Shown piece after piece: positions 1 to 64,000 of a stretch of 64,000 nucleotides of DNA (positions within the stretch are counted from its first letter, which is position 1; each line of letters opens with the position of its first letter). The notes beneath the pieces were generated by a model, which did no database searches, had not been told where the DNA came from, and was given only the letters and a program-made list of their open reading frames with translations. Made by a program: the position numbers and the translations under genes. The DNA lies in the sequence record OR062943.1; one strand, given 5' to 3'. This stretch comes from Escherichia phage 241Ecol014PP.

Positions 1-37
1 TGAAAGATTCTATCGTTGTTGATGTCTGGAGGTATTA

Positions 38-3000
38 ATGCCAATTGCAATGATTGATAACATCGTTGCTTCTGCAAGATCTTCAAGTTATGACTGGAAC
101 GCATCCAAGGCAGCTCTGGCTGACAGCCTGAACACTGTTACCACCAGAACTCTGGATAAGATTTTTGAGGGCAACAAATCTTACAGAAGTCAGCAAGATA
201 GACAAAAGCTTCTCAGATCTTCTGCTGCACCTTGCTCTGTAGTGTATGGGAAGACACGCACATCCGGATTGCTTGCGTTTTTGGAGCAGGATAGCGACAG
301 AACCCTCCATTGTGCTATTGTTCTTGCTAATCATCCTCTGGAAGGTATAGAAGACATACTCATCGACGGTAATCCTATTTCCTCGTATGGAGATCTGGTA
401 TCGTGGGAGCTACATAACGACAGAAAAACATCTGATCCTTTCATGGGTACACACTGCCCATCATGGTCACCTGACATGATAGGTAGAGGGATTAGTTGGC
501 TACGTGCCAGTTTCAAGTTTGACCCTAACAAGTTTCCTTTTGGGTTGCCAAACGTTACACTCGTTAAGGTTGGTAAAAAATGCTATGATCCTCGTATCAG
601 TAAAGAGGTGTACACCAATAACGCAGCCTTGGTGATCCTAGACTATTTAAGAACGTACCTTAAATGTCCTGACGAAACCATCAACTGGGAGTCCTTTAAG
701 GAGGCTGCCAACATATGCGACGAAGCGGTAAAAAACGCTGACGGAACCAGTGAGCGACGTTACACCATTAACGGTGAGTTCGACATGGATGAGGCTCCAG
801 CAAGTATTATGGCAGAAATGTTGAAAGCTTGTGGTGCAGATCTCAGTTATGTAGCTGGTAAGTATGGTTTGCTGGTTGGTGCATACTATGGCCCGGCAAC
901 AATGACACTGAGTGAGGACTGTGTCTGCGGTGAGGTCAAGATCTATCCGGAAGCCTCGTTTGACAAAAGATCCAACACAATAACTGGCAGATTCACTAGT
1001 CCGACCAAAGGGTATTCTGAAACAGATTTTCCATCAGTGTTTGTCCCAGAGTGGATAGAGAAGGATGGAGAAAGAAAGATAATCGATATAGACTATCGCT
1101 TTGTTACCAGCCCTTATCAAGCTCAGCGTGTTTCTGCAATCTTCTTAAGACGTGCTAGAGCTGGCAGGATTATTGAAGTCACCTGCAATATGCGAGGTTT
1201 TAAATTTAAGCCTGGTCGTTATGTTACAATGGACCTCCCAAGTATTGGTATAGTGGGCCAAGAAATGAGGGTTCTTGAATGGGAGTTCACCAAAAAGGGC
1301 GGTGTCAAGGTAAAACTTCGTCAAGATGCTAAAGAGTGGAATGATGCCACAGGGCAACTTCCGGATTCCGGTGATGTAGATATTCCGATATCCCCGTCCG
1401 GTGTAGCTCAGCCGCAAAACTTCAGATACTCCGTTCTCCAAGCTGGGGAAGTAACTCACGGTGTTTTGGCTTGGGACAACGTTGGGACTTACGCTCAAAA
1501 TATTGTGCAAGTAAGAAAGAACGGAGAGATTGTTTGGACAGCACAGACAGTTGAGCAGTTTGTCAGAGTAGAAGGTTTGACCAAAGGGTCATACACAGCA
1601 ACCGTGGTTGCAACATCTTATAAAGGTGGTGTATCTCCAGAAGCGTACTGTGAGTTTAACATTCAGGCACCTGAAGCTCCGGTTTCTGTAGAGGTTAAGC
1701 AAGGATACTTTGCTATCACCTTGATTCCGCATAGTAGGGATTTAGCAAGTGTTAGCACCCAGTATGACTTTTGGACATCTGGTATGACAAGGTTGCCCGA
1801 CACCAGTGATGCAACCGTTACTTCAAACGCCACCCGTATGGGTGTTGGTTCAACTTGGACATCTGAAGGCCTGCAGAACGATAAGGTTTATTATTGGTAT
1901 ATTCGAACCACAAACGCTTTTGGTAGTTCTCAGTTTGTAGAATGCGCTGCACGTTGCTACACCTCTATTGAGGATTTGATGCCTCAGATAGATGCTGAAT
2001 TCAAAAAGACAGAAACTTATAAAGAGTTGATGAGCACTTTGGATTCCTCTATTGAAGAGGTTGAAAATCGTGTCACAGAACTTAACAGGTACATGGATGG
2101 TAGGGTAGATGAAGCGTTCCAGCAACTTGGGGACAGAATAGGTGCGGTAGTTACAGAAACAACTCAGAAGTTTGAAGATGTCAATGGTAACATTACAGCG
2201 CTGGATAGGAAACTTGTTGCTGCACAGAACAAGTTCACCAACGATCTGAACACTGAAAGTGGAAGATTGGCATCCCTGATTGAGACAACCAATAAAGCAA
2301 CTACTGATCTTCTGAACAAAAAGACAGAGGCTTTAGATGAGAAATTGGTTGCCGCCAAAGGTGAGCTGGTAGAGCAGATAGAGGGAGTTGAGAGCGGGTA
2401 TTTAGCCGGAGATAAAACTCTGGATGGTAAGATCAATACCCAGAGAACAGAACTTGACGCAAGCATCTTGAGCACTAACCAGGCCACTGTGGATCTTTTG
2501 AACAGGACATCTGAAACTCTGGATCAAAAGATCAGTCAGACAAACGCGACGGTATCTAAAAACTATACCACCCTGGATGGCAAGATAACCACCGCAAAAA
2601 CTGACCTCAACACCTTGATTGCCAATACCAACAAGACCACCACTGACTTGTTGAATCAGAAAACATCTGCACTGTCAGAGCAAATAACTTCTGCACGTGG
2701 GGAGATCTCTACCAACAAGCAAGCGATTGATGCTTTGGATGGAAAACTGACCTCCACAAAAACAGCGCTGGATGCTACAATTTCCGATACCAACAAGGCC
2801 ACTGTGGACCTTATCAACGGCACAGCGTCAGCTATTCGTCAAGAACTTGCTGTTGCTAAGCAGGAGATCATTGATGATGTTGGAGATGTGTCCGAGATCA
2901 GGGCTGCAGTAGCTACAACATCTAAGGCTGTGACCGACTTAGAGGGTAAAGTAAATGCTCAGTGGGGCACAAAAATACAGGTAGACTCCGCAGGGAATAA

Positions 3001-3877
3001 ATATGTTGCAGGTATCCAGTTGGGGATGGAAGGGTCTGGGGGCCAAGTTCAATCCTACTTCATGGTTAGTGCAAACAATTTTGCGGTATACAACCCCGGC
3101 AATGGAACAGCAACCCTTGCTTTCGCAATCAAGAACAACCAAGCATTCTTGAAAGACGCTTTTATAGAGAATGGCACGATCTCCTCTGCCAAGATCGCAC
3201 AAGAAATTTCGTCAAACAACTACGATGGCAACGGGTACCATAAATACGGTTGGTATATTAACAAGAACGGGCACGCCCAATTTATGGATGTGTGGGTGAA
3301 AGGCAACATCAACGCTAGTTCTGGTAACTTCACAGGGGCAGTTAACGCCACTAGTGGTACCTTCCGTGGAGATGTTTATGCCAATAATGGTAGCTTCAGG
3401 GGCACCATAGATGCAACCGGAGGTACCTTCCGTGGGCGTGTAGAAGCTTCTGTTATTCGTGCCAACCAGTTTGAAGGTGCAATTGTTGCACACAGGACTT
3501 ACGGGGATTGTGCACCAGTATACAACTCCCGGCAGAGGGTTTGCCGTTGGAGGTGGAGATACGTAGATAACGTTTCAGGTCAGGGTAAGAACGTAACATT
3601 CTTCTTTAAACTGAACGGTACTCGTGCCAACTCCCAACTAAATGCGTGGATAGCTGGTCATCAACTCCTTGCTGGCAAGAAGTACGGAAACGACAACGAT
3701 GGCATGTGTGCAGTTGGGATAACAGGTCTAGGTGAACAAACTATAGACATTATTATTGAAATCTACACCCCGTGGTCAACGTCAAACGTGACAGGTATTA
3801 CAATATCCTGTCCTACTGTGGTTGTTAGTCGTTCTAACTCCAGCTTCCAGGGACCTTGGAACGAGTCTCACGACTAA
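38..3877 (+). CDS. large tail/baseplate-associated fibre protein (host-specificity-like)
   Basis: 1279-aa ORF, GGAGG RBS upstream of ATG; central ~35-aa coiled-coil tandem repeats (LDGKITT..TDLLN), C-terminal TFRG/GxF beta repeats; terminator follows. Confidence 0.6.
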   Translation: MPIAMIDNIVASARSSSYDWNASKAALADSLNTVTTRTLDKIFEGNKSYRSQQDRQKLLRSSAAPCSVVYGKTRTSGLLAFLEQDSDRTLHCAIVLANHPLEGIEDILIDGNPISSYGDLVSWELHNDRKTSDPFMGTHCPSWSPDMIGRGISWLRASFKFDPNKFPFGLPNVTLVKVGKKCYDPRISKEVYTNNAALVILDYLRTYLKCPDETINWESFKEAANICDEAVKNADGTSERRYTINGEFDMDEAPASIMAEMLKACGADLSYVAGKYGLLVGAYYGPATMTLSEDCVCGEVKIYPEASFDKRSNTITGRFTSPTKGYSETDFPSVFVPEWIEKDGERKIIDIDYRFVTSPYQAQRVSAIFLRRARAGRIIEVTCNMRGFKFKPGRYVTMDLPSIGIVGQEMRVLEWEFTKKGGVKVKLRQDAKEWNDATGQLPDSGDVDIPISPSGVAQPQNFRYSVLQAGEVTHGVLAWDNVGTYAQNIVQVRKNGEIVWTAQTVEQFVRVEGLTKGSYTATVVATSYKGGVSPEAYCEFNIQAPEAPVSVEVKQGYFAITLIPHSRDLASVSTQYDFWTSGMTRLPDTSDATVTSNATRMGVGSTWTSEGLQNDKVYYWYIRTTNAFGSSQFVECAARCYTSIEDLMPQIDAEFKKTETYKELMSTLDSSIEEVENRVTELNRYMDGRVDEAFQQLGDRIGAVVTETTQKFEDVNGNITALDRKLVAAQNKFTNDLNTESGRLASLIETTNKATTDLLNKKTEALDEKLVAAKGELVEQIEGVESGYLAGDKTLDGKINTQRTELDASILSTNQATVDLLNRTSETLDQKISQTNATVSKNYTTLDGKITTAKTDLNTLIANTNKTTTDLLNQKTSALSEQITSARGEISTNKQAIDALDGKLTSTKTALDATISDTNKATVDLINGTASAIRQELAVAKQEIIDDVGDVSEIRAAVATTSKAVTDLEGKVNAQWGTKIQVDSAGNKYVAGIQLGMEGSGGQVQSYFMVSANNFAVYNPGNGTATLAFAIKNNQAFLKDAFIENGTISSAKIAQEISSNNYDGNGYHKYGWYINKNGHAQFMDVWVKGNINASSGNFTGAVNATSGTFRGDVYANNGSFRGTIDATGGTFRGRVEASVIRANQFEGAIVAHRTYGDCAPVYNSRQRVCRWRWRYVDNVSGQGKNVTFFFKLNGTRANSQLNAWIAGHQLLAGKKYGNDNDGMCAVGITGLGEQTIDIIIEIYTPWSTSNVTGITISCPTVVVSRSNSSFQGPWNESHD

Positions 3878-3885
3878 CCTTTAAA

Positions 3886-3912
3886 GCCCCGCTTCGGCGG
3901 GGTTTATTTTTA
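3886..3912 (+). terminator. rho-independent terminator
   Basis: hairpin CCCCGC-TTCG-GCGGGG followed by TTTATTTTT, 9 nt after stop. Confidence 0.75.
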
Positions 3913-3920
3913 TGCTCAGA

Positions 3921-3949
3921 TTGACTATTGTTACAAAATTTGGTAAAAT
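3921..3949 (+). promoter_or_regulatory. sigma70-like promoter
   Basis: TTGACT, 17-nt spacer, TAAAAT; upstream of GTG start at 3983. Confidence 0.5.
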
Positions 3950-3982
3950 ACCTTGTAGAGATTTTCATACCGGAGGAGTGAC

Positions 3983-5473
3983 GTGGCTAAGTATGGATTG
4001 ACAGAGGCTGGTTTCGTTATACCAACCCTAAATGACCTAATCGTTGAAACTAAGCAAAGCCTGATCCGTGCTTTTGGCGAAAACTTCAACGTACAGAGTA
4101 ACTCCGTTGCAGATAAGCTGACCACTATCTTCAACGAGCGAGAGTATCAACTTATTCTTATGGCAGCATCTGTATACGCATCACAGACGCTGTATGGGGC
4201 AGAAGGTATTTACCTAGATGAGCTTCTTGGAAGACAGGGTATTTACCGAAGAGGCCGTTCTAAATCATCAGGTACCTGCCAGTTGACAATCAACACAACT
4301 GTGCCGTACAATATGATTTATGATTCCAAAACTTATACGCTGGACAGTGGCAACTTTGTTCTTAGTAATGATGTGCAAGTAGCAGGGAATCTTATTGCTC
4401 ACAGAATAAATGCTCCAGACCTAAGGATTGGGAAATACAACTTCCAAATTACCAACCAAACAGACGGAAGTATCAAAACAAAAAGCCTGGTTTTAACAGA
4501 TAAGTCTCTGGACTCTTCTGATTTGCCAAGCTTTTACGGAGAGATTAAGCAATTCATTGTCGATAATACAACCCTGTTGAACGACGATTTGATTCAGATC
4601 GATATGTTGACAGGAACGTTGTGGATAGGGTACAATTCGAATCTTGATCAAGTTGGGCTTAACAGCAGGGTAGATTTCAGAGTATCCCCGATTGTAGGGG
4701 AAAGAACTATCACACTGGATGTTATCGCTAACGAGGCTGGTGAGCTGTCAAGAGAGGCAGAAACCGTGACAACAATGTCACCTACTCCCAGTGGATTCAT
4801 CAAGCTTACCAACCGAGAAAGATTCAATGAGGGCAGGGATGTTGAGAAAGACTCAGAGTATCGCTTAAGAGCTTCCAGCACAAAACAGTTAACATCTAAG
4901 GCTACCCGTCCTGCAATCCTTAGCGCTGTAAGCGAGGTGAAAGGTGTTGAGAAAGTGAGAGTGTTCTCCAACAACACCGATAAAACTGATGCTAAAGGTA
5001 TACCTCCTTACAAGTTCCAAGTGGTTGTGTTTGGTGGTGCAACGGAGGACATTTGCCAAGCACTTTACCAAACTATAGCCTGTACGAACAGGACTTATGG
5101 TAATATTTTCTACGATGTAACTACATCTGACGGTCAAACTGAAAGAATTTATTACTCCAAGGCAAATACCTACCGCCTAGATGTAAGAATTACCTACTCC
5201 GGTGCCGCACTTTCCACAACAGAAAAAGATGCCATTGTAGAGGCTCTTTTGCAGGTTGTTAACGGACTGGATGTTGCAGATACGTTGTATAATATCCAAT
5301 TGGTCGGTGCTGCATCTGCTGCTGTGTCAATAGGCAGATTTAATAGACTGGTAATTCAAGTTAAGCCAGTAGGAGCTTCTGATGAAGCTTACACTACAAA
5401 CGATATTGTTGCGAACATGACCGAGGTGTTTGACCTCGACGAAAGTAATATAACTTTCCAACAAACTATTTAA
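3983..5473 (+). CDS. baseplate wedge protein (Baseplate_J / gp6-like)
   Basis: 496-aa ORF, GTG start 5 nt after GGAGG; N-terminal region resembles baseplate J family as recalled; position in tail module. Confidence 0.45.
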   Translation: MAKYGLTEAGFVIPTLNDLIVETKQSLIRAFGENFNVQSNSVADKLTTIFNEREYQLILMAASVYASQTLYGAEGIYLDELLGRQGIYRRGRSKSSGTCQLTINTTVPYNMIYDSKTYTLDSGNFVLSNDVQVAGNLIAHRINAPDLRIGKYNFQITNQTDGSIKTKSLVLTDKSLDSSDLPSFYGEIKQFIVDNTTLLNDDLIQIDMLTGTLWIGYNSNLDQVGLNSRVDFRVSPIVGERTITLDVIANEAGELSREAETVTTMSPTPSGFIKLTNRERFNEGRDVEKDSEYRLRASSTKQLTSKATRPAILSAVSEVKGVEKVRVFSNNTDKTDAKGIPPYKFQVVVFGGATEDICQALYQTIACTNRTYGNIFYDVTTSDGQTERIYYSKANTYRLDVRITYSGAALSTTEKDAIVEALLQVVNGLDVADTLYNIQLVGAASAAVSIGRFNRLVIQVKPVGASDEAYTTNDIVANMTEVFDLDESNITFQQTI

Positions 5474-5484
5474 GGCGGCGAGAT

Positions 5485-6171
5485 ATGGCAGAGATTAAGT
5501 CGGATGTTAACCACATCCACACTCTGCCAGATTTTGTTCAGGGGGGTCTTGACTACCTACCTGGAGATTTTCTGGCTGAGAAGGTTAATTTAGTCACATT
5601 CTTAACCGTATACCTTAAAAGGTTGGAGGATGTTGATAAGATGCTGGTAGGTTTGGCTGAAGGAAGATTGCTTAACAATGCCAGCGGAAGATACCTTGAC
5701 GAAGTTGGTAATCAACTTGGTATTCTTAGGAATGGACTTTCAGATGCTGATTTTCGTGCCACACTAATTATTCAGCAGGCCGCAGCATCAAGGGGCGGGA
5801 CTCGCGAAGATGTCATCTCCACCTTGCGACAATTGTTCGGAAGAGACAATTTCGATACGTGGAAAGGAGACAACTTCAGGTTTGACATAAATATTAGAAA
5901 AACTTGCTTTGACATATTGCAGTCTATCGATCAGATCTTAGATATGCTACCATTGCCTTGTCATTTGCGTCTTACAGAATCGCAAGGGCAAGCTTTTGGT
6001 TTTGAAGGGGACTCTACAGCTCTGGGCTTCGGATCAGTGTGGGAAGAAAACCAATTCGGAGTTGGTGGGCTGGCTACTTTGCTGTATGTTCCTGACGTAA
6101 GACCTGATTGGGACACCACAACCATTTATTGTGAAAGTATTACAGTAAACGCAACTAGACAGGAGGGTTAA
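5485..6171 (+). CDS. baseplate/tail protein (P2 gpI-like, DUF2313-like)
   Basis: 228-aa ORF directly after baseplate J-like gene; synteny-based call, weak motif support. Confidence 0.35.
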   Translation: MAEIKSDVNHIHTLPDFVQGGLDYLPGDFLAEKVNLVTFLTVYLKRLEDVDKMLVGLAEGRLLNNASGRYLDEVGNQLGILRNGLSDADFRATLIIQQAAASRGGTREDVISTLRQLFGRDNFDTWKGDNFRFDINIRKTCFDILQSIDQILDMLPLPCHLRLTESQGQAFGFEGDSTALGFGSVWEENQFGVGGLATLLYVPDVRPDWDTTTIYCESITVNATRQEG

Positions 6172-8243
6172 TGGCAACAGCTGTTTTTAAACCTTACCGT
6201 GATTACTCTACAATGGCTGCACAGTTTCATTACCGAACAGTTCAGGATACTGCCGTTCCTGGTAGAGATTATAATCATGTTGAGGGCGATGTAACTATCC
6301 CAATTGGGGCAACCAGTATTGAGATCCCCGTGGAAATTGTTGACAAATTACCCAACAGGTTGCCAAGAAGCTTCTTTATGGAGTTTTCATCAAAATCTCA
6401 AGGGGTAATGATTGGAACACAAAGGGCGAAATGTACAATAGTTTCAGATGAGAATCTCGACAGGATATCTTGGGATACTGTTGAGGAGAGAATGTTCCAC
6501 CCAAGATATTGGGTTACAACTACTCAGCAGACTGAAAGTACCTGTATTGTTGCAGATAACAACTGTTGTATTAACCGTTTAGTGTCAAGAACATATGGAG
6601 GTATGGCTGGGTGCATTTGGGAAACAGTTGACAAGTATGACCATTTCGGCATTGGGTTTGATGATCATTATGAGATGAGAAACACCAAGCTATGGTTCAG
6701 AATGTCAATAACCAACGCCAGCAACTTCTCCACTCCTGAAAAGATGATTATGACTGTAGACCTTGTTGATGGCACAATCATCTATGTTCCTTTAGCTCAA
6801 TATGCTGTCAGCATCTCAGAGGATAAGAATGTTGCAGAAATTCATATTGATTTTGAGGACTGCGTCGGGATGGACCAGAACAACAACATGATGGGTGTTG
6901 ATCCTCGGCAGGTGAGAAGGATTTTAATACCACTTATGCCTAAAGACTGGGTAAGTAACAGCACAGACCCGAGAACGGAAAACGTAGAGTGTGAGTTGCG
7001 CCTAGATCTGCTTCAGCCAGACACAGGCTGGAAAATGATGCAACTTAATAATATCCAGGTGAAAGAACACGACGTTGGAATCTGCACAGCATATGACGAT
7101 ATGTGGAACGTATCCCCTTTAAGGGTGTTGAACAATATCAAACGTCTGGGCTATACCGGAACCATAAACCATTATGTTGGTATGAGTCATTATTATGACT
7201 ACACATGGTCAGGAACCCAATGGTCTATAAACAAAACAGGAGCGCTAAACGCTGCAGCTTATAAATGGCATGATGATTTTATGTACAATGCCAAACGACA
7301 TAACTTCGACGTTATGCAATCTGTAAGTTTTGAGCTTTTCAGTGATGCCTGCCCGTTGGAATGGACCCAAAGAGACTGGAACGATAACTACGCTAAAACA
7401 GGGTATACACCTTGTAGTTACCTCCTGTCTCCAACCATTGAAGAGGGTATGAATTTTCTTACTGCAGTATTTAAGAATTTTGCATCAGCCGCTATGAGAA
7501 ACAATCTGCCAGTGATTATGCAGGTTGGTGAACCATGGTGGTGGTACAATACCGATACTCGTAGACCTTGTATTTATGATTACCCTACAAAGCAGGCGTT
7601 TTATGATGAGACAGGTGAGTATGCATTAGATATTGGGACTATTGACGATCCTAAAACTGGCGGTGTTTACGATAAGTATGTAGCATTTTGTCGTGGTAAG
7701 CTTGGCGCTCGTATTGCAGCTATTTCAAAGGCAATAAAGGCACACGCTGCATCAGCTCAGATGACAGCTTTGCTGTTTTTCCCAACCATCATGGAAACCG
7801 AGCTTACACAAAAGCTGAACCTTGCTGACCAATATAAAAAGGAAGCAGGTGCTCTTGATTTCTTCTGTACCGAGTGCTACGATTGGGTGATGCAGGGAGG
7901 TATTGAAAAGGCAAAAGAGTCTGTAAACATACCTATCGTTAAGTTAGGCTGGCAACCGTCTGAAATACAATACCTTGCAGGGTTCGTTCCTAGTAAAGAG
8001 CTTGCTCCGGTATATGGCTACGACCCAACTAGGAATTACCAAGAATTTTTATGGAGATGTATTTGCGGAAACATGGCAACTATAGAGTATAGATACCCTG
8101 AGGTAAAACAGTATGTGTGGGCATACCCGCAAGTAATGTCTGACAGCATCACTGTTACCGCTAGAGATTCTACCGTGCTTCATATGGGGCAGGTTGCTCT
8201 GAAAGGGTATGTAGAAGATGTTGTCCCGCCAGACTTCTCATAA
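6171..8243 (+). CDS. tail-associated protein with N-terminal Calx-beta-like domain
   Basis: 690-aa ORF, start overlaps upstream stop (TAATGG); N-terminal AVPGRDY..GDVTIPIGATSIEIPVEIVD fits Calx-beta pattern; rest unassigned. Confidence 0.35.
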   Translation: MATAVFKPYRDYSTMAAQFHYRTVQDTAVPGRDYNHVEGDVTIPIGATSIEIPVEIVDKLPNRLPRSFFMEFSSKSQGVMIGTQRAKCTIVSDENLDRISWDTVEERMFHPRYWVTTTQQTESTCIVADNNCCINRLVSRTYGGMAGCIWETVDKYDHFGIGFDDHYEMRNTKLWFRMSITNASNFSTPEKMIMTVDLVDGTIIYVPLAQYAVSISEDKNVAEIHIDFEDCVGMDQNNNMMGVDPRQVRRILIPLMPKDWVSNSTDPRTENVECELRLDLLQPDTGWKMMQLNNIQVKEHDVGICTAYDDMWNVSPLRVLNNIKRLGYTGTINHYVGMSHYYDYTWSGTQWSINKTGALNAAAYKWHDDFMYNAKRHNFDVMQSVSFELFSDACPLEWTQRDWNDNYAKTGYTPCSYLLSPTIEEGMNFLTAVFKNFASAAMRNNLPVIMQVGEPWWWYNTDTRRPCIYDYPTKQAFYDETGEYALDIGTIDDPKTGGVYDKYVAFCRGKLGARIAAISKAIKAHAASAQMTALLFFPTIMETELTQKLNLADQYKKEAGALDFFCTECYDWVMQGGIEKAKESVNIPIVKLGWQPSEIQYLAGFVPSKELAPVYGYDPTRNYQEFLWRCICGNMATIEYRYPEVKQYVWAYPQVMSDSITVTARDSTVLHMGQVALKGYVEDVVPPDFS

Positions 8244-8255
8244 TCAGGAGATAAA

Positions 8256-9296
8256 ATGTCAAAACCTAGTTTTCCATTAGAGATTTGGGCAGAGGAGGAT
8301 CAGGTTCTGCCTAACACCCACAGACAGAACAGGCTACGCCCGATTGATGATTTGTGGAGAAAAGGTTGGGATCTTGGTCAAAAGCCCTCATGTGAAGAAC
8401 TTAACTATATTTTCAATATGCTCGGGACTTGGGCAAAATACATTGCTGACGAGCAGATCCCCGCTCAAGAAGGCCGTTATCTGGTACGTGATAATAACTT
8501 GAGTGATCTTTTGAACATTCCTGTTGCCCGTAGAAACCTTGGGATTATTACTAAGGAAGAGGCAGACGCCAGGTATGTAAAAGTTACAGGTGATACAATG
8601 ACAGGCCCACTGGGTTTGCAACGTATCAACTTTAAAGCTGCCGAGACAGATAAGGCTTGGATAGAGACAACTATTGGCCCAGATAAGACAACTCTCGACT
8701 TTGGGTTAAGTGATAATATTGGGTCGTTTGATGATGGTGGCACATCTACAATAGATGCGTTTCGTTGGAGATTCCAGCCAACTCAGCCGGATATTAATCC
8801 AGAGTTCACTTTGATGTACCTTAACGCGATCACGGCTAACCGTGCGCTGTTGAAAGTGGTCGGCAATGTTGAAGTTGTCGATAACATGAGGTGCAATAAC
8901 CTTACTATCAGCAATACAGCAACATTCACCAACTGTAATGTGGCTAGTCAGTTGACGGCTGGGTCAGTATATGTTAATGGTGGTGCAAGTTGTGACAGTA
9001 TGGTTGTAAGAAGCCAGCACTGTGTTGTAGGTAACAGAAATGTGGTTCGCTCTGTGAACGGAGTGACGGCTAACGGTAACGGTGATGTAACGATCACTAT
9101 CCCGCAGACGGGTGTGCAAGACATCAGAATCGGTGCAAGACTTGTGGACGGCGTTTCTGAATCTCCAATCCGCAACGGCTACGTTGTCACAGGCTGGCAT
9201 TTCGGTGACAAAAAAGAGATGCGTGGTTCAACTTACTGGGCAGGACCTTTACAAAAACTTGTAAATGGTCAATGGATCACTGTTAATTATGCATAG
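8256..9296 (+). CDS. tail fibre protein, paralogue A
   Basis: 346 aa; N-terminus PLEIWA..LPN and C-terminus QKLVNGQWITVNYA shared with ORF 10308-11354; Gly/Asn/Thr-rich beta-type centre. Confidence 0.55.
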   Translation: MSKPSFPLEIWAEEDQVLPNTHRQNRLRPIDDLWRKGWDLGQKPSCEELNYIFNMLGTWAKYIADEQIPAQEGRYLVRDNNLSDLLNIPVARRNLGIITKEEADARYVKVTGDTMTGPLGLQRINFKAAETDKAWIETTIGPDKTTLDFGLSDNIGSFDDGGTSTIDAFRWRFQPTQPDINPEFTLMYLNAITANRALLKVVGNVEVVDNMRCNNLTISNTATFTNCNVASQLTAGSVYVNGGASCDSMVVRSQHCVVGNRNVVRSVNGVTANGNGDVTITIPQTGVQDIRIGARLVDGVSESPIRNGYVVTGWHFGDKKEMRGSTYWAGPLQKLVNGQWITVNYA

Positions 9297-9310
9297 ATCG
9301 GAGGACTAGC

Positions 9311-9895
9311 ATGAAAATACTTCAAGAGTTTAAACTTTACCAACCGGGATCTGGCGAATACCACGCCAACAAGGAAACCAAAGAGCTGACCCCTCAAGAG
9401 GTCGAGGATTACACCGCATACACTGGGTATTTTTTACGTAATGATGATGGTGATTGGTATGTGCAGTCACGAACATTACGACAAGAAAATCCAGGGTGTA
9501 TCTTCCTACTTGTTGACGAGAAGGGAATTCTTAAGACATCTACAGAAGAACCTGATGCCTTATGGCCTGCTCCAGGTCTTCGTGTGGTTATCGCCAAAAA
9601 AGAAGAGGTACCAGAAAACATTATGCTTCACCACGACGATTTGCGTTTAGTTGGTGATGAATTTGTCACAGACAATGAATTCTTTGTTCAACAGGCAGAG
9701 GGTGTCATAGAGACAGAACTTGCTTGGGCTACTGCTAGAATTGGTGCCTATCAAGACATGATTGACCTTGAATATGATCTTACTGATGACCAGAAACGTA
9801 ACATCAGAGATTTGAAAATGTACAGGGTAAAACTTCTTGAAATAGATACATCTAAAGCCCCTGACATTTTCTTCCCGGAGCGACCTACCCTCTAA
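9311..9895 (+). CDS. hypothetical protein (possible tail-fibre chaperone by position)
   Basis: 194-aa ORF between the two fibre paralogues; no motif recognised. Confidence 0.35.
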   Translation: MKILQEFKLYQPGSGEYHANKETKELTPQEVEDYTAYTGYFLRNDDGDWYVQSRTLRQENPGCIFLLVDEKGILKTSTEEPDALWPAPGLRVVIAKKEEVPENIMLHHDDLRLVGDEFVTDNEFFVQQAEGVIETELAWATARIGAYQDMIDLEYDLTDDQKRNIRDLKMYRVKLLEIDTSKAPDIFFPERPTL

Positions 9896-9906
9896 GAGGA
9901 GGTGTT

Positions 9907-10221
9907 GTGGAGTTGGATTTGGCGGCATTGTACGGTATCTGCATGGGTACCGTTGTCCCGATCTGTGTATGGGCTTTCAACCAGTGGCACACCAAATGGA
10001 AAGGCATTTCCAAGAGGTTGGAAGAGCTGGAGAAAGACCTCATCTTAGTGAAAAACAGTATGGTTACAAAAGATAAACTTGATTCCGTTATAGAGACCCG
10101 GTTAAGCAAGCTAGAGGCCGATATTAACGACCTTAAGCAGGATGTCAGGACAGATGTCTCCGGCATCAGAGCCGATGTACAAAAGATTTTGCACATGCTC
10201 GTAGAGCATAGTAAAAGGTAA
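9907..10221 (+). CDS. membrane-anchored coiled-coil protein
   Basis: GTG start after GGAGG; one N-terminal hydrophobic helix then heptad-like LEELEKDL..LSKLEADINDLKQD. Confidence 0.35.
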   Translation: MELDLAALYGICMGTVVPICVWAFNQWHTKWKGISKRLEELEKDLILVKNSMVTKDKLDSVIETRLSKLEADINDLKQDVRTDVSGIRADVQKILHMLVEHSKR

Positions 10222-10230
10222 ACAAAGGTC

Positions 10231-10263
10231 AGAACGGAAAGGACTCCGTTCTTGCATTTTGTT
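10231..10263 (+). terminator. rho-independent terminator
   Basis: hairpin AGAACGGA-AAGGAC-TCCGTTCT then TGCATTTTGTT. Confidence 0.5.
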
Positions 10264-10307
10264 CCCTAAAGTGTTAAAATAGTCCTAAGGAATTTTCTCA
10301 GGAGAAC

Positions 10308-11354
10308 GTGATGACTAAACCAGTTATCCCTCTTGATATTTGGGCCAATCAGGATGTTGTGCTTGAAAATACGGGAGAGTTGAATAAGTCTCAACCAAAA
10401 AAAGAAGAGAGATTGAAAGGTTGGGATATGACACAAAGAGTGGCATGTGAAGTTGTTAACTTTGAACTTCACATGCTTTCTGCGTGGTTAAAGCATTTAA
10501 CAGAAGATGTTGTCCCAGGATGGGATAATAGATTCTTAAGGGTCACTAATAATCTAGCAGACGTTCCAGACAAAGCTGCTGCACGTCAAGTTCTCAATGT
10601 ATACTCGCCTGAAGAAATGGACGATCTGTATGTTGACAAGTCTGGAGACATAATGACTCAGACTCAAACTTTAGGCCTTCAAAGAATCGAGTTTGCATCT
10701 GCGTCAACAGACAATGCGGCAATATATACCACCATAACTCCAGACAAGACGACGATGGACTTCTGGATTATGGACAACATCGGTGGTGCTGACGGCACAG
10801 ACCTTGATGATCCTTCTCACCAAATAGACGGGTTCCGTTGGAGATTTCAACCTTCTGGTGGGCAGCCTGTGTTTTCGGCTATGAAGCTCAATGCTATAAC
10901 TGCCAACCGTGCAAGACTGGCTATCCAAGGAAATCTTGAATGCAACGATGCAAAAAGTTCCTCTGCAAATGCCAATGCGGTCACGATACCAAGAGCCACT
11001 GTTAACGGACAACAATCCTGCGGAAGCGCTCAAATAGGTGGAAGAGTTGATTGTAACGATGAAACCGTTAGAGGCCAATATGCAACCGTTGGTGGAAGAA
11101 ACGTGGTCCGCAGGGTAAACGGTAACAGCGCAGACGGTAGTGGTAACCTTACTGTCCCTATGCCCAGTAGAGGGGTTGACGATGTAAGGATAGCGAACCG
11201 TTTCAAAACCACCTACAGAGAGTCAAGAGTCTACCCTGGACATGTGATGTGCTCTGGTAACTACGCTTATAAACACCCTTATCAAGGTGATTACTGGACA
11301 GGTGCTATCCAAAAACTTGTAAACGGTCAATGGATCACTATATCTTATGCTTAA
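10308..11354 (+). CDS. tail fibre protein, paralogue B
   Basis: 348 aa; likely ATG at 10311 after AGGAGAA; homologous end-to-end with 8256-9296, identical C-terminal QKLVNGQWIT motif. Confidence 0.55.
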   Translation: MMTKPVIPLDIWANQDVVLENTGELNKSQPKKEERLKGWDMTQRVACEVVNFELHMLSAWLKHLTEDVVPGWDNRFLRVTNNLADVPDKAAARQVLNVYSPEEMDDLYVDKSGDIMTQTQTLGLQRIEFASASTDNAAIYTTITPDKTTMDFWIMDNIGGADGTDLDDPSHQIDGFRWRFQPSGGQPVFSAMKLNAITANRARLAIQGNLECNDAKSSSANANAVTIPRATVNGQQSCGSAQIGGRVDCNDETVRGQYATVGGRNVVRRVNGNSADGSGNLTVPMPSRGVDDVRIANRFKTTYRESRVYPGHVMCSGNYAYKHPYQGDYWTGAIQKLVNGQWITISYA

Positions 11355-11365
11355 AAAGAGGGTAA

Positions 11366-11632
11366 ATGAAACTAACTCAGTTTTTATGGGGACTGGTTGC
11401 GGCATCTGATGACCCTACGAAAGTATCCCAATCTAAGCTATGGTCGAACATAGGCATGGCGGTGATGACTGGGGTGTTTATTCATATGGGGTATAATGAT
11501 ACGCTTCCTGAATGGTATGCGTGGATATATGCACCTTCAGTAGCCTGCCCCCAGCTTATTAGCAAATTCATCTCGCTCCGGTGGGGTTGCCAGCACCCTG
11601 ACCACGTTAAAAACGAAGAGCAAAAAGCTTAA
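11366..11632 (+). CDS. small membrane protein
   Basis: 88 aa with two hydrophobic segments; RBS GAGGG present. Confidence 0.35.
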   Translation: MKLTQFLWGLVAASDDPTKVSQSKLWSNIGMAVMTGVFIHMGYNDTLPEWYAWIYAPSVACPQLISKFISLRWGCQHPDHVKNEEQKA

Positions 11633-11641
11633 GGAGAAATC

Positions 11642-13387
11642 ATGGCGCAAGACATGACAAGCTTCGAGCAGGCGGTAGATCAAGTAATTGTTGATTCTGA
11701 ACGTTTGCACTTGATTGTCAACGGTAACGCTGTGGATGAAGTTGTCGTAGAGGATGGGACCACTATCCCTACGGTACGAAAAGCCATGCTTGACACCCTT
11801 TATTTTAAAACGCCACCAATCCCTTGGGCGTATGGTGCATCCACAACAGTTTTTAACCAGTTGTATGAGTTTAAAGGGGATACAGGCACTCAGTGGTGGT
11901 ACGCCCCAGCAGCATCAAAATCTAACCCGGTTAGAATGCCAGCAGATCCTTCACAATCTCCAAACTGGAGATTATACACCGACTCTGCAGTAATGGCAAA
12001 ATACTACGCAAAACTTAACAGCCCAAGGTTCGAAGGTGACCCGCGAGTACCTACACCTCCAATGGACGATAAGTCAGAGTCCATAGCAAACACAGAGTTT
12101 GTTGTTGACTATGTTGATAGCATATTTAAAGCCATGGAGGGGATGAAAGTTACTGTAGGATCTTTGGTGGTAAAAGGTCTTACAGAACTCGCTAACACTA
12201 TAGTTGGTGGCACCCTTACCTTACATGGACCTGTTAATGGGGCAGATTCTACTGCACGCTTTAGGAATCTAATCCTCACGGCAAATACTTCTACACTTAC
12301 TTTTGCGTGGAGCGATCCTAAGCATGCAGACTGGAGAAGTACAGAGCTGCAACCTCATGAAGTGTCCACCCACAGGGTTATAGCTGACACTATAACTTCT
12401 GGGAAACCAGTGGCTAATAATAACGATGTGCATTTTGATGGTCTGGGTAATAACTTTTTTGACTACGTGTACATTCGTGGTAATGCCATGAAGGCAGCAA
12501 CCGAGCCGACATTGCAGGTCGATGGGACCGCCAGGGTTAAGAACCTTGAGGTGACAGGCACCGTTACAGGGATAACATACTCTGTCGATGGCACCATGAT
12601 CTACCCTAGCTATATTGAAAGCACGGGTGATGCATTGATAAATGGCGATTTGGAGGTTGGCGGATCTGTAGTTATTCGAGGTACAGCCTCTATCCAAAAC
12701 ATAGCTCTGAATACCCTAAGAGTCAATGAGCGTGCAACTTTTGAAGGGGAAGGACTTACAGCCAACAAAGGTGTAATTACCGAGCTGACAACCACTACTT
12801 TAACTGCAACAACTGCAAACTCTGAAAACTGCAACGTTACCAGAAACTTGCAGGTAAATGGAGATGTTAGTTTAAACGCAGCAGGGACGGGCACCACCTA
12901 CCTTCACAACCTTGAAATATCCGGCACAGTGACTGGGTGGCTGCCAGACTTCTCTAATGTCAACTTTGTTTGTAATGGCATTAACTCCAGTGGCAAGATA
13001 ACCACCTCTCAAGAAATTGAGGCGGGTAAAACCATTACTGCCCCTACTTTCCACGCAGGAAAGGTAGATTTTGATTTAGAGGAGGTTGACGCGTCCAGTG
13101 GGACATGGACACCTAACGGGCAGGCCAGTATGTATGTTGTCCACGCGAAAGGGGATTTTACAATAGGACAATGGCCTGGGACATCAGCGGAAGATAAACC
13201 TTATCCATTCACTGCAGTTATCTATGTCATTCAGGATGCTGTAGGTCACAACGTGACTTTGCACGATAAGTATGCTATCCTGTCGGCAACACCTGTTATT
13301 AACAACAAGGCTAACAGTGTTACCTTGCTGCAATTAACGTATTGTGGTGTTGGTGATATTGTAGACGTAGTAATTGCACAACGTTAA
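11642..13387 (+). CDS. tail fibre / tail spike-like protein
   Basis: 581 aa, Thr/Gly/Asn-rich beta-helix-like repeats (LTATTANSEN.., GTGTTYLHNLEISGTVTG). Confidence 0.45.
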   Translation: MAQDMTSFEQAVDQVIVDSERLHLIVNGNAVDEVVVEDGTTIPTVRKAMLDTLYFKTPPIPWAYGASTTVFNQLYEFKGDTGTQWWYAPAASKSNPVRMPADPSQSPNWRLYTDSAVMAKYYAKLNSPRFEGDPRVPTPPMDDKSESIANTEFVVDYVDSIFKAMEGMKVTVGSLVVKGLTELANTIVGGTLTLHGPVNGADSTARFRNLILTANTSTLTFAWSDPKHADWRSTELQPHEVSTHRVIADTITSGKPVANNNDVHFDGLGNNFFDYVYIRGNAMKAATEPTLQVDGTARVKNLEVTGTVTGITYSVDGTMIYPSYIESTGDALINGDLEVGGSVVIRGTASIQNIALNTLRVNERATFEGEGLTANKGVITELTTTTLTATTANSENCNVTRNLQVNGDVSLNAAGTGTTYLHNLEISGTVTGWLPDFSNVNFVCNGINSSGKITTSQEIEAGKTITAPTFHAGKVDFDLEEVDASSGTWTPNGQASMYVVHAKGDFTIGQWPGTSAEDKPYPFTAVIYVIQDAVGHNVTLHDKYAILSATPVINNKANSVTLLQLTYCGVGDIVDVVIAQR

Positions 13388-13396
13388 TATATCTAA

Positions 13397-13421
13397 CCGC
13401 TCCTGACGGGGCGGTTTTCTT
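13397..13421 (+). terminator. rho-independent terminator
   Basis: hairpin CCGCTCC-TGAC-GGGGCGG then TTTTCTT. Confidence 0.55.
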
Positions 13422-13435
13422 ATCTGGAGAACACA

Positions 13436-16400
13436 ATGCTTCCAATCCCTTTGCTAAAACTTGGTCGTCATTTCCTCGATAAGAGGGGTGGAATTAAGGA
13501 ACTTGCTGTTCTGTCATACCCAATAGACAACAGTGATGGTACAAGCAACACAGTATCCTATGTAAATAGCTTAGCTATACTTTTTGATGATGGTCAGCTT
13601 AATATTACTGGCTATAATAGGTTCGGAGAGTGTCGGACTGGAGATCTTGATACAATAAACTATCCTAATGAGGCTGCCTGGAACGTTGATCATGTGTGGA
13701 GAGCAGACCGTGCGTTTGTGATCCGAACTTTTGATAACCAGTTTTTCTACATCGGCTGCACTGCAGGGCTTATTGGGTCTGATGCTGCAGGCGGTAATGA
13801 TGTTTGTGTAAGAGAGTGGACACCTCTTCCTGAACAGATCGTTAAAGGGTTGCACCTTGACACCCACCCAGAGCGCCTTATTGAGGTGATGGGTGGTATT
13901 AACAACACTGTCTGGGTTATTGCAGAGGCAGAAGGCACTGGCATACTTAACCTGTATGGATCTGGTAACAACACCTACGGATCTTTGCATGTAGATAAAA
14001 ACCAGCATGCAACCCCTGTAAAGATTGGTGAGACATCGGAAAATCCTGAAACAGGCCCTTGGAAAAACCCAAGCATCAACTGTGAGGTGCATGACAACTC
14101 TGTTATTTTCGGTGGTCCTAGGGGTTTCTGGATTGCTGGATACGACTTTCTAAGAAATAACAGTAGAAACGACCTTGTTTGGCCTCCTGTGCAGATTACT
14201 CGTAACGATTTGAGAGGCATTCCTGCAGATGAGGAGTGGAAAGGGTTTATGTGCGGTCCTAACGGGGCAATAATTGCCACACAGAGGATGCACACACCTA
14301 ATGACCAGCAGCTTGTTAACGTATTCTACGGGCAAGACGTTTGGGGAGATGACACATGGCGTTCCTTAAATATCACCTACACCCATGAGGTGATAATGGC
14401 TCGTGGATACGGCACAAGTGGCATTTTCTTCAATAATGGCACTAAACAGTATCGTGGATTCTCTCGCAACTTGTGTAATGATATTGGTGCACAATCTGCA
14501 AACAATAGCCCTAGGGCTAATTTTATCCACTATCAGGCTCTTGCTACAGCTAAATATGTTGAGCAACGCCTGCCAGTTAGCTGGACAGAGAGTGTTTATT
14601 TCCAAGGCATCCACAGGGAAGGTTTCTTAGGAACCTTTACTGTTGTTAATGGCAAACTTTGGTGGTCAGGCATCCCAAGGGGAAGTTTTGCAGGCTCTAA
14701 CAACCTGTTTGGCGGCAGACTTAATAGCCAGGGGTTCACAGAGGTTCCTGAGAATTGGTATAAAAATGTCCCGGTAGATAGTTGGGGTGTTGATGATATT
14801 TTCGACGTTAACGGTGTTAGCAGCGTTAGCAATATTTACATTGGTGACACGGTCAAGATGAAATTGAAGCCTCAGCCAGAGGGGGCTACGTTCATTATTG
14901 ACAAGATTGAACTGGTAAATGCTGCAGGCACGGTTGTTACAGATGCAAATTACCAATTCTCCACCAACTGGAACCACGGCGGGGCCAACGAAGTTGTTGT
15001 TACCCAATATAACAGAAATGTTAACAGACGTGGACTGTACTCTGTAAAAATAACCTATCATGACAAACATGGCACAGGCAGAACCCACACAACAAGGACT
15101 TTGAACTGGAACACTATCGTCCCAGCGTACCCGTCTGATGGTAAATGGCATACTGTCGGTAGAAACAAACAGTTCCATGTTAATGATACTGTATACTTTG
15201 GGCTGAATGCGGCTCAGCCTGCAGTAGAAGGGGATACATCGTATATGGTCAGACTCCACAGAATGGATGCTGGATCAGTAACTTATGATGTTACCCAAGA
15301 GATTTATAATCAGCGACGAAATACCTATGATAACTTGGTGCAGACACAGGCCTTATGGGAGTTCAACCCAAACGGCAGAGGTGGTAAAATGTTGCAGGTC
15401 AATGAACAAAACGGGACATCGTTGACTGTCCATGAACATCCAAATCCTTGGCCTGATCCTGGAAAACCTAACTCTGGTGCTCGTACACTGAAAATTGTTA
15501 GCCATGATGCAGGATATTTCGGAATACGCTGGGAAGCCACAGTAAGATATGCCGACGGGACAACAAACAATATAGGGATCACCCTTGGTGGCACTAGTGA
15601 GGATAACTCACTGAAAATTGCCTACACCCCTAGAGGCATCTCTATTGACAATATGGATGTTGTTCGCAACGGTTACGGCGATGTGAATGTCAAAGTTACT
15701 CTTGGCGAACATCTTGGTGGGGAAAGGATCATCATGTATGCCTTTGATCATGATCCGCGCACCAATGGGACTTATGCAAATCAGGCATGGAGTTATCTGA
15801 TAAATGCACCTGAGCCGAATACTAAAGAGTTCTACTACGGTATGAAGCGAGATGTGTGCAAGAAAACAGGAACACATGACTGGATTGCTATCTGCGTTAA
15901 AGATGAGCGCACAGCTTGGGATGAGCCTGTTAACAGATGGTTCATAGGTATTCCTACCAGAAGTGATAAGTATGTCGCAGAATATATTGTATGCATGGGC
16001 GGTACCAACCTAAACATGTGTTGGAACGAAGATGTAAACAAATACTCTGATTATGACTATATGAGGGATTACTCTTGTAATTTGTGGTTTAACCAAACTA
16101 CAGGTTACCCTCCGCGTCAGGCAAGGGTAAATCCTGCAATCTTTACAGATACGCAGGTTTTCTTGACAAAACAGGCCAACGAGGTCCAGACCTTCAAGAA
16201 CAAATACGACCCTAATAAGTGGTTCTATAACTGCTATGGGGCATTTTTCTGGGGACCTGGAGAATTACCTGGTGGTGGCTCTTGTTTTGAGGCTGCAACT
16301 TACGCCAGTGACAGATTTATGGGCCAGGTCAAGAAATACAAGATAATTCCAGGGCCTGAAACTTTAGGCAACGCTGTCGACCCCTATATCATCATGAGTG

Positions 16401-19072
16401 ATCTAAGATCGAACATGGATGGAACATCCATATCTATGCAAGTTCCGGTAACAAACGGATACAAGCGTGTTGTGATGATCATTAAGTGCGATCTGATAGG
16501 TAAGCAAGTTCTTGCAGAGAACGGAACTTCCACCCACCTATTTGAGACTGCTCTGCACTATCAGTTTGCTGATTCACCTTTTGCAGGGGATAAGAGAATA
16601 TCTGACACAGACGCTGTGCGATGCAAGAAATTTATGCTAGGTGGTGGGTGGTGGTGGTATGAATTTGACTTAACAGACAAATTCACCGACACGTCTAAAG
16701 TAGTGACGGGGCTTCGTCTAGACCTTGGCGAAAACATGCACAAAAGTGTTTGTGATGGCACCTACGGTGACCCAACAATCTACTTAAAGTATGTCTCTTT
16801 TGAGCACCCAGAGGATGTTGTTTATGGTCCAAAACTGAGACTGTTTGGCAATTGGATTGCTAAAGACAGGGTAGGTATGGGCAAGAAGGTAAGAGGCTTC
16901 TTAATGGATGCCGGTACAGAGGACATGCTAGTCAATGCAGTGTGGCCTGAATTACCTGGGACTCAGTGGAACAACTCAGCCAAATCTATAAACTGGTTCA
17001 ATATCCACAGGGCTATGTGGACAACCAACTGTTACCTGTGGAAAGAGCTGAATGACGGCGCTTTCGGGTTCACAGGCGGCAGAAGAATGGCAATCATTTG
17101 CTGGACAACGTTGCAAAGATGTTATGACCATGACTACGAGATTGGAGGTAGGGCATGGAAAAATATTAGGGATAGAATCATAACCAACTTTGCAGATCCT
17201 AACGGTGGTGGAGCGTATGGCTTCGACTGCAGCAGGCTCATCCATTTGAACGGATCCTCTGCCTACAAGAAAGAAGGTTACTCTGGGTCTATGATAGAAT
17301 GGGGCCTGGTGAAAGATGCTCGCGTGCTGATGGGTCAACAACTTGCTGCTGCAATAGGTCCTAATGCAGTGCAATCTGTTAAACCTGCGTGGTTTGATAT
17401 CCCATTGTGGTCATCCGGTACACCAGGAACTGCTGCAATCAACCCTACCACGGGGGATCTGGAAATCTCTTGGGAGGACTTGAAGCAGGTTGGAGGCTGG
17501 GATAAAACAGGGTATCAGGTCCAGTGGTGGAGGGCTGATGGATCTTTAGCCGCTGATGAGTTTGTTAAGGACAATTTCTACACCATGTCCTCTGCAAAAG
17601 CACAGCAATTATTTGGTCAGGCCACTCCGTCAACGATCACCATGTCTATGTGCTGTAAAGACAACAGGACTGGAGCTTTGGGGCCAAGGGTTGCTAAGGT
17701 TTTCTCAGGTATTAAATGGAATCTCCCTGTTCAAAGTGTTTCATGGAAGCAAATAGGTGATAACAAGCTGCTGGTTACCCCTGCCTGTCAGTTCAACGCA
17801 ACTCTTAACGTTGATCCTGCTGTTGCGGCAAACTCAGCTAAAGCTTCTGACTTCTCTGTGTCTAACACTGCTATGGCAGATGTGAGGAAGATTGACACAC
17901 TGAACGCCAGAATTACCTGTAAAAACACTTATGGCACATTCCAAATCATCAACAACTTCACAGATGCTGATTCTAAGGTAGTAAGGACAGCAAGCCAGAC
18001 TCTGAGTTTAGGGACTCTAGCCTATGCGGCCATGATCACCGAACAGTCGGCAACACTCCAAGGAGGCGGTGTAGGCAAGTCCATTGCAACACCTGTGTGG
18101 AAGCCGAATGAGTGGGTTGTGTTTGATTTGACTGTGGACTTCTCCAGTGATAATAACTGGACATGGGTAAGGAATTGTTTGTCACAGTTGATGGGCGGTC
18201 CAAGCTCCATTAGCGATAGTCACGACTCTACTGACCCGAGCGTGTTCCAGGTGGGTAAAACTCACCCAGAGACTGGAGAAACGTTGCCTGACAGGAAGTA
18301 TGCTTTGGTTTGCATCTCTTACGGGAAGGCAGATGTCACCTTCTCAGGGACACACACTTATAACGGAACCTACAACTTCTCAAGGAAGTATAGTCTCAAA
18401 GCAGGGAACATTGTAGACGAGGTTGGTGTGCTGTATAATCCAGGTAACGGCATAGGGATTGTGGGTGGTAAACTGCAGATGCAGGAACCTTCTATTACCC
18501 CTTCCAACGTATCCGGTATTAGAAAGACTTGGGAAAGTAGTAATACCAACATTGCAACAGTGGATGCTGCCACAGGGCTGGTAACATTTAAAGCTACTGG
18601 GAATGTCACCATAAAGTTTGTAGTTACTGATGATGCAGGGCGCAAAACGTCTTCAACATCTTTTACTGTCAAACAGATGGCACCACAGTGGAGAATGTGG
18701 ATAGGTACAGCAACAAACGGGGCATACCCTAATCCGGCAGGTACTTCTGGTATGAAGACTTTCTCTACAAGCAAACCGATGGAGTACGGCAGCGGTCCTA
18801 AGGTAGGGCAGATGGTGTACTTTGGTGCGTATATTCCTGAAATTATAGGGCTTCCTAGAAGTCAGCTTCAGTTGCTGTTTGGGGCTGGTGTTGACGATCT
18901 TGCCACTTTCGGGTATAGCGACAACATCGAGGCTGCAAGGAGTTCAGGATGGGTAGGGTTCAGAATGGAGTCTGGAAAGGAAGGCAGGATTCTAGGGACA
19001 GCCTCTATAGGTGTTATGTTCCCTGGTGACCAGCAGTATCGTCTAGAAGCCTACGCAACCTTTTCTCGTTAA
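13436..19072 (+). CDS. giant virion-associated adhesin-like protein with Big_2 Ig-like domain
   Basis: 1878-aa ORF; near C-terminus ITPSNVSGIRKTW..TGLVTFKATGNVTIKFVVTDDAGRKTSSTSFTVKQ fits bacterial Ig-like group 2 pattern. Confidence 0.5.
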   Translation: MLPIPLLKLGRHFLDKRGGIKELAVLSYPIDNSDGTSNTVSYVNSLAILFDDGQLNITGYNRFGECRTGDLDTINYPNEAAWNVDHVWRADRAFVIRTFDNQFFYIGCTAGLIGSDAAGGNDVCVREWTPLPEQIVKGLHLDTHPERLIEVMGGINNTVWVIAEAEGTGILNLYGSGNNTYGSLHVDKNQHATPVKIGETSENPETGPWKNPSINCEVHDNSVIFGGPRGFWIAGYDFLRNNSRNDLVWPPVQITRNDLRGIPADEEWKGFMCGPNGAIIATQRMHTPNDQQLVNVFYGQDVWGDDTWRSLNITYTHEVIMARGYGTSGIFFNNGTKQYRGFSRNLCNDIGAQSANNSPRANFIHYQALATAKYVEQRLPVSWTESVYFQGIHREGFLGTFTVVNGKLWWSGIPRGSFAGSNNLFGGRLNSQGFTEVPENWYKNVPVDSWGVDDIFDVNGVSSVSNIYIGDTVKMKLKPQPEGATFIIDKIELVNAAGTVVTDANYQFSTNWNHGGANEVVVTQYNRNVNRRGLYSVKITYHDKHGTGRTHTTRTLNWNTIVPAYPSDGKWHTVGRNKQFHVNDTVYFGLNAAQPAVEGDTSYMVRLHRMDAGSVTYDVTQEIYNQRRNTYDNLVQTQALWEFNPNGRGGKMLQVNEQNGTSLTVHEHPNPWPDPGKPNSGARTLKIVSHDAGYFGIRWEATVRYADGTTNNIGITLGGTSEDNSLKIAYTPRGISIDNMDVVRNGYGDVNVKVTLGEHLGGERIIMYAFDHDPRTNGTYANQAWSYLINAPEPNTKEFYYGMKRDVCKKTGTHDWIAICVKDERTAWDEPVNRWFIGIPTRSDKYVAEYIVCMGGTNLNMCWNEDVNKYSDYDYMRDYSCNLWFNQTTGYPPRQARVNPAIFTDTQVFLTKQANEVQTFKNKYDPNKWFYNCYGAFFWGPGELPGGGSCFEAATYASDRFMGQVKKYKIIPGPETLGNAVDPYIIMSDLRSNMDGTSISMQVPVTNGYKRVVMIIKCDLIGKQVLAENGTSTHLFETALHYQFADSPFAGDKRISDTDAVRCKKFMLGGGWWWYEFDLTDKFTDTSKVVTGLRLDLGENMHKSVCDGTYGDPTIYLKYVSFEHPEDVVYGPKLRLFGNWIAKDRVGMGKKVRGFLMDAGTEDMLVNAVWPELPGTQWNNSAKSINWFNIHRAMWTTNCYLWKELNDGAFGFTGGRRMAIICWTTLQRCYDHDYEIGGRAWKNIRDRIITNFADPNGGGAYGFDCSRLIHLNGSSAYKKEGYSGSMIEWGLVKDARVLMGQQLAAAIGPNAVQSVKPAWFDIPLWSSGTPGTAAINPTTGDLEISWEDLKQVGGWDKTGYQVQWWRADGSLAADEFVKDNFYTMSSAKAQQLFGQATPSTITMSMCCKDNRTGALGPRVAKVFSGIKWNLPVQSVSWKQIGDNKLLVTPACQFNATLNVDPAVAANSAKASDFSVSNTAMADVRKIDTLNARITCKNTYGTFQIINNFTDADSKVVRTASQTLSLGTLAYAAMITEQSATLQGGGVGKSIATPVWKPNEWVVFDLTVDFSSDNNWTWVRNCLSQLMGGPSSISDSHDSTDPSVFQVGKTHPETGETLPDRKYALVCISYGKADVTFSGTHTYNGTYNFSRKYSLKAGNIVDEVGVLYNPGNGIGIVGGKLQMQEPSITPSNVSGIRKTWESSNTNIATVDAATGLVTFKATGNVTIKFVVTDDAGRKTSSTSFTVKQMAPQWRMWIGTATNGAYPNPAGTSGMKTFSTSKPMEYGSGPKVGQMVYFGAYIPEIIGLPRSQLQLLFGAGVDDLATFGYSDNIEAARSSGWVGFRMESGKEGRILGTASIGVMFPGDQQYRLEAYATFSR

Positions 19073-19083
19073 CAAGGGGGTAA

Positions 19084-19116
19084 ATAAAAAAGGGGCCGTT
19101 TGGCCCCTTTCTTTTT
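19084..19116. terminator. bidirectional rho-independent terminator
   Basis: AAAAAA-AGGGGCC-GTTT-GGCCCCT-TTCTTTTT between convergent genes ending at 19072 (+) and 19121 (-). Confidence 0.75.
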
Positions 19117-19120
19117 ATAG

Positions 19121-19321
19121 TTAGTAATACTCCCAACATGCCCCATCTTCAGACGGCTTGACGCGCTTACCTTTATGGTCAACATAGGTATAGCCACAAC
19201 CTTCACAAATAACAGGTGCTGCATAGCCTTCCTTCCACTGATCCTCAGTGATCAGACCTTCCAAATCTTTGCAGTCAAAGCCAAACAACTCTTCAGAACA
19301 GTCTTTACAAAAATCAGCCAT
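19121..19321 (-). CDS. small Cys-rich putative zinc-binding protein
   Basis: 66 aa with CxxC...CxxC pairs. Confidence 0.4.
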   Translation of the reverse strand: MADFCKDCSEELFGFDCKDLEGLITEDQWKEGYAAPVICEGCGYTYVDHKGKRVKPSEDGACWEYY

Positions 19322-19390
19322 CTCTATCAGTCTCCATATTTAACCAATCTATATTACATATTGCCGAAGAAACAGTATTTCATTTCATCA

Positions 19391-19609
19391 TCACAGATCT
19401 CCAACAACTTCCCAAATACCCCAGTGAGCATCTATATCCTTGATAAAGTATCTTTCTCCACGGTTTGTCCACACACCTATCCCAACTTTACCATCTATCC
19501 CATTGTATACATCTGCCTCATACTCTTTGCCCGGTGTAAAGTGTACACCCATCATAAGGGCTGTTATTCCATTAGGATTTTTAAATTTAACAAATTTTAC
19601 TTTGCTCAT
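19391..19609 (-). CDS. hypothetical protein
   Basis: 72-aa ORF in co-directional minus-strand block. Confidence 0.4.
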   Translation of the reverse strand: MSKVKFVKFKNPNGITALMMGVHFTPGKEYEADVYNGIDGKVGIGVWTNRGERYFIKDIDAHWGIWEVVGDL

Positions 19610-19610
19610 A

Positions 19611-19940
19611 TTACTTAATCCTTGCAGTTACAGTAGCGCTATACCCCATGTAGTTATGAGACATAAAGAATGTAAGCCCTTTAAGTTCAGGATTCTTTCT
19701 AAGAAATCGTTTCAATTTTCGAATGCAATTAACACCATGATCATAGTTTGAGAAATTAAATTTAATACCCTGCTCCATCATAGTGCACACTTCTTCATGG
19801 GTATGCCATTGTCTATCGTGGTCACAAAACCAGTAACCAATACCTTCTTTTTCTTGGATATGCAATCCCCAAAATACTTTATGCATTGGATATTTTGGTT
19901 TTCTACCATGATAATGTAGTTTAATATTCACATGTGCCAT
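19611..19940 (-). CDS. hypothetical protein
   Basis: 109-aa ORF, stop-start coupled with downstream gene. Confidence 0.4.
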   Translation of the reverse strand: MAHVNIKLHYHGRKPKYPMHKVFWGLHIQEKEGIGYWFCDHDRQWHTHEEVCTMMEQGIKFNFSNYDHGVNCIRKLKRFLRKNPELKGLTFFMSHNYMGYSATVTARIK

Positions 19941-20111
19941 TTTTTTTTGTTACTCCGTTCTGTATCTGTGATAATGAGAATAGCAAACTGGGGTGTGTGC
20001 TGTCAACAACATTTTTAAGCGTTTTGGGGAAGTTTTTTGAAAGGTGGGTGTAATCACAAGAGAGGGTGGAGTTATTGAAGGCACAGGCCTCTTTTGAGGC
20101 CTTAAAATCGA

Positions 20112-20492
20112 TTATGACACTTTGACGTAGCGCTCTGACAGAGCTGGAAAGCCAAAAGCAGTACCTATACTACCGTATGCTACCCACCATTGAAGTTCAT
20201 CGTGACACCATTTTCCGATCAGGAAGGTGCTGGGGTAGCGGGTCAGTATTTTGGCATAAGCTTTAGGGTCTGCATCTTCTGGGATAATGATACTTGGAAC
20301 ATCTTTGTTATGGCCACAGCAGCAGTTTAGAGTTTTCAATCCTGCCGCCCATAGACTCATGATAGGCTTAGCCATGCACTTATCAAGGCACACACGTTTT
20401 TTGCCGTCACGGAGCTTTTTAGGCACATCAACGATAACATTTTGATGCTTGGCACCTTTCACTTTCCAATTATAGGATTTACACTTGCACAT
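20112..20492 (-). CDS. hypothetical Cys-rich protein
   Basis: 126-aa ORF. Confidence 0.4.
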   Translation of the reverse strand: MCKCKSYNWKVKGAKHQNVIVDVPKKLRDGKKRVCLDKCMAKPIMSLWAAGLKTLNCCCGHNKDVPSIIIPEDADPKAYAKILTRYPSTFLIGKWCHDELQWWVAYGSIGTAFGFPALSERYVKVS

Positions 20493-20522
20493 TTAATCAG
20501 TCTCCATCTAGAAAGTAATACT

Positions 20523-20693
20523 TTACTTAAAATCTTTGTCACCTATTACGATTGCACGAATCCACTCATTGTGATGTTCAATGGCGGTAAGGTGTAACAT
20601 AATGCAGTGATTGTCATTACCAAACACGGTGCGGTAAGCTTTAGCAGCACCATGATATAACTTCCACATCAGGTAATGATATCTTCGCCTCAT
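20523..20693 (-). CDS. small hypothetical protein (56 aa)
   Basis: ATG preceded by GGAG on minus strand; below the 60-aa track cutoff; found by eye. Confidence 0.25.
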   Translation of the reverse strand: MRRRYHYLMWKLYHGAAKAYRTVFGNDNHCIMLHLTAIEHHNEWIRAIVIGDKDFK

Positions 20694-20698
20694 GGCTC

Positions 20699-21169
20699 TT
20701 ACTCCGGTTCAGGATCTGGGTAATCTTCAATAATAAAGGGCCATCCGTTCCGCTTAGCCTCAGACTTATACTCGATCTCCTTCATTGCAAACTCTAACTG
20801 ATTCTTAGCCGGAATACATGCCGGAGAATCATCAATCCAGATATCTGGGTAGATATCAAACTGCGCCAGATAGGCTGCCTTCTGAACACCACCAGTATAA
20901 AACACACCAACATCGAGCTCCTTGCGCCAATACTCAATGTCTACATTGTCTTGAGTAATGAATCGGAAAGTTACAAGGTAGACTGTCCACCCCTCATTCT
21001 TTAGATCCCTGATCAGGCGGGAGAAGATGAAAGGGCTCGCATTAAACGTTCCATCAAAGTCAATGGCAATGATGTGCGTGCCGTGGCGAGTCTCATATGG
21101 ATTGCTAGTGGTAAGATTGCTGTAGTTAAAAGGAACTTCTTCCCCGCAGTAGCTGTAGTCCATATTCAC
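20699..21169 (-). CDS. HAD-superfamily phosphatase (nucleotidase-like)
   Basis: motif I IIAIDFDGT and acidic WIDDSP motif. Confidence 0.5.
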   Translation of the reverse strand: MNMDYSYCGEEVPFNYSNLTTSNPYETRHGTHIIAIDFDGTFNASPFIFSRLIRDLKNEGWTVYLVTFRFITQDNVDIEYWRKELDVGVFYTGGVQKAAYLAQFDIYPDIWIDDSPACIPAKNQLEFAMKEIEYKSEAKRNGWPFIIEDYPDPEPE

Positions 21170-21441
21170 ACCTTCTCGTTGATAAATTTACGGGCGGTTT
21201 GGTGAGTTGTTTCTGCTGTCTTCAGAATGATATTAATTTTATTGTCAAGATCATTCATCTCTGCAGTTAATTCAGGAATCTCTCCGGCATGCATAGTGAA
21301 ATCATACATAGACATTCCCAGAATCTCATTGATGCGGCGGTTGCATTCTGCAGCACGCTGGTTCATTTTCCAAGCTAACACCAAAGCCTCCTGCGTAGCC
21401 TCTAGTGCAAAATCTAATACGTCGGCCTCTTCTTTCGTCAT
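21166..21441 (-). CDS. hypothetical protein
   Basis: 91-aa ORF overlapping neighbour by 4 nt. Confidence 0.4.
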   Translation of the reverse strand: MTKEEADVLDFALEATQEALVLAWKMNQRAAECNRRINEILGMSMYDFTMHAGEIPELTAEMNDLDNKINIILKTAETTHQTARKFINEKV

Positions 21442-21498
21442 GTCAGTCTCTCCTGTTGTATTGTTGGTAGGTGTATGAATACCTTATAACTCACCTTT

Positions 21499-22065
21499 TT
21501 ATTCAAACTGCAATAGTAAATCCACCACCGCGCTAGGTCTGTCAACAAATTCCCCTGGCCCACATGCCCATAAAGGGTATCCGTCTACATACCGCCAAAT
21601 CCAACCTGCAGTGTGGAGTTCGAGCAGGGCAGTACCGTCCTTGCTGTCAACCACTCTTTCCCACAGTGTTGGGCAGCGAAGCTTGAGAATCGGATCACCT
21701 CCCTTATACCCATCCATGTAGATACCCATTGCAAAGTTCAGCATCATCTTTTTGTGCACCGATCTCTTACTGAGGGTGCTCATCACTTCCTCTTTGTGAA
21801 TGTTTGTAAGCCTCTCCTTGGCTACCCGCAGATCGTTGCAACCATTGTTCAGCAGATCTTCCAGACACTTGATCCGAAGGTCGTGAATGTCTTTGTCGTG
21901 TACCGTTGGCACAGGGTCGTAGCGGTATAGCACTGTTGATACAAGGTTGCTCGGGTGTGGGTCTGACAGCAACCCATAACCCCAATACTCTTCTGTATCT
22001 GAAAGGACAAGACACCCAATGTCTCTGTCAAGCTTTCCTGTGTTGTAAGCCACATTGACCGCCAT
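21499..22065 (-). CDS. hypothetical protein
   Basis: 188-aa ORF. Confidence 0.4.
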   Translation of the reverse strand: MAVNVAYNTGKLDRDIGCLVLSDTEEYWGYGLLSDPHPSNLVSTVLYRYDPVPTVHDKDIHDLRIKCLEDLLNNGCNDLRVAKERLTNIHKEEVMSTLSKRSVHKKMMLNFAMGIYMDGYKGGDPILKLRCPTLWERVVDSKDGTALLELHTAGWIWRYVDGYPLWACGPGEFVDRPSAVVDLLLQFE

Positions 22066-22067
22066 GA

Positions 22068-22313
22068 CTATAGCTCCACTAGCAAAGTGCTTTCAAAGTG
22101 CCGTTCATGCAGACCGTTGTAAGGAACCACTTCTACAACGCCATCACGGACATATGAGGCCATCATGGTGGTATAATCTCCAAACGGGTTGGTATTGTCA
22201 CTAACCACAACCACCTTCTGCCCTTCCTTGGCAGAGTGCCAAATAGATCTGCACTTCATCAGGTGTTCGAGAGCTCCAGGTAAAATTTTGTTACGTTCTT
22301 TACGGGTCTTCAT
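22068..22313 (-). CDS. hypothetical protein
   Basis: 81-aa ORF. Confidence 0.4.
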   Translation of the reverse strand: MKTRKERNKILPGALEHLMKCRSIWHSAKEGQKVVVVSDNTNPFGDYTTMMASYVRDGVVEVVPYNGLHERHFESTLLVEL

Positions 22314-22759
22314 AACAGATATAGCTCCTTATGAAAGTGGTCTTTTAATTTCTCACTGAGAAACTTCTTGATACCTTCCTCTAAAGTGTTTTCGATGTAG
22401 TCCAGCTTAACTGCTTCGATGGACATATCATAGATCGCCAGCTCTAAGCTGTCAAGTCCCATCATAGCATGAACCATAAGATTTTCATCTTCAGATACAT
22501 TTAGGGGACTTCCTATAACATCTGGAGGCAGAATAGTTTCCCAATTATTCTGGGTGGTAGTTCTCCCTCCCTCTACTTTACGGCGCAGTTCGAATGTGTT
22601 CTTAGTGTAGAACACTTCATAAGAAACGATACGACTGTCGCTCTCATAATAAACGAAGTTCAGGTAGGAGCCTAGCCGCAGTCGGCAAACTTCCACCCCA
22701 AACCATTGTTTCTTATAAGAATTCAGGCTAATGCTGTCGCATTCACGTTTGCTCAACAC
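22310..22759 (-). CDS. hypothetical protein
   Basis: 149-aa ORF. Confidence 0.4.
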   Translation of the reverse strand: MLSKRECDSISLNSYKKQWFGVEVCRLRLGSYLNFVYYESDSRIVSYEVFYTKNTFELRRKVEGGRTTTQNNWETILPPDVIGSPLNVSEDENLMVHAMMGLDSLELAIYDMSIEAVKLDYIENTLEEGIKKFLSEKLKDHFHKELYLL

Positions 22760-22775
22760 GGCTCTCTCCTTTTTG

Positions 22776-23009
22776 TTAATCTTCGTAAATCAGGATTTCT
22801 GCTTTAGGTTTTCGTGCTTTCAGGTCCAGCTCTATCCAGTGCACCATAGCTGTTTCAAGAAAAACAGCTTGGATGCATCCGTCCTCAGCGTGCCCCACCA
22901 ACATAACAAGATCTTCACCTTCGTCATCTGCATCACGAACATACAGAATCTCTCCAGATTCAAAGTCTTTCACAACCTGATTGTTGGATAATTTACGAAT
23001 TTTTGCCAT
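22776..23009 (-). CDS. hypothetical protein
   Basis: 77-aa ORF. Confidence 0.4.
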   Translation of the reverse strand: MAKIRKLSNNQVVKDFESGEILYVRDADDEGEDLVMLVGHAEDGCIQAVFLETAMVHWIELDLKARKPKAEILIYED

Positions 23010-23010
23010 A

Positions 23011-23274
23011 TCAGAAACCCTCTAAAAAGCTCTTGTAGAAAACAATCTCAGTATCAACACCAGTAACGATCTTGTCGTTCCTGATTTCATCCGTAAGGTA
23101 GGTGTCAAAACGCAGAACCTGTGTGGTATTGTCACACATCCACTCAGCTGTGACCATAGCGAAAATCTTAGCATCTTCATTATCTGGTGTGAATGTTACC
23201 ACCTCGCCGCATTTAAACTTTTCGATGGGTTGAGTGTTAGCTTTCGGTTCTGCAATGGTGATTTTCGTGGTCAT
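23011..23274 (-). CDS. hypothetical protein
   Basis: 87-aa ORF. Confidence 0.4.
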   Translation of the reverse strand: MTTKITIAEPKANTQPIEKFKCGEVVTFTPDNEDAKIFAMVTAEWMCDNTTQVLRFDTYLTDEIRNDKIVTGVDTEIVFYKSFLEGF

Positions 23275-23534
23275 TACTCTTCCTCCATAGTTTCACCAAA
23301 TACTTCGATACGAGCATCGAGCTCGGTTGCTTTCAGCTCTCCAACAAAATCTTTTAGTTCTTTCTCGTCCAGATCGTAAGCCCACACACAAGAGGAACAT
23401 GCAGATTTCACAATCAGCAGCGTAGATACACGGCCTGACTCTGTGATCATGCTCACAATGGTTCCCACAGGGAACGTGTTGATAGCTTTTTTTTTAACTG
23501 GGCGTTCAGATTTGATTACTACTTCTGTTGCCAT
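23274..23534 (-). CDS. hypothetical protein
   Basis: 86-aa ORF. Confidence 0.4.
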   Translation of the reverse strand: MATEVVIKSERPVKKKAINTFPVGTIVSMITESGRVSTLLIVKSACSSCVWAYDLDEKELKDFVGELKATELDARIEVFGETMEEE

Positions 23535-23549
23535 AAATAACGTCCTCTC

Positions 23550-25031
23550 TTACTTGGCGTACTCGATTAATTCCACAGTTTTCCCAAAGCTAGGGATATA
23601 ATTTTTATTATACCCTTCAGTGAGAACCCATAAAGTATCGTACTTTTTCCACTTATTGTCAACAGCCTTTTGTTCAAAGTTATGCTCAAAGTATAGGTCG
23701 GTCAGGACGATGACATCTTTTGCATTCGGTATGTTGGCATCCAGATACTCGAACACGCAAGCAGCTGTTGTGCCCCATGTTGAGTGGACCTCATAGTTGA
23801 TCATCTCATCTATGTTACCGCGAGTGTATACTTTGACCTCTCCAACCTCGGTTGACCAACAGAACATCGTAACCTTAAACTCTTTATACAGATTGCACAA
23901 TCCGGTGATTTCATTGAACATTTTCTTTAAAGTTCTTTGAGATATCGAGCCAGAAACGTCTAAAGCTACAACAATATCTATAGTGTTTTCAGGATTACGA
24001 CCGGGAACAATAACGTGCTGGTTCTTGTTTATAGCCCCAACTTTTCGCATTGTGCTGGTCAAAGAACCAGATCGGCGACCAGGTTTTCTGTAGGTCAGTT
24101 CAGCCTTTCGTTTAGACAACATGCGTTGCTTAATAATGTCTATATAGTTGATTACAGGCTTACCTCTGTTCTTGACAAACTCACGCACCGCCTCAGGGCA
24201 ACGACCTCCGGAAGCTTGCATTGCTGCCTCCAGCATGTCACCAGAGTCCTGCATGGCCTGATCTTTATCAGATTGGCTGATTACAGGTTGTGGCTGATCA
24301 TATCCCAGAGCCTTTCCAAGATCATCACTGGTGCCACCGTTCCCACTCATGTGATCATCGGTTTGTCGCTTATCCCCTTGAGAGTTCTCACCTTTACCGC
24401 TCTTACTTTTACCGTTATTCTGATCTCTTTGCTTATCAAGAACTGCATAGACGTTCTCAGCAATCCACCCATGAAACTTCATGTCGCAGTAGCAGCTGGC
24501 TAAGAAGCCAAAAGGCTTACCTTTCACAAACGTAGTGCTTTTCCCCTTCGGGAAGAAAACACAAGGGGGCTTGCTAAAGTCAACCACAAGACCTGTGTTG
24601 ATAACGTGATCACAAGCAATATTGAACAGTTCCGGCTCAAAGCTTTTGCCACGGACCAGGTGATCACAGATAATATGCCCCACCTCATGTGACAGAAGGA
24701 AAGCCACCTCTTTCACAGATTTGGGGGAATAGAAAACTTCAGCCATCTCAAACTGCTCGCCAGTTAGAGAGGCCTTAAGAATAGCCTTGCGTTCATCAGC
24801 CAACCCCATAATGAACTCAGGACTGTAATAGATGCGTTTATGGTCGGTTGCCATGGTGGAGCACCATGTGTGGTTTTCTACGAACTGTAACCCTGACAGC
24901 AGTGTGCCATAAAACGGCAGCTTTTCAAGGAGATACATACGTGCAGCCTGTAACATTCTCAGGGCATCATCTTTCTGTGAGGCAATGATTTCTGAACTTC
25001 TGCTATCCATTAAAACTCCAGAAGGGGCCAT
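23550..25031 (-). CDS. vWA-domain protein with N-terminal HExxH metallopeptidase-like motif
   Basis: 493 aa; LSHEVGHIICDH (HExxH) in N-half; C-half VVALDVSGSISQ MIDAS-type motif. Confidence 0.55.
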   Translation of the reverse strand: MAPSGVLMDSRSSEIIASQKDDALRMLQAARMYLLEKLPFYGTLLSGLQFVENHTWCSTMATDHKRIYYSPEFIMGLADERKAILKASLTGEQFEMAEVFYSPKSVKEVAFLLSHEVGHIICDHLVRGKSFEPELFNIACDHVINTGLVVDFSKPPCVFFPKGKSTTFVKGKPFGFLASCYCDMKFHGWIAENVYAVLDKQRDQNNGKSKSGKGENSQGDKRQTDDHMSGNGGTSDDLGKALGYDQPQPVISQSDKDQAMQDSGDMLEAAMQASGGRCPEAVREFVKNRGKPVINYIDIIKQRMLSKRKAELTYRKPGRRSGSLTSTMRKVGAINKNQHVIVPGRNPENTIDIVVALDVSGSISQRTLKKMFNEITGLCNLYKEFKVTMFCWSTEVGEVKVYTRGNIDEMINYEVHSTWGTTAACVFEYLDANIPNAKDVIVLTDLYFEHNFEQKAVDNKWKKYDTLWVLTEGYNKNYIPSFGKTVELIEYAK

Positions 25032-25043
25032 TGGCCCCTGTTA

Positions 25044-26087
25044 TTATTTAACGTGTTTGAAAATACCTGCCAACTCGGTCATTGTCATGCGGGTGGTCTT
25101 CATAAGATCTGTCATAGCTTTCTCCATAATTGGGGATACTACCATAAAGTTTCCTTTAGTGAAACCTTTATTCCAGTCGGTCACTAACAGGGGTTTAAGT
25201 CCAGCTCCGAGACGTTCACCAGTTAAAGCACAGCATTTGCGAATATACAAACTCTTAAATTGGCTGAACGACAGATCAACCTTCATACCTGCATCGTAGA
25301 ACGTTTGACAATAGAAAGTGTAAGCCTTAGCAACCTCAACATCATCAGGCAGTGCAGGAACCTCTTCTGCAATCTCCTCTTCGACCTCCTGAGGCTCTTT
25401 TTCCTCTTCAGAGTTCTGTTCTTCAATTTCTTCTGTCACAGTTTCGTTTACGATGTCTGAAATGTGTTTGTTGGCTGCACGATCAGCCATGAAATTTTTA
25501 AAGTCCTGCATTGGTGACATATCTTCTTCCTCTTCGTCAAAAAGTGCTAGTTTATCTTCTTCTGTCCCGTATTGCAAGATGAAATCTTCAAAAGTATAAT
25601 CACCTTTCAATTTCTCCATACGCTCTTCGCTCAGGTGGAGCATCATCTGCTGGACAATTTTTCGATCAGTTTCGTCTTTAATCAAGACTGCAGTCTTTTT
25701 ATCTACCAGACAGTCCTTCAGAGCGTTGCACCTCAACCCTACCACACAACAATTATCAATTGCGTAAGGACCTTCATCATCTATCCGCTCCAGAGATGGG
25801 TAGAAAGGATTTCCCAGTCCGTTTTCATCTGTGTGCGTGTCGAAAGGTATAAGGGTATAGTCGCATACCCCTTCTCCTAAAAGTTTTTTACCAAATAGGA
25901 GGTATTCTTCCCACGACAGTTCGAACTCTATATCTCGTTTCCGTGCATTATTCTTTTTGCGTCTATATTTTTTGAGCAGGCGCTCTAACTCTTCTGTTGT
26001 ATAATATTTTTCAAGATTCATGAGTTGTCTCTCGTGCTCTGTAAGTGAAGAAATCGTATCAATTGTCTCAACAGATGTCAACATCAA
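25044..26087 (-). CDS. HNH_3-like nuclease-domain protein (two tandem modules, acidic linker)
   Basis: 347 aa; PSLERIDDEGPYAIDNC..CN motif and a weaker second copy; Glu-rich linker; likely ATG at 26084. Confidence 0.35.
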   Translation of the reverse strand: MMLTSVETIDTISSLTEHERQLMNLEKYYTTEELERLLKKYRRKKNNARKRDIEFELSWEEYLLFGKKLLGEGVCDYTLIPFDTHTDENGLGNPFYPSLERIDDEGPYAIDNCCVVGLRCNALKDCLVDKKTAVLIKDETDRKIVQQMMLHLSEERMEKLKGDYTFEDFILQYGTEEDKLALFDEEEEDMSPMQDFKNFMADRAANKHISDIVNETVTEEIEEQNSEEEKEPQEVEEEIAEEVPALPDDVEVAKAYTFYCQTFYDAGMKVDLSFSQFKSLYIRKCCALTGERLGAGLKPLLVTDWNKGFTKGNFMVVSPIMEKAMTDLMKTTRMTMTELAGIFKHVK

Positions 26088-26094
26088 GAACGTG

Positions 26095-26123
26095 TTGACT
26101 TTACTCTAAATCTCCGATATAGT
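26095..26123 (+). promoter_or_regulatory. sigma70-like promoter in divergent intergenic region
   Basis: TTGACT, 17-nt spacer, TATAGT; 40 nt upstream of ATG at 26164. Confidence 0.5.
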
Positions 26124-26163
26124 GCACCCATTCGAAAGAAAACCAACATAGGAGCACTCACTC

Positions 26164-27063
26164 ATGGCAAATCTTAACAGTTTTAGTACTCGGTGGCAAC
26201 AGGATATAACAACCAATCTCTCGGCTGGAGACATTCTTTCTGCAATTTACGAGGCTTTAGATGCTAAAGCTACTTCAAAAGCGGTTTGTACCAACCCCCT
26301 AATCCCTGTAGTGATGAAGGTGATTGAGCGTAGATTGGTATCTGGGTCTGATAAGTGGACATATTTAGATAATGAAGGACACACCTATTCCAATGGGTAT
26401 GTCGATATAAAAGTAGAATACGCGGTATCATACCGCCGGAGCGGTTCTGTAACTTTCAACTTCTCTGGAGGTTTTCGATCTCTGGCTACCTCACCTTTTG
26501 TTTCCTCAGAGGAGAAGTATGAGCTGCCATTTCTTTGGATGATGGCTAACGCGACAGGAAAAACCCCCGTTAGCATCCGAGTAGAATACAACTACAACGG
26601 ATCTAGTAAGATCTATGCCGAAAGTGTCTCAGCAAGTTTTTATTTTGTGATGGGGGATGGAATCCTCAAACATATAAAGATGTGTGATATGCATGATGTT
26701 ATAAATGAAGTGACTGATAAGAATGTTCTAGTGAAAGACCTCAACAATTTTTATACACCCGGAGACTATTACGTCAGCCGTCCACTGTGCATCTTTAATG
26801 CCGCACATCCTCTAGGTGAGTATTTGATCGCCAATAGCGATATTGCCAATAACCGCTTCGAGGTAGCAAGAGTTCAGAATGAGGTATTGACATCTTGTAA
26901 GAGCGGTGATAAGTTTACCGAAGAAGAGATGGGTGTTTTAGAAATGATGGGATATAAGTGTAGCCTTTGGGTAGATGAGGTGTTCAATGATTGCATCTAT
27001 GGACAGGATATTTACCCATTAAAGAAGTATACTGATTCCAGTTTAATTTACGCGGAGATTTGA
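26164..27063 (+). CDS. hypothetical protein
   Basis: 299-aa ORF, first gene of + strand block. Confidence 0.45.
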   Translation: MANLNSFSTRWQQDITTNLSAGDILSAIYEALDAKATSKAVCTNPLIPVVMKVIERRLVSGSDKWTYLDNEGHTYSNGYVDIKVEYAVSYRRSGSVTFNFSGGFRSLATSPFVSSEEKYELPFLWMMANATGKTPVSIRVEYNYNGSSKIYAESVSASFYFVMGDGILKHIKMCDMHDVINEVTDKNVLVKDLNNFYTPGDYYVSRPLCIFNAAHPLGEYLIANSDIANNRFEVARVQNEVLTSCKSGDKFTEEEMGVLEMMGYKCSLWVDEVFNDCIYGQDIYPLKKYTDSSLIYAEI

Positions 27064-27338
27064 CTATGATGAAGTCATGTGGTAGTGTATATTATGTTGG
27101 TGAGAATGTTCAGGCAGATAGTGTGTGGAAATCCATTAAGTCCACCACCGATGATGCCTTTCTGAGCGGGTTATGTTTTCCCAGCCCAGGGGACACTCTC
27201 CCTTACCCTGGAGATTTTGTTGTCAACAAGATGGACGGTTATACCGTGTGCCTGATGGTTGAAAAAATCTTTTTAGACACTAGACACAATCACCGTCTTG
27301 TGTTAAAATTTCAAGAATGTAAAATGACAATTGCCTAA
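27060..27338 (+). CDS. hypothetical protein
   Basis: 92-aa ORF, 4-nt overlap with upstream gene. Confidence 0.35.
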   Translation: MTMMKSCGSVYYVGENVQADSVWKSIKSTTDDAFLSGLCFPSPGDTLPYPGDFVVNKMDGYTVCLMVEKIFLDTRHNHRLVLKFQECKMTIA

Positions 27339-27351
27339 GGAGACCTTGCCG

Positions 27352-27708
27352 ATGTCTAAAGTTACTTATCGTGCAGCTATTTACTGCAATGAACACCCAA
27401 TCAATAATGATGGTCACTGCCTTTTTAAAGAAAATCAATTGGGCTGTATTGTCCTCCCTGATGAAGGGGAAGGTTATCTGATTGCATTGACAGGGTTTGA
27501 ACCTGAGGCTCTGGAAGCCAATCTGGACTACCTGGTAGAAGAGGGTGCTGCAGACCTGGTTGCCAATGGCCTCTCCATAAGCCTTGACGAAGTGGAGCGC
27601 TTCATGGGTAATTACCGTGTAGTGCGTGAGTTTACTATCGAGGTTGAAACTCCAGAGTGGGGCAGCCCTGAAACTAATGTCGAAGAAAAAGAAGAGGAGG
27701 TAGAATAA
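27352..27708 (+). CDS. hypothetical acidic protein
   Basis: ATG at 27352, 8 nt after AGGAGA; track ORF begins earlier at TTG 27331. Confidence 0.4.
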   Translation: MSKVTYRAAIYCNEHPINNDGHCLFKENQLGCIVLPDEGEGYLIALTGFEPEALEANLDYLVEEGAADLVANGLSISLDEVERFMGNYRVVREFTIEVETPEWGSPETNVEEKEEEVE

Positions 27709-27965
27709 TGAAAGTGCAGATCTTGACTAATGCCGAGAAGATGTTTATTGAAGATACACCTTTTGAAGCTGGTGAGCTACAGTTCGTTTATTTTGTTGAC
27801 TTAGATAAGGTGTTTCCTGCACTGAATCTAGGTTTTGATGAAGTTCCTCATAAGGTTTTGTGCCAAGTTGTTCGTGCCTTAGCGGCAGAGGGGGAGTTCC
27901 GCACCCTTCAAGATGTCCAGACCTACGGGTACCTTGAACTACAACGAGAAGAAGAGGTGGACTGA
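27708..27965 (+). CDS. hypothetical protein
   Basis: 85-aa ORF with GAGGAGG RBS. Confidence 0.4.
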   Translation: MKVQILTNAEKMFIEDTPFEAGELQFVYFVDLDKVFPALNLGFDEVPHKVLCQVVRALAAEGEFRTLQDVQTYGYLELQREEEVD

Positions 27966-27967
27966 TA

Positions 27968-28348
27968 ATGGCTCAGTGGAAGACAACAGTTGACCTTCAT
28001 GATCAGTGGTTAGGACGCATCACTGAAGACGGGAAGCTAGTGGAGTGGGACAATAAGCATGTTAGCGAGTTGGCAAGTATTGTGGCTGGTAAGTTACGCT
28101 CCAAGTTCCCTGAACAACTGGATCCTGATAGTTCAAAGTTCGATCCTGAGTTGGAGGATGTTGTATACTACTTCGATACCGTGGATGACTACGATGCGTG
28201 GTTTGCAGCACGGGAGCTTTACCCACAAGGCTCTGCTATGCGCCAGATGGAAGAAGATTATCCTCCGTGTGAGCAATTCAATAGTGCAATGACTTGCCTC
28301 TATGATTGGGCAGATAAGAACCTTGTCTGGATTCGGACTGCATTTTAG
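27968..28348 (+). CDS. hypothetical protein
   Basis: 126-aa ORF. Confidence 0.4.
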   Translation: MAQWKTTVDLHDQWLGRITEDGKLVEWDNKHVSELASIVAGKLRSKFPEQLDPDSSKFDPELEDVVYYFDTVDDYDAWFAARELYPQGSAMRQMEEDYPPCEQFNSAMTCLYDWADKNLVWIRTAF

Positions 28349-28392
28349 TGGGCAGGAATGGCGGCAAGGATGCTGCTTAAGGAGTAGTAGAG

Positions 28393-28662
28393 ATGTTATA
28401 CCAGCAATATGAACTTCGTGCAGAAAAAGAGTTAAATTTTGACAAAGATATTCACAGATATTATTATGGGAAAGTTAGAGGGCAAGCAAGAAAGTGTACT
28501 CCAACACTCTTTTATGCCAGCAGACGACTAGCGCCAGAAGAGGCAACAGCAGAAAGGGTTGCGTTCAACTGGAAAGTCACGTATGATATTGACAGATCCG
28601 ATGTGATATCTGTTTTGGAAAACTTTGAAAACACTTACACACAAGTAGAGGACTTTTACTAA
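28393..28662 (+). CDS. hypothetical protein
   Basis: 89-aa ORF, AGGAG RBS. Confidence 0.4.
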   Translation: MLYQQYELRAEKELNFDKDIHRYYYGKVRGQARKCTPTLFYASRRLAPEEATAERVAFNWKVTYDIDRSDVISVLENFENTYTQVEDFY

Positions 28663-29846
28663 TGTCAAGAAACGTATTCGAAAGTGGTCAAATCACTGTC
28701 CGTGAGTTGCCAGCTATTATTCAGTTTGCCCAACGTCATAGCCGATCTGTCCTAATTTTGGGACCAATGGGTGTGGGTAAAAGCCAGGTGATGAAGCAGA
28801 TCGCTGATAATATGTTCGGTGAGCGAGATGACAACCTTATTGACGTGCGACTGTCAGATAAAGATCCTGCCGACTTATCTGGGCTACCTATCCCTGTAGA
28901 AGCGGATGGAACTACACGTACAGTGTTTGCAATTCCAGAATTTTGGCCTGCGGATCCTGACTGGAGCGGAATTATCTTTCTGGATGAGCTCACTCATGCA
29001 GATAACTACCTGCAAAAGGTTGCAATGCAAATTATGCTTGACCACAAGTGCGGCACCTATGCATTCCCTAAGGGTTCTGTTTTTGTGGCTGCGGGTAACC
29101 GTTCTACAGATGGTGCGGTTCTTTCGGCGCTCGAAGCCCCTCTGGCTAACCGTTTTATCATTGTAGAGGTTACAAGCAATGCAGAGGTGTTTATTGAGGA
29201 CTACGCATTCCTTAATGGGGTGCATTCCTCTGTAATTGGATATTTGAAAAGAGTTCCCTCAGCTATCGATAATTATGAGGCCATGGCTGAGATTAATTGT
29301 CCATCTTTTGCCACACCGCGATCTTGGGTTGCTGCATCTGATATCTTGCACGATTTTGACAGCGGTATTATTTCTGACGCTATGGCCCGTGTTCTTCTGC
29401 AAGGTGCTATTGGTCACACTGCAGCGGTAGAGATCTGGACCTACCACACCAAGAAGCGCAACTTACCGGAAATTGGTCGGATTATGGCAGGGGGTTGCAA
29501 AGAATACGTCGGTCCTAAACAGCCAGACATCTTGTGGATTCTTGGATCTGAAGGTTGTATCGCTATTCGTAATATGATGGAAAATGCAAGTATCTCAGAC
29601 GAAGATCTTGTCAGCTGCGTGGCAAACTTCCTTGATTTCCTTTGGGAAAACTTCAAGGACGAGAACCGAGATTTTGTATTCTCAGTCTTTATGGCGATGA
29701 TGAAACCTAATGCCTTAGGAAATGCCTTGCTTATCGGTAAAGGGCGTGACAAGATCGTTGCTCAACTGATCAAAGCGTATCCAAACCTGATGAAGATTGT
29801 AAAAGAGTTTGGTGAAGAGTTTAGCGCCATTTTAGCTAAAGCTTGA
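28662..29846 (+). CDS. MoxR-like AAA+ ATPase
   Basis: Walker A GPMGVGKS, Walker B IIFLDELTHA, 394 aa. Confidence 0.6.
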   Translation: MSRNVFESGQITVRELPAIIQFAQRHSRSVLILGPMGVGKSQVMKQIADNMFGERDDNLIDVRLSDKDPADLSGLPIPVEADGTTRTVFAIPEFWPADPDWSGIIFLDELTHADNYLQKVAMQIMLDHKCGTYAFPKGSVFVAAGNRSTDGAVLSALEAPLANRFIIVEVTSNAEVFIEDYAFLNGVHSSVIGYLKRVPSAIDNYEAMAEINCPSFATPRSWVAASDILHDFDSGIISDAMARVLLQGAIGHTAAVEIWTYHTKKRNLPEIGRIMAGGCKEYVGPKQPDILWILGSEGCIAIRNMMENASISDEDLVSCVANFLDFLWENFKDENRDFVFSVFMAMMKPNALGNALLIGKGRDKIVAQLIKAYPNLMKIVKEFGEEFSAILAKA

Positions 29847-29855
29847 GGAGGTTGT

Positions 29856-30236
29856 ATGGCTAAAGTAGGTAAGCGGGGAAACTACTTGGTAGTATTGACC
29901 GAGGAGCCGGAGAAGGAGTACGAATGCAGCTCCACTTGCGTGATCGATATCCGAGAAAAAGATGTAGATGAAATCTGGTTTGAAATATTAGACGCTTGCG
30001 ACAGCAGTGATTATTTCTTCATCTATGTCAACGATAAGGCTGGGTTCTTCCATGACGACGGAGAGTTGCCATATGAAATCTATGAACTTGTAGAGGCTTG
30101 CCATCGTGGAGATGCAGAGTTGTTTGGCCTACGGCTGAAAAGTGGTAAATTCTTCTATCAAGATGAGTGCATGAATCTTCATAACTTTGTAGAGGGAACT
30201 TGCAACGATGGAGAGATTTTGGCACACTACGATTAA
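29856..30236 (+). CDS. hypothetical protein
   Basis: 126-aa ORF, GAGGAGG RBS. Confidence 0.4.
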   Translation: MAKVGKRGNYLVVLTEEPEKEYECSSTCVIDIREKDVDEIWFEILDACDSSDYFFIYVNDKAGFFHDDGELPYEIYELVEACHRGDAELFGLRLKSGKFFYQDECMNLHNFVEGTCNDGEILAHYD

Positions 30237-30247
30237 TTTCTAAGACA

Positions 30248-30275
30248 CCCCCGCTTCGGCGGGGATTTTCTATTT
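30248..30275 (+). terminator. rho-independent terminator
   Basis: CCCCGC-TTCG-GCGGGG hairpin (same stem-loop as at 3886) then ATTTTCTATTT. Confidence 0.7.
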
Positions 30276-30284
30276 GGAGTTATT

Positions 30285-30785
30285 GTGAAAATTAAGATCT
30301 TTGCTATTATTTTGAGCGCATTTTTATCGCTGCCTGTTGTTGCAGCACCAAAACAAAAAGTATATCATACTTGCAAGCCCTCAGATACTAAGGAAAACAT
30401 TCTGGCATGCAATATCTACAGGGAAGCTAGAGGAGATGGCACGATGGGTATGCTGGCATCTGGGTTTGCCACACTGAACAGGAAATCCCACCCTAAATAC
30501 CCAGACACTATAAGAAAGATTGTCTACCAACCTAACCAATTTTCGTGGACAAACCACGGCAAAACTTTTAAGGTGACAGAAAAAGATTCATGGGATCACG
30601 CTAAAAGTCTTGCAAAGATGCTTCTAAAGGTTTATAATAACAACCATGTTGCATACATGGCTATGGATATAACAGGTGGAGCAACACACTACCATACAAC
30701 CAAAGTACGACCGAAATGGGCAAAAAAGATGCAGAGGACAGCTCAATTCGGGAACCATATCTACTACAAGGAGCGCAATAAATGA
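30285..30785 (+). CDS. SleB-like cell-wall hydrolase (putative endolysin) with signal peptide
   Basis: GTG start after GGAG; N-terminal MKIKIFAIILSAFLSLPVVAAP signal-like segment; NIYREARGDG region fits SleB/Hydrolase_2 pattern. Confidence 0.55.
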   Translation: MKIKIFAIILSAFLSLPVVAAPKQKVYHTCKPSDTKENILACNIYREARGDGTMGMLASGFATLNRKSHPKYPDTIRKIVYQPNQFSWTNHGKTFKVTEKDSWDHAKSLAKMLLKVYNNNHVAYMAMDITGGATHYHTTKVRPKWAKKMQRTAQFGNHIYYKERNK

Positions 30786-32764
30786 TTGTAAACAGTAATG
30801 AAACTAAAGCAGTGCTAACCGGAAATATGGAGGTCACCAGGGGCTCAATTTCTCTGAACAAAGAGACTTTTGGGCTAATCATTAAAGGGATTTACGAAGA
30901 TAAGGTGCTGGCAAGCTGCCGTGAACCAATCTTCAATGCTGTAGACTCCCATGTTGAGTCTGGACGGGGTGATGTACCGATCATCATTCACTCCCCTACA
31001 GACCTTGAACCATACTTCTTTGTGCAGGACGTTGGATTGGGCATGTCAGAAGAGATGGTCCGCAACACGTTCATGAACCTTGGAGAGTCAACCAAGCGCA
31101 ACAGCAACGCTCTGGTAGGTAATAAAGGTGTTGGTTCAAAGGCTCCGTTCAGCATGGTGGACACTTTCGATGTTATCAGTGTGCACAATGGTGTTGAAAG
31201 CACATATCTATTGTTCTTGGATCAGGGTATCCCAAACGTTACCAAGATCCGCGAGCGGAAGACTAAAGAGCACAACGGGGTAAAAGTTCAGTTTCATGTT
31301 AAGAAAGAGCATGTCCTGAAATATCGCACTGCTATTGCATCGTGCTTACGCTACGCGAAGTTTCCGTTCACCGTCACCGATCCCATGACCAGTAAGATGC
31401 TGGAAGGTGACAAGGTTGAGGCGCAGTATCAATACGAGAAAGATGGTTGGAAAATGACCATCCTGAAAGGTTATACCAGCTCTGACGAGAGTCGCGTGGT
31501 AATGGGTCACCAACCTTACCGCTCCAAGTTCCTGGAAACATTAACCGATTATCCTGCGATCTGTGTAGAAATCCCTATCGGGGATTGCAATATTAACCCT
31601 GGGCGCGAATGGACCATAGAGGGTCACGACGATGGTGGATTCCAAGAGCGTTTGGAGGCTTTTGTCAAAGAAGGTATCCGTCTTCGTGGGGCAGAAGTTG
31701 TTGCAGAACTGGAGACGGCAAAAACCTCCGCAGAAGCACGTGAAATGATGAAGAATAGTGGAGTGTTCGGACACATCTTCGGCAAAAACTTTATGTGGAA
31801 CCGTTGGGAAGAAACAGGGCTTGGCGACTTAGGCGATTGTGAAATTTTCGCTGGCGGCTTAAATAAAGGCCGCATAGGCTATGCTCGTTACGGAAAGTCG
31901 GAGTTCTTACGGGGGGTCTACTTAGTATTTAACGACGGAGACGGCAAATATAACCGAAATAAGTGTAACTACTTAAGCGAGATCACCGGACGCAACGTTT
32001 TCTATTGCCGTAACACGGATCTGGTGGAAGAGTTTAAAGAAGCGGCACACCACCCGTTCTTTGCAGATACGGTCAAATTGTTATCAGAGCTCCCTCGCCG
32101 ACCTGTAAAGAAAGGTGAAACAAAAACTCACTATGAGCCAGGGTATTGGGTTAAAAAACTTGAGAAAGACGGTTACTTCCGTCGTGAGCGTATTACTAAG
32201 GCAGAGTTCAAGAAGATTAAGCACTGCATTCCTTATGAGGGTGATATCCAACGTGGAAGTTGTTGGCTGGGACAGCTAAGTAACATCTACCAGCAAAATT
32301 ATGACCGTGTGCGTGCGGCACTCCAGATTCCTGAAGGGGAAGATCTGTACCTGGTATCAGAATCTCGTCTGCTTTGGACTGATCCTGATTGCCAGTATGT
32401 TACAGAGAAGAATGTGGAACATTTGTTGAAAGAGGATGCTTGGAAATTCTTACTAACTCGCGCAGCAAATGAAACTTCATATGACAGCCTGTATAGACAA
32501 TTAGGGAAAATTATCCCCATGCAAGATTTTGGAAATTATCAGCCACATTTCCACAAGTGGGAAGGTAACACCACGTGGAAGCACAGTGAGCTAAATCATC
32601 GTGCCAAAATCTTAATCGCCAACCGAGTCAAGTGCGGGAAGGCCTATATTGCAAGATTGGAAAAGAAATACCCACTTTTGAAGCATGTAGGCTTGAAATA
32701 TTGGGACACCCCTGCTATGATTGAATACCGTGAACTGATTGACACAAAGAATAACACCAACTAA
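30782..32764 (+). CDS. rIIA: rIIA-like protein (N-terminal GHKL ATPase fold)
   Basis: 660 aa; ETKAVLTGNMEV N-terminus, NAVD / DVGLGMSEE / GNKGVGSKAPF boxes typical of HATPase_c as in T4 rIIA; rIIB-like gene follows. Confidence 0.55.
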   Translation: MIVNSNETKAVLTGNMEVTRGSISLNKETFGLIIKGIYEDKVLASCREPIFNAVDSHVESGRGDVPIIIHSPTDLEPYFFVQDVGLGMSEEMVRNTFMNLGESTKRNSNALVGNKGVGSKAPFSMVDTFDVISVHNGVESTYLLFLDQGIPNVTKIRERKTKEHNGVKVQFHVKKEHVLKYRTAIASCLRYAKFPFTVTDPMTSKMLEGDKVEAQYQYEKDGWKMTILKGYTSSDESRVVMGHQPYRSKFLETLTDYPAICVEIPIGDCNINPGREWTIEGHDDGGFQERLEAFVKEGIRLRGAEVVAELETAKTSAEAREMMKNSGVFGHIFGKNFMWNRWEETGLGDLGDCEIFAGGLNKGRIGYARYGKSEFLRGVYLVFNDGDGKYNRNKCNYLSEITGRNVFYCRNTDLVEEFKEAAHHPFFADTVKLLSELPRRPVKKGETKTHYEPGYWVKKLEKDGYFRRERITKAEFKKIKHCIPYEGDIQRGSCWLGQLSNIYQQNYDRVRAALQIPEGEDLYLVSESRLLWTDPDCQYVTEKNVEHLLKEDAWKFLLTRAANETSYDSLYRQLGKIIPMQDFGNYQPHFHKWEGNTTWKHSELNHRAKILIANRVKCGKAYIARLEKKYPLLKHVGLKYWDTPAMIEYRELIDTKNNTN

Positions 32765-32774
32765 GGAGACCAAG

Positions 32775-33980
32775 ATGATTTTCATCTACGAACATTTCAA
32801 AACTCGTAAAGAAGCACGCGACCGCCGTGCAGAACTTGAGAGGAAGGGTTTCACATGTGCCATTGAGAAAGGTAACACAACCTGGACACTGGCAGTGGGT
32901 GCCCCAGAGGTGTTCGATCCTGACCGTGACAGCGTCTGCTACACCCGTGAGGATTTTGAAACCCGTGAAGAGGCCCGTTTATTCCGCTATGGACTGGAAG
33001 ACAACGGTAAGTACGCCATGATCTTAGACTTAGGTGAGGGTTCCGTTAAACGTTGGGGTGTGGTATACCCACTGTGTGTTGTTCACGGTGTGGGGTTCAC
33101 TGGGGTGGCAATCAAGTCAGAAGAACCTTTAGTAGAAGTCAAAGATCCGGTGCTGGAGGTGGTGAGCAGTGTGTCTCAGCAACAGACTCGAAGCATCGAG
33201 CCTTTAGTGGTTATTTGCGGGGAACTCCTCCAGATCACCTGCAACGAAGGCATTTTTGAAATTCGCCGCAGTGAAAGTGAGGAAGTTTACCAGAAAGTCT
33301 TCGACCATATCTCTGTTCAGGAATATGACGAGGCAATTGGTGAAATCCTTGTCTGGTTGGAACGCAAGAATGAGTTCACCACACTTGCAGACAACCTGAT
33401 CATGAAGGATGGTAAGCTCTACTACTACGGTGTAGAGATGCGATCCACCATTGCAAAGAAAATTGAGAAAGATTATGCAGACGGAACACTGGATGACCGC
33501 TATGTGAAATTCTTAGTTCGCCTGCTACGCAATCCTTCTGCAAAATCTGTAAACATGCTCTACGATTTTATGCAGGCCAATGATATTCAGATTGCAGAAG
33601 ATGGTCGAATCATTTGCTACAAAGGGGTTCAGTTTAACGGAAGCAAGTGGGTGGACTGGCACAGTGGTAAAGTTCCACAATACCAGGGTGCTTTTGTATC
33701 CATGCCTCGTAACTTTGTAGAGGATGATCCGGAAGCTGCGTGCTCCTATGGCTTACACTGCGCCAGCAAAGAGTATGCAAAGAGCTACGGTACTGTAATG
33801 ACTGTCATGGTTGATCCTGCAGATGTGGTTAGTGTGCCATACCAACACAATAGCGCCAAGTGCCGTGCATGCCGATATGAGATTGTGGTAGCTCCGGAAG
33901 CACGCAAGGACGGAGACCCGATTGAATACGTGGTTGACCGAGACGGCAACACTATCGACATTCTTTACGAGGAGGCGTAA
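32775..33980 (+). CDS. rIIB: rIIB-like protein
   Basis: ATG 32775 after AAGGAGA; C-terminal blocks LYDFMQANDIQIAEDG, SYGLHCASKEY, VDPADVVSVPY..CRYEIV resemble T4 rIIB as recalled; follows rIIA. Confidence 0.45.
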   Translation: MIFIYEHFKTRKEARDRRAELERKGFTCAIEKGNTTWTLAVGAPEVFDPDRDSVCYTREDFETREEARLFRYGLEDNGKYAMILDLGEGSVKRWGVVYPLCVVHGVGFTGVAIKSEEPLVEVKDPVLEVVSSVSQQQTRSIEPLVVICGELLQITCNEGIFEIRRSESEEVYQKVFDHISVQEYDEAIGEILVWLERKNEFTTLADNLIMKDGKLYYYGVEMRSTIAKKIEKDYADGTLDDRYVKFLVRLLRNPSAKSVNMLYDFMQANDIQIAEDGRIICYKGVQFNGSKWVDWHSGKVPQYQGAFVSMPRNFVEDDPEAACSYGLHCASKEYAKSYGTVMTVMVDPADVVSVPYQHNSAKCRACRYEIVVAPEARKDGDPIEYVVDRDGNTIDILYEEA

Positions 33981-35350
33981 TGGAAAAAGGGCAGTATGAT
34001 GTAGGCACAGATGCTGCCCTCGTTGCAATCATGAGCGGTGAGAATGTCTTCGTTTCAGGACCTGCAGGTTGTGGGAAGACGTACCTCATCAACATGATCC
34101 AGTCAATGTATGGGGACTCTTGCATAACGGTTGCCCCGACAGGGGTAGCCGCTTTAAACGTTAATGGAGCAACAGCACACCGAACCTTCGATCTTGCAGC
34201 AGGTGTGAGCATGGAGTCAGACTGGACCGCAATAAGGGCAAAAACAGCAAAGCCTTTGAAAAGCAAGGCATTTACCATCCTAATTATCGATGAAATCTCT
34301 ATGATCCGTGCTGATAAGTTTATAGAGATGGATAGGAAACTTCGCTTCCTTCGAAAAAATGACAAACCTTTCGGAGGCATACAGGTCATATTGTTTGGCG
34401 ATTTTTACCAGGCACCTCCTGTTGTCTCTTCTATGGAGAAGGAGGCCTACTTCAACTTCTACCATACAGACCTGTGTTGCTATACCGAATCTTGGAAAGA
34501 GCTTGACCTCCACAACATAGCCCTAATAGATCAGTTCCGACAGGAGTCTATTCGATTTGCCACAATGCTCAACTGTGTTCGTGAGGGTCGTCGCATAAAA
34601 GAGGTTGTAGCAGAGCTTAATGCTCGCTGTTACAAAGGTGGTGTACCAACAGACGCTCTCACAATTTGCGCCACCAACAAACAAGCAGAGGAAGTGAACA
34701 GAAGGTTCTATGATGCCATCAACGCCCCAGAGAAGGTATACACTGGTGAAATGAAGGGTAAGTTTCCCTCCACCCTGCCAGTTGAGCAGGAGATGAAGTT
34801 GAAAATTGGCATGAAAGTTATGATAACCGCCAACGATGTTGACCCGACGCACAAAGTACCTTATTATGTTAACGGAACACGTGCCACAATTGTTAAATTT
34901 AAGAACAAGGCGGTGGTGGTAGAGCTTGAAGATGGAACACAGGTTGACATAGAGCAGAGGTTATGGGAGAATAACGAGTATAAGCCATCTCAGAGATACA
35001 ACATTGCAGAAAGGAAGATGGAGAAGTTTATAGAGAGGGTAGTGATTGGGTCATACAAGCAACTTCCTCTGAAATCTGGGTACGCCGTAACATCTCATAA
35101 AAGTCAAGGACTTACGCTAGATTGTTACAACCTAGACCTTGGAAAGAACGGAGCTTTCTCTCCTGGGATGACATATGTCGCTTTGAGTAGAGTTAAGACA
35201 ATACAAGGAATAAACTTGTTGCGTCCACTAAGAGAAGTTGACATTATTGTTGACCCGCGAGTCGTAGAGTTTTACAATACAACATTCCCTGACTTAGACA
35301 AAATTGTCAGGAAAGATTTTGAAACCAGAGCCGAAGAGGGGGACGTATGA
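33980..35350 (+). CDS. Dda/RecD/Pif1-like SF1B DNA helicase
   Basis: Walker A GPAGCGKTY, Walker B IIDEISM, C-terminal VTSHKSQGLT motif; 456 aa. Confidence 0.65.
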   Translation: MEKGQYDVGTDAALVAIMSGENVFVSGPAGCGKTYLINMIQSMYGDSCITVAPTGVAALNVNGATAHRTFDLAAGVSMESDWTAIRAKTAKPLKSKAFTILIIDEISMIRADKFIEMDRKLRFLRKNDKPFGGIQVILFGDFYQAPPVVSSMEKEAYFNFYHTDLCCYTESWKELDLHNIALIDQFRQESIRFATMLNCVREGRRIKEVVAELNARCYKGGVPTDALTICATNKQAEEVNRRFYDAINAPEKVYTGEMKGKFPSTLPVEQEMKLKIGMKVMITANDVDPTHKVPYYVNGTRATIVKFKNKAVVVELEDGTQVDIEQRLWENNEYKPSQRYNIAERKMEKFIERVVIGSYKQLPLKSGYAVTSHKSQGLTLDCYNLDLGKNGAFSPGMTYVALSRVKTIQGINLLRPLREVDIIVDPRVVEFYNTTFPDLDKIVRKDFETRAEEGDV

Positions 35351-35688
35351 GTTTGTGGAGAAATATAGTTAACTACGTGTGTGGCAATCCAACTCCTGAA
35401 GAGAAGGATGTTGTGATTCACGATTTTACTAAAAGATCTCGTGAAAAAGATCTACTGCTAACAAAGGTGACTGATAAAGATCCTGCAGTAGGGGACTGGG
35501 CAGGTTTTGCGTTCACATCGGACAAATACACCTTTAACAAAGGTGACTACCTTGTTGTGGATTTTAACGAGGACATCGAGGGTGCTGAACCTTACTATCA
35601 GACCCTTATCGTTGCAGGGTGTGTTAATCTCTCTGCAGGTGTGCACAGTTTGATTCTTTTTGAGCTTGACTCTGAAGACCTCCAGTAG
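35347..35688 (+). CDS. hypothetical protein
   Basis: 113-aa ORF. Confidence 0.4.
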   Translation: MSLWRNIVNYVCGNPTPEEKDVVIHDFTKRSREKDLLLTKVTDKDPAVGDWAGFAFTSDKYTFNKGDYLVVDFNEDIEGAEPYYQTLIVAGCVNLSAGVHSLILFELDSEDLQ

Positions 35689-35748
35689 TAAGATGTGAGT
35701 ATAAAGGGGAGGCACTCCTCCCCACAAAAACTAAGGAAGCACTGAACG

Positions 35749-36051
35749 ATGAAACGTTATAAACCATACACTTTTGAAATCGATTTCGAACTTGACGATA
35801 TGTTCACTGTAGAAGCTCAGGCAGTTGTCCAGTTGCCAGACCCGGAGTGCCGTGATTCTGATGTTGACTATTACGGATTTAGACAAATTACCGATGTGCA
35901 TGTTTACCACAACGGTGAAGAGGTGGACTTCCACAAACTGCCAAACGATATGCGCCACTCAATTTACAAACGTGCAGCCCGTGAACTAGAGTCCTATCTG
36001 GATGCAGCGACGACAGCAGCTGCATTTGCTGAAGAAGTGGGAGGTTTCTGA
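35749..36051 (+). CDS. hypothetical protein
   Basis: 100-aa ORF with AAGGAAG RBS. Confidence 0.4.
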   Translation: MKRYKPYTFEIDFELDDMFTVEAQAVVQLPDPECRDSDVDYYGFRQITDVHVYHNGEEVDFHKLPNDMRHSIYKRAARELESYLDAATTAAAFAEEVGGF

Positions 36052-36446
36052 TGATTACAGGTGTGAAGGTTATCCAATACCACTTAACCAAATTGGAAGA
36101 TGCTGAAAAAGAGCTTGCAGAAGTTCTGAATAGTGGATATACTTTGCTATCATGCGCCTGCTCAGACACCTACGTTGTGTGGACACTTATCCGGAAGGAA
36201 GAGCCTGCAGGGATCTTGGTGCCAAACCATAAGATTATTAGTGAGGTGGATGACTACTCTCAGGACGGACTGCCGGAAGTATGGGAAGTATGGGAAGGTG
36301 GTGAAAATCCTGCACCAGGTAAGTGGGTAAAATACAAACTACGTAGCGGTGCACAGTACGCTGACTACTCTGATGACCTAGACTGGAGTCATTCTTCACC
36401 AGGATCATCTGCAAGTTCATATGATATCATAGCTTTTCAGGAATAA
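36051..36446 (+). CDS. hypothetical protein
   Basis: 131-aa ORF, start overlaps upstream stop. Confidence 0.4.
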   Translation: MITGVKVIQYHLTKLEDAEKELAEVLNSGYTLLSCACSDTYVVWTLIRKEEPAGILVPNHKIISEVDDYSQDGLPEVWEVWEGGENPAPGKWVKYKLRSGAQYADYSDDLDWSHSSPGSSASSYDIIAFQE

Positions 36447-36458
36447 GGAGAAGAAGGT

Positions 36459-36941
36459 ATGTCAGATTTTATGTGGAAAGTAGGTTACGCAACCCCTGAA
36501 ATGTGTGAGGCTTGCTTTGTTAAAATAGGCCGCGAGGATATCGACAAAGTGATCCTTAAGTTTCGTGATGTGGCTGTGATCGGCAACCGAGTGCTTAAGC
36601 ACTTAAAGAATCTGAAGCTCACCAAAAAGAAGTTCTTCGGACTTTTCGAAGAGAAGGTTGATGCTTGGACTCATTGCATTCAGGAAGCCAAATCTCACTA
36701 CAGTGCCATCGTTACTCCAGAACGGGTAGCAAAGATGGAAGGATTCATCAACAGCACAGAATTTGAGTGCCTAAAGGCTGCCCTTGATAGCTATCCAAAG
36801 TGCCTCAAACACCTTGACAAGTATGCAGAAAAGGATGGTGAAATGTATCTCACCCTGGACGCATATTATGAGATGCAAGAAATTTTAAATTTAGATTTGA
36901 CATTGGTATCCACCGAGTATACAATAGGTATCCGGGTTTAA
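36459..36941 (+). CDS. hypothetical protein
   Basis: 160-aa ORF, AAGGAGAAG RBS. Confidence 0.4.
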   Translation: MSDFMWKVGYATPEMCEACFVKIGREDIDKVILKFRDVAVIGNRVLKHLKNLKLTKKKFFGLFEEKVDAWTHCIQEAKSHYSAIVTPERVAKMEGFINSTEFECLKAALDSYPKCLKHLDKYAEKDGEMYLTLDAYYEMQEILNLDLTLVSTEYTIGIRV

Positions 36942-36947
36942 CACTAG

Positions 36948-36974
36948 GCCCTGCCCGAAAGGGTGGGGCTTTTT
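36948..36974 (+). terminator. rho-independent terminator
   Basis: GCCCTGCCC-GAAA-GGGTGGGGC with GAAA tetraloop then TTTTT; same hairpin recurs at 49592. Confidence 0.65.
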
Positions 36975-36992
36975 GCATTAGGAGACAGCAAA

Positions 36993-37757
36993 TTGAAATT
37001 TATCTACAAAGAACACTACCACAAAGGTGTTGTGTGGAGTCTATTTGACGGATCTGGTGGTGCAGTCATTGACTGGGCAAAAGCTGGGTACCTGTGCCTG
37101 TGCTTTAATGCAGAAGGTGCTGATCACGGCAGTTATGCAGAGGTGATAACCGATCATCACAACATTCACTATGTGGATTATTGGATTGACCCATGGTTCC
37201 CTCAGGAAACTTTTTGCATGTACCCAGCTCCAGACTTTATTCTTGCATTTCCTCCGTGCACGCATTTAGCGGTATCGGGTGCTGCACATTTTAAGAAAAA
37301 GCTGGCTAAGGACCCCATGATCCAAATTAATGCTGTAAAGGATGCTCGGGTTGCGGAAGAGCTGGGAGAGATTTACGATTGCCCGTGGCATGTAGAGAAT
37401 CCTGTTGGTGTTATGTCCACACTGTGGCGCAAACCTGATTACCGTTTTCATCCTTCTGACTATGGCGGGTATTTACCGGAGGATGATGTAAACCCCTGGT
37501 TTCCTGAATTTATAGCTCCACGTGATGCCTATCCAAAAATAACTTGCGGCTGGATAGGTAATGGATTTATAATCCCGGCCACAAAACCTGTCCCGCAAAT
37601 AGTTGACGCGGTTAGTGGGTATTCAATGCAACACGCCAAGCTGGGTGGAAAGAGTGCAAGAACGAAGATGATTCGAAGCCTCACACCACGTGGCTGGGCA
37701 AAAGCCGTATTCTTAGCAAACGAGCCTGCAGTAAGGAGCAGAATTAATGGGAAGTAA
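36993..37757 (+). CDS. C5-cytosine methyltransferase-like protein (compact, no obvious target-recognition domain)
   Basis: TTG 36993 after AGGAGA (track ORF starts inside the terminator); motif I LFDGSGGA, motif IV-like FPPCTHLAVSG, motif VI-like HVENPVG. Confidence 0.4.
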   Translation: MKFIYKEHYHKGVVWSLFDGSGGAVIDWAKAGYLCLCFNAEGADHGSYAEVITDHHNIHYVDYWIDPWFPQETFCMYPAPDFILAFPPCTHLAVSGAAHFKKKLAKDPMIQINAVKDARVAEELGEIYDCPWHVENPVGVMSTLWRKPDYRFHPSDYGGYLPEDDVNPWFPEFIAPRDAYPKITCGWIGNGFIIPATKPVPQIVDAVSGYSMQHAKLGGKSARTKMIRSLTPRGWAKAVFLANEPAVRSRINGK

Positions 37758-39825
37758 ATTTATGGCATCTGCATACAACCGTTTCGGTGAGCCAAACCCG
37801 GTTGCAACAAGATACAAAAGTGGGGGTAGTATGAAACGAGACTATCGTGATGAAAAAGAGGTTGAAACTGTAGAGACTGTTTTAGAAAATACTAAAATTG
37901 TCCCTGTCCCACAACAAAATATCGGTCTGATGGCTGCACAATATTTTGGTGTGCGATCAGCATTGTCCCAAGAAGACGGTGTGACAGTCACTGCAACATA
38001 TTTCCCATATTACGACCGCTACGGGAATCTGTCCGGTTTCAAAAAGCGTGACTGGACTAAGCCGAAAGAGCAGAAAGGACACTGGTCTGTAGTAGGCATC
38101 GTAAAGGCCAACTCCCAGATGTTTGGTCAAAAGTTGTGTGCATCTTCCAACAACCGTAAGCAGATTAACGTTTGTGAGGGGGAAGGCGATGTTATTGCAG
38201 CATGGCAGGCTGCATATCAGATACAGGTAAAAGGGATTCTCACCAACGCTAAAGCTCCGGCAAAGGTGAAGCAGTGGGCTAAAGAGGTCCAGGACGGGAT
38301 CGACGCAGTTATCAACGGTGGTGATCTGGCAGGAAAACCCTGCCTGCCTTTTGTTGGAATTAACTGTGGATGTGCAAACGCAGTAGATACTTTTGCAAAC
38401 AATGAGAAGTTTATCCGTAGCTATGGAACAGTTGTGCTGGCAATGGATAACGATGCAGCTAACGAGGTAGAAAAGCAAAAACACGTCATTAAAGGTGTTG
38501 AGGCAACTCACAATATCGCAGCATTTTTGATGGCTGATAACGTTTACCACGTAGAATATCCCGGTGAGGTAAACGATCCTGACGGTGTAAAAGATATCCG
38601 TGACATGCTGAAGGCTAAAAAGCTAGAAGATATTGTCAACATGTTCCGGCATCCTGTTAAATATGTACCTGATGCTGTGTCGGATTTAGAAGACTTCTCT
38701 ATCGAGTCTTTGCGGAAAAAGACTTCCAACGGGGTGGATATCAGCGCAGAGTTCCCAAAACTGCAAAAAATGCTAAAAGGCTTGCACAAAGGGACACTCG
38801 TAATGCTTACAGGTCCATCGGGGGGCGGTAAAACAACTATAGCTAAAAAACTGGAACACTGTATTGCAAGATACCTAATGGACCCAACATGCCCGAAGGC
38901 TGATGACTACGAGGAGGATGATCGTCTATGCATGATCCATCTTGAGGAGGACCCAGAGGAAGCAATTAACTCCTTGTATGCAAACCAGTTGGGGTTCGAT
39001 GTTAAAGAGTTTGTTGAAGATCCTAGCCGGTTTTTAACTGATCAGGAACACGCAGAGATTCACCAATCATGGGCAAAAGCCGGAAAAATCAAAGTGTTCA
39101 AACATTTCGGGTCTATTCCGGTGGACGAGTTGATTACCAAGCTTAAGCAAATGGTTTGCCTGTACCATTGCCGTTATATTGTGCTGGATCACCTGTCCAT
39201 GGTAATTTCAGGGCTTAATGTTAAGGATGAGCGAAAAGAACTGGACATGGCTATGACCCAACTGGCTGCGTTTTGTAAGCAGTTTAATGTGTTTATCTTG
39301 GTGATCGCTCACCTCAAACGTACAGAGATTGTGCCCCCTAAGGACAAGGATGGTAACCCGTTACCTTTCTGGTATCCTGTGCGAAAAGAGAATTTGCGAG
39401 GATCGGCTGGGCTTGAGCAGTTGAGTTGGGTAGTCATAGGTGTCGAGGCCGAAGAAATGGTGGATCGTTCTCGTGGGCGTGTCCGTCTGGTAAGTCTTAA
39501 AAACCGTCCAGCAAAAACTTTAGGTATTGCTGACACTTTAGTTATGGACCCGCACACAGGTAAGTTCCATGATGCCAGTAATTGGTACTGGGACAAAGAA
39601 ATGCAGATGTTTACAGACGGAGAAGGTGGGGAGGTTGTTTGGAGACCTCAGGCTATGTTTGAGGATCAGGAGCATGCAGTTGTAGAAACACCTGTTGGCA
39701 AGGTTGTGGCTGATAAGGTTGTAACTTCTACTGTTAAACCTGTTGACACGCAGGAAGACCTCCAGTACGATGATCCATCCTCTGACCCTGTCCCTGGTTT
39801 TGAGGATGATGAAACGCCTTTTTAA
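37747..39825 (+). CDS. primase-helicase (T7 gp4-like: TOPRIM + DnaB-type helicase)
   Basis: TOPRIM CEGEGDVIAAW and LAMDNDAAN; Walker A GPSGGGKTT; 692 aa; no N-terminal Cys4 zinc ribbon. Confidence 0.7.
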   Translation: MGSKFMASAYNRFGEPNPVATRYKSGGSMKRDYRDEKEVETVETVLENTKIVPVPQQNIGLMAAQYFGVRSALSQEDGVTVTATYFPYYDRYGNLSGFKKRDWTKPKEQKGHWSVVGIVKANSQMFGQKLCASSNNRKQINVCEGEGDVIAAWQAAYQIQVKGILTNAKAPAKVKQWAKEVQDGIDAVINGGDLAGKPCLPFVGINCGCANAVDTFANNEKFIRSYGTVVLAMDNDAANEVEKQKHVIKGVEATHNIAAFLMADNVYHVEYPGEVNDPDGVKDIRDMLKAKKLEDIVNMFRHPVKYVPDAVSDLEDFSIESLRKKTSNGVDISAEFPKLQKMLKGLHKGTLVMLTGPSGGGKTTIAKKLEHCIARYLMDPTCPKADDYEEDDRLCMIHLEEDPEEAINSLYANQLGFDVKEFVEDPSRFLTDQEHAEIHQSWAKAGKIKVFKHFGSIPVDELITKLKQMVCLYHCRYIVLDHLSMVISGLNVKDERKELDMAMTQLAAFCKQFNVFILVIAHLKRTEIVPPKDKDGNPLPFWYPVRKENLRGSAGLEQLSWVVIGVEAEEMVDRSRGRVRLVSLKNRPAKTLGIADTLVMDPHTGKFHDASNWYWDKEMQMFTDGEGGEVVWRPQAMFEDQEHAVVETPVGKVVADKVVTSTVKPVDTQEDLQYDDPSSDPVPGFEDDETPF

Positions 39826-39883
39826 TGTTTAACCAAGAGTGGGAGGGGTAGTACAACCGCCTCCCCTTTAAGGAGAACACTTT

Positions 39884-42800
39884 ATGAGCATGTATAGCTT
39901 CGATTTTGAGGCCTCCGGGCTTTTGGAAGACCCAGATCTTTATTACCACTGCGGCCTGTTTAAAGAGCTGAATAAGAACCGTTTTATGCTGTTCCTCCCT
40001 CTAAATGACCGCACACACTACTCCGAGGAGGATATAGAGAAGGCTAAGAACTTCATTCTGGCAAAGAAAACTCTTTATAAAGATTTTGAAGTTCGCATAG
40101 CAGATTTTTCGGAGTTGGAAGGTTGGCTTACAGGCAATTCCGACTGGTCACCAACAGCTTTGAACTGCCATAACTGCTACAGTTATGACTTTATGCTGAT
40201 GGAGAAATTATCCGGTATTCATTTTGATATGTTCCGTGATCCTAAATGCATGGGTACTATCAACGATCACCAGGTTAACCTGTTCGATACGTTGGCGATG
40301 AGCCGAATCTTGTGGCCTGATCGCCCTTTACCAAAAGGTTGTCCGGACTCTGTATTCAACCCGGTTACTAAGAAAATGCAGCCTGTTGGTGCCCACGGCC
40401 TTATGGCATGGGGCTACGCCCTTGGTAACCAGAAAGTTCAAATTGATGACTGGCGTGATCTTCCGTTGTGGAAGTATGTGGATCGTGTATTCGAGGACGT
40501 TATCATCCAGGAGCTGCTCTGGAAAGAGCTGGTAGCGGAATCAAAAGGTGTATTCTACGGCAAATCTGACATGCAGAACTTTATGTACGATCCTGCCAAA
40601 GAGAAGCCGAAAGGGTTCAAGAAGATCACCTGGAAGAACGCATTACGCCGGGGTATGCTGCAGCACTTCCTGATGGAGCTGCAGGCCCGTCAGGGTGTAT
40701 ACTTCGACATAGATGGAGCTATTGCTTTACGTGACCGTTGCGATGCGTGGATGAAAGAGATCGCTGATCGTGTTGAACCTCAACTTCCTTTAAAAGAGTT
40801 GTCAATGTCTCAGCGGCCCAAGTTCCCTGAAAAGCCGTTTAACCAAGATGGGACAATCTCCAATAATGGTTGGAAATGGTTAAAAGATAAGCTTGGCTAT
40901 CCTGTGGACATGAGTGCTTTAGAGTTCAAAGCCCCGCCTAAGCGAGCATTTACCTCCACAGGAGATGTCAGCAAGATGGGGATAAAATGGTGTGAAGAGA
41001 TGGGCTGCAAAGACCCCGATAAGATGGCTGATTTCTTGAGAGGCTATATTAAGGGCACTTCCACACCACACCCTTTACCTAAAGAGCTGATGGATCAGGC
41101 GATAAGTGATCTACAGCAGAAGCGAATGCCGGACTGCAAGATACCTATGAAAATCAGCAATCAGGACGACATTAAGCGATACCTGATCAGTGCTGGTTGG
41201 CTTCCGACAATGTGGAGAACTAAGGATGTAACTAAAGACAGCAAGAAGAAAGCTCTACCTGATGCAGATGTTGATGCACGAGTATATGCATATATGGACG
41301 AGCTTTTAGAGTCAGAGTATTGTGATCTGATTATCAACTTCTGGAACAAAACTGATGCTAAGTTCCAGACAACCGTGCACAAGTTCCGAAGCTTTCCTAA
41401 CTCCGAAAGGATTAAAAAGGAAGTGTTCGGGAAAATACGTAGAAAAGCCAGAGCACTTATTACTTCTCCGCAGCTGAAAGATACGTTTGGACACCTATGC
41501 CCAAATCTTGAAAAATTGAACGGAGAGATGGCTAAAGATATCGTCTTGTGGTTATCATTGCGAAACCGCAGATCGGTCCTTGATCCAATCAAGGAGGATA
41601 AGGTTGATACTGGTCTTCTTAATCACCCACGTTTGAAGATTGACCATAAGCTTCCTGCTAAAAGTTCTGGGTTAACAAACACTTCCCGACAGAAACACAG
41701 TATTTGTGCAAACATGCCTAAACCATCTCCTAAAGTGGTTATGGGTAAAGAGATGCGTAGTCTGTGGGGTGTTCCTCCAGGATACTTTGAGATCGGTATT
41801 GACGGGTCCAACTTAGAGCAGCTTATCGGGGCTTGGGGTGCCTTTGAGTTCGACAACGGCCTGTATTATGATGTTGTAAGTAACGGCGATGCACACTGTT
41901 ATTCAGGAGATACACAAATTCTCACGGAGAAAGGGTGGGTGAGGTTTGAAGATCTTGATCCGGGAACACAAGTGTTCCAGTACGATCACAACACCTCGTC
42001 GATGAACCTTGTTACTCCATTAAATTACGTTAAGCGTAGTTATTGTGGGGATATGTATCATTTCCACAACAGCAGTGTGGATTTTATGGTTACAGATCAA
42101 CACAGGATGCTGACCGTGGATCACAGAAGCAATAAATTGTTTGAAGATTTGGCAAAAGACCTGAAAGCAGGTAAAGGGTCTAATTCAGGAAGAAGGTTTA
42201 TCCATGCGGCAGAGTTTTATGGGAATACAACCTTATCTCCTGCCCAGATTAATTTGCTTATTGCTATTCACGATGATGGGCACTTGCATACAAATAAGGA
42301 CGGCAGCATCGTGTGCAGGATTCAGGTCGGGAAGGGCAGAAAAGTTGCAACGCTTTTAGATACTTTTTCTGCTCTAAGCCTTAGTTATGTAGAGCAGAGC
42401 GGGAAAACCACAAAAGGGGGCTTACTGGCGAGAAGGTTCCAATTCCACGTTCCGTCCTGGGTATTTGAGTTTTTGGACAGCAATAAGGATTTCACCTACA
42501 ACCTGATGGACCTTGATAAAGAATCTAAAAACCTGTTTATAGCTTCTTTATCTAACTGGGACGGATGGGTATCTTCCGAAGGTGGAAAAGTTGCCTACTA
42601 CTCTCAGTCCGAGTGCAGGAAGAAATCTGTAGAGGTTGTGTCTGCGCTGGCTACTCAGTGTGGTTTACGGAATAATACGGTGGCGATTCACAAAAAAGGT
42701 CGTTCCGTACAGCACAGAATCACGATTGGTAGCAAACAGAGAGCAGGGTTGCTGACACTATCTAAAGAGTCTGTCGAGGTGAGTGGTTCTTTGGTTTATT

Positions 42801-43276
42801 GCGTTACCGTCCCTTCTGGAGCAATCATTGTGAGAAGGAATGGTAAAGTGGCAGTGTGCGGTAACTGTAATAACGCCAAAGCTTACTCTTCTGTAGCAGG
42901 CAAGGAGATTTCCCGTAACGATGGTAAGCCTGTCACGTATGGGGTTATGTACGGGGCACAAAAAGATAAAGTTGCAGATATGCTGGATATCTCCCCAGAG
43001 TTGGGGCAAAGGGTGATCGATGCACTTTGGGATGCCAACCCCGGTCTTAAGGGGCGCAAAGAGGATCTGGAGAAATTCTGGGAAGCAACAGGTAAGAAGT
43101 TTATCTACTCTTTTGATGGTCATGCTATCTGGACTCGATCTAAACACTCTTTACTTAATGCATACCAACAAAATGGTGGTGCATCGCTGTGTGACTTAGT
43201 TGGGATACTCATGCACCACCAAATGGTGAAGCGTGGGTGGTACGATGAAGGTGTTCGTCGTATTATTTATTACCAT
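39884..43276 (+). CDS. family-A DNA polymerase, exon 1 (contains intein)
   Basis: Exo I FDFEASGL; motif A-like IDGSNLEQL; motif B-like RNDGKPVTYGVMYGA; ORF stops 2 codons after the His expected to begin motif C (HDE). Confidence 0.7.
41897..42865 (+). mobile_element. intein (323 aa) within DNA polymerase, putative LAGLIDADG endonuclease core
   Basis: in-frame insert between motifs A and B: starts CYSGDTQILTEKG, block B-like VTDQHRM, ends VYCVTV..NGKVAVCGN with +1 Cys; LLIAIHDDGHL and FIASLSNWDGW candidate LAGLIDADG motifs. Confidence 0.65.
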
Positions 43277-43552
43277 AAATAACATTGTGGCTTCATAGAG
43301 TAATCTATGTCGAATAACCTCTTTAACTGCGGGAAGCCTAAACCTTATGGCAAGGTAATCCGCAACGAAGCGCTCAAAAGAGCGAACGCTCAGAGGCCAT
43401 TCCGAAAGGAAGTAGACCAGCAAGTGCGGTCGAAATGGGAGGATTCCTGTGGTTGCTTATCATAGGAATATGAGATGGTCCGATCCTACGTGAAAACGTA
43501 TGGCTATGCACGTAATGGTGCGGGGTAGCTTAACGACCTACCTGAACTATTG
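43277..43552 (+). mobile_element. group I self-splicing intron (ORF-less) in DNA polymerase gene
   Basis: 276 nt; exon 1 ends ..CCAU pairing with GUGG guide at 43287-43290; P-like CTGCGGGAAG 43327, Q-like AATCCGCAAC 43357, P7 AGACCA 43414 / TGGTC 43476; last nt G; joins H|DE of motif C. Confidence 0.6.
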
Positions 43553-43906
43553 GATGAGTACCAAATTCAAGTCCCTGACACGCCTAAGTATAAGACTGTG
43601 TACACCTTCGACACAATTGAAGAACTGGAAGCATTTAAGGCAGAGCAGGAGGCCAAACTTCATGTGTTTGACGGTCATAAGTACAAAAAGGCACGCAAGG
43701 ATGAGAACGGAAACGAAGTGGTTGACAGAGACGGAAACACGGTGTACGATCCTATCCTGAACGATGACGGAAAGCTTGAACTTATCTGGAGCCCTGTGGG
43801 TGAAATGGTGGTGCATTGCTTCTGGCAAGCTTCTAAAATGATGGGCGTCCCGTTCCAGATCACAGGTGAATACTTGTGTGGGGCTAATTGGGGTAGTTGC
43901 CATTGA
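43553..43906 (+). CDS. family-A DNA polymerase, exon 2 (C-terminal part)
   Basis: begins DEYQIQV (motif C DE), ends GANWGSCH resembling the family-A C-terminus; no RBS or ATG of its own. Confidence 0.6.
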   Translation, partial: DEYQIQVPDTPKYKTVYTFDTIEELEAFKAEQEAKLHVFDGHKYKKARKDENGNEVVDRDGNTVYDPILNDDGKLELIWSPVGEMVVHCFWQASKMMGVPFQITGEYLCGANWGSCH

Positions 43907-43926
43907 TCTGATAAGAGATATTTGCT

Positions 43927-44574
43927 ATGGAAGAATGGAGAAAACTGGTTGGCAGGGAGGCCAACTATGAAGTTAGCAGTAAAGGAAGGATTAAAAGGCT
44001 GTCTTACCTGAGGAAGTACAGTAACCAAACAGGTAAAGTTACTTTCAAAGCTGTCCCTGACAGGATTTTAAAAGGTAGCGTAGACAGTAGCGGTTACATT
44101 CAAGTAAATGTAGATGGAAGATCGGAATTGCTTCACAGGTTAATTGCCGAGACCTTTCTAGAGCCTCCTTCAAAAGAGCTTGTAGAGGAATGTAAGGCAG
44201 CAGGGCTGGACTATGTGCCGATCAATCATAAAGACCATAACCGCCTAAACAATGCTGCTGACAACCTTGAATGGGCCTCGCCTTCAAAAAATGCACAAGA
44301 TGTGGACTACGACTACCATAAAACAAGAGGGGAAAGTTCATACTGTGCAAAACTTAAAGAGCGAGATGTTGACGAAATATTAAAGCTTTCCAAAACAGGT
44401 ATGTCACAGCAAGCTATAGCAGATCTTTTCGGTGTTAATCAGATAACCATTTCCAATATCTTGACAGGTAGGAGTTGGGCATGGTACACTGGGATACCTA
44501 AAACCGCAAGGTGTAAAAACAAAAGGGGGAGATCCCCGAAAAGCATGTCTGAGCAAAATTTCTCTGTAAGCTGA
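43927..44574 (+). CDS. HNH homing endonuclease (NUMOD4-like N-term, HTH C-term)
   Basis: EEWRKLVG..YEVSSKGRIKR N-terminus; INHKDHNRLNN..NLEW HNH core; C-terminal MSQQAIADLFGVNQITISNIL helix-turn-helix. Confidence 0.6.
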   Translation: MEEWRKLVGREANYEVSSKGRIKRLSYLRKYSNQTGKVTFKAVPDRILKGSVDSSGYIQVNVDGRSELLHRLIAETFLEPPSKELVEECKAAGLDYVPINHKDHNRLNNAADNLEWASPSKNAQDVDYDYHKTRGESSYCAKLKERDVDEILKLSKTGMSQQAIADLFGVNQITISNILTGRSWAWYTGIPKTARCKNKRGRSPKSMSEQNFSVS

Positions 44575-44633
44575 TTGTCACTAATGTAAACTATCAACAC
44601 ATGGAAGTGTTGTTGAGCAAAGAGGAGACTTTT

Positions 44634-44918
44634 ATGGTAGTAGAACCAACAAAAACATTTACATCTATGACTATCCCTGTTATTATGCAGGTGGAGTGTG
44701 TTCAGGTATCTCAAGTGTGGCCTGGCACCAAAATCCCAACAGGGCCTGATTTCTTTCAGGTTGGCAAAGTGTACAATGTCTGGAAGGCACCAGATTGTTA
44801 CCCTTTCATTAAAGATGACCGTGGGATGCTGTGGTATCTTGGAAATGATTTGACACTGCACCTTGGGAATGCTATTATTGCAGTATTCAGACTTAACAAG
44901 AAGGAGACCGATCAATGA
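44634..44918 (+). CDS. hypothetical protein
   Basis: ATG 44634 after AGAGGAGA; track ORF begins at 44601. Confidence 0.35.
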   Translation: MVVEPTKTFTSMTIPVIMQVECVQVSQVWPGTKIPTGPDFFQVGKVYNVWKAPDCYPFIKDDRGMLWYLGNDLTLHLGNAIIAVFRLNKKETDQ

Positions 44919-45142
44919 CAACTTTGGTTAAAGCTACTTTTGTAGAAGAAAAGATGACAGACCTGTCCTTCTTTAAAGAAGGAAAGACCTACGAGGTTTA
45001 TTACGATAAAGATCGTGCAAACAAGATGATTAAAGACGAGGAAGGGATTGCCTGGTTTATCTCCCATCTGGCAAACGGTGAGTATCATATCTACGGAACC
45101 ACCCTGCTTGCCAAGTTTGTAGCTGTCGAAGAGGACCTATGA
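44915..45142 (+). CDS. hypothetical protein
   Basis: 75-aa ORF, AAGGAGA RBS. Confidence 0.4.
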   Translation: MTTLVKATFVEEKMTDLSFFKEGKTYEVYYDKDRANKMIKDEEGIAWFISHLANGEYHIYGTTLLAKFVAVEEDL

Positions 45143-45333
45143 AAGTAAAGTATCTGGCTGAGGGCATGAGCAGGTATTTTACCCTTGGTGAAGAATATTG
45201 GCCCTTTACAAACAACGGTGATGTCTACGTGAAAGATAATTTCGGCACGCCGTGGTTTCTGCACTCTAATGGGCTGGGATACTCCATTTACTGCGGTGCA
45301 GTGAACAACACAACTCTTGCAGAGTTCGTTTAG
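45139..45333 (+). CDS. hypothetical protein
   Basis: 64-aa ORF. Confidence 0.4.
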   Translation: MKVKYLAEGMSRYFTLGEEYWPFTNNGDVYVKDNFGTPWFLHSNGLGYSIYCGAVNNTTLAEFV

Positions 45334-45343
45334 AGGAGGTAGG

Positions 45344-45715
45344 ATGTTAGTAAAAGGTACCCACACAGTCAAACAACGTATTGAAGTTGAGATTGATGAT
45401 TGTGAGCTGAAGCATATTTTACGGTCATGCTCCAACGTTTTGCTCCTTAGTATTCTTCAGGAGCGAGCGGAGAACGAGTTCTTAAATGCACTGGCAGGCC
45501 GTCCTGGTGACTTCTGTGTGCGTAAGCGTGGTGACAACAAGTCATGGCTGTGGGAAATCGATGCCGACTGGGATTACCACAAAAATGAGGGTATAGATGA
45601 GCCTATTCGTGAACTGACGGACAAAGAGGTTCAGATGTACAATGAAGTTTGTCAGTGGGCAAAAAGTCAACAAACTTATCTTGATCCTTGGTGGATGATC
45701 GAAAATAGTCGTTGA
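45344..45715 (+). CDS. hypothetical protein
   Basis: ATG 45344 after GAGGAGG; track ORF starts at 45317. Confidence 0.4.
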   Translation: MLVKGTHTVKQRIEVEIDDCELKHILRSCSNVLLLSILQERAENEFLNALAGRPGDFCVRKRGDNKSWLWEIDADWDYHKNEGIDEPIRELTDKEVQMYNEVCQWAKSQQTYLDPWWMIENSR

Positions 45716-45738
45716 CAGGAAGTAAGATTAGATATAAG
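45712..45738 (+). promoter_or_regulatory. sigma70-like promoter (weaker spacing)
   Basis: TTGACA overlapping stop codon, 15-nt spacer, TATAAG. Confidence 0.35.
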
Positions 45739-45791
45739 ATGCTTCACACAAACAGAGCGTTGATTGTTTAACACTTAAGGAGACCGCTAAG

Positions 45792-46046
45792 ATGAAAATC
45801 ATGTTGAAACCAGAGTGCGTTGCAAATGACCGAGCTTTTAAAGATTGCACGCTTGGTGCTATTTATGAAGCCGAGTTTTGTGATAACCCTCTGGTAAAAG
45901 CTCTCCTGGAAGAGGGTGCCCCTTTATCTCAAGAAGAGATTGATGAACTGGAAAACTCAGCCCAGTGCCTTACCTTTAAAGATGATGAAGGAGATTCTGT
46001 CTGGTGCACCGTTAACGAAGTGGTTTTTGTAAAACCTGAACATTAA
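45792..46046 (+). CDS. hypothetical small protein (paralogue of 46110-46370)
   Basis: 84 aa; KPECVANDRAFKDCT and DDEGDSVWCT blocks shared with next gene. Confidence 0.4.
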   Translation: MKIMLKPECVANDRAFKDCTLGAIYEAEFCDNPLVKALLEEGAPLSQEEIDELENSAQCLTFKDDEGDSVWCTVNEVVFVKPEH

Positions 46047-46049
46047 TAC

Positions 46050-46078
46050 TTGACAAGAAAGATGGGACCTATTATAAT
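46050..46078 (+). promoter_or_regulatory. sigma70 promoter, consensus hexamers
   Basis: TTGACA, 17-nt spacer, TATAAT. Confidence 0.65.
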
Positions 46079-46109
46079 GGCCCTATCAAAACGAAAGGGG
46101 ACCACAGTA

Positions 46110-46370
46110 ATGACCAAACAATATCAACGAATTAAAGCCAAGGTTAAGCCAGACTATCTGGAGAAGGACTCTGCTTTTCGGGACTGCACAGCCGACAAAG
46201 TTTACACAGGAGCTGTCCTGTTGAACGATAAACTTGAAGTAGATGTGCTGGGTAAAGAGGCCGTTATCGAGGATGACAACGGTGACTGTGTTTTCTGCAC
46301 CACACGGGAGCTGGAAGTCTTAGAATACTTCGGTGAAATCTTCAACTCCTTAGACGACGAGGAAGCGTGA
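46110..46370 (+). CDS. hypothetical small protein (paralogue of 45792-46046)
   Basis: ATG 46110 downstream of the promoter; track ORF starts at 46050 inside the promoter. Confidence 0.4.
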   Translation: MTKQYQRIKAKVKPDYLEKDSAFRDCTADKVYTGAVLLNDKLEVDVLGKEAVIEDDNGDCVFCTTRELEVLEYFGEIFNSLDDEEA

Positions 46371-46759
46371 TGAAAAATATTTGGGATATTGATATCTTTG
46401 AAGCCTCTAAGCTTGACGGTGCTGATGGAGTTATTATGGTGTCTGATGGCAAGGCAACACTAACTTCTGGAGATATCATCTATGCCTTGGACGAGCTGGC
46501 GCTTCTGAAATCTACCGGTAACACTTTAGAGGAGCGTCTTCAAGGCTTCGCCTTCAAAGAAGGCACAAATACCGCCATGATGTGCACCACACGGACAGTT
46601 CAGGTTGGTAACGGTGTCTATATGATCATTGCTGTGTGTCCTAAATTCAGCAACGTCAATAAAGATGATGCTGACGCTGTCAACGATGGGGTTGTTCTCT
46701 TCGTGGGTGACGCTATGGCAGATCTGATGAATGCAGGAGAAGCAGCAAATGAAGACTGA
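46367..46759 (+). CDS. hypothetical protein
   Basis: 130-aa ORF, start overlaps upstream stop. Confidence 0.4.
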   Translation: MMKNIWDIDIFEASKLDGADGVIMVSDGKATLTSGDIIYALDELALLKSTGNTLEERLQGFAFKEGTNTAMMCTTRTVQVGNGVYMIIAVCPKFSNVNKDDADAVNDGVVLFVGDAMADLMNAGEAANED

Positions 46760-47051
46760 AAACATCACCCCAGCAGGGTTTTTAAAAGTATACCGTGAAC
46801 TGCTATATACTACAGAGGACAGTGTTCTAGAGTATCCAGAATATCTTTTGCTGTATAAGTATCTGCAGGAGGCTGGTGAAAATCTGCCAGTTAGTGCAGA
46901 AGGTGGTCCGAACTGGATATACAGCGCATGGAGAAAGGTTGACATTCTCCCAGATCCAGGTAAAGATATGGTAGTTTGGCAGCTTATCAACAACATCGGG
47001 ATTCCAATCTTTGATGAAGCTGTTAAAATCTATTTTGAACTTGACGATTAA
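46749..47051 (+). CDS. hypothetical protein
   Basis: ATG 46749 after AGGAGAAG; track ORF begins at 46731. Confidence 0.4.
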   Translation: MKTENITPAGFLKVYRELLYTTEDSVLEYPEYLLLYKYLQEAGENLPVSAEGGPNWIYSAWRKVDILPDPGKDMVVWQLINNIGIPIFDEAVKIYFELDD

Positions 47052-47068
47052 TATCAGGAGACCTTAAG

Positions 47069-47314
47069 ATGACTGAAGTAGTTGCTCGCGCAGGACAGAA
47101 AGTACGTTGTGTTGAAGTAGGTTTTGGTGGCAAAGGGTGTCAAAACTTGACTCAAGGTAAGGAATACGCTGTTATTTCTGGTGGTGGCGACGAAAGTATT
47201 GTGTTCGAGGGCCACATCCTGGATGCTGAAAACTTTGAAATCTTTGACGACGATGGGGATCCGATCACCTGCCTGCTGGACGGGAATTGGGGAACTTTCG
47301 AAGTGATTGGCTAA
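47069..47314 (+). CDS. hypothetical protein
   Basis: 81-aa ORF, AGGAGA RBS. Confidence 0.4.
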   Translation: MTEVVARAGQKVRCVEVGFGGKGCQNLTQGKEYAVISGGGDESIVFEGHILDAENFEIFDDDGDPITCLLDGNWGTFEVIG

Positions 47315-47324
47315 CAAATACCTA

Positions 47325-47353
47325 TTGTAATTTACAGAAGGGGATGCTAAAAT
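47325..47353 (+). promoter_or_regulatory. sigma70-like promoter
   Basis: TTGTAA, 17-nt spacer, TAAAAT. Confidence 0.45.
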
Positions 47354-47397
47354 AGTGTCTCCTTCTATGTTGTTCAAATAAAATCGGAGATTCCATA

Positions 47398-47763
47398 ATG
47401 GAACAAATGAACGATCAAGCGTCGGTTGCGATGAACGAGCAAGAACAACCTCAAGAATTTTTCTTAGGGTTAAGTAAAGATCAAGTGTCTCTTTTGCTAG
47501 TGCTTTCTTCTTTCATGGGAAGACTTCAGGAGCTCACACAACAGCCGGAGGCTGAACAATTATTTCAGGCTCTGCGTGAAGAAGAAAAATATCGTCGTTT
47601 GGACTATGCCTTAGGTTGGGTAGCTCAACAACGAGATATGCTGATGGCCCTCTCTGGGACCACAAGTTTTGCAATGGGCCTGTTGGCTCAAGTTCAGGAC
47701 AAATTAATTCAAGCAGGGTTTGCACACACGGCAAACACTAACGAAGAACAAGGAGACAAATAA
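47398..47763 (+). CDS. hypothetical Gln/Glu-rich protein
   Basis: 121-aa ORF; codon choice CTG/CGT-rich. Confidence 0.4.
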   Translation: MEQMNDQASVAMNEQEQPQEFFLGLSKDQVSLLLVLSSFMGRLQELTQQPEAEQLFQALREEEKYRRLDYALGWVAQQRDMLMALSGTTSFAMGLLAQVQDKLIQAGFAHTANTNEEQGDK

Positions 47764-48989
47764 TGAGCGTTATTCAACAATTCGCTAACCCGATGAATCC
47801 GCGTGAAACTGTTTTACTGGCTCACGGCATGATTAAACGCGTCAGCATCAAGCCTATCAAAGGTGCTGATCCTACAACAGGTATTAAAACCACTGTGTGG
47901 CAAGGTAAGAAAATTGAGTCCAGCCACACCATCTCTTTACTGATTTCTGAACTGGATTCCTCTGATAACCTGCTTCAAGGTGGTGAAGAAGTCTGGATCA
48001 GCATGGGTGATAAACTGCTTAAACCGGGTCATCAAGACTCTGTCTCTGTTAAAATTGATGACAAGTGGGAAACCGTAACACCGGGATGGATCGTAAATAT
48101 TCCTTTGAAGGCAAACGAGCATAACGGTAAGACCTATTACAAAGGCTCACTGGCTAAGATGGTCAAGCTGGGTGCAGGAGAGGCTCCAGCAGCGACTCAG
48201 CAGCAAAAACAGCAACAAGGTGCACAATCACAAGGCCAGAAGCAGAAACCTCAGCAGAATGCCAATCAGGACGTTTTACGCATCTACGGTGATGTGACTC
48301 AGATTGTTGGCAACGTGGTTACTGTTAATGACCACAAGATTGGCGAAGGTGCTATGGTTGTCACTGATGAGCAGCTTAAAGACCTGGTGGTGGGTGGTCG
48401 TGTTGCCGCCATTGTTGACAAAGACACCGGAAACATTATCAGTGGTTTCAAAGCCTATCCACCTAAGGCAGAGAACGGCACTCAAGGCTCTGGTGGCAAG
48501 CGTAAATCATCTTACGACCCTATCGGTGTGGAAACGGGGCATAGCATCAATGCGTTGCAGATCATCCTGGATCGCGGGTTTAAGGTAGACGACCCACTGG
48601 GCGTGGCTAAAACACTGCACGTAGTCACCATTGAGCTTAAGAAAGAGTATGCTCAAGCCACCAACCGAACTGAAGATGAAGTAGGTGCCAGTGTCGGTAA
48701 TGCGGTGTTGAACGCTTGTCGCCGTATTGACAAGAAAACGAAAGTTGATGATTTTGCAGCGGCAATTACTGCAGAAGCAAAAGATGTCTTGACTAATCTG
48801 GCTGAACCGTTGTACGATTGGATCAAGAACGGTGCTGGGTCAACCGACCATCAAGAACCTCAGGCTGCCAAACAGGAAGCAGCTCCACAGCAAAACACTG
48901 TAGACGCTCCTCCTGTAAATGATGAGGGAGATGACCCGATGGATCAGAATCCAGCACAGTATGAGTTCGATGACTCGATCCCTTTCTGA
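47763..48989 (+). CDS. SSB-like single-stranded DNA-binding protein with acidic C-terminal tip
   Basis: 408 aa; Gln-rich linker; C-terminus DDPMDQNPAQYEFDDSIPF resembles the bacterial SSB ...DDDIPF tail. Confidence 0.45.
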   Translation: MSVIQQFANPMNPRETVLLAHGMIKRVSIKPIKGADPTTGIKTTVWQGKKIESSHTISLLISELDSSDNLLQGGEEVWISMGDKLLKPGHQDSVSVKIDDKWETVTPGWIVNIPLKANEHNGKTYYKGSLAKMVKLGAGEAPAATQQQKQQQGAQSQGQKQKPQQNANQDVLRIYGDVTQIVGNVVTVNDHKIGEGAMVVTDEQLKDLVVGGRVAAIVDKDTGNIISGFKAYPPKAENGTQGSGGKRKSSYDPIGVETGHSINALQIILDRGFKVDDPLGVAKTLHVVTIELKKEYAQATNRTEDEVGASVGNAVLNACRRIDKKTKVDDFAAAITAEAKDVLTNLAEPLYDWIKNGAGSTDHQEPQAAKQEAAPQQNTVDAPPVNDEGDDPMDQNPAQYEFDDSIPF

Positions 48990-48997
48990 GGTCAGTT

Positions 48998-49576
48998 ATG
49001 AAATGCAAACGTTGTGGAGAGGACAAGGAGGCCTCCGACTTCTACACCAGTAACAAATCAACGTGCAAAGAGTGTTGCAAGAAGGCCAGCAGGGAGGCTG
49101 ACCAATTTGCTAAAGACTCTTCAGAAAAAGGTGTAATACGCGTGCTGTACAAGTCTCAAAAGTGCAACAGCAAGCAAAGAGGTCACCCTCCTCCGACTTA
49201 CACCAAAAAAGAGTTTAAGGAGTGGCTATACCTGAACGGTTACAAAGAGTTGTATGATCAGTGGGTAGCCAGCGGATACGACAAAAGGAAAAAGCCTTCT
49301 TGTGACAGGATAGATGATTTCAAAGGGTACTCTTTTGATAATATCCGTTTAACGACTTGGGGAGAAAATAAAGACAAGCAGACAGAAGATATTCTGTTAC
49401 ATAGAAGCACCAGCGGTAGACGGTGCAAAAATGTAAGGAGGTTGGACATGAATGGTAACGTTCTTAAAGAATGGGTATCCCACAACTCTTGTAGCAGAGA
49501 AACCGGAATATATATTGGTTACTACATTCATGAAAAAATTCCAGCTCCAGATGGATACTTCTATGAATACTTTTAG
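48998..49576 (+). CDS. HNH_3-type endonuclease with N-terminal Cys-rich zinc finger
   Basis: CKRCG..CKECC pairs; PSCDRIDDFKGYSFDNIRLTTWGEN HNH_3-like core. Confidence 0.5.
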   Translation: MKCKRCGEDKEASDFYTSNKSTCKECCKKASREADQFAKDSSEKGVIRVLYKSQKCNSKQRGHPPPTYTKKEFKEWLYLNGYKELYDQWVASGYDKRKKPSCDRIDDFKGYSFDNIRLTTWGENKDKQTEDILLHRSTSGRRCKNVRRLDMNGNVLKEWVSHNSCSRETGIYIGYYIHEKIPAPDGYFYEYF

Positions 49577-49591
49577 CACCTAACTGACATA

Positions 49592-49620
49592 GCCCTGCCC
49601 GAAAGGGTGGGGCATTTTTG
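49592..49620 (+). terminator. rho-independent terminator
   Basis: GCCCTGCCC-GAAA-GGGTGGGGC then ATTTTTG; same hairpin as at 36948. Confidence 0.65.
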
Positions 49621-49638
49621 TATAAGGAGATCTGAAAA

Positions 49639-50055
49639 ATGACATTAGAAGATATCATTGTTAAGCCTGAGAACTATGACCAATACAACCTGTCAACTCA
49701 ATCTGTAGACCTCGGATGCGCCACAGTCAGTGCATGGCTGGTTAACGGAAAAGAGCTTGACGAGTGCCTGGAAGCACACATGTCGGTGAATAAATTCCTT
49801 GATGAAAATACCCACTGGCTAGAGGGTGCAGGAGTATATGCTTCATGGTTGGAGAGTATGGGATTCAACTACCAATCTGAAGAGGGGTGGTGGAGCTATT
49901 TAGCTATCTGCCCAGAGACGCTGCAATGCTTCATGAAATATTCTGAAGATTTGGAGTACCGGGCGGTGGTTGATAGTGCTATTGCCCGTTATAGCCGTAA
50001 ACCTTTTTCCCACGACATTAAAACTGTGGAAGAATTTGTTGAAGTTTTCTGTTGA
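49639..50055 (+). CDS. hypothetical protein
   Basis: 138-aa ORF, AAGGAGA RBS. Confidence 0.4.
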   Translation: MTLEDIIVKPENYDQYNLSTQSVDLGCATVSAWLVNGKELDECLEAHMSVNKFLDENTHWLEGAGVYASWLESMGFNYQSEEGWWSYLAICPETLQCFMKYSEDLEYRAVVDSAIARYSRKPFSHDIKTVEEFVEVFC

Positions 50056-50080
50056 CACAGGTTGAAAGGTGTGCAATTAT
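50052..50080 (+). promoter_or_regulatory. sigma70-like promoter (weak -10)
   Basis: TTGACA overlapping stop codon, 17-nt spacer, AATTAT. Confidence 0.35.
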
Positions 50081-50151
50081 AACTTCATAGAACGGGAGGA
50101 CGTGATGAACGAAGAAAACTGGGATGTATAACTAACAGGAGGCCACTGCCC

Positions 50152-50349
50152 ATGATTTATCGAATCCGTGTAAGAGAAGATGCACCAGGCTGTTACTTTG
50201 ACTGGCGTGGGTGGTGGTTTCTCCACCCGATGGATGGACTCACAGATAGAATGCTGGATGCTGCCCTTTATACAGATACCGATATAGAATATAATCTCTA
50301 TCTGAAGGACGGTATAGATAACGGCCTATTTGAAGCAATTCCTGTGTAA
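50152..50349 (+). CDS. hypothetical protein
   Basis: 65-aa ORF with AGGAGG RBS. Confidence 0.4.
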   Translation: MIYRIRVREDAPGCYFDWRGWWFLHPMDGLTDRMLDAALYTDTDIEYNLYLKDGIDNGLFEAIPV

Positions 50350-50417
50350 GAGACTGTGATAGCTATGTTTTATGATCTTCCTGTAGCGCCACCACCTGTT
50401 GAACCCGGAGAACTAAG

Positions 50418-50843
50418 ATGATCTATGAAATGCCAAAACTGATTCGTGACGATGCCCAAAACGCTCACACCATTATTATGGGCAAACGCATGGATATTAT
50501 TTGTCATAAAGATTTCTGGGAAGGAAGTTACTTCACAGAGTATTTTGGTAAACTGGACAATGGTCTGCTGATCCAGTTCTACACCGATGCGGAAAACAAC
50601 ATTCCCTGGGAGTTCGAAACTGAAGATGTCAATAAACTTTTCACCTTCCTCGGTATTAAGGTTAAGGCCAAGTTTGAAGAAGGTGAGTGCGACGATTGTG
50701 GATTTTATGAGGTAACAGATTTCTACCTTCCTAGCGGTAAGAACCTTTACTATGAAAGCCACTTCGGTAACTCCAATATGCCACAGTGCTGGACTGAGTT
50801 TTTTGAAATTGCGGAAGAGGAGCTGGCTTACCGTGATTATTGA
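50418..50843 (+). CDS. hypothetical protein
   Basis: 141-aa ORF; ends 11 nt inside the macro-domain gene. Confidence 0.4.
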   Translation: MIYEMPKLIRDDAQNAHTIIMGKRMDIICHKDFWEGSYFTEYFGKLDNGLLIQFYTDAENNIPWEFETEDVNKLFTFLGIKVKAKFEEGECDDCGFYEVTDFYLPSGKNLYYESHFGNSNMPQCWTEFFEIAEEELAYRDY

Positions 50844-51291
50844 TACTGTAGAGGGAGATTTAATCTCCCTTTTTAAGAGCGGTGCTGGTCACCTGATCCA
50901 CGGTTGTAACTGCTTCCACACAATGGGCAAGGGTATAGCAAAACAGATTGCCCGTGAGTTTCCTCAAGCACTGTCAGCCGACAAAGAGACTAGATACGGT
51001 TGCCTAAGTAAACTGGGTGCGTTCTCCCGATGGGAGCACTTATCTCCGATAGGTATTGTCTACGGAATCAATCTATATACCCAGTTCTACCCAGGACCTA
51101 ATGCTGAGTATTTCTCAATCCTGAAAGGCTTTGAGCTAGTCAATGAAGTATTCAGCGGATCGACTTTACCATTCTACATCCCTAAGATCGGGTGCGGCAT
51201 AGGCGGTTTGAAGTGGGAACACGTAGAGGACGTTATTAACCTTGCCACTTTCGACATAGATATTGTCGTGGTGGAGTACAAAAAGTGTTGA
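50833..51291 (+). CDS. macro-domain protein (ADP-ribose binding/hydrolase fold)
   Basis: GTG 50833 after GAGGAG; GDLISLFKSGAGHLIHGCNCFHTMGKGIAKQI and IPKIGCGIGGLKWEHV fit macro-domain signature. Confidence 0.55.
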   Translation: MIIDTVEGDLISLFKSGAGHLIHGCNCFHTMGKGIAKQIAREFPQALSADKETRYGCLSKLGAFSRWEHLSPIGIVYGINLYTQFYPGPNAEYFSILKGFELVNEVFSGSTLPFYIPKIGCGIGGLKWEHVEDVINLATFDIDIVVVEYKKC

Positions 51292-51316
51292 CGACCATCT
51301 TCTGAGGTGATATAGT
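51288..51316 (+). promoter_or_regulatory. sigma70-like promoter
   Basis: TTGACG overlapping stop codon, 17-nt spacer, TATAGT. Confidence 0.5.
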
Positions 51317-51345
51317 TTCCACGACAACTAAGAGAGGAGAGCACT

Positions 51346-51516
51346 GTGGAGACTAAAATCTTAATTCTTGCTGTGGTAGATACAACCGAAGGAGCTATAT
51401 TCGAATCTGCAGGAGGGTATTTCTACCTACCATACGGAAAAAGAACTTCCGAGCCAAGTAAAGATTCAATCCTCAAAGTGTTCCCGTGTGCTTTCTGGCT
51501 GGAGATTTTGGTATAA
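51346..51516 (+). CDS. small hypothetical protein (56 aa)
   Basis: GTG after AGAGAGGAGAG, downstream of the 51288 promoter; below track cutoff. Confidence 0.3.
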   Translation: METKILILAVVDTTEGAIFESAGGYFYLPYGKRTSEPSKDSILKVFPCAFWLEILV

Positions 51517-51542
51517 GATTGCAGAGGATTTGGGAGAGAATT

Positions 51543-51737
51543 ATGAGAAACAAGAAAGAACTTTACTCCGGTGAGTGGATCAACGATCAACAGGTGGGAG
51601 AGGTAACCTGCTTCCGATGTTTTACCAGGTACAATCTTAAAACTGCACCAAAAAGTGTTCCAAAGACTGACGGTTACTACATAAAAGAACCTCATTGCCC
51701 AAAATGTAAATGCCGATTGTACTGGAGCAATCTATAA
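51543..51737 (+). CDS. zinc-ribbon protein
   Basis: ATG 51543; CFRC..(24 aa)..CPKCKC pattern; track ORF starts at GTG 51486. Confidence 0.4.
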   Translation: MRNKKELYSGEWINDQQVGEVTCFRCFTRYNLKTAPKSVPKTDGYYIKEPHCPKCKCRLYWSNL

Positions 51738-51741
51738 GAGG

Positions 51742-51769
51742 TTGACATCTGAAAACTGCAGTGTATAGT
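51742..51769 (+). promoter_or_regulatory. sigma70-like promoter
   Basis: TTGACA, 16-nt spacer, TATAGT. Confidence 0.5.
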
Positions 51770-51800
51770 ATACGCATAAACTAACAGAGAGCGATGTATT

Positions 51801-51992
51801 ATGGTAATTTTTAACCGGGATGGTATCATAGTTAGACAGCACCCGTTCCTTGAATACTATCAAATTGAGCAATGGTGCTACGGGGATTGCAGTCACTCCT
51901 ATGGGCAAAGTTGGGGATATCGTACAGTTTTTGAATCAACAGACCTTGACAAAGTAAGACAGAAAGTTTTAGAACTTATTAACAACAAGTGA
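51801..51992 (+). CDS. hypothetical protein
   Basis: 63-aa ORF. Confidence 0.35.
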   Translation: MVIFNRDGIIVRQHPFLEYYQIEQWCYGDCSHSYGQSWGYRTVFESTDLDKVRQKVLELINNK

Positions 51993-52001
51993 GTATGATA
52001 T

Positions 52002-52334
52002 ATGGTAACATTAGAAAGACGTAAAGCTATCGCCGCCACACTGGCAGACATCTTTTGGGATTGCAACTTAAAAGATACCCGAAATTGTGGCGCATCTGTA
52101 GATGTATTATTCCCACGGCCCACCATTGTTGCAATGGGAAACCTGTTAAACGTAGTGTACGGAGCATGGGACAAAGAAGGTGGATTCTATGTCTGGCAAC
52201 CTGACTACGGAGCCTGGAAAGAGGTAAGGGGTGCGGATGACTTTGGGCCTACAGTTGCTAAGATGGATGGCTGGCAAATTTATGTTGGAAACGACATGGA
52301 ACTGAAAGGCGAAATTGTTTACTGGTTACCTTAA
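52002..52334 (+). CDS. hypothetical protein
   Basis: 110-aa ORF. Confidence 0.4.
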   Translation: MVTLERRKAIAATLADIFWDCNLKDTRNCGASVDVLFPRPTIVAMGNLLNVVYGAWDKEGGFYVWQPDYGAWKEVRGADDFGPTVAKMDGWQIYVGNDMELKGEIVYWLP

Positions 52335-52354
52335 GAAAGTGCAGGAGATAAAGC

Positions 52355-52600
52355 ATGAACAAAGAATGGACATTAGTAGACGGCGTTAAAAACATGCCTC
52401 TCGGAAAGTATATCGTAGCCATGACGGATGAGAATGGCAATGTGGATTTCGGAGCTTGCGAGGTTGTTCTTGCAGGATCTGGTAACTACGTGGACAAAAC
52501 TGGGATAATTAACGGTCAGTTCTACTTTGATCACAACCCTGTTGTAGCGTATATGGCTATGCCAGAGTTCAAGCTACCAAAGGAGTGCGCTAATGTTTAA
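52355..52600 (+). CDS. hypothetical protein
   Basis: 81-aa ORF with GCAGGAGA RBS. Confidence 0.4.
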   Translation: MNKEWTLVDGVKNMPLGKYIVAMTDENGNVDFGACEVVLAGSGNYVDKTGIINGQFYFDHNPVVAYMAMPEFKLPKECANV

Positions 52601-52790
52601 GCTAAAATCCGCATGGAACATTGCTGTAGGAGATGAGATCCGCATCCCAGGCGGGAAGACCATTATGAAGATATCTCGTATTGAGTACGAAGGTGACCGT
52701 GTATTCCACATCTTTGCAGAAGATGGTCGAGAAATTTATGTGCAGGCAGGCTCTCACATCTATATCCGTAAGAAAGGAGATGACAAATGA
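52593..52790 (+). CDS. hypothetical protein
   Basis: 65-aa ORF. Confidence 0.4.
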   Translation: MFKLKSAWNIAVGDEIRIPGGKTIMKISRIEYEGDRVFHIFAEDGREIYVQAGSHIYIRKKGDDK

Positions 52791-53113
52791 CAGAGATCAT
52801 CATTTCAACTGCAGGGTATGTATTCCTGACAATCCTTGCGCTGACTATTTTGGTGGTGGTATATGGGATTGTTATTCTCCCTATTCTTGAGACAATTAGT
52901 TTGTGTCGGTGTTGGAGAAAGGCTTACGGTCCACAGCCGTGGAAGGACTGGCCCCACCTGGTGCACATAGCGTTCTCTTATGCCTACGATCACTCTAGCA
53001 GTGCATGCATAACCGGATACCACGCCCACAATTGGAGATGGGAAGGGTTGAGGAAGTGGAATGTTACAAAGACTATACCTCTGCGCATGTACAAAGGAAA
53101 AAGGAGGGATTGA
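52787..53113 (+). CDS. membrane protein
   Basis: 108 aa; long N-terminal hydrophobic segment YVFLTILALTILVVVYGIVILPIL. Confidence 0.4.
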   Translation: MTEIIISTAGYVFLTILALTILVVVYGIVILPILETISLCRCWRKAYGPQPWKDWPHLVHIAFSYAYDHSSSACITGYHAHNWRWEGLRKWNVTKTIPLRMYKGKRRD

Positions 53114-53757
53114 TGGGAATACCTGTTAAAGACAGAAAAATATGTGGTCGTGGAGTAAACGATTTAAAAGACAAAGTCCCAATGTACCAATCTGTTAATG
53201 GTAAGAGAGTACCAGAACCTCACTATGCTACATGGAAAGCATTATTCCAGAGGTGCTACGGCGATAACTCAAAGTACCATACAGGTTGTGAAGTTGTAGA
53301 AGATTGGTGGTTGTTCTCAGAATTCTGGAAATGGATGGATACACAAGAGTGGAAAAGAAACGCTAAGAAGTTCACTCTTGACAAAGATCTGAAAATCCCC
53401 GGAAACAGAATATACTCCCCAGAAACATGTATGTTTGCTCCACCACAAATAAACACCTTATTTGGCATAAGACAGGCAGCACGAGGGGATTTACCTTTGG
53501 GTGTGACACTTAGAAAAGATGTAAACAAGTACCTCGTGCATTGTCATCAAGATGGAAAAATTGTTCATGGTGGTCATTTCGCTGATCCGCAGATAGCACA
53601 CAAGGTGTGGCAAGAAATGAAACTTGAGGAGATGAAGCTTCAAGCTATTAAAAACAAAGATGAGATTTGGCTGTTCGCCATTAAACGTGCAATAACTATC
53701 CTTGAGAATGATTTGAAAAATAATAAGGAGACTATAACATTGGTGAAATTTATTTAA
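53113..53757 (+). CDS. HNH_3-type endonuclease
   Basis: ATG 53113 after AAGGAGGG; Trp-rich region then TLDKDLKIPGNRIYSPETCMFAPPQIN core; track ORF begins at 53005. Confidence 0.5.
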   Translation: MGIPVKDRKICGRGVNDLKDKVPMYQSVNGKRVPEPHYATWKALFQRCYGDNSKYHTGCEVVEDWWLFSEFWKWMDTQEWKRNAKKFTLDKDLKIPGNRIYSPETCMFAPPQINTLFGIRQAARGDLPLGVTLRKDVNKYLVHCHQDGKIVHGGHFADPQIAHKVWQEMKLEEMKLQAIKNKDEIWLFAIKRAITILENDLKNNKETITLVKFI

Positions 53758-54085
53758 GATATTTATGGTAGTATTTATTTTAAAATTATAAAAATTTTAG
53801 GTGATGAGGGAAAATATGTAATGGATTTTCCCTTATTTATCAGATATTTGCAGATATTTGGAAATCCTTAGAAAATCAGAAAATGGATCGAAAACTAAAA
53901 TGGATTTTTCAGGGTAGACACGATGAGCTGAACCACTCATCCTATCGTTTGCGGCATATTCCGGACTACCATTCCAGATTTTCCGCGTATGCTCACATCC
54001 TCCTACTAGAACTTCCCCCACTTATCCTTGACCTTTTATGGTAATAATATAACCACTATCTTGAAGTTGCGGTGCAGCTTTCCAG

Positions 54086-54173
54086 GTACTCGATCTGTTT
54101 TTCGTTTCAAAGATTGAATTTTCTGAAAATTTTTCTCGATAAATTTCTTAGTACTCGATCTGTTTTTCGTTTT
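54086..54173. repeat. 22-bp direct repeat pair (GTACTCGATCTGTTTTTCGTTT) within ORF-free region
   Basis: copies at 54086-54107 and 54151-54173; surrounded by further short repeats (AAATGGAT x3, CAGATATTTG x2). Confidence 0.6.
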
Positions 54174-54377
54174 CTGAATCAGATTTTCTGGAAATCGTTC
54201 CGGCGCTCGACCTAAAATTTTTGGGGGCGAAATCGATTTTTCGTTTTCAGAAATGGATTTTTAAAATTTATATATGGGGATATTTTATGGGATATTGTTT
54301 TATAGGAAATTGTTACGGAGGATAATTAGCATGCTAATTAAATTTATTAAATGTGAGGAGTTCTCATTTAGAATTTT

Positions 54378-54392
54378 GAATGATAATCATTC
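54378..54392. promoter_or_regulatory. 15-bp palindrome GAATGATAATCATTC (operator-like)
   Basis: near-perfect dyad symmetry directly upstream of first GC-rich element copy. Confidence 0.35.
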
Positions 54393-54409
54393 TCGTTTGC
54401 AGAATAACG

Positions 54410-54432
54410 GGCAGGCCCGGTGATTGTCTCCC
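54410..54432. repeat. GC-rich element, copy 1 (direct)
   Basis: GGCAGGCCCGGTGATTGTCTCCC; 22/23 match to reverse complement of 62071-62093. Confidence 0.6.
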
Positions 54433-54548
54433 GGCCCCTGTTGCCCCGGCTTGTTATTATAGTATCACACAGGACAAAGAAGGCAAGGATTTTTTGCATA
54501 AATTTTTAAATGATAATGATAACCGTTCTCATTTTATGCAGCGCCCAT

Positions 54549-54586
54549 CTCCGGTGGTTGTCTCCCCCGTCACCGGTGCCTGCCGT
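54549..54586. repeat. GC-rich element, copy 2 (direct, longer)
   Basis: CTCCGGTGGTTGTCTCCCCCGTCACCGGTGCCTGCC; matches reverse complement of 62051-62093 with few mismatches. Confidence 0.6.
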
Positions 54587-54755
54587 CCTTTCGATAGGTA
54601 TATTGTGCCACCTGGCGGGGCCGCTGTCAACACTTTTCAAAAAATTTTTCTAACCTGGTGCGCTAACCGTTGCAACCTGGCGGGGCCAGCCTGGCAGGGG
54701 GGTGAAAGCTTGCAAACCTGGTAGTAGGGTAAACAATTGAAGAGGAGGTACAAAA

Positions 54756-54914
54756 ATGAAAGGTAATGCTACTCACCTGGAAAATGTAGCGATTAATGAC
54801 GCTGAGGCTATCGCCCTGGTTGAAAAGGCTATGGCGGGAGCGTTGGAACATAAAGAAGAGTACGAAAAAATGGTGGTTAACCTGGAGGGGGGCGGCAGGT
54901 GGATTCTATCATAA
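54756..54914 (+). CDS. small hypothetical protein (52 aa)
   Basis: ATG 7 nt after GAGGAGG; below track cutoff. Confidence 0.4.
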   Translation: MKGNATHLENVAINDAEAIALVEKAMAGALEHKEEYEKMVVNLEGGGRWILS

Positions 54915-54933
54915 AAATAATTTAAAATAGTCG

Positions 54934-54961
54934 TTGACAACAAGGTTAATCATGGTATTAT
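54934..54961 (+). promoter_or_regulatory. sigma70-like promoter
   Basis: TTGACA, 16-nt spacer, TATTAT. Confidence 0.5.
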
Positions 54962-55011
54962 TACCCTACAAGGTGAACAACACCGCACTAACCAGTAAAG
55001 AGGATAAATTT

Positions 55012-55209
55012 ATGAACGCATACGGGATCAAAGTACGTCGCAACACTCGCCAGGTGGTCACCAATCAAGTGATTTGCCGGGTGGATGTAACCATCAACAA
55101 CGGGCAAGGCCTTTATAAATTTCGTCGCGGTCATAGCTATACTCTGCAACAGCTTAATCGTTGCGCCCTGACAAAAGGTCAGATCAACCACTGGTTTAAT
55201 AAAAAATAA
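55012..55209 (+). CDS. hypothetical basic protein
   Basis: ATG 55012 after AAAGAGGA; track ORF begins inside the promoter at 54934. Confidence 0.4.
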   Translation: MNAYGIKVRRNTRQVVTNQVICRVDVTINNGQGLYKFRRGHSYTLQQLNRCALTKGQINHWFNKK

Positions 55210-55212
55210 ATA

Positions 55213-55241
55213 TTGACATGTAGTCTGAAACAAAATATACT
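55213..55241 (+). promoter_or_regulatory. sigma70-like promoter
   Basis: TTGACA, 17-nt spacer, TATACT. Confidence 0.6.
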
Positions 55242-55273
55242 GAAAGCACAAAAGACACTAAGAGGATAAAATC

Positions 55274-55672
55274 ATGAAAACCACAACCTTTAATTTTGAC
55301 AATGCTGACTTCTCTTTTTCTGATGTTAAAAGCTGCCGCCGTGATCGCGGATTCTACAAGGCCTATAATCTGGTTGGCCTGGACGATGATAATAATTTGC
55401 ACGAAGTAGCGGAGATCCGGTACTATGCCGCCGCCAGCGGTAACACTCACTACTGTGTATTTTGGATTCACGACAACAAGAACAATAAGTACGGTTATAC
55501 TGGCGGCAAGGCGAGCGGTCACGGTTATGATAAAGCCAACGCTGCACTTGAAAGCGCATTAAGTGCCATGGGAATCACTGCCGACGGCTGGATCTATGAA
55601 GAAGAGTTTTTGGCGGCACTTGCTAACCACCTAGGCTATAAAAAGCACATTGTAACATGCGCCCACGAATAA
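55274..55672 (+). CDS. hypothetical protein
   Basis: 132-aa ORF, AAGAGGA RBS; CTG/GGC/CGC-rich codon choice. Confidence 0.45.
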   Translation: MKTTTFNFDNADFSFSDVKSCRRDRGFYKAYNLVGLDDDNNLHEVAEIRYYAAASGNTHYCVFWIHDNKNNKYGYTGGKASGHGYDKANAALESALSAMGITADGWIYEEEFLAALANHLGYKKHIVTCAHE

Positions 55673-55682
55673 AAAAAAATTA

Positions 55683-55710
55683 TTGACACGCTGCAAAATT
55701 AAAGTAAACT
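55683..55710 (+). promoter_or_regulatory. sigma70-like promoter
   Basis: TTGACA, 16-nt spacer, TAAACT. Confidence 0.55.
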
Positions 55711-55720
55711 AGACACAAAA

Positions 55721-55739
55721 GGCGGGAATGTTTCCCGCC
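55721..55739 (+). promoter_or_regulatory. conserved 5' leader hairpin GGCGGGAA-TGT-TTCCCGCC
   Basis: perfect 8-bp stem downstream of promoter, upstream of RBS; near-identical hairpin at 57922. Confidence 0.5.
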
Positions 55740-55758
55740 AGCACAAAGGAAAAAGATC

Positions 55759-56163
55759 ATGAATAAGAACGTACGCCGCATCATGAACGAACTGGCAAAC
55801 GATGAAAAAATTATTGATATGCATTTGGTCAACATTTGCCGCCGTTGTGTAACATACAACAACCGAGCCGCAAAAGCGCGTGAGATGAACGCAAAAGGCA
55901 CCTTAAAGCCATTCCAGGTGGTGGTAAAGGCCATTAAAGATGTAACTAATACGGCAAACCAGGTACAGGGGAACACCAACGAGAGTACCAATATTGATCC
56001 GGCTTACATCATGAAACGGATCCGGACCTGCAAGAACAAAGAGCAAGTGTATAATGTTATAGACTGGTTGGATTCTATGGGCGATGTGGTTTACAATAGG
56101 TTTTCTGCAGCTATTGAGATCCAGCTTGACAGGTTGGACGGTAAAGTACTGAAAACTTACTGA
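55759..56163 (+). CDS. hypothetical protein
   Basis: 134-aa ORF. Confidence 0.45.
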   Translation: MNKNVRRIMNELANDEKIIDMHLVNICRRCVTYNNRAAKAREMNAKGTLKPFQVVVKAIKDVTNTANQVQGNTNESTNIDPAYIMKRIRTCKNKEQVYNVIDWLDSMGDVVYNRFSAAIEIQLDRLDGKVLKTY

Positions 56164-56164
56164 G

Positions 56165-56205
56165 TTTATTTTTAGATGGCCTTGACACCAGGGCCATCAA
56201 TAAAG
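56165..56205 (+). repeat. 41-bp promoter/palindrome cassette, copy 1
   Basis: TTTATTTTTAGATGGCCTTGACACCAGGGCCATCAATAAAG; dyad GATGGCC..GGCCATC surrounds TTGACA. Confidence 0.65.
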
Positions 56206-56243
56206 TAAACTAATCTCAACTAAGCGAAAAAGGGGGCTTTAAG

Positions 56244-56363
56244 ATGAGCGCTACACGCCAATACACAAAGGTAACTATTATCGTTTGCGTTGTCGGTTAC
56301 ATCCTGGCGCAAATGTTAATGAGTAGCGCTAACAGTTTTGCAAAATTTTTCTTAAATTTTTAA
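56244..56363 (+). CDS. small hydrophobic peptide (39 aa)
   Basis: ATG after AAAGGGGG; single transmembrane-like segment; below track cutoff. Confidence 0.3.
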   Translation: MSATRQYTKVTIIVCVVGYILAQMLMSSANSFAKFFLNF

Positions 56364-56391
56364 TTGACAAACTAACTTAGATCAATATACT
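56364..56391 (+). promoter_or_regulatory. sigma70-like promoter
   Basis: TTGACA, 16-nt spacer, TATACT; followed by leader hairpin GGGAAAACTTCCC at 56405. Confidence 0.55.
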
Positions 56392-56442
56392 TAAACACGT
56401 AAACGGGAAAACTTCCCAGAGCACACAAAAGGAGAAAACACC

Positions 56443-56784
56443 ATGACTACTATGACCGCCGAAGAAAAAGCCCTGCAGATCGCCGCTCTGAAAAAACAGA
56501 TTGCAGAACTTGAAGACAAGATCGACAATTTTGAAATCGACGAAGACAAACACGACGATAAATATGATGAATGGTTAGACGAGATCTACGGCGAAATCAT
56601 GATCGGAAACATTTCTTTTCTTCCGTCGCGTATCCTCAAGGAGCTAGATCCTATCGCTTACCGCTGCGGATTTAGCGACTACATCGACAGCCTGGATATT
56701 GAGGACGATGAAGAATACCAAGAATTACAGACAGAGCTTGAAGAAGTGAAAGAAGAGCTTGCAGAACTGGAAGAAAACGAGTAA
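56443..56784 (+). CDS. highly acidic protein (candidate DNA mimic)
   Basis: 113 aa with roughly one third Asp/Glu and few basic residues; AAAGGAGAA RBS. Confidence 0.45.
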   Translation: MTTMTAEEKALQIAALKKQIAELEDKIDNFEIDEDKHDDKYDEWLDEIYGEIMIGNISFLPSRILKELDPIAYRCGFSDYIDSLDIEDDEEYQELQTELEEVKEELAELEENE

Positions 56785-56826
56785 ATTTATTTTTAGATGG
56801 CCTTGACACCAGGGCCATCAATAAAG
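56785..56826 (+). repeat. promoter/palindrome cassette, copy 2
   Basis: ATTTATTTTTAGATGGCCTTGACACCAGGGCCATCAATAAAG. Confidence 0.65.
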
Positions 56827-56859
56827 ATAATTTATTAACACCATGAAAGGAGAAAGTAC

Positions 56860-57213
56860 ATGATCAGCGGGGCTAGTTTTATTATTGGCGCTATTGCTAC
56901 GGCTTTAATTGTAAACAAGATCCAATCTAAAAACGAAAAAGATAGCAACGCGCTCACAGAATACCCATTTTGGGTATTCAACGACAACGAAGACTACATA
57001 ATCAAGTACAAGAATGAGAAGGGCGACCAGGTAACACCGCGACCGATCCCGGCTTACAAAATGCAAGAAACACTATACCGCCTAAAGGCTGGAGGCGCAA
57101 AAATCGTAGACTTTTGGGGATATGATTGCAAGGATCAGGAGGTTATAAAACGGCGTATCCGGGCGATTCAGGCAAATATTGAGATCAGTAAGGGGGGAAG
57201 TTATGAAAATTAA
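56860..57213 (+). CDS. membrane-anchored protein
   Basis: 117 aa; N-terminal hydrophobic helix ISGASFIIGAIATALIV. Confidence 0.45.
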   Translation: MISGASFIIGAIATALIVNKIQSKNEKDSNALTEYPFWVFNDNEDYIIKYKNEKGDQVTPRPIPAYKMQETLYRLKAGGAKIVDFWGYDCKDQEVIKRRIRAIQANIEISKGGSYEN

Positions 57214-57400
57214 TTTCGAAAAAATTGTAAAGCGCCCCCACGATTCCGAAGAGCTGCCGGAACGCCGCCAGCGCAACAATAAACTGAATAAACCGAAAAG
57301 ATTTGGGAAGATCTGGCGGAATCATTATGATCGTAAACTGCCTGTCCTACTTTTGGAACGTGAACGACAGGCGGAACGATACCGCCACAAAGGCAAATAA
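57203..57400 (+). CDS. small basic protein
   Basis: ATG 57203 after AGGGGGGAAG; Arg/Lys-rich; overlaps end of upstream gene. Confidence 0.35.
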   Translation: MKINFEKIVKRPHDSEELPERRQRNNKLNKPKRFGKIWRNHYDRKLPVLLLERERQAERYRHKGK

Positions 57401-57408
57401 CAACCAAC

Positions 57409-57438
57409 GCCCCGCCATTGTGCGGGGCTTTTTATTTC
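57409..57438 (+). terminator. rho-independent terminator
   Basis: GCCCCGC-CATTGT-GCGGGGC then TTTTTATTTC. Confidence 0.7.
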
Positions 57439-57570
57439 TATCCTACGAATAGCGCCCCTGGTTGGCCCTACAAACGCCACAAAAGCCCCTACCTATGCAA
57501 TCCCCTTTCTTAGCCTGAAAACATCACCCAGGGCCGTTTTATGGTGTTAAAAATATCTTTTATTTAAAGC

Positions 57571-57598
57571 TTGACACCTTGGAATCGCCTGATATACT
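57571..57598 (+). promoter_or_regulatory. sigma70-like promoter
   Basis: TTGACA, 16-nt spacer, TATACT. Confidence 0.55.
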
Positions 57599-57633
57599 AA
57601 CCACATCAAAGCAAGAAGGAAGGAGTAAACGCC

Positions 57634-57894
57634 ATGCGTAAATTAAAAAATTTTGATAAAGTCGATGTTGTCCTGAATAATTTTTACTACTGCAACAACA
57701 AGGCCATTTGGTGGCGTGATAGTTCCACCGATAAAGTCAAGGCGCGCTTTCTCCAGGGGCACTGGCAAGGCCGCCCAGTGATTAAAATCATGGGGCAATT
57801 GGTAGCGTTTAAAAATTGCCGCCGTGTTGATGACGTTGAAGAGATTCTAAACATTTTACGCCACAATAATTTAAAAAATAGTGTTGACAAGTAA
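57634..57894 (+). CDS. hypothetical protein
   Basis: 86-aa ORF with AGGAAGGAG RBS. Confidence 0.45.
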   Translation: MRKLKNFDKVDVVLNNFYYCNNKAIWWRDSSTDKVKARFLQGHWQGRPVIKIMGQLVAFKNCRRVDDVEEILNILRHNNLKNSVDK

Positions 57895-57911
57895 GCCTCA
57901 ATAAGTATACT
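57884..57911 (+). promoter_or_regulatory. sigma70-like promoter
   Basis: TTGACA overlapping stop codon, 16-nt spacer, TATACT. Confidence 0.55.
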
Positions 57912-57921
57912 TAAACACGCA

Positions 57922-57940
57922 GGCGGGAAAACTTCCCGCC
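57922..57940 (+). promoter_or_regulatory. conserved 5' leader hairpin GGCGGGAA-AAC-TTCCCGCC
   Basis: same stem as 55721-55739, located between promoter and RBS. Confidence 0.5.
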
Positions 57941-57968
57941 ACTAACAAAGAAAATAGGAGAAAATATC

Positions 57969-58592
57969 ATGACCACCGTTAACATTACTACAGGTTACAA
58001 TTTATCTTTCGACGTGCTGACCGACGAACAAAAAGAAAAAGCCGTTGAAATGGTCCGCGAAAGAGAAGAACACAGCGGGGATAACTTTTTTGCAGAAAGT
58101 GTAATTGAAGACTATAAAGAATATGTCTTTCCAGAGTATGGCCTTGAAGATACCAAGGTACATTGGTCCGGCTTTTGGTGCCAGGGTGACGGCGCGTCAA
58201 TCAGTGCGGAAAACGTGGATTTAGAAAAATTCTTGCGTAAAGTAAAGGCCCTGACCAAGTTCCGATCAATTCGTCACTTGTTCGGCACAATGCACGATGG
58301 CGAGCTATCCGCAAGTGTTGAGCGTGATCCATATAGCCGCTATAGTCACGAAAACACTGTAAGCGGGTACATCGATACTACATGGCTAGACCTGACCGCC
58401 AAACAAGAAAATAAAGTGGAAGATCTGGAAGAGCTGATCACCGAGACGGTACGGGAGCTATCCCGCAAGGTTTACGTAGACCTGGAGGGGGCCTATCTTG
58501 AACAATTCACTACCGAAAACCTGATCGGCCTTATCAAGGCCAATGATTGGCGGTTTGATGTGGATGAAGATGGCGAGATGACTTTTTCATAA
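57969..58592 (+). CDS. hypothetical protein
   Basis: 207-aa ORF, acidic. Confidence 0.45.
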   Translation: MTTVNITTGYNLSFDVLTDEQKEKAVEMVREREEHSGDNFFAESVIEDYKEYVFPEYGLEDTKVHWSGFWCQGDGASISAENVDLEKFLRKVKALTKFRSIRHLFGTMHDGELSASVERDPYSRYSHENTVSGYIDTTWLDLTAKQENKVEDLEELITETVRELSRKVYVDLEGAYLEQFTTENLIGLIKANDWRFDVDEDGEMTFS

Positions 58593-58682
58593 ATAAAGTG
58601 TTGCAATAACCTAAAAACCTGCTATATTAAAACTCAAGGGGGCAAGACGTTTGCCCCCACACAAAACAAAGAGGAAAACATC

Positions 58683-59063
58683 ATGAAAAACACTACTAAA
58701 GCTATTGACACCGTTATGTTTAACCTGGTTACCTTTCGCGAGGATATGAAAGATCTTCCACGTGAAACAGTGTGCGATCACATTGAAAACTATCGCAAAC
58801 TAATCAAAGAGTTGCCTTTAAAACGTGATCAGTATGCGGCTAACGCCATGCTTAATGCCATGATCAAAAAGATGATCCAGTGTGATTTAACTCTAGCCTA
58901 TGATTATGCGGGTGGTCGTTTTGCAGTATACAATCAGCCCGTGCCTGGTATGAGCACCACAGAAGAATTGCACGCGTTAAATCTAAAACAAGACGTGTGG
59001 GATAGTATGCCCCGCGTGGTGGTATGGGTAGAAAGCGGGAAGATTTACGGCGATAATTTTTAA
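58683..59063 (+). CDS. hypothetical protein
   Basis: 126-aa ORF with AAGAGGAAA RBS. Confidence 0.45.
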   Translation: MKNTTKAIDTVMFNLVTFREDMKDLPRETVCDHIENYRKLIKELPLKRDQYAANAMLNAMIKKMIQCDLTLAYDYAGGRFAVYNQPVPGMSTTEELHALNLKQDVWDSMPRVVVWVESGKIYGDNF

Positions 59064-59073
59064 TCAGGTAACA

Positions 59074-59102
59074 GGCGGCGGCATATTTGCCGCCTTATTG
59101 TT
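59074..59102 (+). terminator. rho-independent terminator
   Basis: GGCGGCA-TATT-TGCCGCC then TTATTGTT. Confidence 0.6.
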
Positions 59103-59130
59103 AAACAGAACTGCAAAAGAGGTACATAGA

Positions 59131-59502
59131 ATGGAATTTATTATTTTGGCTGTATTGGTTGCCTTGTTTAACGCCTGGATCGCTGGCAAGATGGGCAGAT
59201 CCGCCTTTTTATGGTTTATTATATCTATTTTCCTGGGGGTGGTTGCAACTATTGTATTGGTTATCCTTGCAATTGTTGACAAGGGGAATAATAGAAAGGG
59301 TAAAGTATTTTCAGACCTGTACGACGCTCAAACGTTTGTCAACGCATATTATAGTGATCTCCCAGTCTCCCTACGCTGCAGCCTGGCACAACAAGTTTTC
59401 GATGAGGCTAAAACCAGAGATCAAGCCCATGAGATATGTTTAACTGAGGCGGATCGCCTATTTGAGAGGAATAGAAAATATGTGGGCCAACCGTTTAAAT
59501 AA
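59131..59502 (+). CDS. two-helix membrane protein
   Basis: ATG 59131 after AAAGAGG; two hydrophobic segments in first 60 aa; track ORF starts at TTG 59098. Confidence 0.45.
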   Translation: MEFIILAVLVALFNAWIAGKMGRSAFLWFIISIFLGVVATIVLVILAIVDKGNNRKGKVFSDLYDAQTFVNAYYSDLPVSLRCSLAQQVFDEAKTRDQAHEICLTEADRLFERNRKYVGQPFK

Positions 59503-59725
59503 TGCCACGTTAATTAATCCCTTTAGTGAAGATTTGAAGCCAGCCGCCTGGCGTGATGGATTCAATACCGAACGCTTTATTTTCAGGCCTGATCTTGAGG
59601 AATTTTATAACAATGGATCGAACAACGACAGAGATAATTTTTCTTGTGATGTGCGTAGTGATGGTACTCCTGGGGGCCATTGTAAACCACGTCACTACTA
59701 CCAGGAGGAAAGGTGGAGACGATGA
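59480..59725 (+). CDS. hypothetical protein (uncertain)
   Basis: ATG 59480; overlaps both neighbours; weak RBS. Confidence 0.25.
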   Translation: MWANRLNNATLINPFSEDLKPAAWRDGFNTERFIFRPDLEEFYNNGSNNDRDNFSCDVRSDGTPGGHCKPRHYYQEERWRR

Positions 59726-59841
59726 CACCCAAGGATAAGCCACGCACCGATAAGGCGCGCCGTGTTATGGTGTGGCTGGAGATCATCGCCCTTGAAATAT
59801 TGTTAGGCGTAGGGATGTACTTTATCGCTATAAGTAACTAA
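59722..59841 (+). CDS. small membrane peptide (39 aa)
   Basis: ATG after AGGAGGAAAGGTGGAG; C-terminal hydrophobic helix; terminator follows. Confidence 0.35.
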   Translation: MTPKDKPRTDKARRVMVWLEIIALEILLGVGMYFIAISN

Positions 59842-59846
59842 GAACG

Positions 59847-59876
59847 GCCCCCGATCATGGGGGCTTATCTTTTTAA
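59847..59876 (+). terminator. rho-independent terminator
   Basis: GCCCCC-GATCAT-GGGGGC then TTATCTTTTT. Confidence 0.7.
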
Positions 59877-59980
59877 AAAATTTTTCTTCTAGGGTGTTGC
59901 AATCCGGTCCGGAATGTGGATAATGACAATCAACGGGGAGCTAATCCCCACCAACACAAAAACCAGAAAGGAGAAACAAA

Positions 59981-60181
59981 ATGAGCAACAATATCCGCGT
60001 TATTAACTTCAAAAAAGAAGAAAAAATTGCCGTGCTGATTGACGGTCAAGAAATCTTCAAGGGCGATTATGAAGATCATCAAACGGCGATTAGTATCACT
60101 CGCGTGATCGGTTACCATAATTTCTACCCCCAAGGCGCTGAGGCAGCAGTTAAACGAATCAAAGAGATTGTAGGCCTGTAA
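59981..60181 (+). CDS. hypothetical protein
   Basis: 66-aa ORF, AAAGGAGAA RBS. Confidence 0.4.
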   Translation: MSNNIRVINFKKEEKIAVLIDGQEIFKGDYEDHQTAISITRVIGYHNFYPQGAEAAVKRIKEIVGL

Positions 60182-60182
60182 A

Positions 60183-60224
60183 ATTTATTTTTAGATGGCC
60201 TTGACCCCAGGGCCATCAATAAAG
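60183..60224 (+). repeat. promoter/palindrome cassette, copy 3 (TTGACC variant)
   Basis: ATTTATTTTTAGATGGCCTTGACCCCAGGGCCATCAATAAAG. Confidence 0.65.
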
Positions 60225-60272
60225 TAAATTTAAACCCTGTTAAAATAATCAGTACAAAAAGGAGTAATGATC

Positions 60273-60572
60273 ATGTTTATACCCGCCAATAATCTTTATT
60301 TCTTTGATGGTCAGATCGTAGACGGTGTGGAAGTGGAGATCACCGGGTGCCCTGGCGGTCAGGCTATGACTTTTCGGAATAATGCCTTTGATGATTCTCA
60401 TATCGTTATGAGAATGGAAGTTACGAAGCTGGACGACAAGAAAACACTTATTGACTATTCTGTGAAAGATCATCCAGACTACCGCATGATCCATGGCGAT
60501 TTGTGCATTGTTGACCGTGACAAGGTGGGCGGCATTGTGATCGCTATTGTGAACGATGTTTTCTCAAACTAA
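60273..60572 (+). CDS. hypothetical protein
   Basis: ATG 60273 is 8 nt after GGAG; track start 60267 is too close to the RBS. Confidence 0.4.
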   Translation: MFIPANNLYFFDGQIVDGVEVEITGCPGGQAMTFRNNAFDDSHIVMRMEVTKLDDKKTLIDYSVKDHPDYRMIHGDLCIVDRDKVGGIVIAIVNDVFSN

Positions 60573-60589
60573 TTTCAGCAGGTGATTTT

Positions 60590-60940
60590 ATGAAAGTTAA
60601 ACTATATTACCTTAATGAGCTTAACCCCCTTGCCCAGGTCCGCGCCCTGGCTAATACCTTGATTTGTGAGAAATCTGCATATTGTGTTGAGCTTAACGCC
60701 ATGCGTGAACGTCTTAAAGGGGGTTACTTTGACATCCATGCTGCAATCAACGGCCTGAATATGGAATTTATACGCTTACGTAACAGCCGCCGGAATCTGG
60801 TAAGAATGGAACAAGATCCGGCCCACCTTCGTAAGCTGGTTATTGAAAACCATCTGATGTTTAATGCCGAGGGTGATTATTACCATTTTCACCGCAAACG
60901 TTGGTACCGTGGCGGCAATACAAGCAAGAATGCAAAATAA
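60590..60940 (+). CDS. hypothetical basic protein
   Basis: 116-aa ORF. Confidence 0.4.
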   Translation: MKVKLYYLNELNPLAQVRALANTLICEKSAYCVELNAMRERLKGGYFDIHAAINGLNMEFIRLRNSRRNLVRMEQDPAHLRKLVIENHLMFNAEGDYYHFHRKRWYRGGNTSKNAK

Positions 60941-61143
60941 GGCCCCTAGCAGGGCCTGCAGCTATATAATCACATAAAGGCTATGCGGTTGCATGGCCTT
61001 TATTATTTTAGCGTTACAGCGACCCCCCAAGGCGCTTAAAAAATTTTTTAAAGAAGTACTTGCATCATTCCCGACAATATGGATAATAAGAGTTATCGAG
61101 GGGGCGGCCCCAATCATTAACCAGATAGATAGGAGTTAAAACC

Positions 61144-61428
61144 ATGGCTATTGTTACCGCTGGTGATGTAGTAGAAATGGAAGCAAAATACTTAAAAGCT
61201 GGTATGCATATCATCCGCAATGATCTTGAACTGGTCCTCACTATGGTTGATTATAACCCTGGTCAAGATTATCCAAGTGTTGACTACTTTTTCCAGTATG
61301 TTGATGAAGAATTAAAAGAGGATGAGGCTTATCAGGGTGAATTTTGTAATTTCTTTTGCCCTGATGAGGTTGTAAAAGTTATTTATCGACCTGGCGTACC
61401 TTTCCCACTGCACGCTATCAATAAATAA
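61144..61428 (+). CDS. hypothetical protein
   Basis: 94-aa ORF with AGGAG RBS. Confidence 0.4.
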   Translation: MAIVTAGDVVEMEAKYLKAGMHIIRNDLELVLTMVDYNPGQDYPSVDYFFQYVDEELKEDEAYQGEFCNFFCPDEVVKVIYRPGVPFPLHAINK

Positions 61429-61485
61429 ACCTGGAGGGGCCGAAAAGGCCCCCCCAATTATGAAAATAAAGAGGGGCAAATCATC

Positions 61486-61719
61486 ATGATGGAACAAATT
61501 AAACGCGCTGAGGCTATTAATGGCAATGTGATCTATTTTGTCAGCAATAACGAAAAAGGCGTACCATATGCGGCGGTAATAGTACAGCCTGACGGCAATT
61601 ATTGGTTTACTGTATACGGATCTTATTCTTTCGGGCGTCCGGTGCATGATAGAATTTTGAAAGTAGCGAACCCCACCGGGAAGAATATCACGGCAGAAAA
61701 ATTTTTTGAAAATAATTGA
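61486..61719 (+). CDS. hypothetical protein
   Basis: 77-aa ORF. Confidence 0.4.
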   Translation: MMEQIKRAEAINGNVIYFVSNNEKGVPYAAVIVQPDGNYWFTVYGSYSFGRPVHDRILKVANPTGKNITAEKFFENN

Positions 61720-61743
61720 CAACGTTTTAAATTAGTTTAAGAT
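61716..61743 (+). promoter_or_regulatory. sigma70-like promoter
   Basis: TTGACA overlapping stop codon, 16-nt spacer, TAAGAT. Confidence 0.4.
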
Positions 61744-61793
61744 GTATCACGTAGGGCGGCAATGGTGCCGCTCACAACTGGAAGGAAAACACC

Positions 61794-61997
61794 ATGACTA
61801 CAGCTAACCGCCTGATCGCCGTCCTGAACAAAGCAAAGGCTAACCGCCTGGATGTTCAAATCAAAGAGCAAGCAAATGGCGAGATCCTTGCTACGGTGTC
61901 CGATGGCGGTTATGTATCGGAATCATTTTTATCAGGGAGCTTAGATCATCTTGTTTGGAAATTAGAAATTATCGTGGAGGATATGCAGATCATCTAA
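61794..61997 (+). CDS. hypothetical protein
   Basis: 67-aa ORF with GGAAGGAAA RBS. Confidence 0.4.
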   Translation: MTTANRLIAVLNKAKANRLDVQIKEQANGEILATVSDGGYVSESFLSGSLDHLVWKLEIIVEDMQII

Positions 61998-62006
61998 TCT
62001 TTACAA

Positions 62007-62037
62007 AACAGGGCTTGTTTTTGTCCTGTTTTTTGTT
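62007..62037 (+). terminator. rho-independent terminator
   Basis: AACAGGGC..GTCCTGTT stem then TTTTGTT. Confidence 0.55.
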
Positions 62038-62050
62038 ATACTTGTTTCAC

Positions 62051-62093
62051 GGCAGGCACCTGGCGACGGGGGGAGACAATCATCGGGCCTGCC
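62051..62093. repeat. GC-rich element, copy 3 (inverted relative to copies at 54410 and 54549)
   Basis: GGCAGGCACCTGGCGACGGGGGGAGACAATCATCGGGCCTGCC; ends GGCAGGC/GCCTGCC are self-complementary. Confidence 0.6.
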
Positions 62094-62118
62094 TGTCATA
62101 TAAGAACTATAAAAACCG

Positions 62119-62147
62119 TTGACATCTGCCAGGTGGTGGGGTAACAT
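62119..62147 (+). promoter_or_regulatory. sigma70-like promoter
   Basis: TTGACA, 17-nt spacer, TAACAT. Confidence 0.45.
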
Positions 62148-62201
62148 TTATCTTGAAGGGGCAAAAGTGCCCACACAACAACCAGAAGAGAGGAAAACAT
62201 T

Positions 62202-62474
62202 ATGTCAAGCTGGATTAATCAAGAAGTCGAATCACGTTTTAACGCTATTTGGGATCTCATCGAAAAAGAGGACGGAACATCAAGCCCTTATCTCAATAAT
62301 CTTGAATTCCATTTCGTGGAAGCGATGAACGCAGAACATGATCACGAAGGTGGTGCGGATGAATTCGCTAAAGGATATGGCTTCAACAATGCCAACGAAA
62401 TGATCGAGGCGGTTGTACTCCAGGCTGAGGAAGATTATCAATTAAAAACGCTTGAATTCTGCCGCCGTAAGTAA
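62202..62474 (+). CDS. hypothetical acidic protein
   Basis: 90-aa ORF with AGAGAGGAAAA RBS. Confidence 0.4.
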   Translation: MSSWINQEVESRFNAIWDLIEKEDGTSSPYLNNLEFHFVEAMNAEHDHEGGADEFAKGYGFNNANEMIEAVVLQAEEDYQLKTLEFCRRK

Positions 62475-62536
62475 TAAGATAATGACACGGGCCAAAAGGC
62501 CCACTAAACAAAAACCACATAAAGAGGAAAAACATC

Positions 62537-62800
62537 ATGAAACGTCTTGATCAGCTCAAATTAGTTCAATATATGGCTTATCGTGTTCTTGAAGTCCAGA
62601 AAGGTAGCAAAAAAGAGGTTTGCGAGAAAGCTTATAAGATCTTCACTCGCAAAAAAGATGACTGGATGCTGCGCCAGACTAAAAAGGCTGACATCTTGGG
62701 GTACCTGGAAGAAGAGATCCGCCTTGAAGAGCAAGAAGAGATCCGCCGTAGTGAGGCAGATTATCAGGCAGCTTGGGAAAACTGGATGAGCAACAAATAA
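62537..62800 (+). CDS. hypothetical protein
   Basis: 87-aa ORF with AAAGAGGAAAA RBS. Confidence 0.4.
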   Translation: MKRLDQLKLVQYMAYRVLEVQKGSKKEVCEKAYKIFTRKKDDWMLRQTKKADILGYLEEEIRLEEQEEIRRSEADYQAAWENWMSNK

Positions 62801-62819
62801 TACAACAAGGTGCACGGTC

Positions 62820-62845
62820 AGGGGCTTAAAGCCCCTTTCTTTTTG
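62820..62845 (+). terminator. rho-independent terminator
   Basis: AGGGGC-TTAAA-GCCCCT then TTCTTTTTG. Confidence 0.75.
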
Positions 62846-63449
62846 TCCGCTATTCCCTATCACAAACGGCCCCGCCTGACAAGTGGAATAATCAACAAGC
62901 CAGCAATTTCCCACACTGTACAAACATACAGGTAAAATAACTATTGCATAATTTTTCATTGTGTGGTAGCAGGGCCATTTTTACCCGTTTTTCCTCCCAA
63001 AATTGCACGTAATGCCGCTATTGCATAAATTTTAACCTGATGCACATCTTCAATATCTTGTCAACAAATAAAAATTCTTATAAGTCATACACTTACATAA
63101 CCACAAAAGCGCGTTCTACGTGAAAAATCGAGTATAACTATAGCCGCCAGATCTCAGAATTTACGTACGCTCACCATTCTATAGCCTGCTAAGTATTTAT
63201 TCCAACCATAGAATAACGGAATAGTCAATACCTGCATAAAATAATTATTCGTTTAAATTGCATAACATAAATCAGCCAGGGTGTCAACATTTTTCGTAAA
63301 CAGTCCGAAATTATCACTGTGAGTTATCATAAACAGAGAAATCTTTAGTCGTCTAATGTTTACTGTACGTTACTATACTAACCGGAATCATTAGATGACT
63401 AATAGAAAAGATAAGAAATAATCAACAATACAATTATTTTATCTGTAAC

Positions 63450-63680
63450 AATAAGGCAACTATGCAAACGAATGGCATGGCGCGACGGAGTCGCGACATA
63501 ATATAAAAGCAGTAACCATCACCCCCGTGATAGTTTGTCTGCAAACTATTAATCAGATCATAGTTGCCTTGTATTTAGTTAATCATGACATAACAAGCAA
63601 GGCAACTATAGATCTTCTAATAGTTGCCTTGCTTTTATATTATGTCATAAATTATTAACATGCAAACGAATGGCATGGCT
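63450..63680. repeat. operator-like repeat cluster (coordinates approximate)
   Basis: 11-mer AAGGCAACTAT in four alternating-orientation copies; 19-mer TGCAAACGAATGGCATGGC twice; 17-bp inverted pair GACATAATATAAAAGCA / TGCTTTTATATTATGTC. Confidence 0.55.
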
Positions 63681-63714
63681 TATCATTTTTGAGTAAATAG
63701 TCTACACGTGAACA

Positions 63715-63860
63715 GTTAGCTATGTAAACTATTAGTCATGTAAACCGTTAGGCATGTAAACAGTAGAGGGAGTGAATAGTGACAGCGTAAACAGTCAGGC
63801 ATGTCAATTATGTCAATCGTGTCAGTTATGTCACAGTATGTCTAAAGTGTCAGACAAGTT
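63715..63860. repeat. iteron-like periodic repeats (coordinates approximate)
   Basis: ATGTAAAC at 16-bp period (3-4 copies) then six 9-bp-period TGTCA units. Confidence 0.55.
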
Positions 63861-64000
63861 TTTCTCCTCTTTGTCAAGTGCTGCATGAAAAATTTACAAA
63901 CTGGTATGGTAGCATTTTTGCGGCCCTGTTTACATTCAGTAATGTATGTATGACCCTTGTTGTGTGGGCGTTTAGACGTCTAGACGGTTGGAAGTCTACA

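Follow-up and report, generated by a model that had tools for sequence, protein, structure and literature searches.

Organization of the short tail fibre locus

The window analysed here is a 64,000-nt stretch of Escherichia phage 241Ecol014PP (OR062943.1), and the locus under study spans positions 8256–11354. A 4-kb query of the locus matched 111 full-length records at 98–99% identity (megablast), and the window is 98–99% identical to Vequintavirus phages such as rV5 and the BASEL phage Bas58, whose gene tables correspond to it ORF for ORF (synteny of rV5 gp36–gp27). Given this near-identity, we assign the two fibre ORFs of the locus to rV5 gp33 and gp30, paralogous short tail fibres of the Mu type.

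The pair is real but ordinary, and it is already known and published. Kropinski (2013) reported 42.3% identity between gp33 and gp30 of rV5, proposed that they recognize two LPS chemotypes, and detected both proteins together with the chaperone gp32 in rV5 virions by mass spectrometry (PMC3606486), so that both copies are expressed and virion-associated; a sequence-only reading of this DNA had named the lack of either as what would refute its proposal. Maffei (2021) likewise described two paralogous short tail fibres and a chaperone in the BASEL Vequintavirus phages, homologous to GpS and GpU of phage Mu and annotated as two copies of ‘short tail fiber protein’ plus a ‘tail fiber chaperone’ (PMC8594841). 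What we add to this published picture is the domain-resolved divergence of the two fibres, the loss of an RPIDDLW motif in gp30, the replacement of another gene in the slot that gp30 occupies, a hairpin and promoter-like motif upstream of it, and an exchange of tips in a metagenomic relative.

The first fibre gene (8256–9296, + strand, 346 aa) encodes the gp33 orthologue and shares 99% identity with rV5 gp33 and with Bas58_0035, a ‘short tail fiber protein’ (PHROG 4465 tail fibre, E = 9e-172). It lies in the ancestral position and has the ancestral type of N-terminus, including RPIDDLW. The second (10311–11354, + strand, 347 aa) encodes the gp30 orthologue, is 98.6–100% identical to gp30 of rV5, ime and Bas58 (PHROG 4465, E = 5e-166), and has a derived N-terminal domain and tip. 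The sequence-only reading had opened this ORF at a GTG at 10308; the start is the ATG at 10311, since rV5 has GCG at 10308 and all records annotate the ATG.

The two small genes that the same reading placed between the fibres are indeed there. The one directly 3’ of gp33 (9311–9895, + strand, 194 aa; rV5 gp32) is the only tail fibre assembly (Tfa) gene in the locus. Its product matches Caudo_TAP (PF02413) over residues 121–192 (E = 7.5e-12) and PHROG 136; a phmmer search of the PDB gave nothing meaningful, so the Tfa assignment rests on Pfam and PHROG. The product of the next gene (9907–10221, + strand; rV5 gp31) is 104 aa long, has a hydrophobic helix at its N-terminus and then a coiled coil, and matches PHROG 5345, a family of unknown function (E = 6e-48). 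Its gene is kept beside Tfa in all related genera, with homologues in Av-05, Seunavirus and the relatives L044, L046 and L047. No Tfa gene follows gp30, which has in that place an 88-aa membrane protein (11366–11632, + strand; rV5 gp29; PHROG 1322 ‘membrane protein’, E = 3e-32). All related genera have its gene after the fibre module (homologues in Av-05, L044, L046 and L047).

Upstream of the fibres, the baseplate gene of rV5 gp35 type (5485–6171, + strand) encodes a protein matching the phiTE ‘Wedge 1 protein’ (9mjn, E = 6e-67) and Phi92_gp146 (E = 3e-23). The N-terminus of the phiTE short tail fibre binds wedge 1, with residues 3–92 forming the wedge joint (PMC11972413). By analogy, the fibre N-terminus in the window probably docks onto gp35.

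We also identified, in the intergenic segment ahead of gp30 (10231–10281, + strand), a terminator-like match consisting of a hairpin (10231–10252) followed by TTGCATTTT, and a late-promoter-like motif, TGTTAAAATA, at 10272–10281. The general form of the motif, TGKTAAAATA, occurs four times on the + strand against 0.5 expected and resembles the late-gene motif TggTAaAAtA of rV5 (PMC3606486). The layout of hairpin and motif recurs in FV3, L048 and L044, with compensatory changes in the stem. The hairpin may act as a terminator and TGTTAAAATA as a late promoter.

Divergence between the paralogues

That the two ORFs are paralogous tail-fibre genes is borne out by an end-to-end BLASTP alignment with 44% identity and 59% positives (E = 1e-96), far beyond chance. 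The sequence-only reading had described them as conserved at the ends and divergent in the centre; sliding identity showed instead that the best-conserved block is central (residues ~120–205, 60–70% identity) and that low identity is concentrated at residues ~50–100, ~210–250 and ~295–330. Conservation at the ends is limited to the first ~12 residues and to the last ~14, which are near-identical and include the C-terminal QKLVNGQWIT..YA segment noted earlier. The supposed shared N-terminal attachment region holds for its PL(E/D)IWA motif but otherwise fails, as the N-terminal 110 residues are among the most diverged (38% identity) and gp30 lacks RPIDDLW, with QPKKEER in its place. Every other homologue compared, including the phiTE fibre, has RPIDDLW. 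The tips (residues 286–346) are 45% identical in the lineage of the window. We therefore mapped the paralogues into an N-terminal joint (1–110), a conserved shaft (111–205), a variable shaft (206–285) and a tip (286–346).

Third-codon-position identity between the two genes is about 0.3 along their length, a sign of an old duplication. Only the last ten shared codons depart from this, with 29 of 30 nucleotides identical; a direct-repeat search of the locus found direct repeats at the 3’ ends of the fibre genes only. Because synonymous sites are saturated at this level of third-position identity, dN/dS between the paralogues is uninformative, and comparisons within orthologues were used instead.

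Searches of PDB sequences linked both ends of the fibres to solved structures. Residues 1–108 of gp33, with RPIDDLW present, match the phiTE short tail fibre (9cuy, E = 1e-19), as does the family profile (E = 1e-36); the match of gp30 (residues 1–83, E = 2e-8) is much weaker than that of gp33. At the opposite end, residues 286–343 of gp33 match Mu GpS (5yvq, E = 1.7e-6, phmmer), and the profile, built from 23 sequences, matches it over positions 283–350 (E = 4.5e-13). In the PDB sequence search gp30 alone had no significant GpS match, and its membership of the GpS type follows from its alignment to gp33 and from its place as one of the 23 profile sequences. The AlphaFold2 monomer of gp33 predicted from the 23-sequence alignment was poor (pLDDT 60.4, pTM 0.31), so the domain boundaries are drawn from sequence; the one usable result of the model was its top Foldseek match, 5yvq_A (E = 2.8e-7). 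Kropinski (2013) had reported HHpred similarity of gp30 and gp33 to the T4 gp12 structure 1PDI (PMC3606486). This match was not reproduced in PDB searches with gp33, gp30 or the profile, which returned no gp12 chain at E ≤ 1.

Selection, distribution and origin of the pair

Both fibre genes are intact in all six Vequintavirus genomes examined. The dN/dS analysis that the sequence-only reading had suggested gave values of 0.02–0.08 across both genes when run within orthologues (0.04–0.08 for gp30), consistent with strong purifying selection on each. Variable residues across the six genomes number 10 and 19 in the two fibre genes, and none of these genomes has a chimeric gp33/gp30 allele. Maffei (2021) similarly noted ‘no considerable allelic variation’ (PMC8594841). 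The gp30 tip is also well conserved between the window and L048.

By tblastn, about 115 records, all of them Vequintavirus-like, had two loci each; these hold both genes at ≥95% identity (one gp30 copy at 90–95%). Av-05, Seunavirus, Mydovirus and the phi92-like phages have a single fibre copy, and the sister genera have in the gp30 slot a gene for a membrane protein of 133–157 aa alongside their one fibre. A scan of IMG/VR with the family alignment yielded few useful loci, most of its matches being to a short collar-repeat motif (residues ~90–125).

Trees built region by region unite the six rV5-like fibres (99% bootstrap), with 100% bootstrap for the gp33-type clade and for the gp30-type clade within them. 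An initial neighbour-joining tree with fewer taxa and a phi92-like root had placed gp30 on a long branch and given the monophyly of gp33 and gp30 33% support; with L044 and L048 included, the long branch was divided and this support rose to 99%. These trees place the duplication within the rV5-like lineages compared, presumably on their stem. Rather than lying in tandem with the first, the second copy occupies what is another gene's slot, preceded by a hairpin and promoter-like motif of its own. Of the earlier proposal of duplication followed by receptor-binding divergence, the paralogy and the divergent tips stand.

The metagenomic relative L044 departs from this pattern. Here the two paralogues have tips with 84% identity, and a within-genome grouping of the tips has 98% bootstrap, compared with 0% for the rest of the protein. 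As judged from these alignments and trees, this shows a past exchange of tips between the paralogues in L044. The exchange is old, as the synonymous sites of the shared tip have diverged since. In the lineage of the window, exchange would have involved at most a short 3’ tract. Since both L044 fibres carry the same tip, that lineage cannot gain dual receptor specificity through the tip, and two copies may have been kept for another reason, such as geometry, attachment site or dosage.

Two fibres and one chaperone

Phages of the rV5 type are among the commonest E. coli phage isolates and go into cocktails for therapy and biocontrol. If it were known which LPS-core structure each fibre binds, host range could be predicted and engineered more readily. 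We consider it probable that the rV5-type pair of Vequintavirus short tail fibres in the locus specialised after duplication, with both copies kept. The fibres would be trimers of the Mu GpS/P2 gpH kind, with the N-terminal domain seated in the baseplate wedge, a shaft, and a C-terminal tip binding the LPS core. The gp30 gene arose by duplication of a gp33-type gene, presumably on the stem of the rV5-like lineages, and the copy took up a position two genes further downstream, replacing the gene for a small polytopic membrane protein. Purifying selection has since preserved both copies, while specialisation proceeded at two places: the baseplate-joint region of gp30, remodelled with the loss of RPIDDLW, and, in the rV5 branch, its tip as well.

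Folding of both fibres most likely depends on the one Tfa, gp32. Such a shared chaperone would explain why their last ~14 residues are near-identical and why the end residues co-vary genome by genome. Across lineages the N-terminal half of Tfa is more variable than the C-terminal half, and in the two-fibre lineages it carries an insertion that five of the six aligned single-fibre relatives lack (L047 has part of it). This insertion may be related to the folding of two fibres.

Both fibres are most likely carried on the virion and would bind two LPS-core variants or positions at irreversible adsorption, each with its own presumed specificity and docking site. The different tips of gp33 and gp30 fit two receptor specificities, an idea published in 2013. 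In the BASEL work LPS Glc-I was identified as the terminal receptor, and all Vequintavirinae tested on E. coli K-12 had the same waaG/waaC dependence (PMC8594841), so that a second specificity was not seen there. We found no functional dissection of gp30 versus gp33 (knock-outs or host-range mutants) in the literature searched; a paper on phage HP3 concerns a T4-like phage and is irrelevant to these genes. The puzzle is how two paralogous fibres share a baseplate when the only solved relatives, phiTE and phi92, have one such fibre and six sites per baseplate, one per wedge. The domain map and the naturally tip-swapped L044 provide concrete designs for testing which core types are bound.

The N-terminal evidence bears on two other ways of placing gp30 on the baseplate. 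It is possible, if not the reading we favour, that gp30 forms a second, structurally distinct set of baseplate fibres docking at a site other than that of gp33. The virion would then carry 12 short fibres, arranged as two rings or alternating; the tip could either match that of gp33 (as in L044) or differ from it (as in rV5), and the duplication would serve attachment geometry or triggering rather than receptor range. We are more doubtful that the paralogues compete for the same six wedge-1 sites to give each virion a mixed, stochastic fibre set, a form of bet-hedging, instead of two fixed sets. Such competition would agree with the one docking site per wedge of the solved relatives, with the first ~12 residues common to both fibres (P..PL.IWA) and with the single wedge-1 gene, whose product is 225–230 aa long both in the two-fibre lineages and in the single-fibre Av-05, L046 and L047. 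The gp30-type N-terminus is, however, distinct (55% identity between the window and L044 but 38% to gp33, 100% bootstrap) and lacks the RPIDDLW motif of every single-copy fibre compared, so that a changed docking mode fits better than competition for identical sites.

The tips and shafts speak to the remaining alternatives. The sequence-only reading had offered the pair as a recombination substrate for host-range switching, and the past exchange in L044 lends this idea some substance, but we see no sign that switching is ongoing. A recombination cassette in which repeated gene conversion of the tips changes host range seems improbable to us. The last ten shared codons of the window fall inside 63 nt that are 83% identical (only three of the ten are shared in L044), and the L044 tips do cluster as such conversion predicts. 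Yet that exchange is old, the tips of the rV5 and L048 branches are distinct and each conserved, and nucleotide identity elsewhere (35–60%) is too low for efficient homologous recombination. The scarcity of allelic variation described above, with no chimeras among the six genomes and both genes at ≥95% identity in nearly all of the ~115 records, also argues against it. Also set aside was an invertible cassette like the Mu G or P1 C segment: neither gene is truncated and the two share a strand, and the rV5 and Bas58 annotations list no recombinase in the ~12 kb on each side of the locus. Heterotrimers of gp33 and gp30, which would make one kind of fibre from two products, could draw on the shared central block, the GRNVVR.VNG and QKLVNGQWIT segments and the single chaperone. 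We judge them very unlikely because shaft indels of 2, 4 and about 6 residues would break the register; moreover, the N-terminal domains share no more than 38% identity, and the known fibres of Mu and P2 type (e.g., 5yvq and phiTE) are homotrimers.

Comparison with known fibre systems

The specialised pair that we favour has its closest counterpart in the published rV5/BASEL pair, which has the same genes at 98–100% identity, in the same order and with the same neighbours, and does not differ from the window in any essential respect. The short tail fibre of T4, gp12, has an analogous role as a baseplate fibre that binds the LPS core for irreversible adsorption, and the resemblance is functional. 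In T4, gp57A takes the part of the Tfa, and a single short-fibre gene, with tip variants among its alleles, stands where the rV5-type phages have two paralogues.

Homology is found with phiTE (9CUY/9MJN) and with fibre III of phi92 (gp147), whose N-terminal ~85–108 residues and wedge-1 partner are related to those of the rV5-type fibres. Their fibres are six downward-pointing trimers on the wedge, encoded by a single gene compared with two here. In phiTE, a long coiled coil and Ig-like domains take the place of the short shaft of the rV5-type fibre.

The tip has its counterpart in phage Mu. By profile, the C-terminal ~65 residues of the rV5-type fibres match GpS (gp49), solved with GpU (TfaMu) in PDB 5YVQ, although the N-terminal and shaft parts are not alignable by sequence. 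Gene order is also alike in Mu/P2 and rV5, running from a J-like wedge protein (gp36) through wedge-1 (gp35) and the fibre (gp33) to Tfa (gp32), and in both Mu and rV5 the Tfa stays in the virion. The difference is in how a second tip is supplied: Mu inverts DNA at one locus between the tips S/U and S’/U’, whereas the rV5-type phages have two complete fibre genes, both expressed, and one Tfa.

The short tail fibre pair of the rV5-like locus

Judged by its sequence, the window comes from a Vequintavirus, a myovirus of the rV5 type. A search with 4 kb around the fibre locus gives 111 phage records that match across 80% or more of the query. The top match is 95–99% identical in nearly all of the 116 matching records, rV5 and the BASEL phage HeinrichReichert/Bas58 among them. 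About 20 'Campylobacter phage' records (GenBank MG0656xx, host C. jejuni) match positions 8000–12000 and are 98–99% identical to E. coli Vequintavirus phages at the fibre locus; their host label looks doubtful.

The locus codes on the plus strand for the orthologues of rV5 gp33 (short tail fibre 1, 8256–9296) and gp30 (short tail fibre 2, 10311–11354), both annotated 'short tail fiber protein' in BASEL records. The sequence-only reading had started the second fibre at a GTG, but the true start is the ATG at 10311; rV5 has GCG in place of that GTG. The fibre genes are separated by gp32, a tail-fibre assembly protein of the Caudo_TAP family (Tfa; 9311–9895), and gp31 (104 aa; 9907–10221), whose hydrophobic N-terminal helix is followed by a coiled coil. 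The 88-aa membrane protein gp29 (11366–11632) directly follows gp30. Kropinski et al. (2013) had already described gp30 and gp33 as alike in size and 42.3% identical and suggested that they recognise two LPS chemotypes, and Maffei et al. (PMC8594841) described both paralogues and their chaperone as homologues of Mu GpS/GpU. The fibre pair is therefore a rediscovery: the observation is real and the feature already published, though the sequence-only reading described it in partly wrong terms. gp33, gp30 and Tfa have been found in rV5 virions (PMC3606486), which shows both fibre copies to be virion-associated.

In gp34 (6171–8243), upstream of gp33, a Calx-beta domain occurs together with the N-terminal and TIM-barrel domains known from N4 gp65, the 'non-contractile tail sheath protein'. 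This is the protein recently tied to N4 glycan receptor (NGR) binding in Vequintavirus. It lies between wedge-1 and fibre in Vequintavirus, Av-05 and the single-fibre contig L047 and is not found there in Seunavirus or phi92-like phages. Farther downstream, negative GC skew (~18000–26000) coincides with the rV5 block of small minus-strand genes after the 1878-aa Ig-like fibre gene (13436–19072); bidirectional terminators are annotated at this junction in rV5.

Divergence of the paralogues

The two proteins align over their full length (44% identity, BLASTP E = 1e-96), which from the alignment puts the claimed paralogy beyond doubt. The accompanying description of conserved ends and a divergent centre was contradicted by sliding windows and domain-wise identities: the best-conserved block is the centre (residues ~120–205; 60% overall, locally up to 70%). 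Identity is only 38% over the N-terminal 110 residues, 36% over residues 206–285 and 45% over the tip (286–346), and striking likeness at the ends is limited to the first dozen and last ~14 residues (QKLVNGQWIT..YA). Identity at third codon positions is ~0.3 throughout, indicating an old duplication, except in the last ten shared codons (29 of 30 nt identical, within a 63-nt stretch of 83% identity). Both genes are intact in six genomes, where dN/dS is 0.02–0.06 for gp33 and 0.04–0.08 for gp30; both are under purifying selection.

Distribution and origin of the duplication

Among the records compared, two fibre copies occur only in Vequintavirus-like genomes; Avunavirus, Seunavirus, Mydovirus and phi92-like phages have one. 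Gene order in the sister genera is fibre, Tfa, a 104-aa protein, a polytopic membrane protein of 133–157 aa, an 88-aa membrane protein and the next fibre. The gp30 gene of rV5-like phages occupies precisely the position of the polytopic protein (6949–7422, 6961–7434 and 6919–7320 in the loci L003, L005 and L006, respectively) and is thus not a simple tandem duplicate. Throughout the Vequintavirinae the tail-fibre cluster includes small membrane proteins (104-aa, with a transmembrane segment and coiled coil; 133–157-aa polytopic; 88-aa), an odd place for lysis or exclusion genes; rV5-like phages lack the polytopic one.

Protein searches and contig look-ups added two undescribed rV5-like two-fibre lineages. 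In L048–L051 (Logan ERR6997038, SRR27327045 and ERR4623478; ENA ERZ16268152), gp33 and gp30 are 87 and 78% identical to the window, and proteins across gp35–gp28 78–90%; NCBI lists this lineage's gp30 as 'hypothetical protein [Escherichia coli]'. The second, L044 (ENA ERZ15185469 NODE_327), is far more divergent: its gp33-type (STF1) and gp30-type (STF2) fibres are 73 and 45% identical to the window. The duplication had been unresolved in an initial tree built from fewer taxa. With L044 and L048 added, the six rV5-like fibres group into a single clade (99% bootstrap), divided into gp33-type and gp30-type clades (100% each). The duplication is thus older than the divergence of the three two-fibre lineages and probably took place in their common stem.

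A putative late promoter upstream of gp30

On the plus strand at 10231–10281, a hairpin, TTGCATTTT and TGTTAAAATA stand in that order, the last ~30 nt before the gp30 ATG. Corresponding layouts occur in the two-fibre loci L041 (~3920–3970), L048 (~4915–4970) and L044 (~2110–2165); FV3 and two divergent lineages retain the arrangement, and the stem differences between lineages are compensatory. The motif reads TG(T/C)TAAAATA upstream of the second fibre gene across the loci compared. TGKTAAAATA has four copies in the window (3941, 10272, 36518 and 60238), all on the plus strand, with 0.5 expected by shuffling; the copy at 3941 lies 42 nt before a baseplate wedge gene (3983). The motif is similar to the late-gene motif of rV5, TggTAaAAtA (PMC3606486), and to the T4 late promoter TATAAATA. 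The region has the look of a late promoter preceded by a terminator or processing site, in which case gp30 would be transcribed as a separate unit.

Docking, chaperone sharing and function

Residues 1–108 of gp33 match the short tail fibre of Pectobacterium phage phiTE (PDB 9CUY/9MJN; E = 1e-19) and residues 286–343 match the Mu tail fibre GpS (5YVQ). A family profile strengthened both matches (E = 1e-36 and 4.5e-13), and 5YVQ was the sole significant fold match of a low-confidence monomer model. gp35, upstream of the fibre, is homologous to phiTE 'wedge 1' (E = 6e-67) and to a phi92 wedge protein. In the phiTE structure, the joint to wedge 1 is made by fibre residues 3–92 (PMC11972413). The motif RPIDDLW is present in gp33 and every single-copy homologue compared, phiTE included (one residue differs in the Mydo homologue), and is missing from gp30. 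The gp30 N-terminal domain forms a conserved lineage of its own: the window and L044 versions are 55% identical, whereas identity to gp33 is just 38%. We propose that gp33 retains the ancestral docking to wedge-1 and that the docking mode of gp30 has changed. The homologous phi92 fibre III (gp147) is present on the wedge as six trimers that point downward (PMC13450770); that both paralogues occupy one set of six sites in a mixture seems rather unlikely to us. Heterotrimers are also unlikely, given the shaft indels between gp33 and gp30.

In TfaMu, a variable N-terminal domain binds the fibre tip and a conserved C-terminal domain drives trimerisation (PMC9608196). The Tfa proteins of the three two-fibre lineages carry a 12–17-residue insertion (GSGEYHANKETKELTPQEVEDYT region) in the N-terminal half, by homology the fibre-binding domain. 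The insertion is missing in five of the six single-fibre relatives aligned (Avunavirus, two Seunavirus, Mydovirus and phi92-like) and partly present in L047. The extreme C-termini of the paired fibres co-vary within genomes (NYA/SYA in rV5 and L048, QTL/QTL in L044), and gp32 probably folds both fibres via their common C-terminal strands.

In the rV5 branch, the differing tips probably bind differing LPS-core structures. The window and L048 have well-conserved gp30-type tips. The L044 STF2 tip is 84% identical to its own STF1 tip and only 37% to that of the window's gp30. The L044 tips cluster together at 98% bootstrap, compared to 0% for every other region, and this incongruence shows a past tip exchange between the paralogues in that lineage; it is old, given the later divergence at synonymous sites. 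With a single kind of tip on both L044 fibres, dual receptor specificity cannot be the sole reason for two fibres, and the second may have a role in geometry or attachment site. The one old exchange and the short 3' tract support a reading of the pair as a recombination cassette for host-range switching. Yet both tips are stable across ~115 genomes, in line with a report of no considerable allelic variation in these paralogues (Maffei et al.; PMC8594841), and we consider such a cassette very improbable. The sequence-only interpretation is partly supported: the two genes are paralogous fibres, both kept by purifying selection, and the stability of the tips speaks against a host-range cassette.

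The locus contains two fibre genes of the Mu GpS type and a single Tfa gene. From the fibre, wedge-1 and Tfa homologies, the rV5-type locus shares the gene order of Mu and P2: J-like wedge, wedge-1, fibre and Tfa.

Follow-up and report, generated by a model that had tools for sequence, protein, structure and literature searches.

What part does a very large protein, encoded at the end of the fibre genes of an rV5-like phage, play on the virion? The window analyzed is a 64,000-nucleotide stretch of DNA from Escherichia phage 241Ecol014PP (OR062943.1), whose source genome is that of an rV5-like Vequintavirus. A preliminary description singled out an 1878-residue reading frame at the end of the structural module, noted an Ig-like Big_2 domain near its C-terminus, and proposed the protein as a second adhesin. 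The observation was confirmed: the single open reading frame is real, and it does lie at the end of the fibre gene block, of which it is the largest product. The interpretation was supported in part. The protein is still best read as a candidate second adhesin; the adhesive role appears to have been placed on the wrong domain. The features are collected in Table 1.

The protein is of an ordinary kind, already known as sequence. The phrog_15684 profile covers residues 1-1878 of 1878 (E=0), which places it in the orthologue group of rV5 gp27 (ABI79098.1). The two proteins have 96% amino acid identity across all 1878 residues; position, synteny and flanking terminator match as well, and nothing material differs. 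Orthologues are found in more than 100 sequenced phages, under annotations that range from "hypothetical" to "lateral tail fiber protein with intimin domain", the latter in the BASEL collection. As an orthologue it is already catalogued and annotated; what is new here refines its architecture. The preliminary description had missed this widely sequenced orthologue, and also an N-terminal RCC1-like propeller, a domain resembling carbohydrate-binding modules (CBM-like) and an orphan central region.

Table 1. Features at and around the 1878-residue reading frame (nucleotide positions in the window; approximate residue limits are marked ~)
Feature	Residues	Position	Strand	Remarks
C-terminus (105 aa) of upstream fibre	477-581	13070-13384	+	gene 11642-13387
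Terminator-like hairpin		13395-13416	+	9-bp stem, tetraloop, U-rich run; between upstream fibre gene and reading frame
Ribosome-binding site GGAG		13426-13429	+	6 nt before ATG; conserved in L004/L005/rV5
Open reading frame	1878 aa	13436-19072	+	orthologue of rV5 gp27, PHROG 15684
Probable RCC1-like β-propeller	1-440	13436-14755	+	most conserved module
Three β-sandwich (Ig-like) domains	~450-850	14783-15985	+	AF2 strand pattern
Orphan region, part 1	~851-965	15986-16330	+	predicted partly helical, pLDDT <50
β-sandwich (~150 aa), CBM-like	~966-1125	16331-16810	+	
Orphan region, part 2	~1126-1330	16811-17425	+	helical prediction, pLDDT <50
FN3/Ig-like domain	~1331-1433	17426-17734	+	AF2 pLDDT 57-80
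β-sandwich domain	~1434-1584	17735-18187	+	pLDDT 64-86
Two Ig-like domains, the second Big_2	~1585-1750	18188-18685	+	pLDDT 79-93
Terminal domain	~1751-1878	18686-19069	+	allelic unit; pLDDT only 44-73
Terminator hairpin at the end of the late fibre operon		19089-19110	+	-18 kcal/mol

The gene is the last of the late tail-fibre operon, co-oriented with the fibre and baseplate genes, and is followed by a terminator and a strand switch. In the rV5 record, both strands carry an annotated terminator at the corresponding site. Synteny is identical in homologues at 40-53% identity and likewise in phAPEC8, SSE121 and PVP-SE1. The protein is the most diverged of its module (40% identity versus 44-79% for the neighbours). 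The hairpin 5' of the gene has a folding energy of -16.7 kcal/mol (z=-3.8) and is preserved across three versions of the stem sequence, one in the window and rV5, one in L004/L005 and one in phAPEC8. Covariation supports the stem: 97% of cells are paired, five of nine pairs show compensatory changes, and none of 500 shuffles was as good. With its GC-rich stem-loop, U-run and conserved structure it has the features of an intrinsic (rho-independent) terminator, as annotated in the phAPEC8 and Alma records, and termination is predicted there. The hairpin and the ribosome-binding site leave no space for a promoter between them.

The N-terminal ~440 residues probably form an RCC1-like β-propeller, to judge from relatives in other genera. 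Identity in this module is 68-72% among homologues whose C-termini have only 13-35%. The module is common to shorter proteins at the equivalent position elsewhere, phAPEC8 gp086 (891 amino acids) and PVP-SE1 gene 40/SSE121 AFU63689 (604 amino acids, 'tail protein'). gp086 aligns with residues 1-197 of the window protein at 41% identity (E=6e-28), matches WD40_RLD at 6e-11, and finds RPGR, UVR8 and HERC2 in the PDB. The N-terminal module of PVP-SE1 gene 40 is 31% identical to the window protein, and the protein behaves in a similar way in these searches. Both pass the RCC1 repeat cut-off of 21.7 bits (24 bits for gp086, 36 for gene 40). Within the window protein's own family WD40_RLD is matched in 12 of 16 members, with E values of 1e-4 or weaker that are all below the gathering score. 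In the window protein no RCC1-like propeller profile (PF00415/PF25390) rises above the gathering score, the only match being RCC1_2 at E=0.27. The N-terminal family profile gave no PDB match at E up to 10, an hhalign self-comparison of the region gave no significant internal repeats (E=0.53, Neff 1.4), and the AF2 model of residues 1-440 is unreliable (pLDDT <50). Seven Gly-rich, blade-like motifs can be picked out in the region by eye only.

The shorter proteins share more than this module. Like the window protein, gp086 and PVP-SE1 gene 40 continue from the RCC1-like N-terminus into Big_2 domains, and their genes are also last in the fibre block with a hairpin terminator 5'. However, they lack the ~1000-residue middle with its extra sandwiches, CBM-like domain and orphan region. 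Also, gp086 ends in a module like the head fibre of the Rhodobacter gene transfer agent (RcGTA), which the window protein does not have.

Beyond the propeller, about eight β-sandwich domains, one of them CBM-like, are arranged around a region of ~350 residues without detectable relatives. The structure was predicted in two halves from a sole alignment of 16 sequences; sub-region and profile searches of a 5.8-billion-protein set for deeper alignments gave only fragments. The model of the N-terminal half has a mean pLDDT of 47 and is unusable except at residues 735-850, and that of the C-terminal half (57) is usable at residues 970-1120 and 1330-1760 only. In the first three sandwiches the pLDDT is 55-77 at residues 450-565, low at 566-730 and 75-87 at 735-850. 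A weak match to Bact_surface_Ig-like at residues ~506-558 recurs in 12 of 16 members, and this part of the protein is a mosaic among homologues (23% versus 54-62% identity). The CBM-like sandwich resembles carbohydrate-binding modules in the predicted model, and its sugar binding is putative. The FN3/Ig-like domain, which has tandem-Ig/FN3 fold matches, ends a block that is conserved in all homologues. The sandwich after it is replaced in most of them, with 13-17% identity to P0003-P0015. Divergence grows toward the C-terminus, and the mosaicism proceeds domain by domain.

The Big_2 domain (PF02368) has its core at residues 1682-1733 (nucleotides 18479-18634) and scores 35.3 bits against a gathering score of 22.8, above the Pfam cut-off. 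Its Ig-like β-sandwich fold was supported by profile search and by structure prediction, two of the checks that the preliminary description had named. The PDB matches of the region are intimin and Sap. Ig-like domains of phages are reported to occur almost exclusively on virion proteins (Fraser et al. 2006, J Mol Biol). The evidence points to this domain as a conserved stalk element and not as the seat of adhesion, the unit that differs between alleles being the ~130 residues beyond it. Compared with phage MaxTheCat, the protein has 95-100% identity up to residue ~1740 and 53-77% beyond, and allelic replacement is confined to the last ~130-138 residues. The C-terminal 294 residues of cultured Vequintaviruses fall into two groups, with ~74 records at at least 90% and ~39 at 77-82%; of the two C-terminal alleles, the window copy has the more frequent one. 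The terminal domain is a candidate for the ligand-binding tip.

Exposed strings of Ig domains are also found in virion proteins of the T4 Hoc type, which are non-essential and thought to adhere weakly to glycans. The fold matches of the window protein include the C-terminal Ig domain of lambda gpV, T5 pb6, N4 gp65 and a Hoc-like protein. A head-attached fibre, like Hoc or the single-subunit head fibre of RcGTA, would be a monomeric, capsid-anchored chain of beads that adheres loosely to capsules, mucus and other surfaces. The Hoc-like tandem-Ig architecture, with its BFVD match to a Hoc-like protein, is consistent with such a fibre, and phrog_215, which matches residues 1592-1877 (the C-terminal 290 residues), is classed 'head and packaging'. 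Hoc, however, is a ~40 kDa protein that is encoded with the head genes and binds hexamer centres. At five times the size of Hoc, the window protein also contains a propeller and an orphan domain. Its gene stands among those for the fibres; in every genus examined it lies in the tail-fibre block and not in the head block. No capsid-binding domain was found, and the similarity to Hoc is one of generic tandem-Ig fold. The comparison with RcGTA runs through gp086, whose C-terminus is homologous to the head spike fibre Rcc01080 (E=5.7e-14), but that module is absent from the window protein and is also found in siphophage 'minor tail proteins'. Rcc01080 is a flexible, glycan-binding accessory fibre of a single subunit that helps first contact. 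It has no detectable homology to the window protein, and it is held on the capsid by a short hydrophobic N-terminal peptide via a pentameric base. In the window protein's family the N-terminus is hydrophobic and invariant, M-(L/F)-P-I-P; its resemblance to that peptide is an impression only, and a penton-base protein is not known for these phages. In the capsid of phi92, a phage without this gene, the major capsid protein and a cement protein are the only ones seen. A head location is highly improbable.

The BASEL annotation implies a true lateral tail fibre, one of three, which would be a trimer and, as the primary receptor-binding protein, necessary for recognising the host. The 'intimin domain' in that label overstates the case, because the similarity is limited to one Ig domain of ~50 residues. 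The Big_2 domain type is shared with intimin/invasin adhesins (PDB intimin E ~1e-3). In contrast to these, the window protein has neither an outer-membrane β-barrel anchor nor a C-type-lectin-like tip, and the NCBIfam intimin model reaches 22.6 bits against a cut-off of 1400, with 39 residues matched. Virions of the phi92 type show three sets of lateral fibres, rV5 has thin 70-nm fibres, and the protein is big enough for a long fibre. However, searches of Pfam, PHROG and NCBIfam found no coiled coil, β-helix, collagen repeat, intramolecular chaperone or known N-terminal anchor, and no domain of a trimeric tail fibre or tailspike. The architecture, a propeller plus sandwich domains that are separate in the models, is typical of monomeric surface proteins. 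Receptor dependence (ECA/NGR, LPS core) is attributed to other fibre proteins, and whole groups of related phages do without the gene (see below). A primary lateral fibre is improbable. Fibre candidates of phi92 that resemble 'head spike gp52 of Pa223' were considered as relatives and rejected; Pa223 gp52 is a trimeric β-helix and unrelated.

The orphan centre raises a different question. Part 2 contains the motifs GTEDMLVNxVWP, NWFNxHRAMW, CWxxLxRCY, EIGGxxW and EGYxxSMIEWG, invariant as read from the columns of alignments A2 and A4. Neither PDB nor Pfam had a match, at E up to 10, to a family profile of the orphan region. An exhaustive phmmer search of residues 700-1878 against 1.84 billion proteins found only Big_2 relatives outside the family, and all remote matches were on the domain pair containing Big_2. 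The centre (residues ~850-1330) might be a novel catalytic domain that degrades glycans or modifies surfaces, targeted to its substrate by the Ig and CBM domains and acting on the virion or freed at lysis. Short motifs with many invariant His, Arg, Glu, Trp, Tyr and Cys residues, kept in homologues down to 40% identity, would fit an enzyme. So would the CBM-like domain that flanks the centre and is interleaved with it, as in many glycoside hydrolases and lyases, the enzymatic domains of neighbouring fibres in the module, and the poor detection by mass spectrometry in virions. But no enzyme family was detected in the protein in Pfam, NCBIfam or PDB, nor any similarity to one among the 1.84 billion representatives. 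No catalytic-domain fold was matched, in a part where the model is unreliable, and no signal peptide is evident by eye. That the protein is chiefly an enzyme or a non-structural factor is unlikely.

The distribution of the gene bears on whether it is needed. It is absent in Mydovirus, and no propeller homologue was found in phi92-like phages. In phage V18 the copy has decayed to a pseudogene with seven deletions beside an intact neighbour gene, and the copy of ECP26 has a nonsense codon that is perhaps a genuine lesion. Split copies were considered as a sign of dispensability and discarded: the neighbouring 1279-aa fibre gene, used as control, has the same per-residue rate (3/57 versus 5/60), so single-base splits may be assembly errors. 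DNA polymerase was unsuitable as a disruption baseline because most relatives lack the insertion present here. In the virion the evidence is weak for rV5 gp27, with three mostly non-tryptic peptides (3.1% coverage) by mass spectrometry; detection of the 604-aa PVP-SE1 homologue is probable.

In phages T2 and T6 gp38 sits on the tip of gp37, and in the branched tailspikes of G7C and CBA120, too, the gene after a fibre gene encodes a product that binds the fibre. The locus resembles these arrangements in that, between genera, only the C-terminus of the fibre and the N-terminus of the next protein are conserved. The upstream fibre and phAPEC8 gp087 are alike only at the C-terminus (51% identity, E=5e-27), which is encoded directly 5' of the propeller-Ig gene in both genera. 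This C-terminus is proposed as the putative site at which the propeller would dock. The window protein is not homologous to gp38 or tailspike adaptor domains, and the interaction is putative. Strict co-occurrence of the fibre C-terminus with the propeller gene was rejected, as Mydovirus has the former and not the propeller-Ig gene.

The chances are about even that the virion carries this protein as an optional accessory adhesin fibre, present in low copy number and anchored by its propeller. The propeller end would be the invariant module that attaches the protein to the tail, possibly through the C-terminal domain that is conserved in the product of the preceding fibre gene. The chain of beads would form a flexible stalk pointing outward; with no sign of a trimeric shaft, it is probably one polypeptide. 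Weak, reversible contacts of the CBM-like domain and of the variable terminal domain with surface glycans would make productive adsorption likelier, the committed receptor steps being left to other fibres and the short tail fibres. Expression would come solely from read-through of the conserved upstream hairpin, which would keep the copy number low. The protein would be dispensable for plaque formation, and this would explain why sister genera lack the gene and why the V18 copy has decayed.

A more speculative proposal, which we hold unlikely, is that propeller-Ig proteins of 604 to ~1900 residues make up a class of monomeric 'fibre-on-fibre' adhesins that has gone unrecognised. The RCC1-like propeller would clamp the trimeric fibre encoded before it by that fibre's conserved C-terminal knob, and read-through of the terminator would determine the copy number. 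The Vequintavirus orphan centre would be a novel catalytic or lectin domain directed at a substrate other than the receptor, for instance glycans of mucin or biofilms. Were this true, it could account for part of the third fibre density in virions of the rV5/phiTE type. If the orphan centre is enzymatic, it would represent a new domain family. rV5-like phages, candidates for use in therapy and biocontrol, are among the most often isolated phages of E. coli. If the protein is indeed an optional accessory adhesin whose tip can be swapped, it would offer a natural way to engineer adherence (host range, retention in mucus or biofilm) with the essential receptor machinery left untouched.

The gene under study is a single 1878-aa ORF on the plus strand, from 13436 to 19072, exactly where the preliminary description had placed it. 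The window phage is an rV5-like Vequintavirus, and the full-length gene is kept in at least 107 phage records at 92-97% nucleotide and 90-98.5% amino acid identity; the rV5 orthologue is ORF 27 (ABI79098.1, 96% identity). PHROG 15684 (function unknown) matches the protein end to end. As a sequence the protein is already known, and a literature search found no paper studying an rV5 gp27-type protein. About 15 GenBank records (MG0656xx) titled 'Campylobacter phage', with C. jejuni as host, are ordinary E. coli-type Vequintaviruses of 94-98% identity, and their host label looks doubtful.

The Big_2 Ig-like segment described near the C-terminus is found by Pfam at aa 1682-1733 (E=1.1e-8, 35.3 bits against a cut-off of 22.8). 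It is the sole domain above the curated Pfam cut-off, and AlphaFold2 also places it within an Ig-like fold. Stretches rich in Trp, Gly and Asn had been described as well; the three residues are enriched (3.0%, 10.0% and 7.1%) but are spread evenly along the protein.

Features of the 1878-aa ORF, its product and its surroundings
Feature	Position	Detail
Ribosome-binding site GGAG, + strand	6 nt 5' of the ATG	sequence reading
Shared fibre C-terminus	window 13070-13384; phAPEC8 locus (L003) 8642-8956	51% identity
Hairpin (9-bp stem, tetraloop, U-rich tail)	window 13395-13416; uncultured relative (L004) 9972-9993; L003 ~8967-8990	between upstream fibre gene and ribosome-binding site
Strong hairpin terminator	19089-19110	3' of the ORF
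12-strand sandwich, ~150 aa	aa ~970-1120	AlphaFold2, usable part of C-half
FN3/Ig-like domains	aa 1330-1570	AlphaFold2, usable part of C-half
Two Ig domains including Big_2	aa 1590-1757	AlphaFold2, confident

Across fifteen clusters of homologues, aa 1-1433 are kept, aa 1434-1584 are replaced in most and aa 1585-1860 are kept at ~36%. Segment identity falls from 68-72% at aa 1-440 to 13-35% at the C-terminus. At aa 441-730 one homologue is 23% identical and the others 54-62%, and aa 966-1125 show 70% identity in one comparison versus 25-29% in others; individual domains are swapped between homologue subgroups. With a shallow alignment, AlphaFold2 modeled the N-terminal half poorly (pLDDT 47) and the C-terminal half in part, with moderate confidence in the terminal domain. 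A fold search of a viral library yielded nothing beyond generic Ig-decorated virion proteins. The orphan centre (aa ~850-965 and ~1126-1330) carries many invariant His, Arg, Glu, Trp and Cys motifs, as an enzyme might; its AlphaFold2 confidence is low, and no relatives were found in 1.84 billion representative proteins, the PDB or Pfam. An enzyme in this region is unlikely.

In tblastn searches, aa 1-197 alone are common (~40%) to the last 'tail protein' of Phapecoctavirus, Seunavirus-like and Cronobacter myoviruses. The N-terminus matches phAPEC8 gp086 (891 aa) at 41% identity (E=6e-28), with a second match at aa 393-440. gp086 has a WD40_RLD match (6e-11) and an RCC1 repeat above cut-off followed by two Big_2 domains; its PDB matches are RPGR, UVR8 and HERC2. 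The 604-aa product of PVP-SE1 gene 40 shows the same pattern. An RCC1-like propeller can be assigned to the window protein only transitively, because a weak WD40_RLD match is present in 12 of 16 close relatives, the protein itself has none (E=0.27), and self-comparison gave no significant internal repeats in this region. At its C-terminus gp086 shows homology to the head spike fibre of RcGTA (E=5.7e-14), a single-subunit, glycan-binding fibre. This likeness would suit a head-attached fibre, but the window protein lacks the module, and such a location is very unlikely.

The opposite end is variable. Cultured Vequintaviruses form two groups in the C-terminal 294 aa, with ~74 records at 90% or above and ~39 at 77-82%. 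Compared with MaxTheCat, the protein is 95-100% identical as far as aa ~1740 and 53-77% beyond, so that the allelic unit is the terminal ~130-aa domain following Big_2. Phage host-interaction proteins usually attach by a constant end and vary at the distal one, and a conserved N-terminus with an allelic terminal domain has this polarity.

Upstream on the same strand lie baseplate wedge, baseplate, fibre, short-fibre and chaperone genes. The proposed placement at the end of the structural module was borne out: a terminator and a switch to minus-strand genes, visible in the GC skew, follow the ORF. Synteny is identical in the uncultured relatives with 40% and 53% identity, where the homologue has diverged further than any neighbour in the module (40% versus 44-79%). 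Two paralogous short-tail-fibre genes (8256-9296 and 10308-11354, +; both phrog_4465) flank a chaperone gene, and against L004 the second is much less similar (48%) than the first (72.5%). A 147-aa ORF at 19175-19618 (+) has a low-complexity translation and is probably spurious; relatives annotate only minus-strand genes there. In another uncultured relative (L005), the minus-strand genes that follow the fibre module include one for a 369-aa YadA_anchor (trimeric autotransporter) protein (17189-18298, -), with no equivalent at that position in the window phage. Elsewhere, the DNA polymerase gene (39884-43282, +) has a ~320-aa insertion at aa ~660-1000. Most Vequintaviruses lack it, and their matches form two pieces that together cover 71% of the query. 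It is similar to intein-bearing proteins from phages of mycobacteria and staphylococci, with a weak Hint-domain match at aa 672-706, and is probably an intein.

The hairpin upstream of the ORF is kept in three lineages (Vequintavirus, the uncultured relatives and phAPEC8), each with its own stem sequence. In the covariation analysis 97% of cells are paired, five of nine pairs show compensatory changes, and none of 500 shuffles scored equally. In the phAPEC8 and Alma records it bears a terminator annotation. Since it ends ~19 nt before the start codon, the simplest reading would be that the ORF is expressed by read-through, hence at low copy number. Its conservation suggests that transcripts reach the final gene of the fibre operon by regulated read-through.

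Between the upstream fibre (581 aa) and phAPEC8 gp087, similarity is confined to the C-terminal 105 aa (E=5e-27), which could be a common tip, knob or docking module; the remainder of gp087, made up of a TSP1/Gp66-type N-terminal domain and collagen repeats, is unrelated. The fibre C-terminus and the next protein's N-terminus are the two segments kept across genera, which suggests a docking pair. Linkage explains their joint conservation equally well, because in Mydovirus the fibre with the shared C-terminus is the last gene and the propeller-Ig gene is absent.

The propeller module is also absent in phi92-like phages, and product length varies by genus: 604 aa in Seunavirus, 891 aa in Phapecoctavirus and ~1900 aa in the window phage type. 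In Escherichia phage V18 (KY683736.1, 13206-18365) the orthologue is a pseudogene with seven deletions (696, 158, 153, 35, 24, 10 and 1 nt), annotated as four CDSs, and the adjoining fibre gene is intact. ECP26 has a TAT-to-TAG change at Tyr617, and single-base deletions occur in naswa and Alma. Such single-base cases may reflect errors of assembly, because split copies (5 of 60) occur no more often than in the adjacent fibre gene (3 of 57).

In rV5, mass spectrometry output lists gp27 with three peptides, nine spectra and 3.1% coverage; most of these peptides are non-tryptic and rank low, alongside unlikely matches, and the authors did not flag gp27 as structural. They reported unassigned bands at 174 and 288 kDa, a weak pointer to gp27 (208 kDa) in the virion, as no other structural-region product exceeds 150 kDa. 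The PVP-SE1 homologue was probably detected by mass spectrometry: gene 40 alone has an Ig domain, but gene numbers and locus tags there are offset by one. Recent cryo-EM work left one phi92 fibre set and a third phiTE fibre without an assigned gene. The BASEL orthologue bas53_0040 is labelled 'lateral tail fiber protein with intimin domain', which would fit a true trimeric lateral fibre, a quite unlikely reading; 'intimin domain' refers to one ~50-residue Ig domain only.

The protein belongs to an ordinary kind, the Ig-decorated accessory virion proteins, and the present refinements are modestly new. The best-supported reading, with about an even chance of being right, is that of an accessory adhesin fibre, optional and present in low copy number. 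Its anchor would be the conserved propeller end and Ig-like spacers would extend it, and it may bind glycans weakly via the CBM-like domain (aa ~966-1125) and the allelic terminal domain.

Follow-up and report, generated by a model that had tools for sequence, protein, structure and literature searches.

Do two phage genes separated by 3.6 kb and carried on opposite strands still encode one ATPase–partner machine, and how did they come to be separated? The question is raised by a 64,000-nucleotide stretch of DNA from a Vequintavirus (an rV5-like coliphage), here called the window, which matches more than 100 genomes at 96–97% identity. An earlier note had placed a MoxR-like AAA+ ATPase gene on the plus strand and a gene for a vWA protein with an HExxH motif on the minus strand, and both open reading frames (ORFs) were found exactly as described, divergently oriented and with a gap of 3,631 bp. 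The pair type itself is already known from the computational description by Iyer et al. (2021; PMC7824862), who reported the same combination of MoxR ATPase and metallopeptidase–vWA protein in jumbo phages. We consider it likely that the products of the two window genes are the paired components of a single conserved machine. The features of the locus are as follows.

23550–25031, minus strand: gene for a zincin-like metallopeptidase plus vWA protein (DUF2201_N/DUF2201 in Pfam), ORF of 493 amino acids; rV5 ORF12(+13)
23562–23984, minus strand: vWA domain with complete MIDAS (DxSGS..GT..TD), residues ~350–490
23697–23702, minus strand: MIDAS TD
23769–23774, minus strand: MIDAS GT
23946–23960, minus strand: MIDAS DVSGS, residues 358–362
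24675–24689, minus strand: HEVGH, putative zinc site, residues 115–119 (coordinates verified)
25023–25039, minus strand: GC-rich hairpin AGGGGCC AAT GGCCCCT between the Srd-like and vWA genes, followed by GGAG and an ATG at 25010
25044–26021, minus strand: Srd-like anti-sigma gene (rV5 ORF11; protein starts MNLEKYY), upstream of the vWA gene and leading the leftward unit
26053–26123, both strands: back-to-back sigma-70-like promoters; rV5 promoter P11 is annotated here
26081–26053, minus strand: promoter TTGACA-17-TACGAT
26095–26123, plus strand: promoter TTGACT-17-TATAGT
26164–28662, plus strand: six ORFs, rV5 ORF10 to ORF5, separating the ATPase gene from the promoter
28662–29846, plus strand: gene for the MoxR-type AAA+ ATPase, ORF of 394 amino acids; rV5 ORF4
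28761–28784, plus strand: Walker A, GPMGVGKS
28884–28931, plus strand: predicted helix-2-insert hairpin
28974–28988, plus strand: Walker B, IFLDE
~29040–29066, plus strand: predicted pre-sensor-1 hairpin
29088–29102, plus strand: AAGNR
29139–29156, plus strand: PLANRF
29307–29327, plus strand: FATPRSW

The minus-strand protein comprises two Pfam domains, DUF2201_N ('putative metallopeptidase'; 98.9 bits against a cut-off of 23.2, E = 5e-28) and DUF2201 ('VWA-like'; 43.6 bits against 26.4, E = 4e-11), and its structure model has a pLDDT of 83.7. Across 41 diverse homologues, with identities down to about 20%, the HExxH motif is invariant, as are H124 and D141, candidate third zinc ligands, and the MIDAS residues D358, S360, S362, T421 and D445. 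Weak profile matches to M48/minigluzincin surround the HEVGH helix, and in sequence the N-terminal domain is marginally similar to zincins of solved structure (E 0.01–0.3); its fold gave no match in the two fold searches, both of which were dominated by the compact vWA domain, with the NorD VWA among the structural matches of the latter. Translation probably starts at the second ATG (25010), giving 486 amino acids, since a GGAG ribosome-binding site precedes this ATG and the first lies within the hairpin at 25023–25039, itself a candidate attenuator or RNA-processing site. The same length is found in the database representative P0121 and in the MaxBurger annotation.

The plus-strand protein carries the full set of AAA+ motifs and both clade-specific hairpins. 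It reaches none of the Pfam AAA gathering thresholds (AAA_5, 16.6 bits against 22); relatives at ~35% identity exceed those for AAA_3 (MoxR) and AAA_5. Its best profile match in the PDB is midasin (3.5e-12), it matches phrog_1297 (8e-111), and the 18 best Foldseek matches of its model are NorQ, including NorQ bound to the NorD VWA, and CbbQ2. We assign it to the MoxR ATPases because of the structural match, the midasin profile match and the relatives that pass AAA_3/AAA_5. No second member of either protein family occurs in the 64-kb window.

The general expectation that a MoxR ATPase stands beside a vWA partner holds for this family: the ATPase gene followed by the DUF2201 gene, adjacent and on one strand, is the layout in 68 of the 70 IMG/VR viral contigs that were informative (median gap 141 bp), and the ATPase gene lies upstream on the same strand at all 22 loci reached with a DUF2201 query. 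Adjacent pairs are present in N4 (gp24/gp25, ATPase then vWA, 167-bp gap), 121Q (563/564), S-TIM5, the PBS1-like phage Internexus and Certrevirus CR8 (67-bp gap), and in bacterial chromosomes (Sulfurivermis and 47 other loci); in some jumbo-phage relatives the genes are 1–4 kb apart on the same strand. The 14-gene core shared by 25 N4-like phages includes both gp24 and gp25 (PMC4193335). Co-occurrence in relatives had been set beforehand as a check, and each of the lineages sampled has both genes. These comprise bacterial chromosomes and many uncultured viral contigs as well as Vequintavirinae, N4-like Schitoviridae, jumbo phages of the 121Q and PA5oct types, PBS1-like Bacillus phages and S-TIM5. 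Among the bacterial ATPase homologues, 26, mostly from Sulfurovum, lack any DUF2201 gene closer than 6 kb and are paired with an unrelated protein, so that the ATPase subfamily is not obligatorily tied to DUF2201.

The split had been called unusual, which is true for the family, but it is not specific to the window. The divergent layout is common to four genera of Vequintavirinae (Vequintavirus, Seunavirus, Mydovirus and Henunavirus; more than 100 sequenced phages) and is thus a lineage trait fixed in all four. The ancestral layout is the adjacent pair, ATPase then vWA. Relative to the gene order of CR8, the block up to the ATPase gene is inverted in Hena1, Mydo, EspYZU12 and the window, and a single old inversion of the promoter-to-ATPase block explains the split. 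In the common ancestor of the four genera, it would have flipped the segment that starts at the bidirectional promoter and finishes with the 3' end of the ATPase gene. The two genes now lie on opposite arms leading away from one shared back-to-back promoter. At this region (26053–26123) the GC skew changes sign, and an inverted repeat at 26077–26099 contains the −35 boxes of both promoters. The vWA and ATPase genes lie at about 1.1 and about 2.5 kb from it. The leftward arm begins with the Srd-like gene, which matches PHROG 3118, 4592 and 1400, in agreement with the rV5 and MaxBurger annotation; in the rightward arm, the six ORFs have no Pfam domains, and the stop codon of ORF5 and the start codon of the ATPase gene overlap within TAATG. 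The rV5 paper describes transcription units 10-1-... and 11-26, both starting at this promoter region. Both window genes belong to pre-late units, with the Srd-like, rIIA and rIIB genes as neighbours and late genes 27–66 a long way off, and co-expression can persist without adjacency; the pre-late timing in Vequintavirus is what gene position suggests.

A working model of the machine can be drawn by analogy. rV5 gp4 would form a hexameric MoxR-class AAA+ ATPase, and gp12 would be its dedicated partner, in which a zincin-like HExxH domain at the N terminus is joined to a MIDAS-bearing vWA domain. We infer that the two interact, the vWA domain docking on the ATPase ring as in NorQ–NorD, CbbQ–CbbO, RavA–ViaA, BchI–BchD and midasin. 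ATP hydrolysis would remodel the partner, a client bound by way of the MIDAS metal site, or both, and the HExxH domain, if it is an active peptidase, would then cleave or process the bound client. Such a processing or remodelling role, as the earlier note had suggested, is compatible with the invariant HExxH, the MIDAS and the AAA+ motifs at the level of sequence. The cryo-EM work on NorQD provides the mechanistic precedent (PMC13036017); there a finger insertion of NorD enters the NorQ pore, and the compact DUF2201 vWA model has no obvious counterpart, so docking may differ.

It could be argued that the two proteins became independent after the split, or that one gene is decaying in Vequintavirus, their shared ancestry being merely historical. 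The genes are, after all, 3.6 kb apart on opposite strands, certain bacterial homologues of the ATPase do without DUF2201, and in the rV5 reference GenBank record a +1 frameshift interrupts the vWA domain of the partner gene, which, if real, would mean that the partner is dispensable in the laboratory. We nevertheless regard this as very unlikely. Both genes are intact and keep all catalytic and MIDAS residues across the four split genera, as they do in the great majority of ~118 close relatives; no alternative vWA candidate was found adjoining or near the ATPase gene. The two proteins diverge in parallel across genera (52/43, 50/46, 42/43 and 35/33%), and purifying selection is indicated by a protein identity of at least 99% to rV5 (99–99.7% for the two window proteins) exceeding the DNA identity of ~96%. 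Hardly credible is the identification of the minus-strand gene as an HNH endonuclease, an anti-sigma factor or a DNA-repair ATPase, found on several GenBank/RefSeq records and echoed in the name of phrog_1314, 'HNH endonuclease'. It is contradicted by the Pfam domains (DUF2201_N and DUF2201 only) and the vWA fold, and the protein has neither an HNH domain nor a P-loop matching G-x4-GK[ST].

As to the client of the two-component machine, it is quite possible that this is a complex of phage proteins which matures during assembly or ahead of it; such a proposal refines the machine by naming its client and does not replace it. The MoxR ring and its vWA co-chaperone would build a tail or head component while the peptidase trims structural proteins, as put forward for jumbo phages by Iyer et al. 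(2021; PMC7824862), who cite the MoxR/vWA precedent of Acidianus two-tailed virus. The 121Q pair lies within a structural module, that of S-TIM5 between Hsp20 and virion protein genes, and roseophage N4-likes encode four virion proteins beside their gp24/gp25 homologues. The PA5oct ATPase is annotated with an 'ESI-MS/MS' note and a 49.5-kDa ATPase at the corresponding position appears in the phAPEC6 virion mass-spectrometry table, although thymidylate synthase and an exonuclease also occur in jumbo-phage particle proteomes, so that detection may be carry-over. Moreover, N4 gp24 and gp25 are middle transcripts amid replication genes, the window genes are distant from the late genes, and rV5 virion mass spectrometry gives, in the main text, only gp52, 53, 60, 61, 64 and 133. 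The pre-late location beside anti-sigma and rII genes, the middle-class expression in N4 and the invariant catalytic Glu would also suit a protease, powered by ATP and targeted by the MIDAS, that cuts a host protein early in infection, for takeover or counter-defence; a sigma factor, a defence protein or an envelope factor may be envisaged, and other phage zincins probably hit host proteins (PMC7824862). We think this rather unlikely, as an anti-host role would be senseless in bacterial chromosomes, where the same pair has housekeeping-like neighbours (thioredoxin, ferrochelatase, Lon), and conservation across hosts as different as Bacillus, cyanobacteria and Proteobacteria disfavours a host-specific target; PADLOC gave no matches. 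Also to be weighed, and in our judgement unlikely, is a chaperone for metal insertion or cofactor maturation (compare NorQD, CoxDE, CbbQO and CobST) in which the HExxH domain would hold or deliver metal to a phage or host metalloenzyme and cut no protein. NorQ/NorD, the closest solved structures, insert non-haem iron, and nucleotide-metabolism genes lie 0–3 kb from the pair in several lineages (dCTP deaminase directly 3' of N4 gp25; thymidylate synthase in 121Q, S-TIM5 and one uncultured phage contig). The invariant Glu is, however, the hallmark of a hydrolytic zincin and not of a simple metal carrier, the window has no such metabolic neighbour, and the proximity may merely reflect placement in a middle-gene module.

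Known systems resemble the window pair to different degrees. CbbQ–CbbO, RavA–ViaA, BchI–BchD/CobS–CobT and midasin (Rea1) likewise combine a helix-2-insert-clade AAA+ ATPase with a MIDAS/vWA component, but their partners have no zincin domain and their clients (Rubisco, respiratory complexes, tetrapyrroles and pre-60S particles) are unrelated to phage biology. The ATPase finds its best structural match in NorQ of Paracoccus denitrificans (PDB 9qh4, 9qh6; E = 1e-8, TM 0.62–0.66 on target), and NorQ–NorD, which inserts FeB into nitric oxide reductase, shares the two-protein logic; sequence identity is 16–18%, an HExxH domain is missing from NorD, and phages do not have the client, cNOR. Closer in architecture is the two-gene unit of Sulfurivermis fontis (AP018724), AAA/AAA_5 followed by DUF2201, although such bacterial operons are cellular and chromosomal and the vWA protein is ~22% identical. 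N4 gp24 (ATPase) and gp25 (vWFA) are homologous to the window proteins, are expressed in the pre-late phase and have rIIA/rIIB nearby; they differ in their adjacent order, in an identity of ~23–27% and in being transcribed as middle genes by the phage's own RNAPII. The original N4 annotation had already recorded similarity to a Streptomyces coelicolor gene pair. The group 2.2 jumbo phages include 121Q, whose gp563/gp564 were described computationally as a MoxR 'chaperone-cochaperone' pair (Iyer et al., 2021, Viruses 13:63). This pair is adjacent, co-oriented and within a structural module, unlike the opposite-strand genes of the pre-late region studied here, yet it is homologous (profile E = 4e-80 for the ATPase and 5e-104 for DUF2201) and likewise joins a MoxR ATPase to a protein with an N-terminal HExxH domain fused to vWA.

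The two genes lie where the earlier note had placed them, at 23550-25031 on the minus strand and at 28662-29846 on the plus strand, and diverge from each other with 3,631 bp between them. More than 100 rV5-like coliphages (Vequintavirus, Vequintavirinae), rV5 and several BASEL phages among them, match the 7.3-kb stretch around both at 96-97% identity. Sixteen 'Campylobacter phage' records (MG0656xx, among them MG065654, MG065666 and MG065661; host Campylobacter jejuni) are likewise 96-97% identical here to E. coli rV5-like phages, a similarity that suggests mislabelled or contaminating phages. The features discussed are as follows.

Features of the window (window positions)
23550-25031, minus strand: metallopeptidase-vWA (DUF2201) gene, rV5 ORF12
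25023-25039: perfect, GC-rich hairpin AGGGGCC-AAT-GGCCCCT, between the stop codon of the Srd-like gene and the vWA gene
26053-26123: intergenic back-to-back sigma-70-like promoters
26077-26099: inverted repeat GTCAACA-N9-TGTTGAC, in which both divergent promoter-like sites have their -35 hexamers
26164-27063: ORF called 'putative alpha 1-3 fucosyltransferase' in many records
28393-28662: ORF5, 89 aa (phrog_13164), labelled 'ATPase' although far too small
28662-29846, plus strand: ATPase gene, rV5 ORF4

Both genes have had annotations of their own in rV5-like genomes for a long time. ORF4 is called 'MoxR ATPase' in rV5, and ORF12 appears in other records as 'putative metallopeptidase', 'VWA-like domain containing protein', 'HNH endonuclease', 'anti-sigma factor', 'DNA repair ATPase' or 'hypothetical'. 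The identity as an HNH endonuclease was rejected: a Pfam scan of the vWA protein returned DUF2201_N and DUF2201 only, and no HNH domain was found by Pfam in the window proteins encoded at 23550-25031 or 25044-26087. PHROG 1314 (DUF2201 metallopeptidase-vWA) and PHROG 3118 (Srd-like) both carry this name, which has spread in RefSeq to NC_011041, NC_008720 (N4 gp25), NC_025447 (121Q gp564) and NC_024354 (CR8 gp117). The systematic mis-annotation, corrected here, conceals the pair in RefSeq. The fucosyltransferase label at 26164-27063 goes back to an old and weak resemblance to the bovine FUT9 C-terminus; this ORF has no Pfam match, and its PHROG has no assigned function.

The ATPase (394 aa) contains Walker A (GPMGVGKS), Walker B (IFLDE), AAGNR, PLANRF and FATPRSW motifs, which were verified at their window coordinates and are invariant or nearly so in 34 homologues; sensor 1, the arginine finger and sensor 2 are present together with both Walker motifs. 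The protein itself falls under every Pfam AAA cut-off (AAA_5, 16.6 bits versus 22; AAA_3 not reported). Relatives at approximately 35% identity (E about 1e-44) have the Pfam domains AAA_3 (the MoxR family) and AAA_5, and some also bpMoxR; one of them, P0047, passed both thresholds when rescanned (AAA_3, 31.7 versus 27; AAA_5, 26.9 versus 22), and a Sulfurovum homologue reaches 38.1 bits for AAA_3. A single-sequence search of the PDB was uninformative, giving P-loop matches to ClpB, ClpC and p97 only, and was replaced by profile and fold searches. The best match of the family profile is midasin (3.5e-12). The top 18 PDB matches of the AlphaFold model (pLDDT 84.2) in Foldseek are NorQ chains and CbbQ2 (E 1e-8 to 8e-7), with NorQ in complex with the vWA domain of NorD among them, and other, non-MoxR AAA+ proteins rank after them. 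Secondary-structure assignment of the model by DSSP places predicted strands 75-81 and 84-90, a helix-2-insert hairpin, between beta2 and beta3, and a short predicted pre-sensor-1 hairpin (128-134) before beta4. Both hairpins are typical of the MoxR-containing clade. The description of the protein as a MoxR-like ATPase is thus borne out by the Pfam domains of its relatives, the midasin profile match, the NorQ/CbbQ2 folds and the clade hairpins. NCBIfam gave no meaningful matches, and the PADLOC-DB defence models gave none for the vWA protein and P-loop-level matches only (E>0.003) for the ATPase. The end of ORF5 overlaps the ATPase start codon (28662) in the sequence TAATG, which suggests translational coupling; a small ORF likewise overlaps the ATPase start in Hena1 and EspYZU12.

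The 493-aa minus-strand product scores above the Pfam thresholds for DUF2201_N, a putative metallopeptidase domain (98.9 bits; cut-off 23.2), and for DUF2201, a VWA-like domain. The N-terminal HExxH motif reported in the earlier note is present as HEVGH (residues 115-119), and H115, E116 and H119 are invariant in 41 homologues, as are H124 and D141, the candidate third zinc ligands. A complete MIDAS (DVSGS, GT, TD) spans residues 358-445 at positions verified in the window; D358, S360, S362, T421 and D445 are invariant across the same number of aligned homologues, down to approximately 20% identity, and the domain has the Rossmann-like vWA fold. An RPxRR segment at residues 316-320 is conserved as well. 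Fold searches with the protein were dominated by vWA matches, and as a single-sequence query of the PDB it gave no match. Profile matches of the N-terminal domain are marginal (minigluzincin MJ1213, E 0.01; BepA, HtpX and M48, E 0.1-0.9), and Pfam Peptidase_M48 matches it at E 0.011, under the cut-off. A literature search found no experimental report of peptide-bond hydrolysis by any DUF2201 protein. The gene probably starts at 25010 and encodes 486 aa, since the first ATG (25031) lies inside the GC-rich hairpin, the second (25010) is preceded by GGAG and 486 aa is the length held in databases. A T-rich stretch separates the hairpin, with its in-frame ATG, from the GGAG; the hairpin could be an attenuator or RNA-processing site between the Srd-like and vWA genes.

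The earlier note held that such ATPases usually act with an adjacent vWA partner and that the arrangement here, if the two function together, is unusual. The neighbourhoods of relatives support this view. Eighty IMG/VR loci were fetched from the ATPase side, of which 70 were informative. In 68 of these, DUF2201 lies directly downstream of the ATPase on the same strand (median gap 141 bp), the layout that is absent from the window. Nine of the 80 end too early to show the ATPase neighbour, and one has a radical-SAM-like ORF inserted after the ATPase and then the contig end. The divergent split occurs in only two of the 80, an rV5-like contig and a Seunavirus/Mydovirus-like contig. Most of the 68 adjacent loci are 32-36% identical to the query and may come from one clade, so independent lineages were checked one by one. 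The two genes are neighbours in every other lineage that was checked: in N4 (gp24/gp25) and 121Q (563/564), which profiles built around the window proteins match at 6e-59 and 6e-85 and at 4e-80 and 5e-104, respectively; in cyanophage S-TIM5; in Internexus, a PBS1-like phage whose ATPase carries the wrong label 'transcription factor'; and in one uncultured phage contig and the Sulfurivermis fontis chromosome. In S-TIM5 an Hsp20 gene lies directly upstream (5524-5958 of the fetched locus), and this small heat-shock gene beside the pair is consistent with a chaperone theme.

The reverse search from the DUF2201 side, with the single proteins N4 gp25 and 121Q gp564 as queries, found the ATPase upstream on the same strand in 22 of 22 loci, six of which have 1.3-4.1 kb of other genes between the two. 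Relatives with inserts of 1-4 kb of unrelated genes, in which the pair is always co-oriented, include PA5oct (L091, 7141-9902), L032 (2961-3983), L184 and L189-L193, in the coordinates of the fetched loci; the PA5oct insert is a homing endonuclease, and that of L032 is an ORF with a CxxxCxxC motif, radical-SAM-like by this motif alone. By tblastn, 685 of 50,697 phage records have the vWA gene and 812 the ATPase, with nearly equal counts per host genus for both proteins, and in a set of 25 N4-like phages two of the 14 core genes are gp24 and gp25 (PMC4193335). Among 80 bacterial loci, mostly metagenome-assembled, 47 hold adjacent pairs, while 26 GTDB loci, a clade mostly from Sulfurovum and other Campylobacterota, have the ATPase and no DUF2201 within 6 kb. 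The association is therefore very strong in phages and not absolute for the ATPase subfamily. In the complete chromosome of Sulfurovum sp. CS9 (L133, 4559-6948; AAA_3, 38 bits) the gene of a 462-aa protein without any Pfam domain runs into the ATPase start; the protein was rejected as a cryptic DUF2201 by hhalign and may be a different ATPase partner. An alternative local partner was also sought for the phage ATPase, and the 64-kb window contains no other vWA/MIDAS candidate or family member.

The split can be traced within the Vequintavirinae. In Certrevirus CR8 the pair is still adjacent: gp116 is followed after 67 bp by gp117 on the arm that runs rightward from a divergent promoter region, and SleB lies on the leftward one. 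The window shares an alternative order with Hena1 (Henunavirus), Mydo (Mydovirus) and EspYZU12 (Seunavirus), with rIIA, SleB and the ATPase on one arm, the promoter, and the Srd-like gene and DUF2201 on the other. An inversion of the segment between the promoter and the ATPase 3' end converts one state into the other, with one breakpoint within the ATPase-DUF2201 spacer, and the split is the derived state since all outgroups are adjacent. All motifs of both proteins are intact in the four split genera, the two proteins diverge in parallel across genera, and protein identity to rV5 (99.0-99.7%) exceeds DNA identity (approximately 96%). The exception is the rV5 reference itself (DQ832317, 4548-6009), in which one extra T relative to the window and MaxBurger, after codon A424 (window position ~23762) and just past the MIDAS threonine, shifts the frame of the vWA domain and breaks the gene into 'ORF12' and 'ORF13'. 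Either this record contains a sequencing error of long standing, or the vWA protein of the laboratory strain is naturally truncated. The inversion is a natural experiment showing that neither gene needs operon adjacency to stay intact.

Co-expression could be kept by transcription units that begin at one shared point. Both genes are promoter-proximal in units starting together, and the sign of the GC skew changes where the divergent promoters lie. Bidirectional promoters have been described at this place in rV5, driving units 10-1-238-164 and 11-26, which are distinct from late genes 27-66 (PMC3606486). Our promoter scan was not enriched overall over shuffles (16 sites versus 13.6 +/- 4.4), and of these sites we used just the intergenic back-to-back pair, which matches the rV5 annotation in the literature. 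With both -35 boxes in the inverted repeat at 26077-26099, this bidirectional promoter is symmetric, and a single dimeric regulator could bind the repeat.

By analogy with solved MoxR/vWA machines, a gp4 (ATPase) hexamer would bind the vWA domain of gp12 (the DUF2201 protein) and use ATP to remodel gp12, a MIDAS-bound client or both, after which the HExxH domain would process the client. In NorQD, a finger of the vWA domain inserts into the pore and the ATPase twists its partner's linker (PMC13036017). One tentative reading, which we regard as rather unlikely as a whole, is that the pair is an ATP-gated, MIDAS-targeted pre-late protease acting on a specific client (from the host, or an intermediate of phage replication or assembly). 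The Vequintavirinae inversion would then show that its complex forms in trans, a single symmetric bidirectional promoter taking the place of an operon in co-regulation. If true, N4-like phages, Vequintavirinae and many jumbo phages would have, as a core function, a novel type of AAA+-coupled protease.

A role in virion assembly with proteolytic processing, as proposed by Iyer et al. (2021; PMC7824862), is quite possible, if short of probable. The support for it is circumstantial: the pair lies in the structural module of 121Q and S-TIM5, virion genes lie beside the gp24/gp25 homologues of roseophages, and the ATPase was detected in the particle proteomes of PA5oct and phAPEC6, although those of jumbo phages also hold obvious non-structural proteins. 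An exclusively late role is opposed by transcription of the N4 pair as middle genes, by the placement of the window genes in pre-late units and by the rV5 virion proteome, which as listed includes neither protein. Host-directed proteolysis by the pair seems doubtful, and metal insertion more doubtful still. A gene of pyrimidine metabolism occurs within 0-3 kb of the pair in four lineages that are unrelated to each other, a proximity that may be mere placement in middle-gene modules.

Pyrimidine-metabolism genes near the pair (coordinates of the fetched loci)
12313-12819, N4 (L090): dCTP deaminase
11015-11944, 121Q (L092): thymidylate synthase
9667-10338, S-TIM5 (L094): thymidylate synthase
9578-10462, loci L004 and L005: thymidylate synthase

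The observation on the gene pair is confirmed and its interpretation as a partnership is supported. Literature searches found no paper linking both genes in Vequintavirinae or describing the inversion, and no functional or expression data on phage DUF2201, the Vequintavirus/rV5 MoxR protein, N4 gp25 essentiality or Vequintavirinae transcriptomes. The pair is widespread in phages and occurs in many bacteria, and it is genetically tractable because the rV5-like BASEL phages, such as MaxBurger, grow on E. coli K-12; the finding points to a widespread, tractable phage module. Taken alone, the window offers an ordinary gene pair that had been annotated before and is here rearranged. Computational work had already recognised the pair to which its proteins are orthologous, the same MoxR and metallopeptidase-vWA combination having been described in group 2.2 jumbo phages (Iyer et al., 2021; PMC7824862). 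With the pair so recognised and each gene annotated, this is a known kind of pair with an organisational twist and not a new system.
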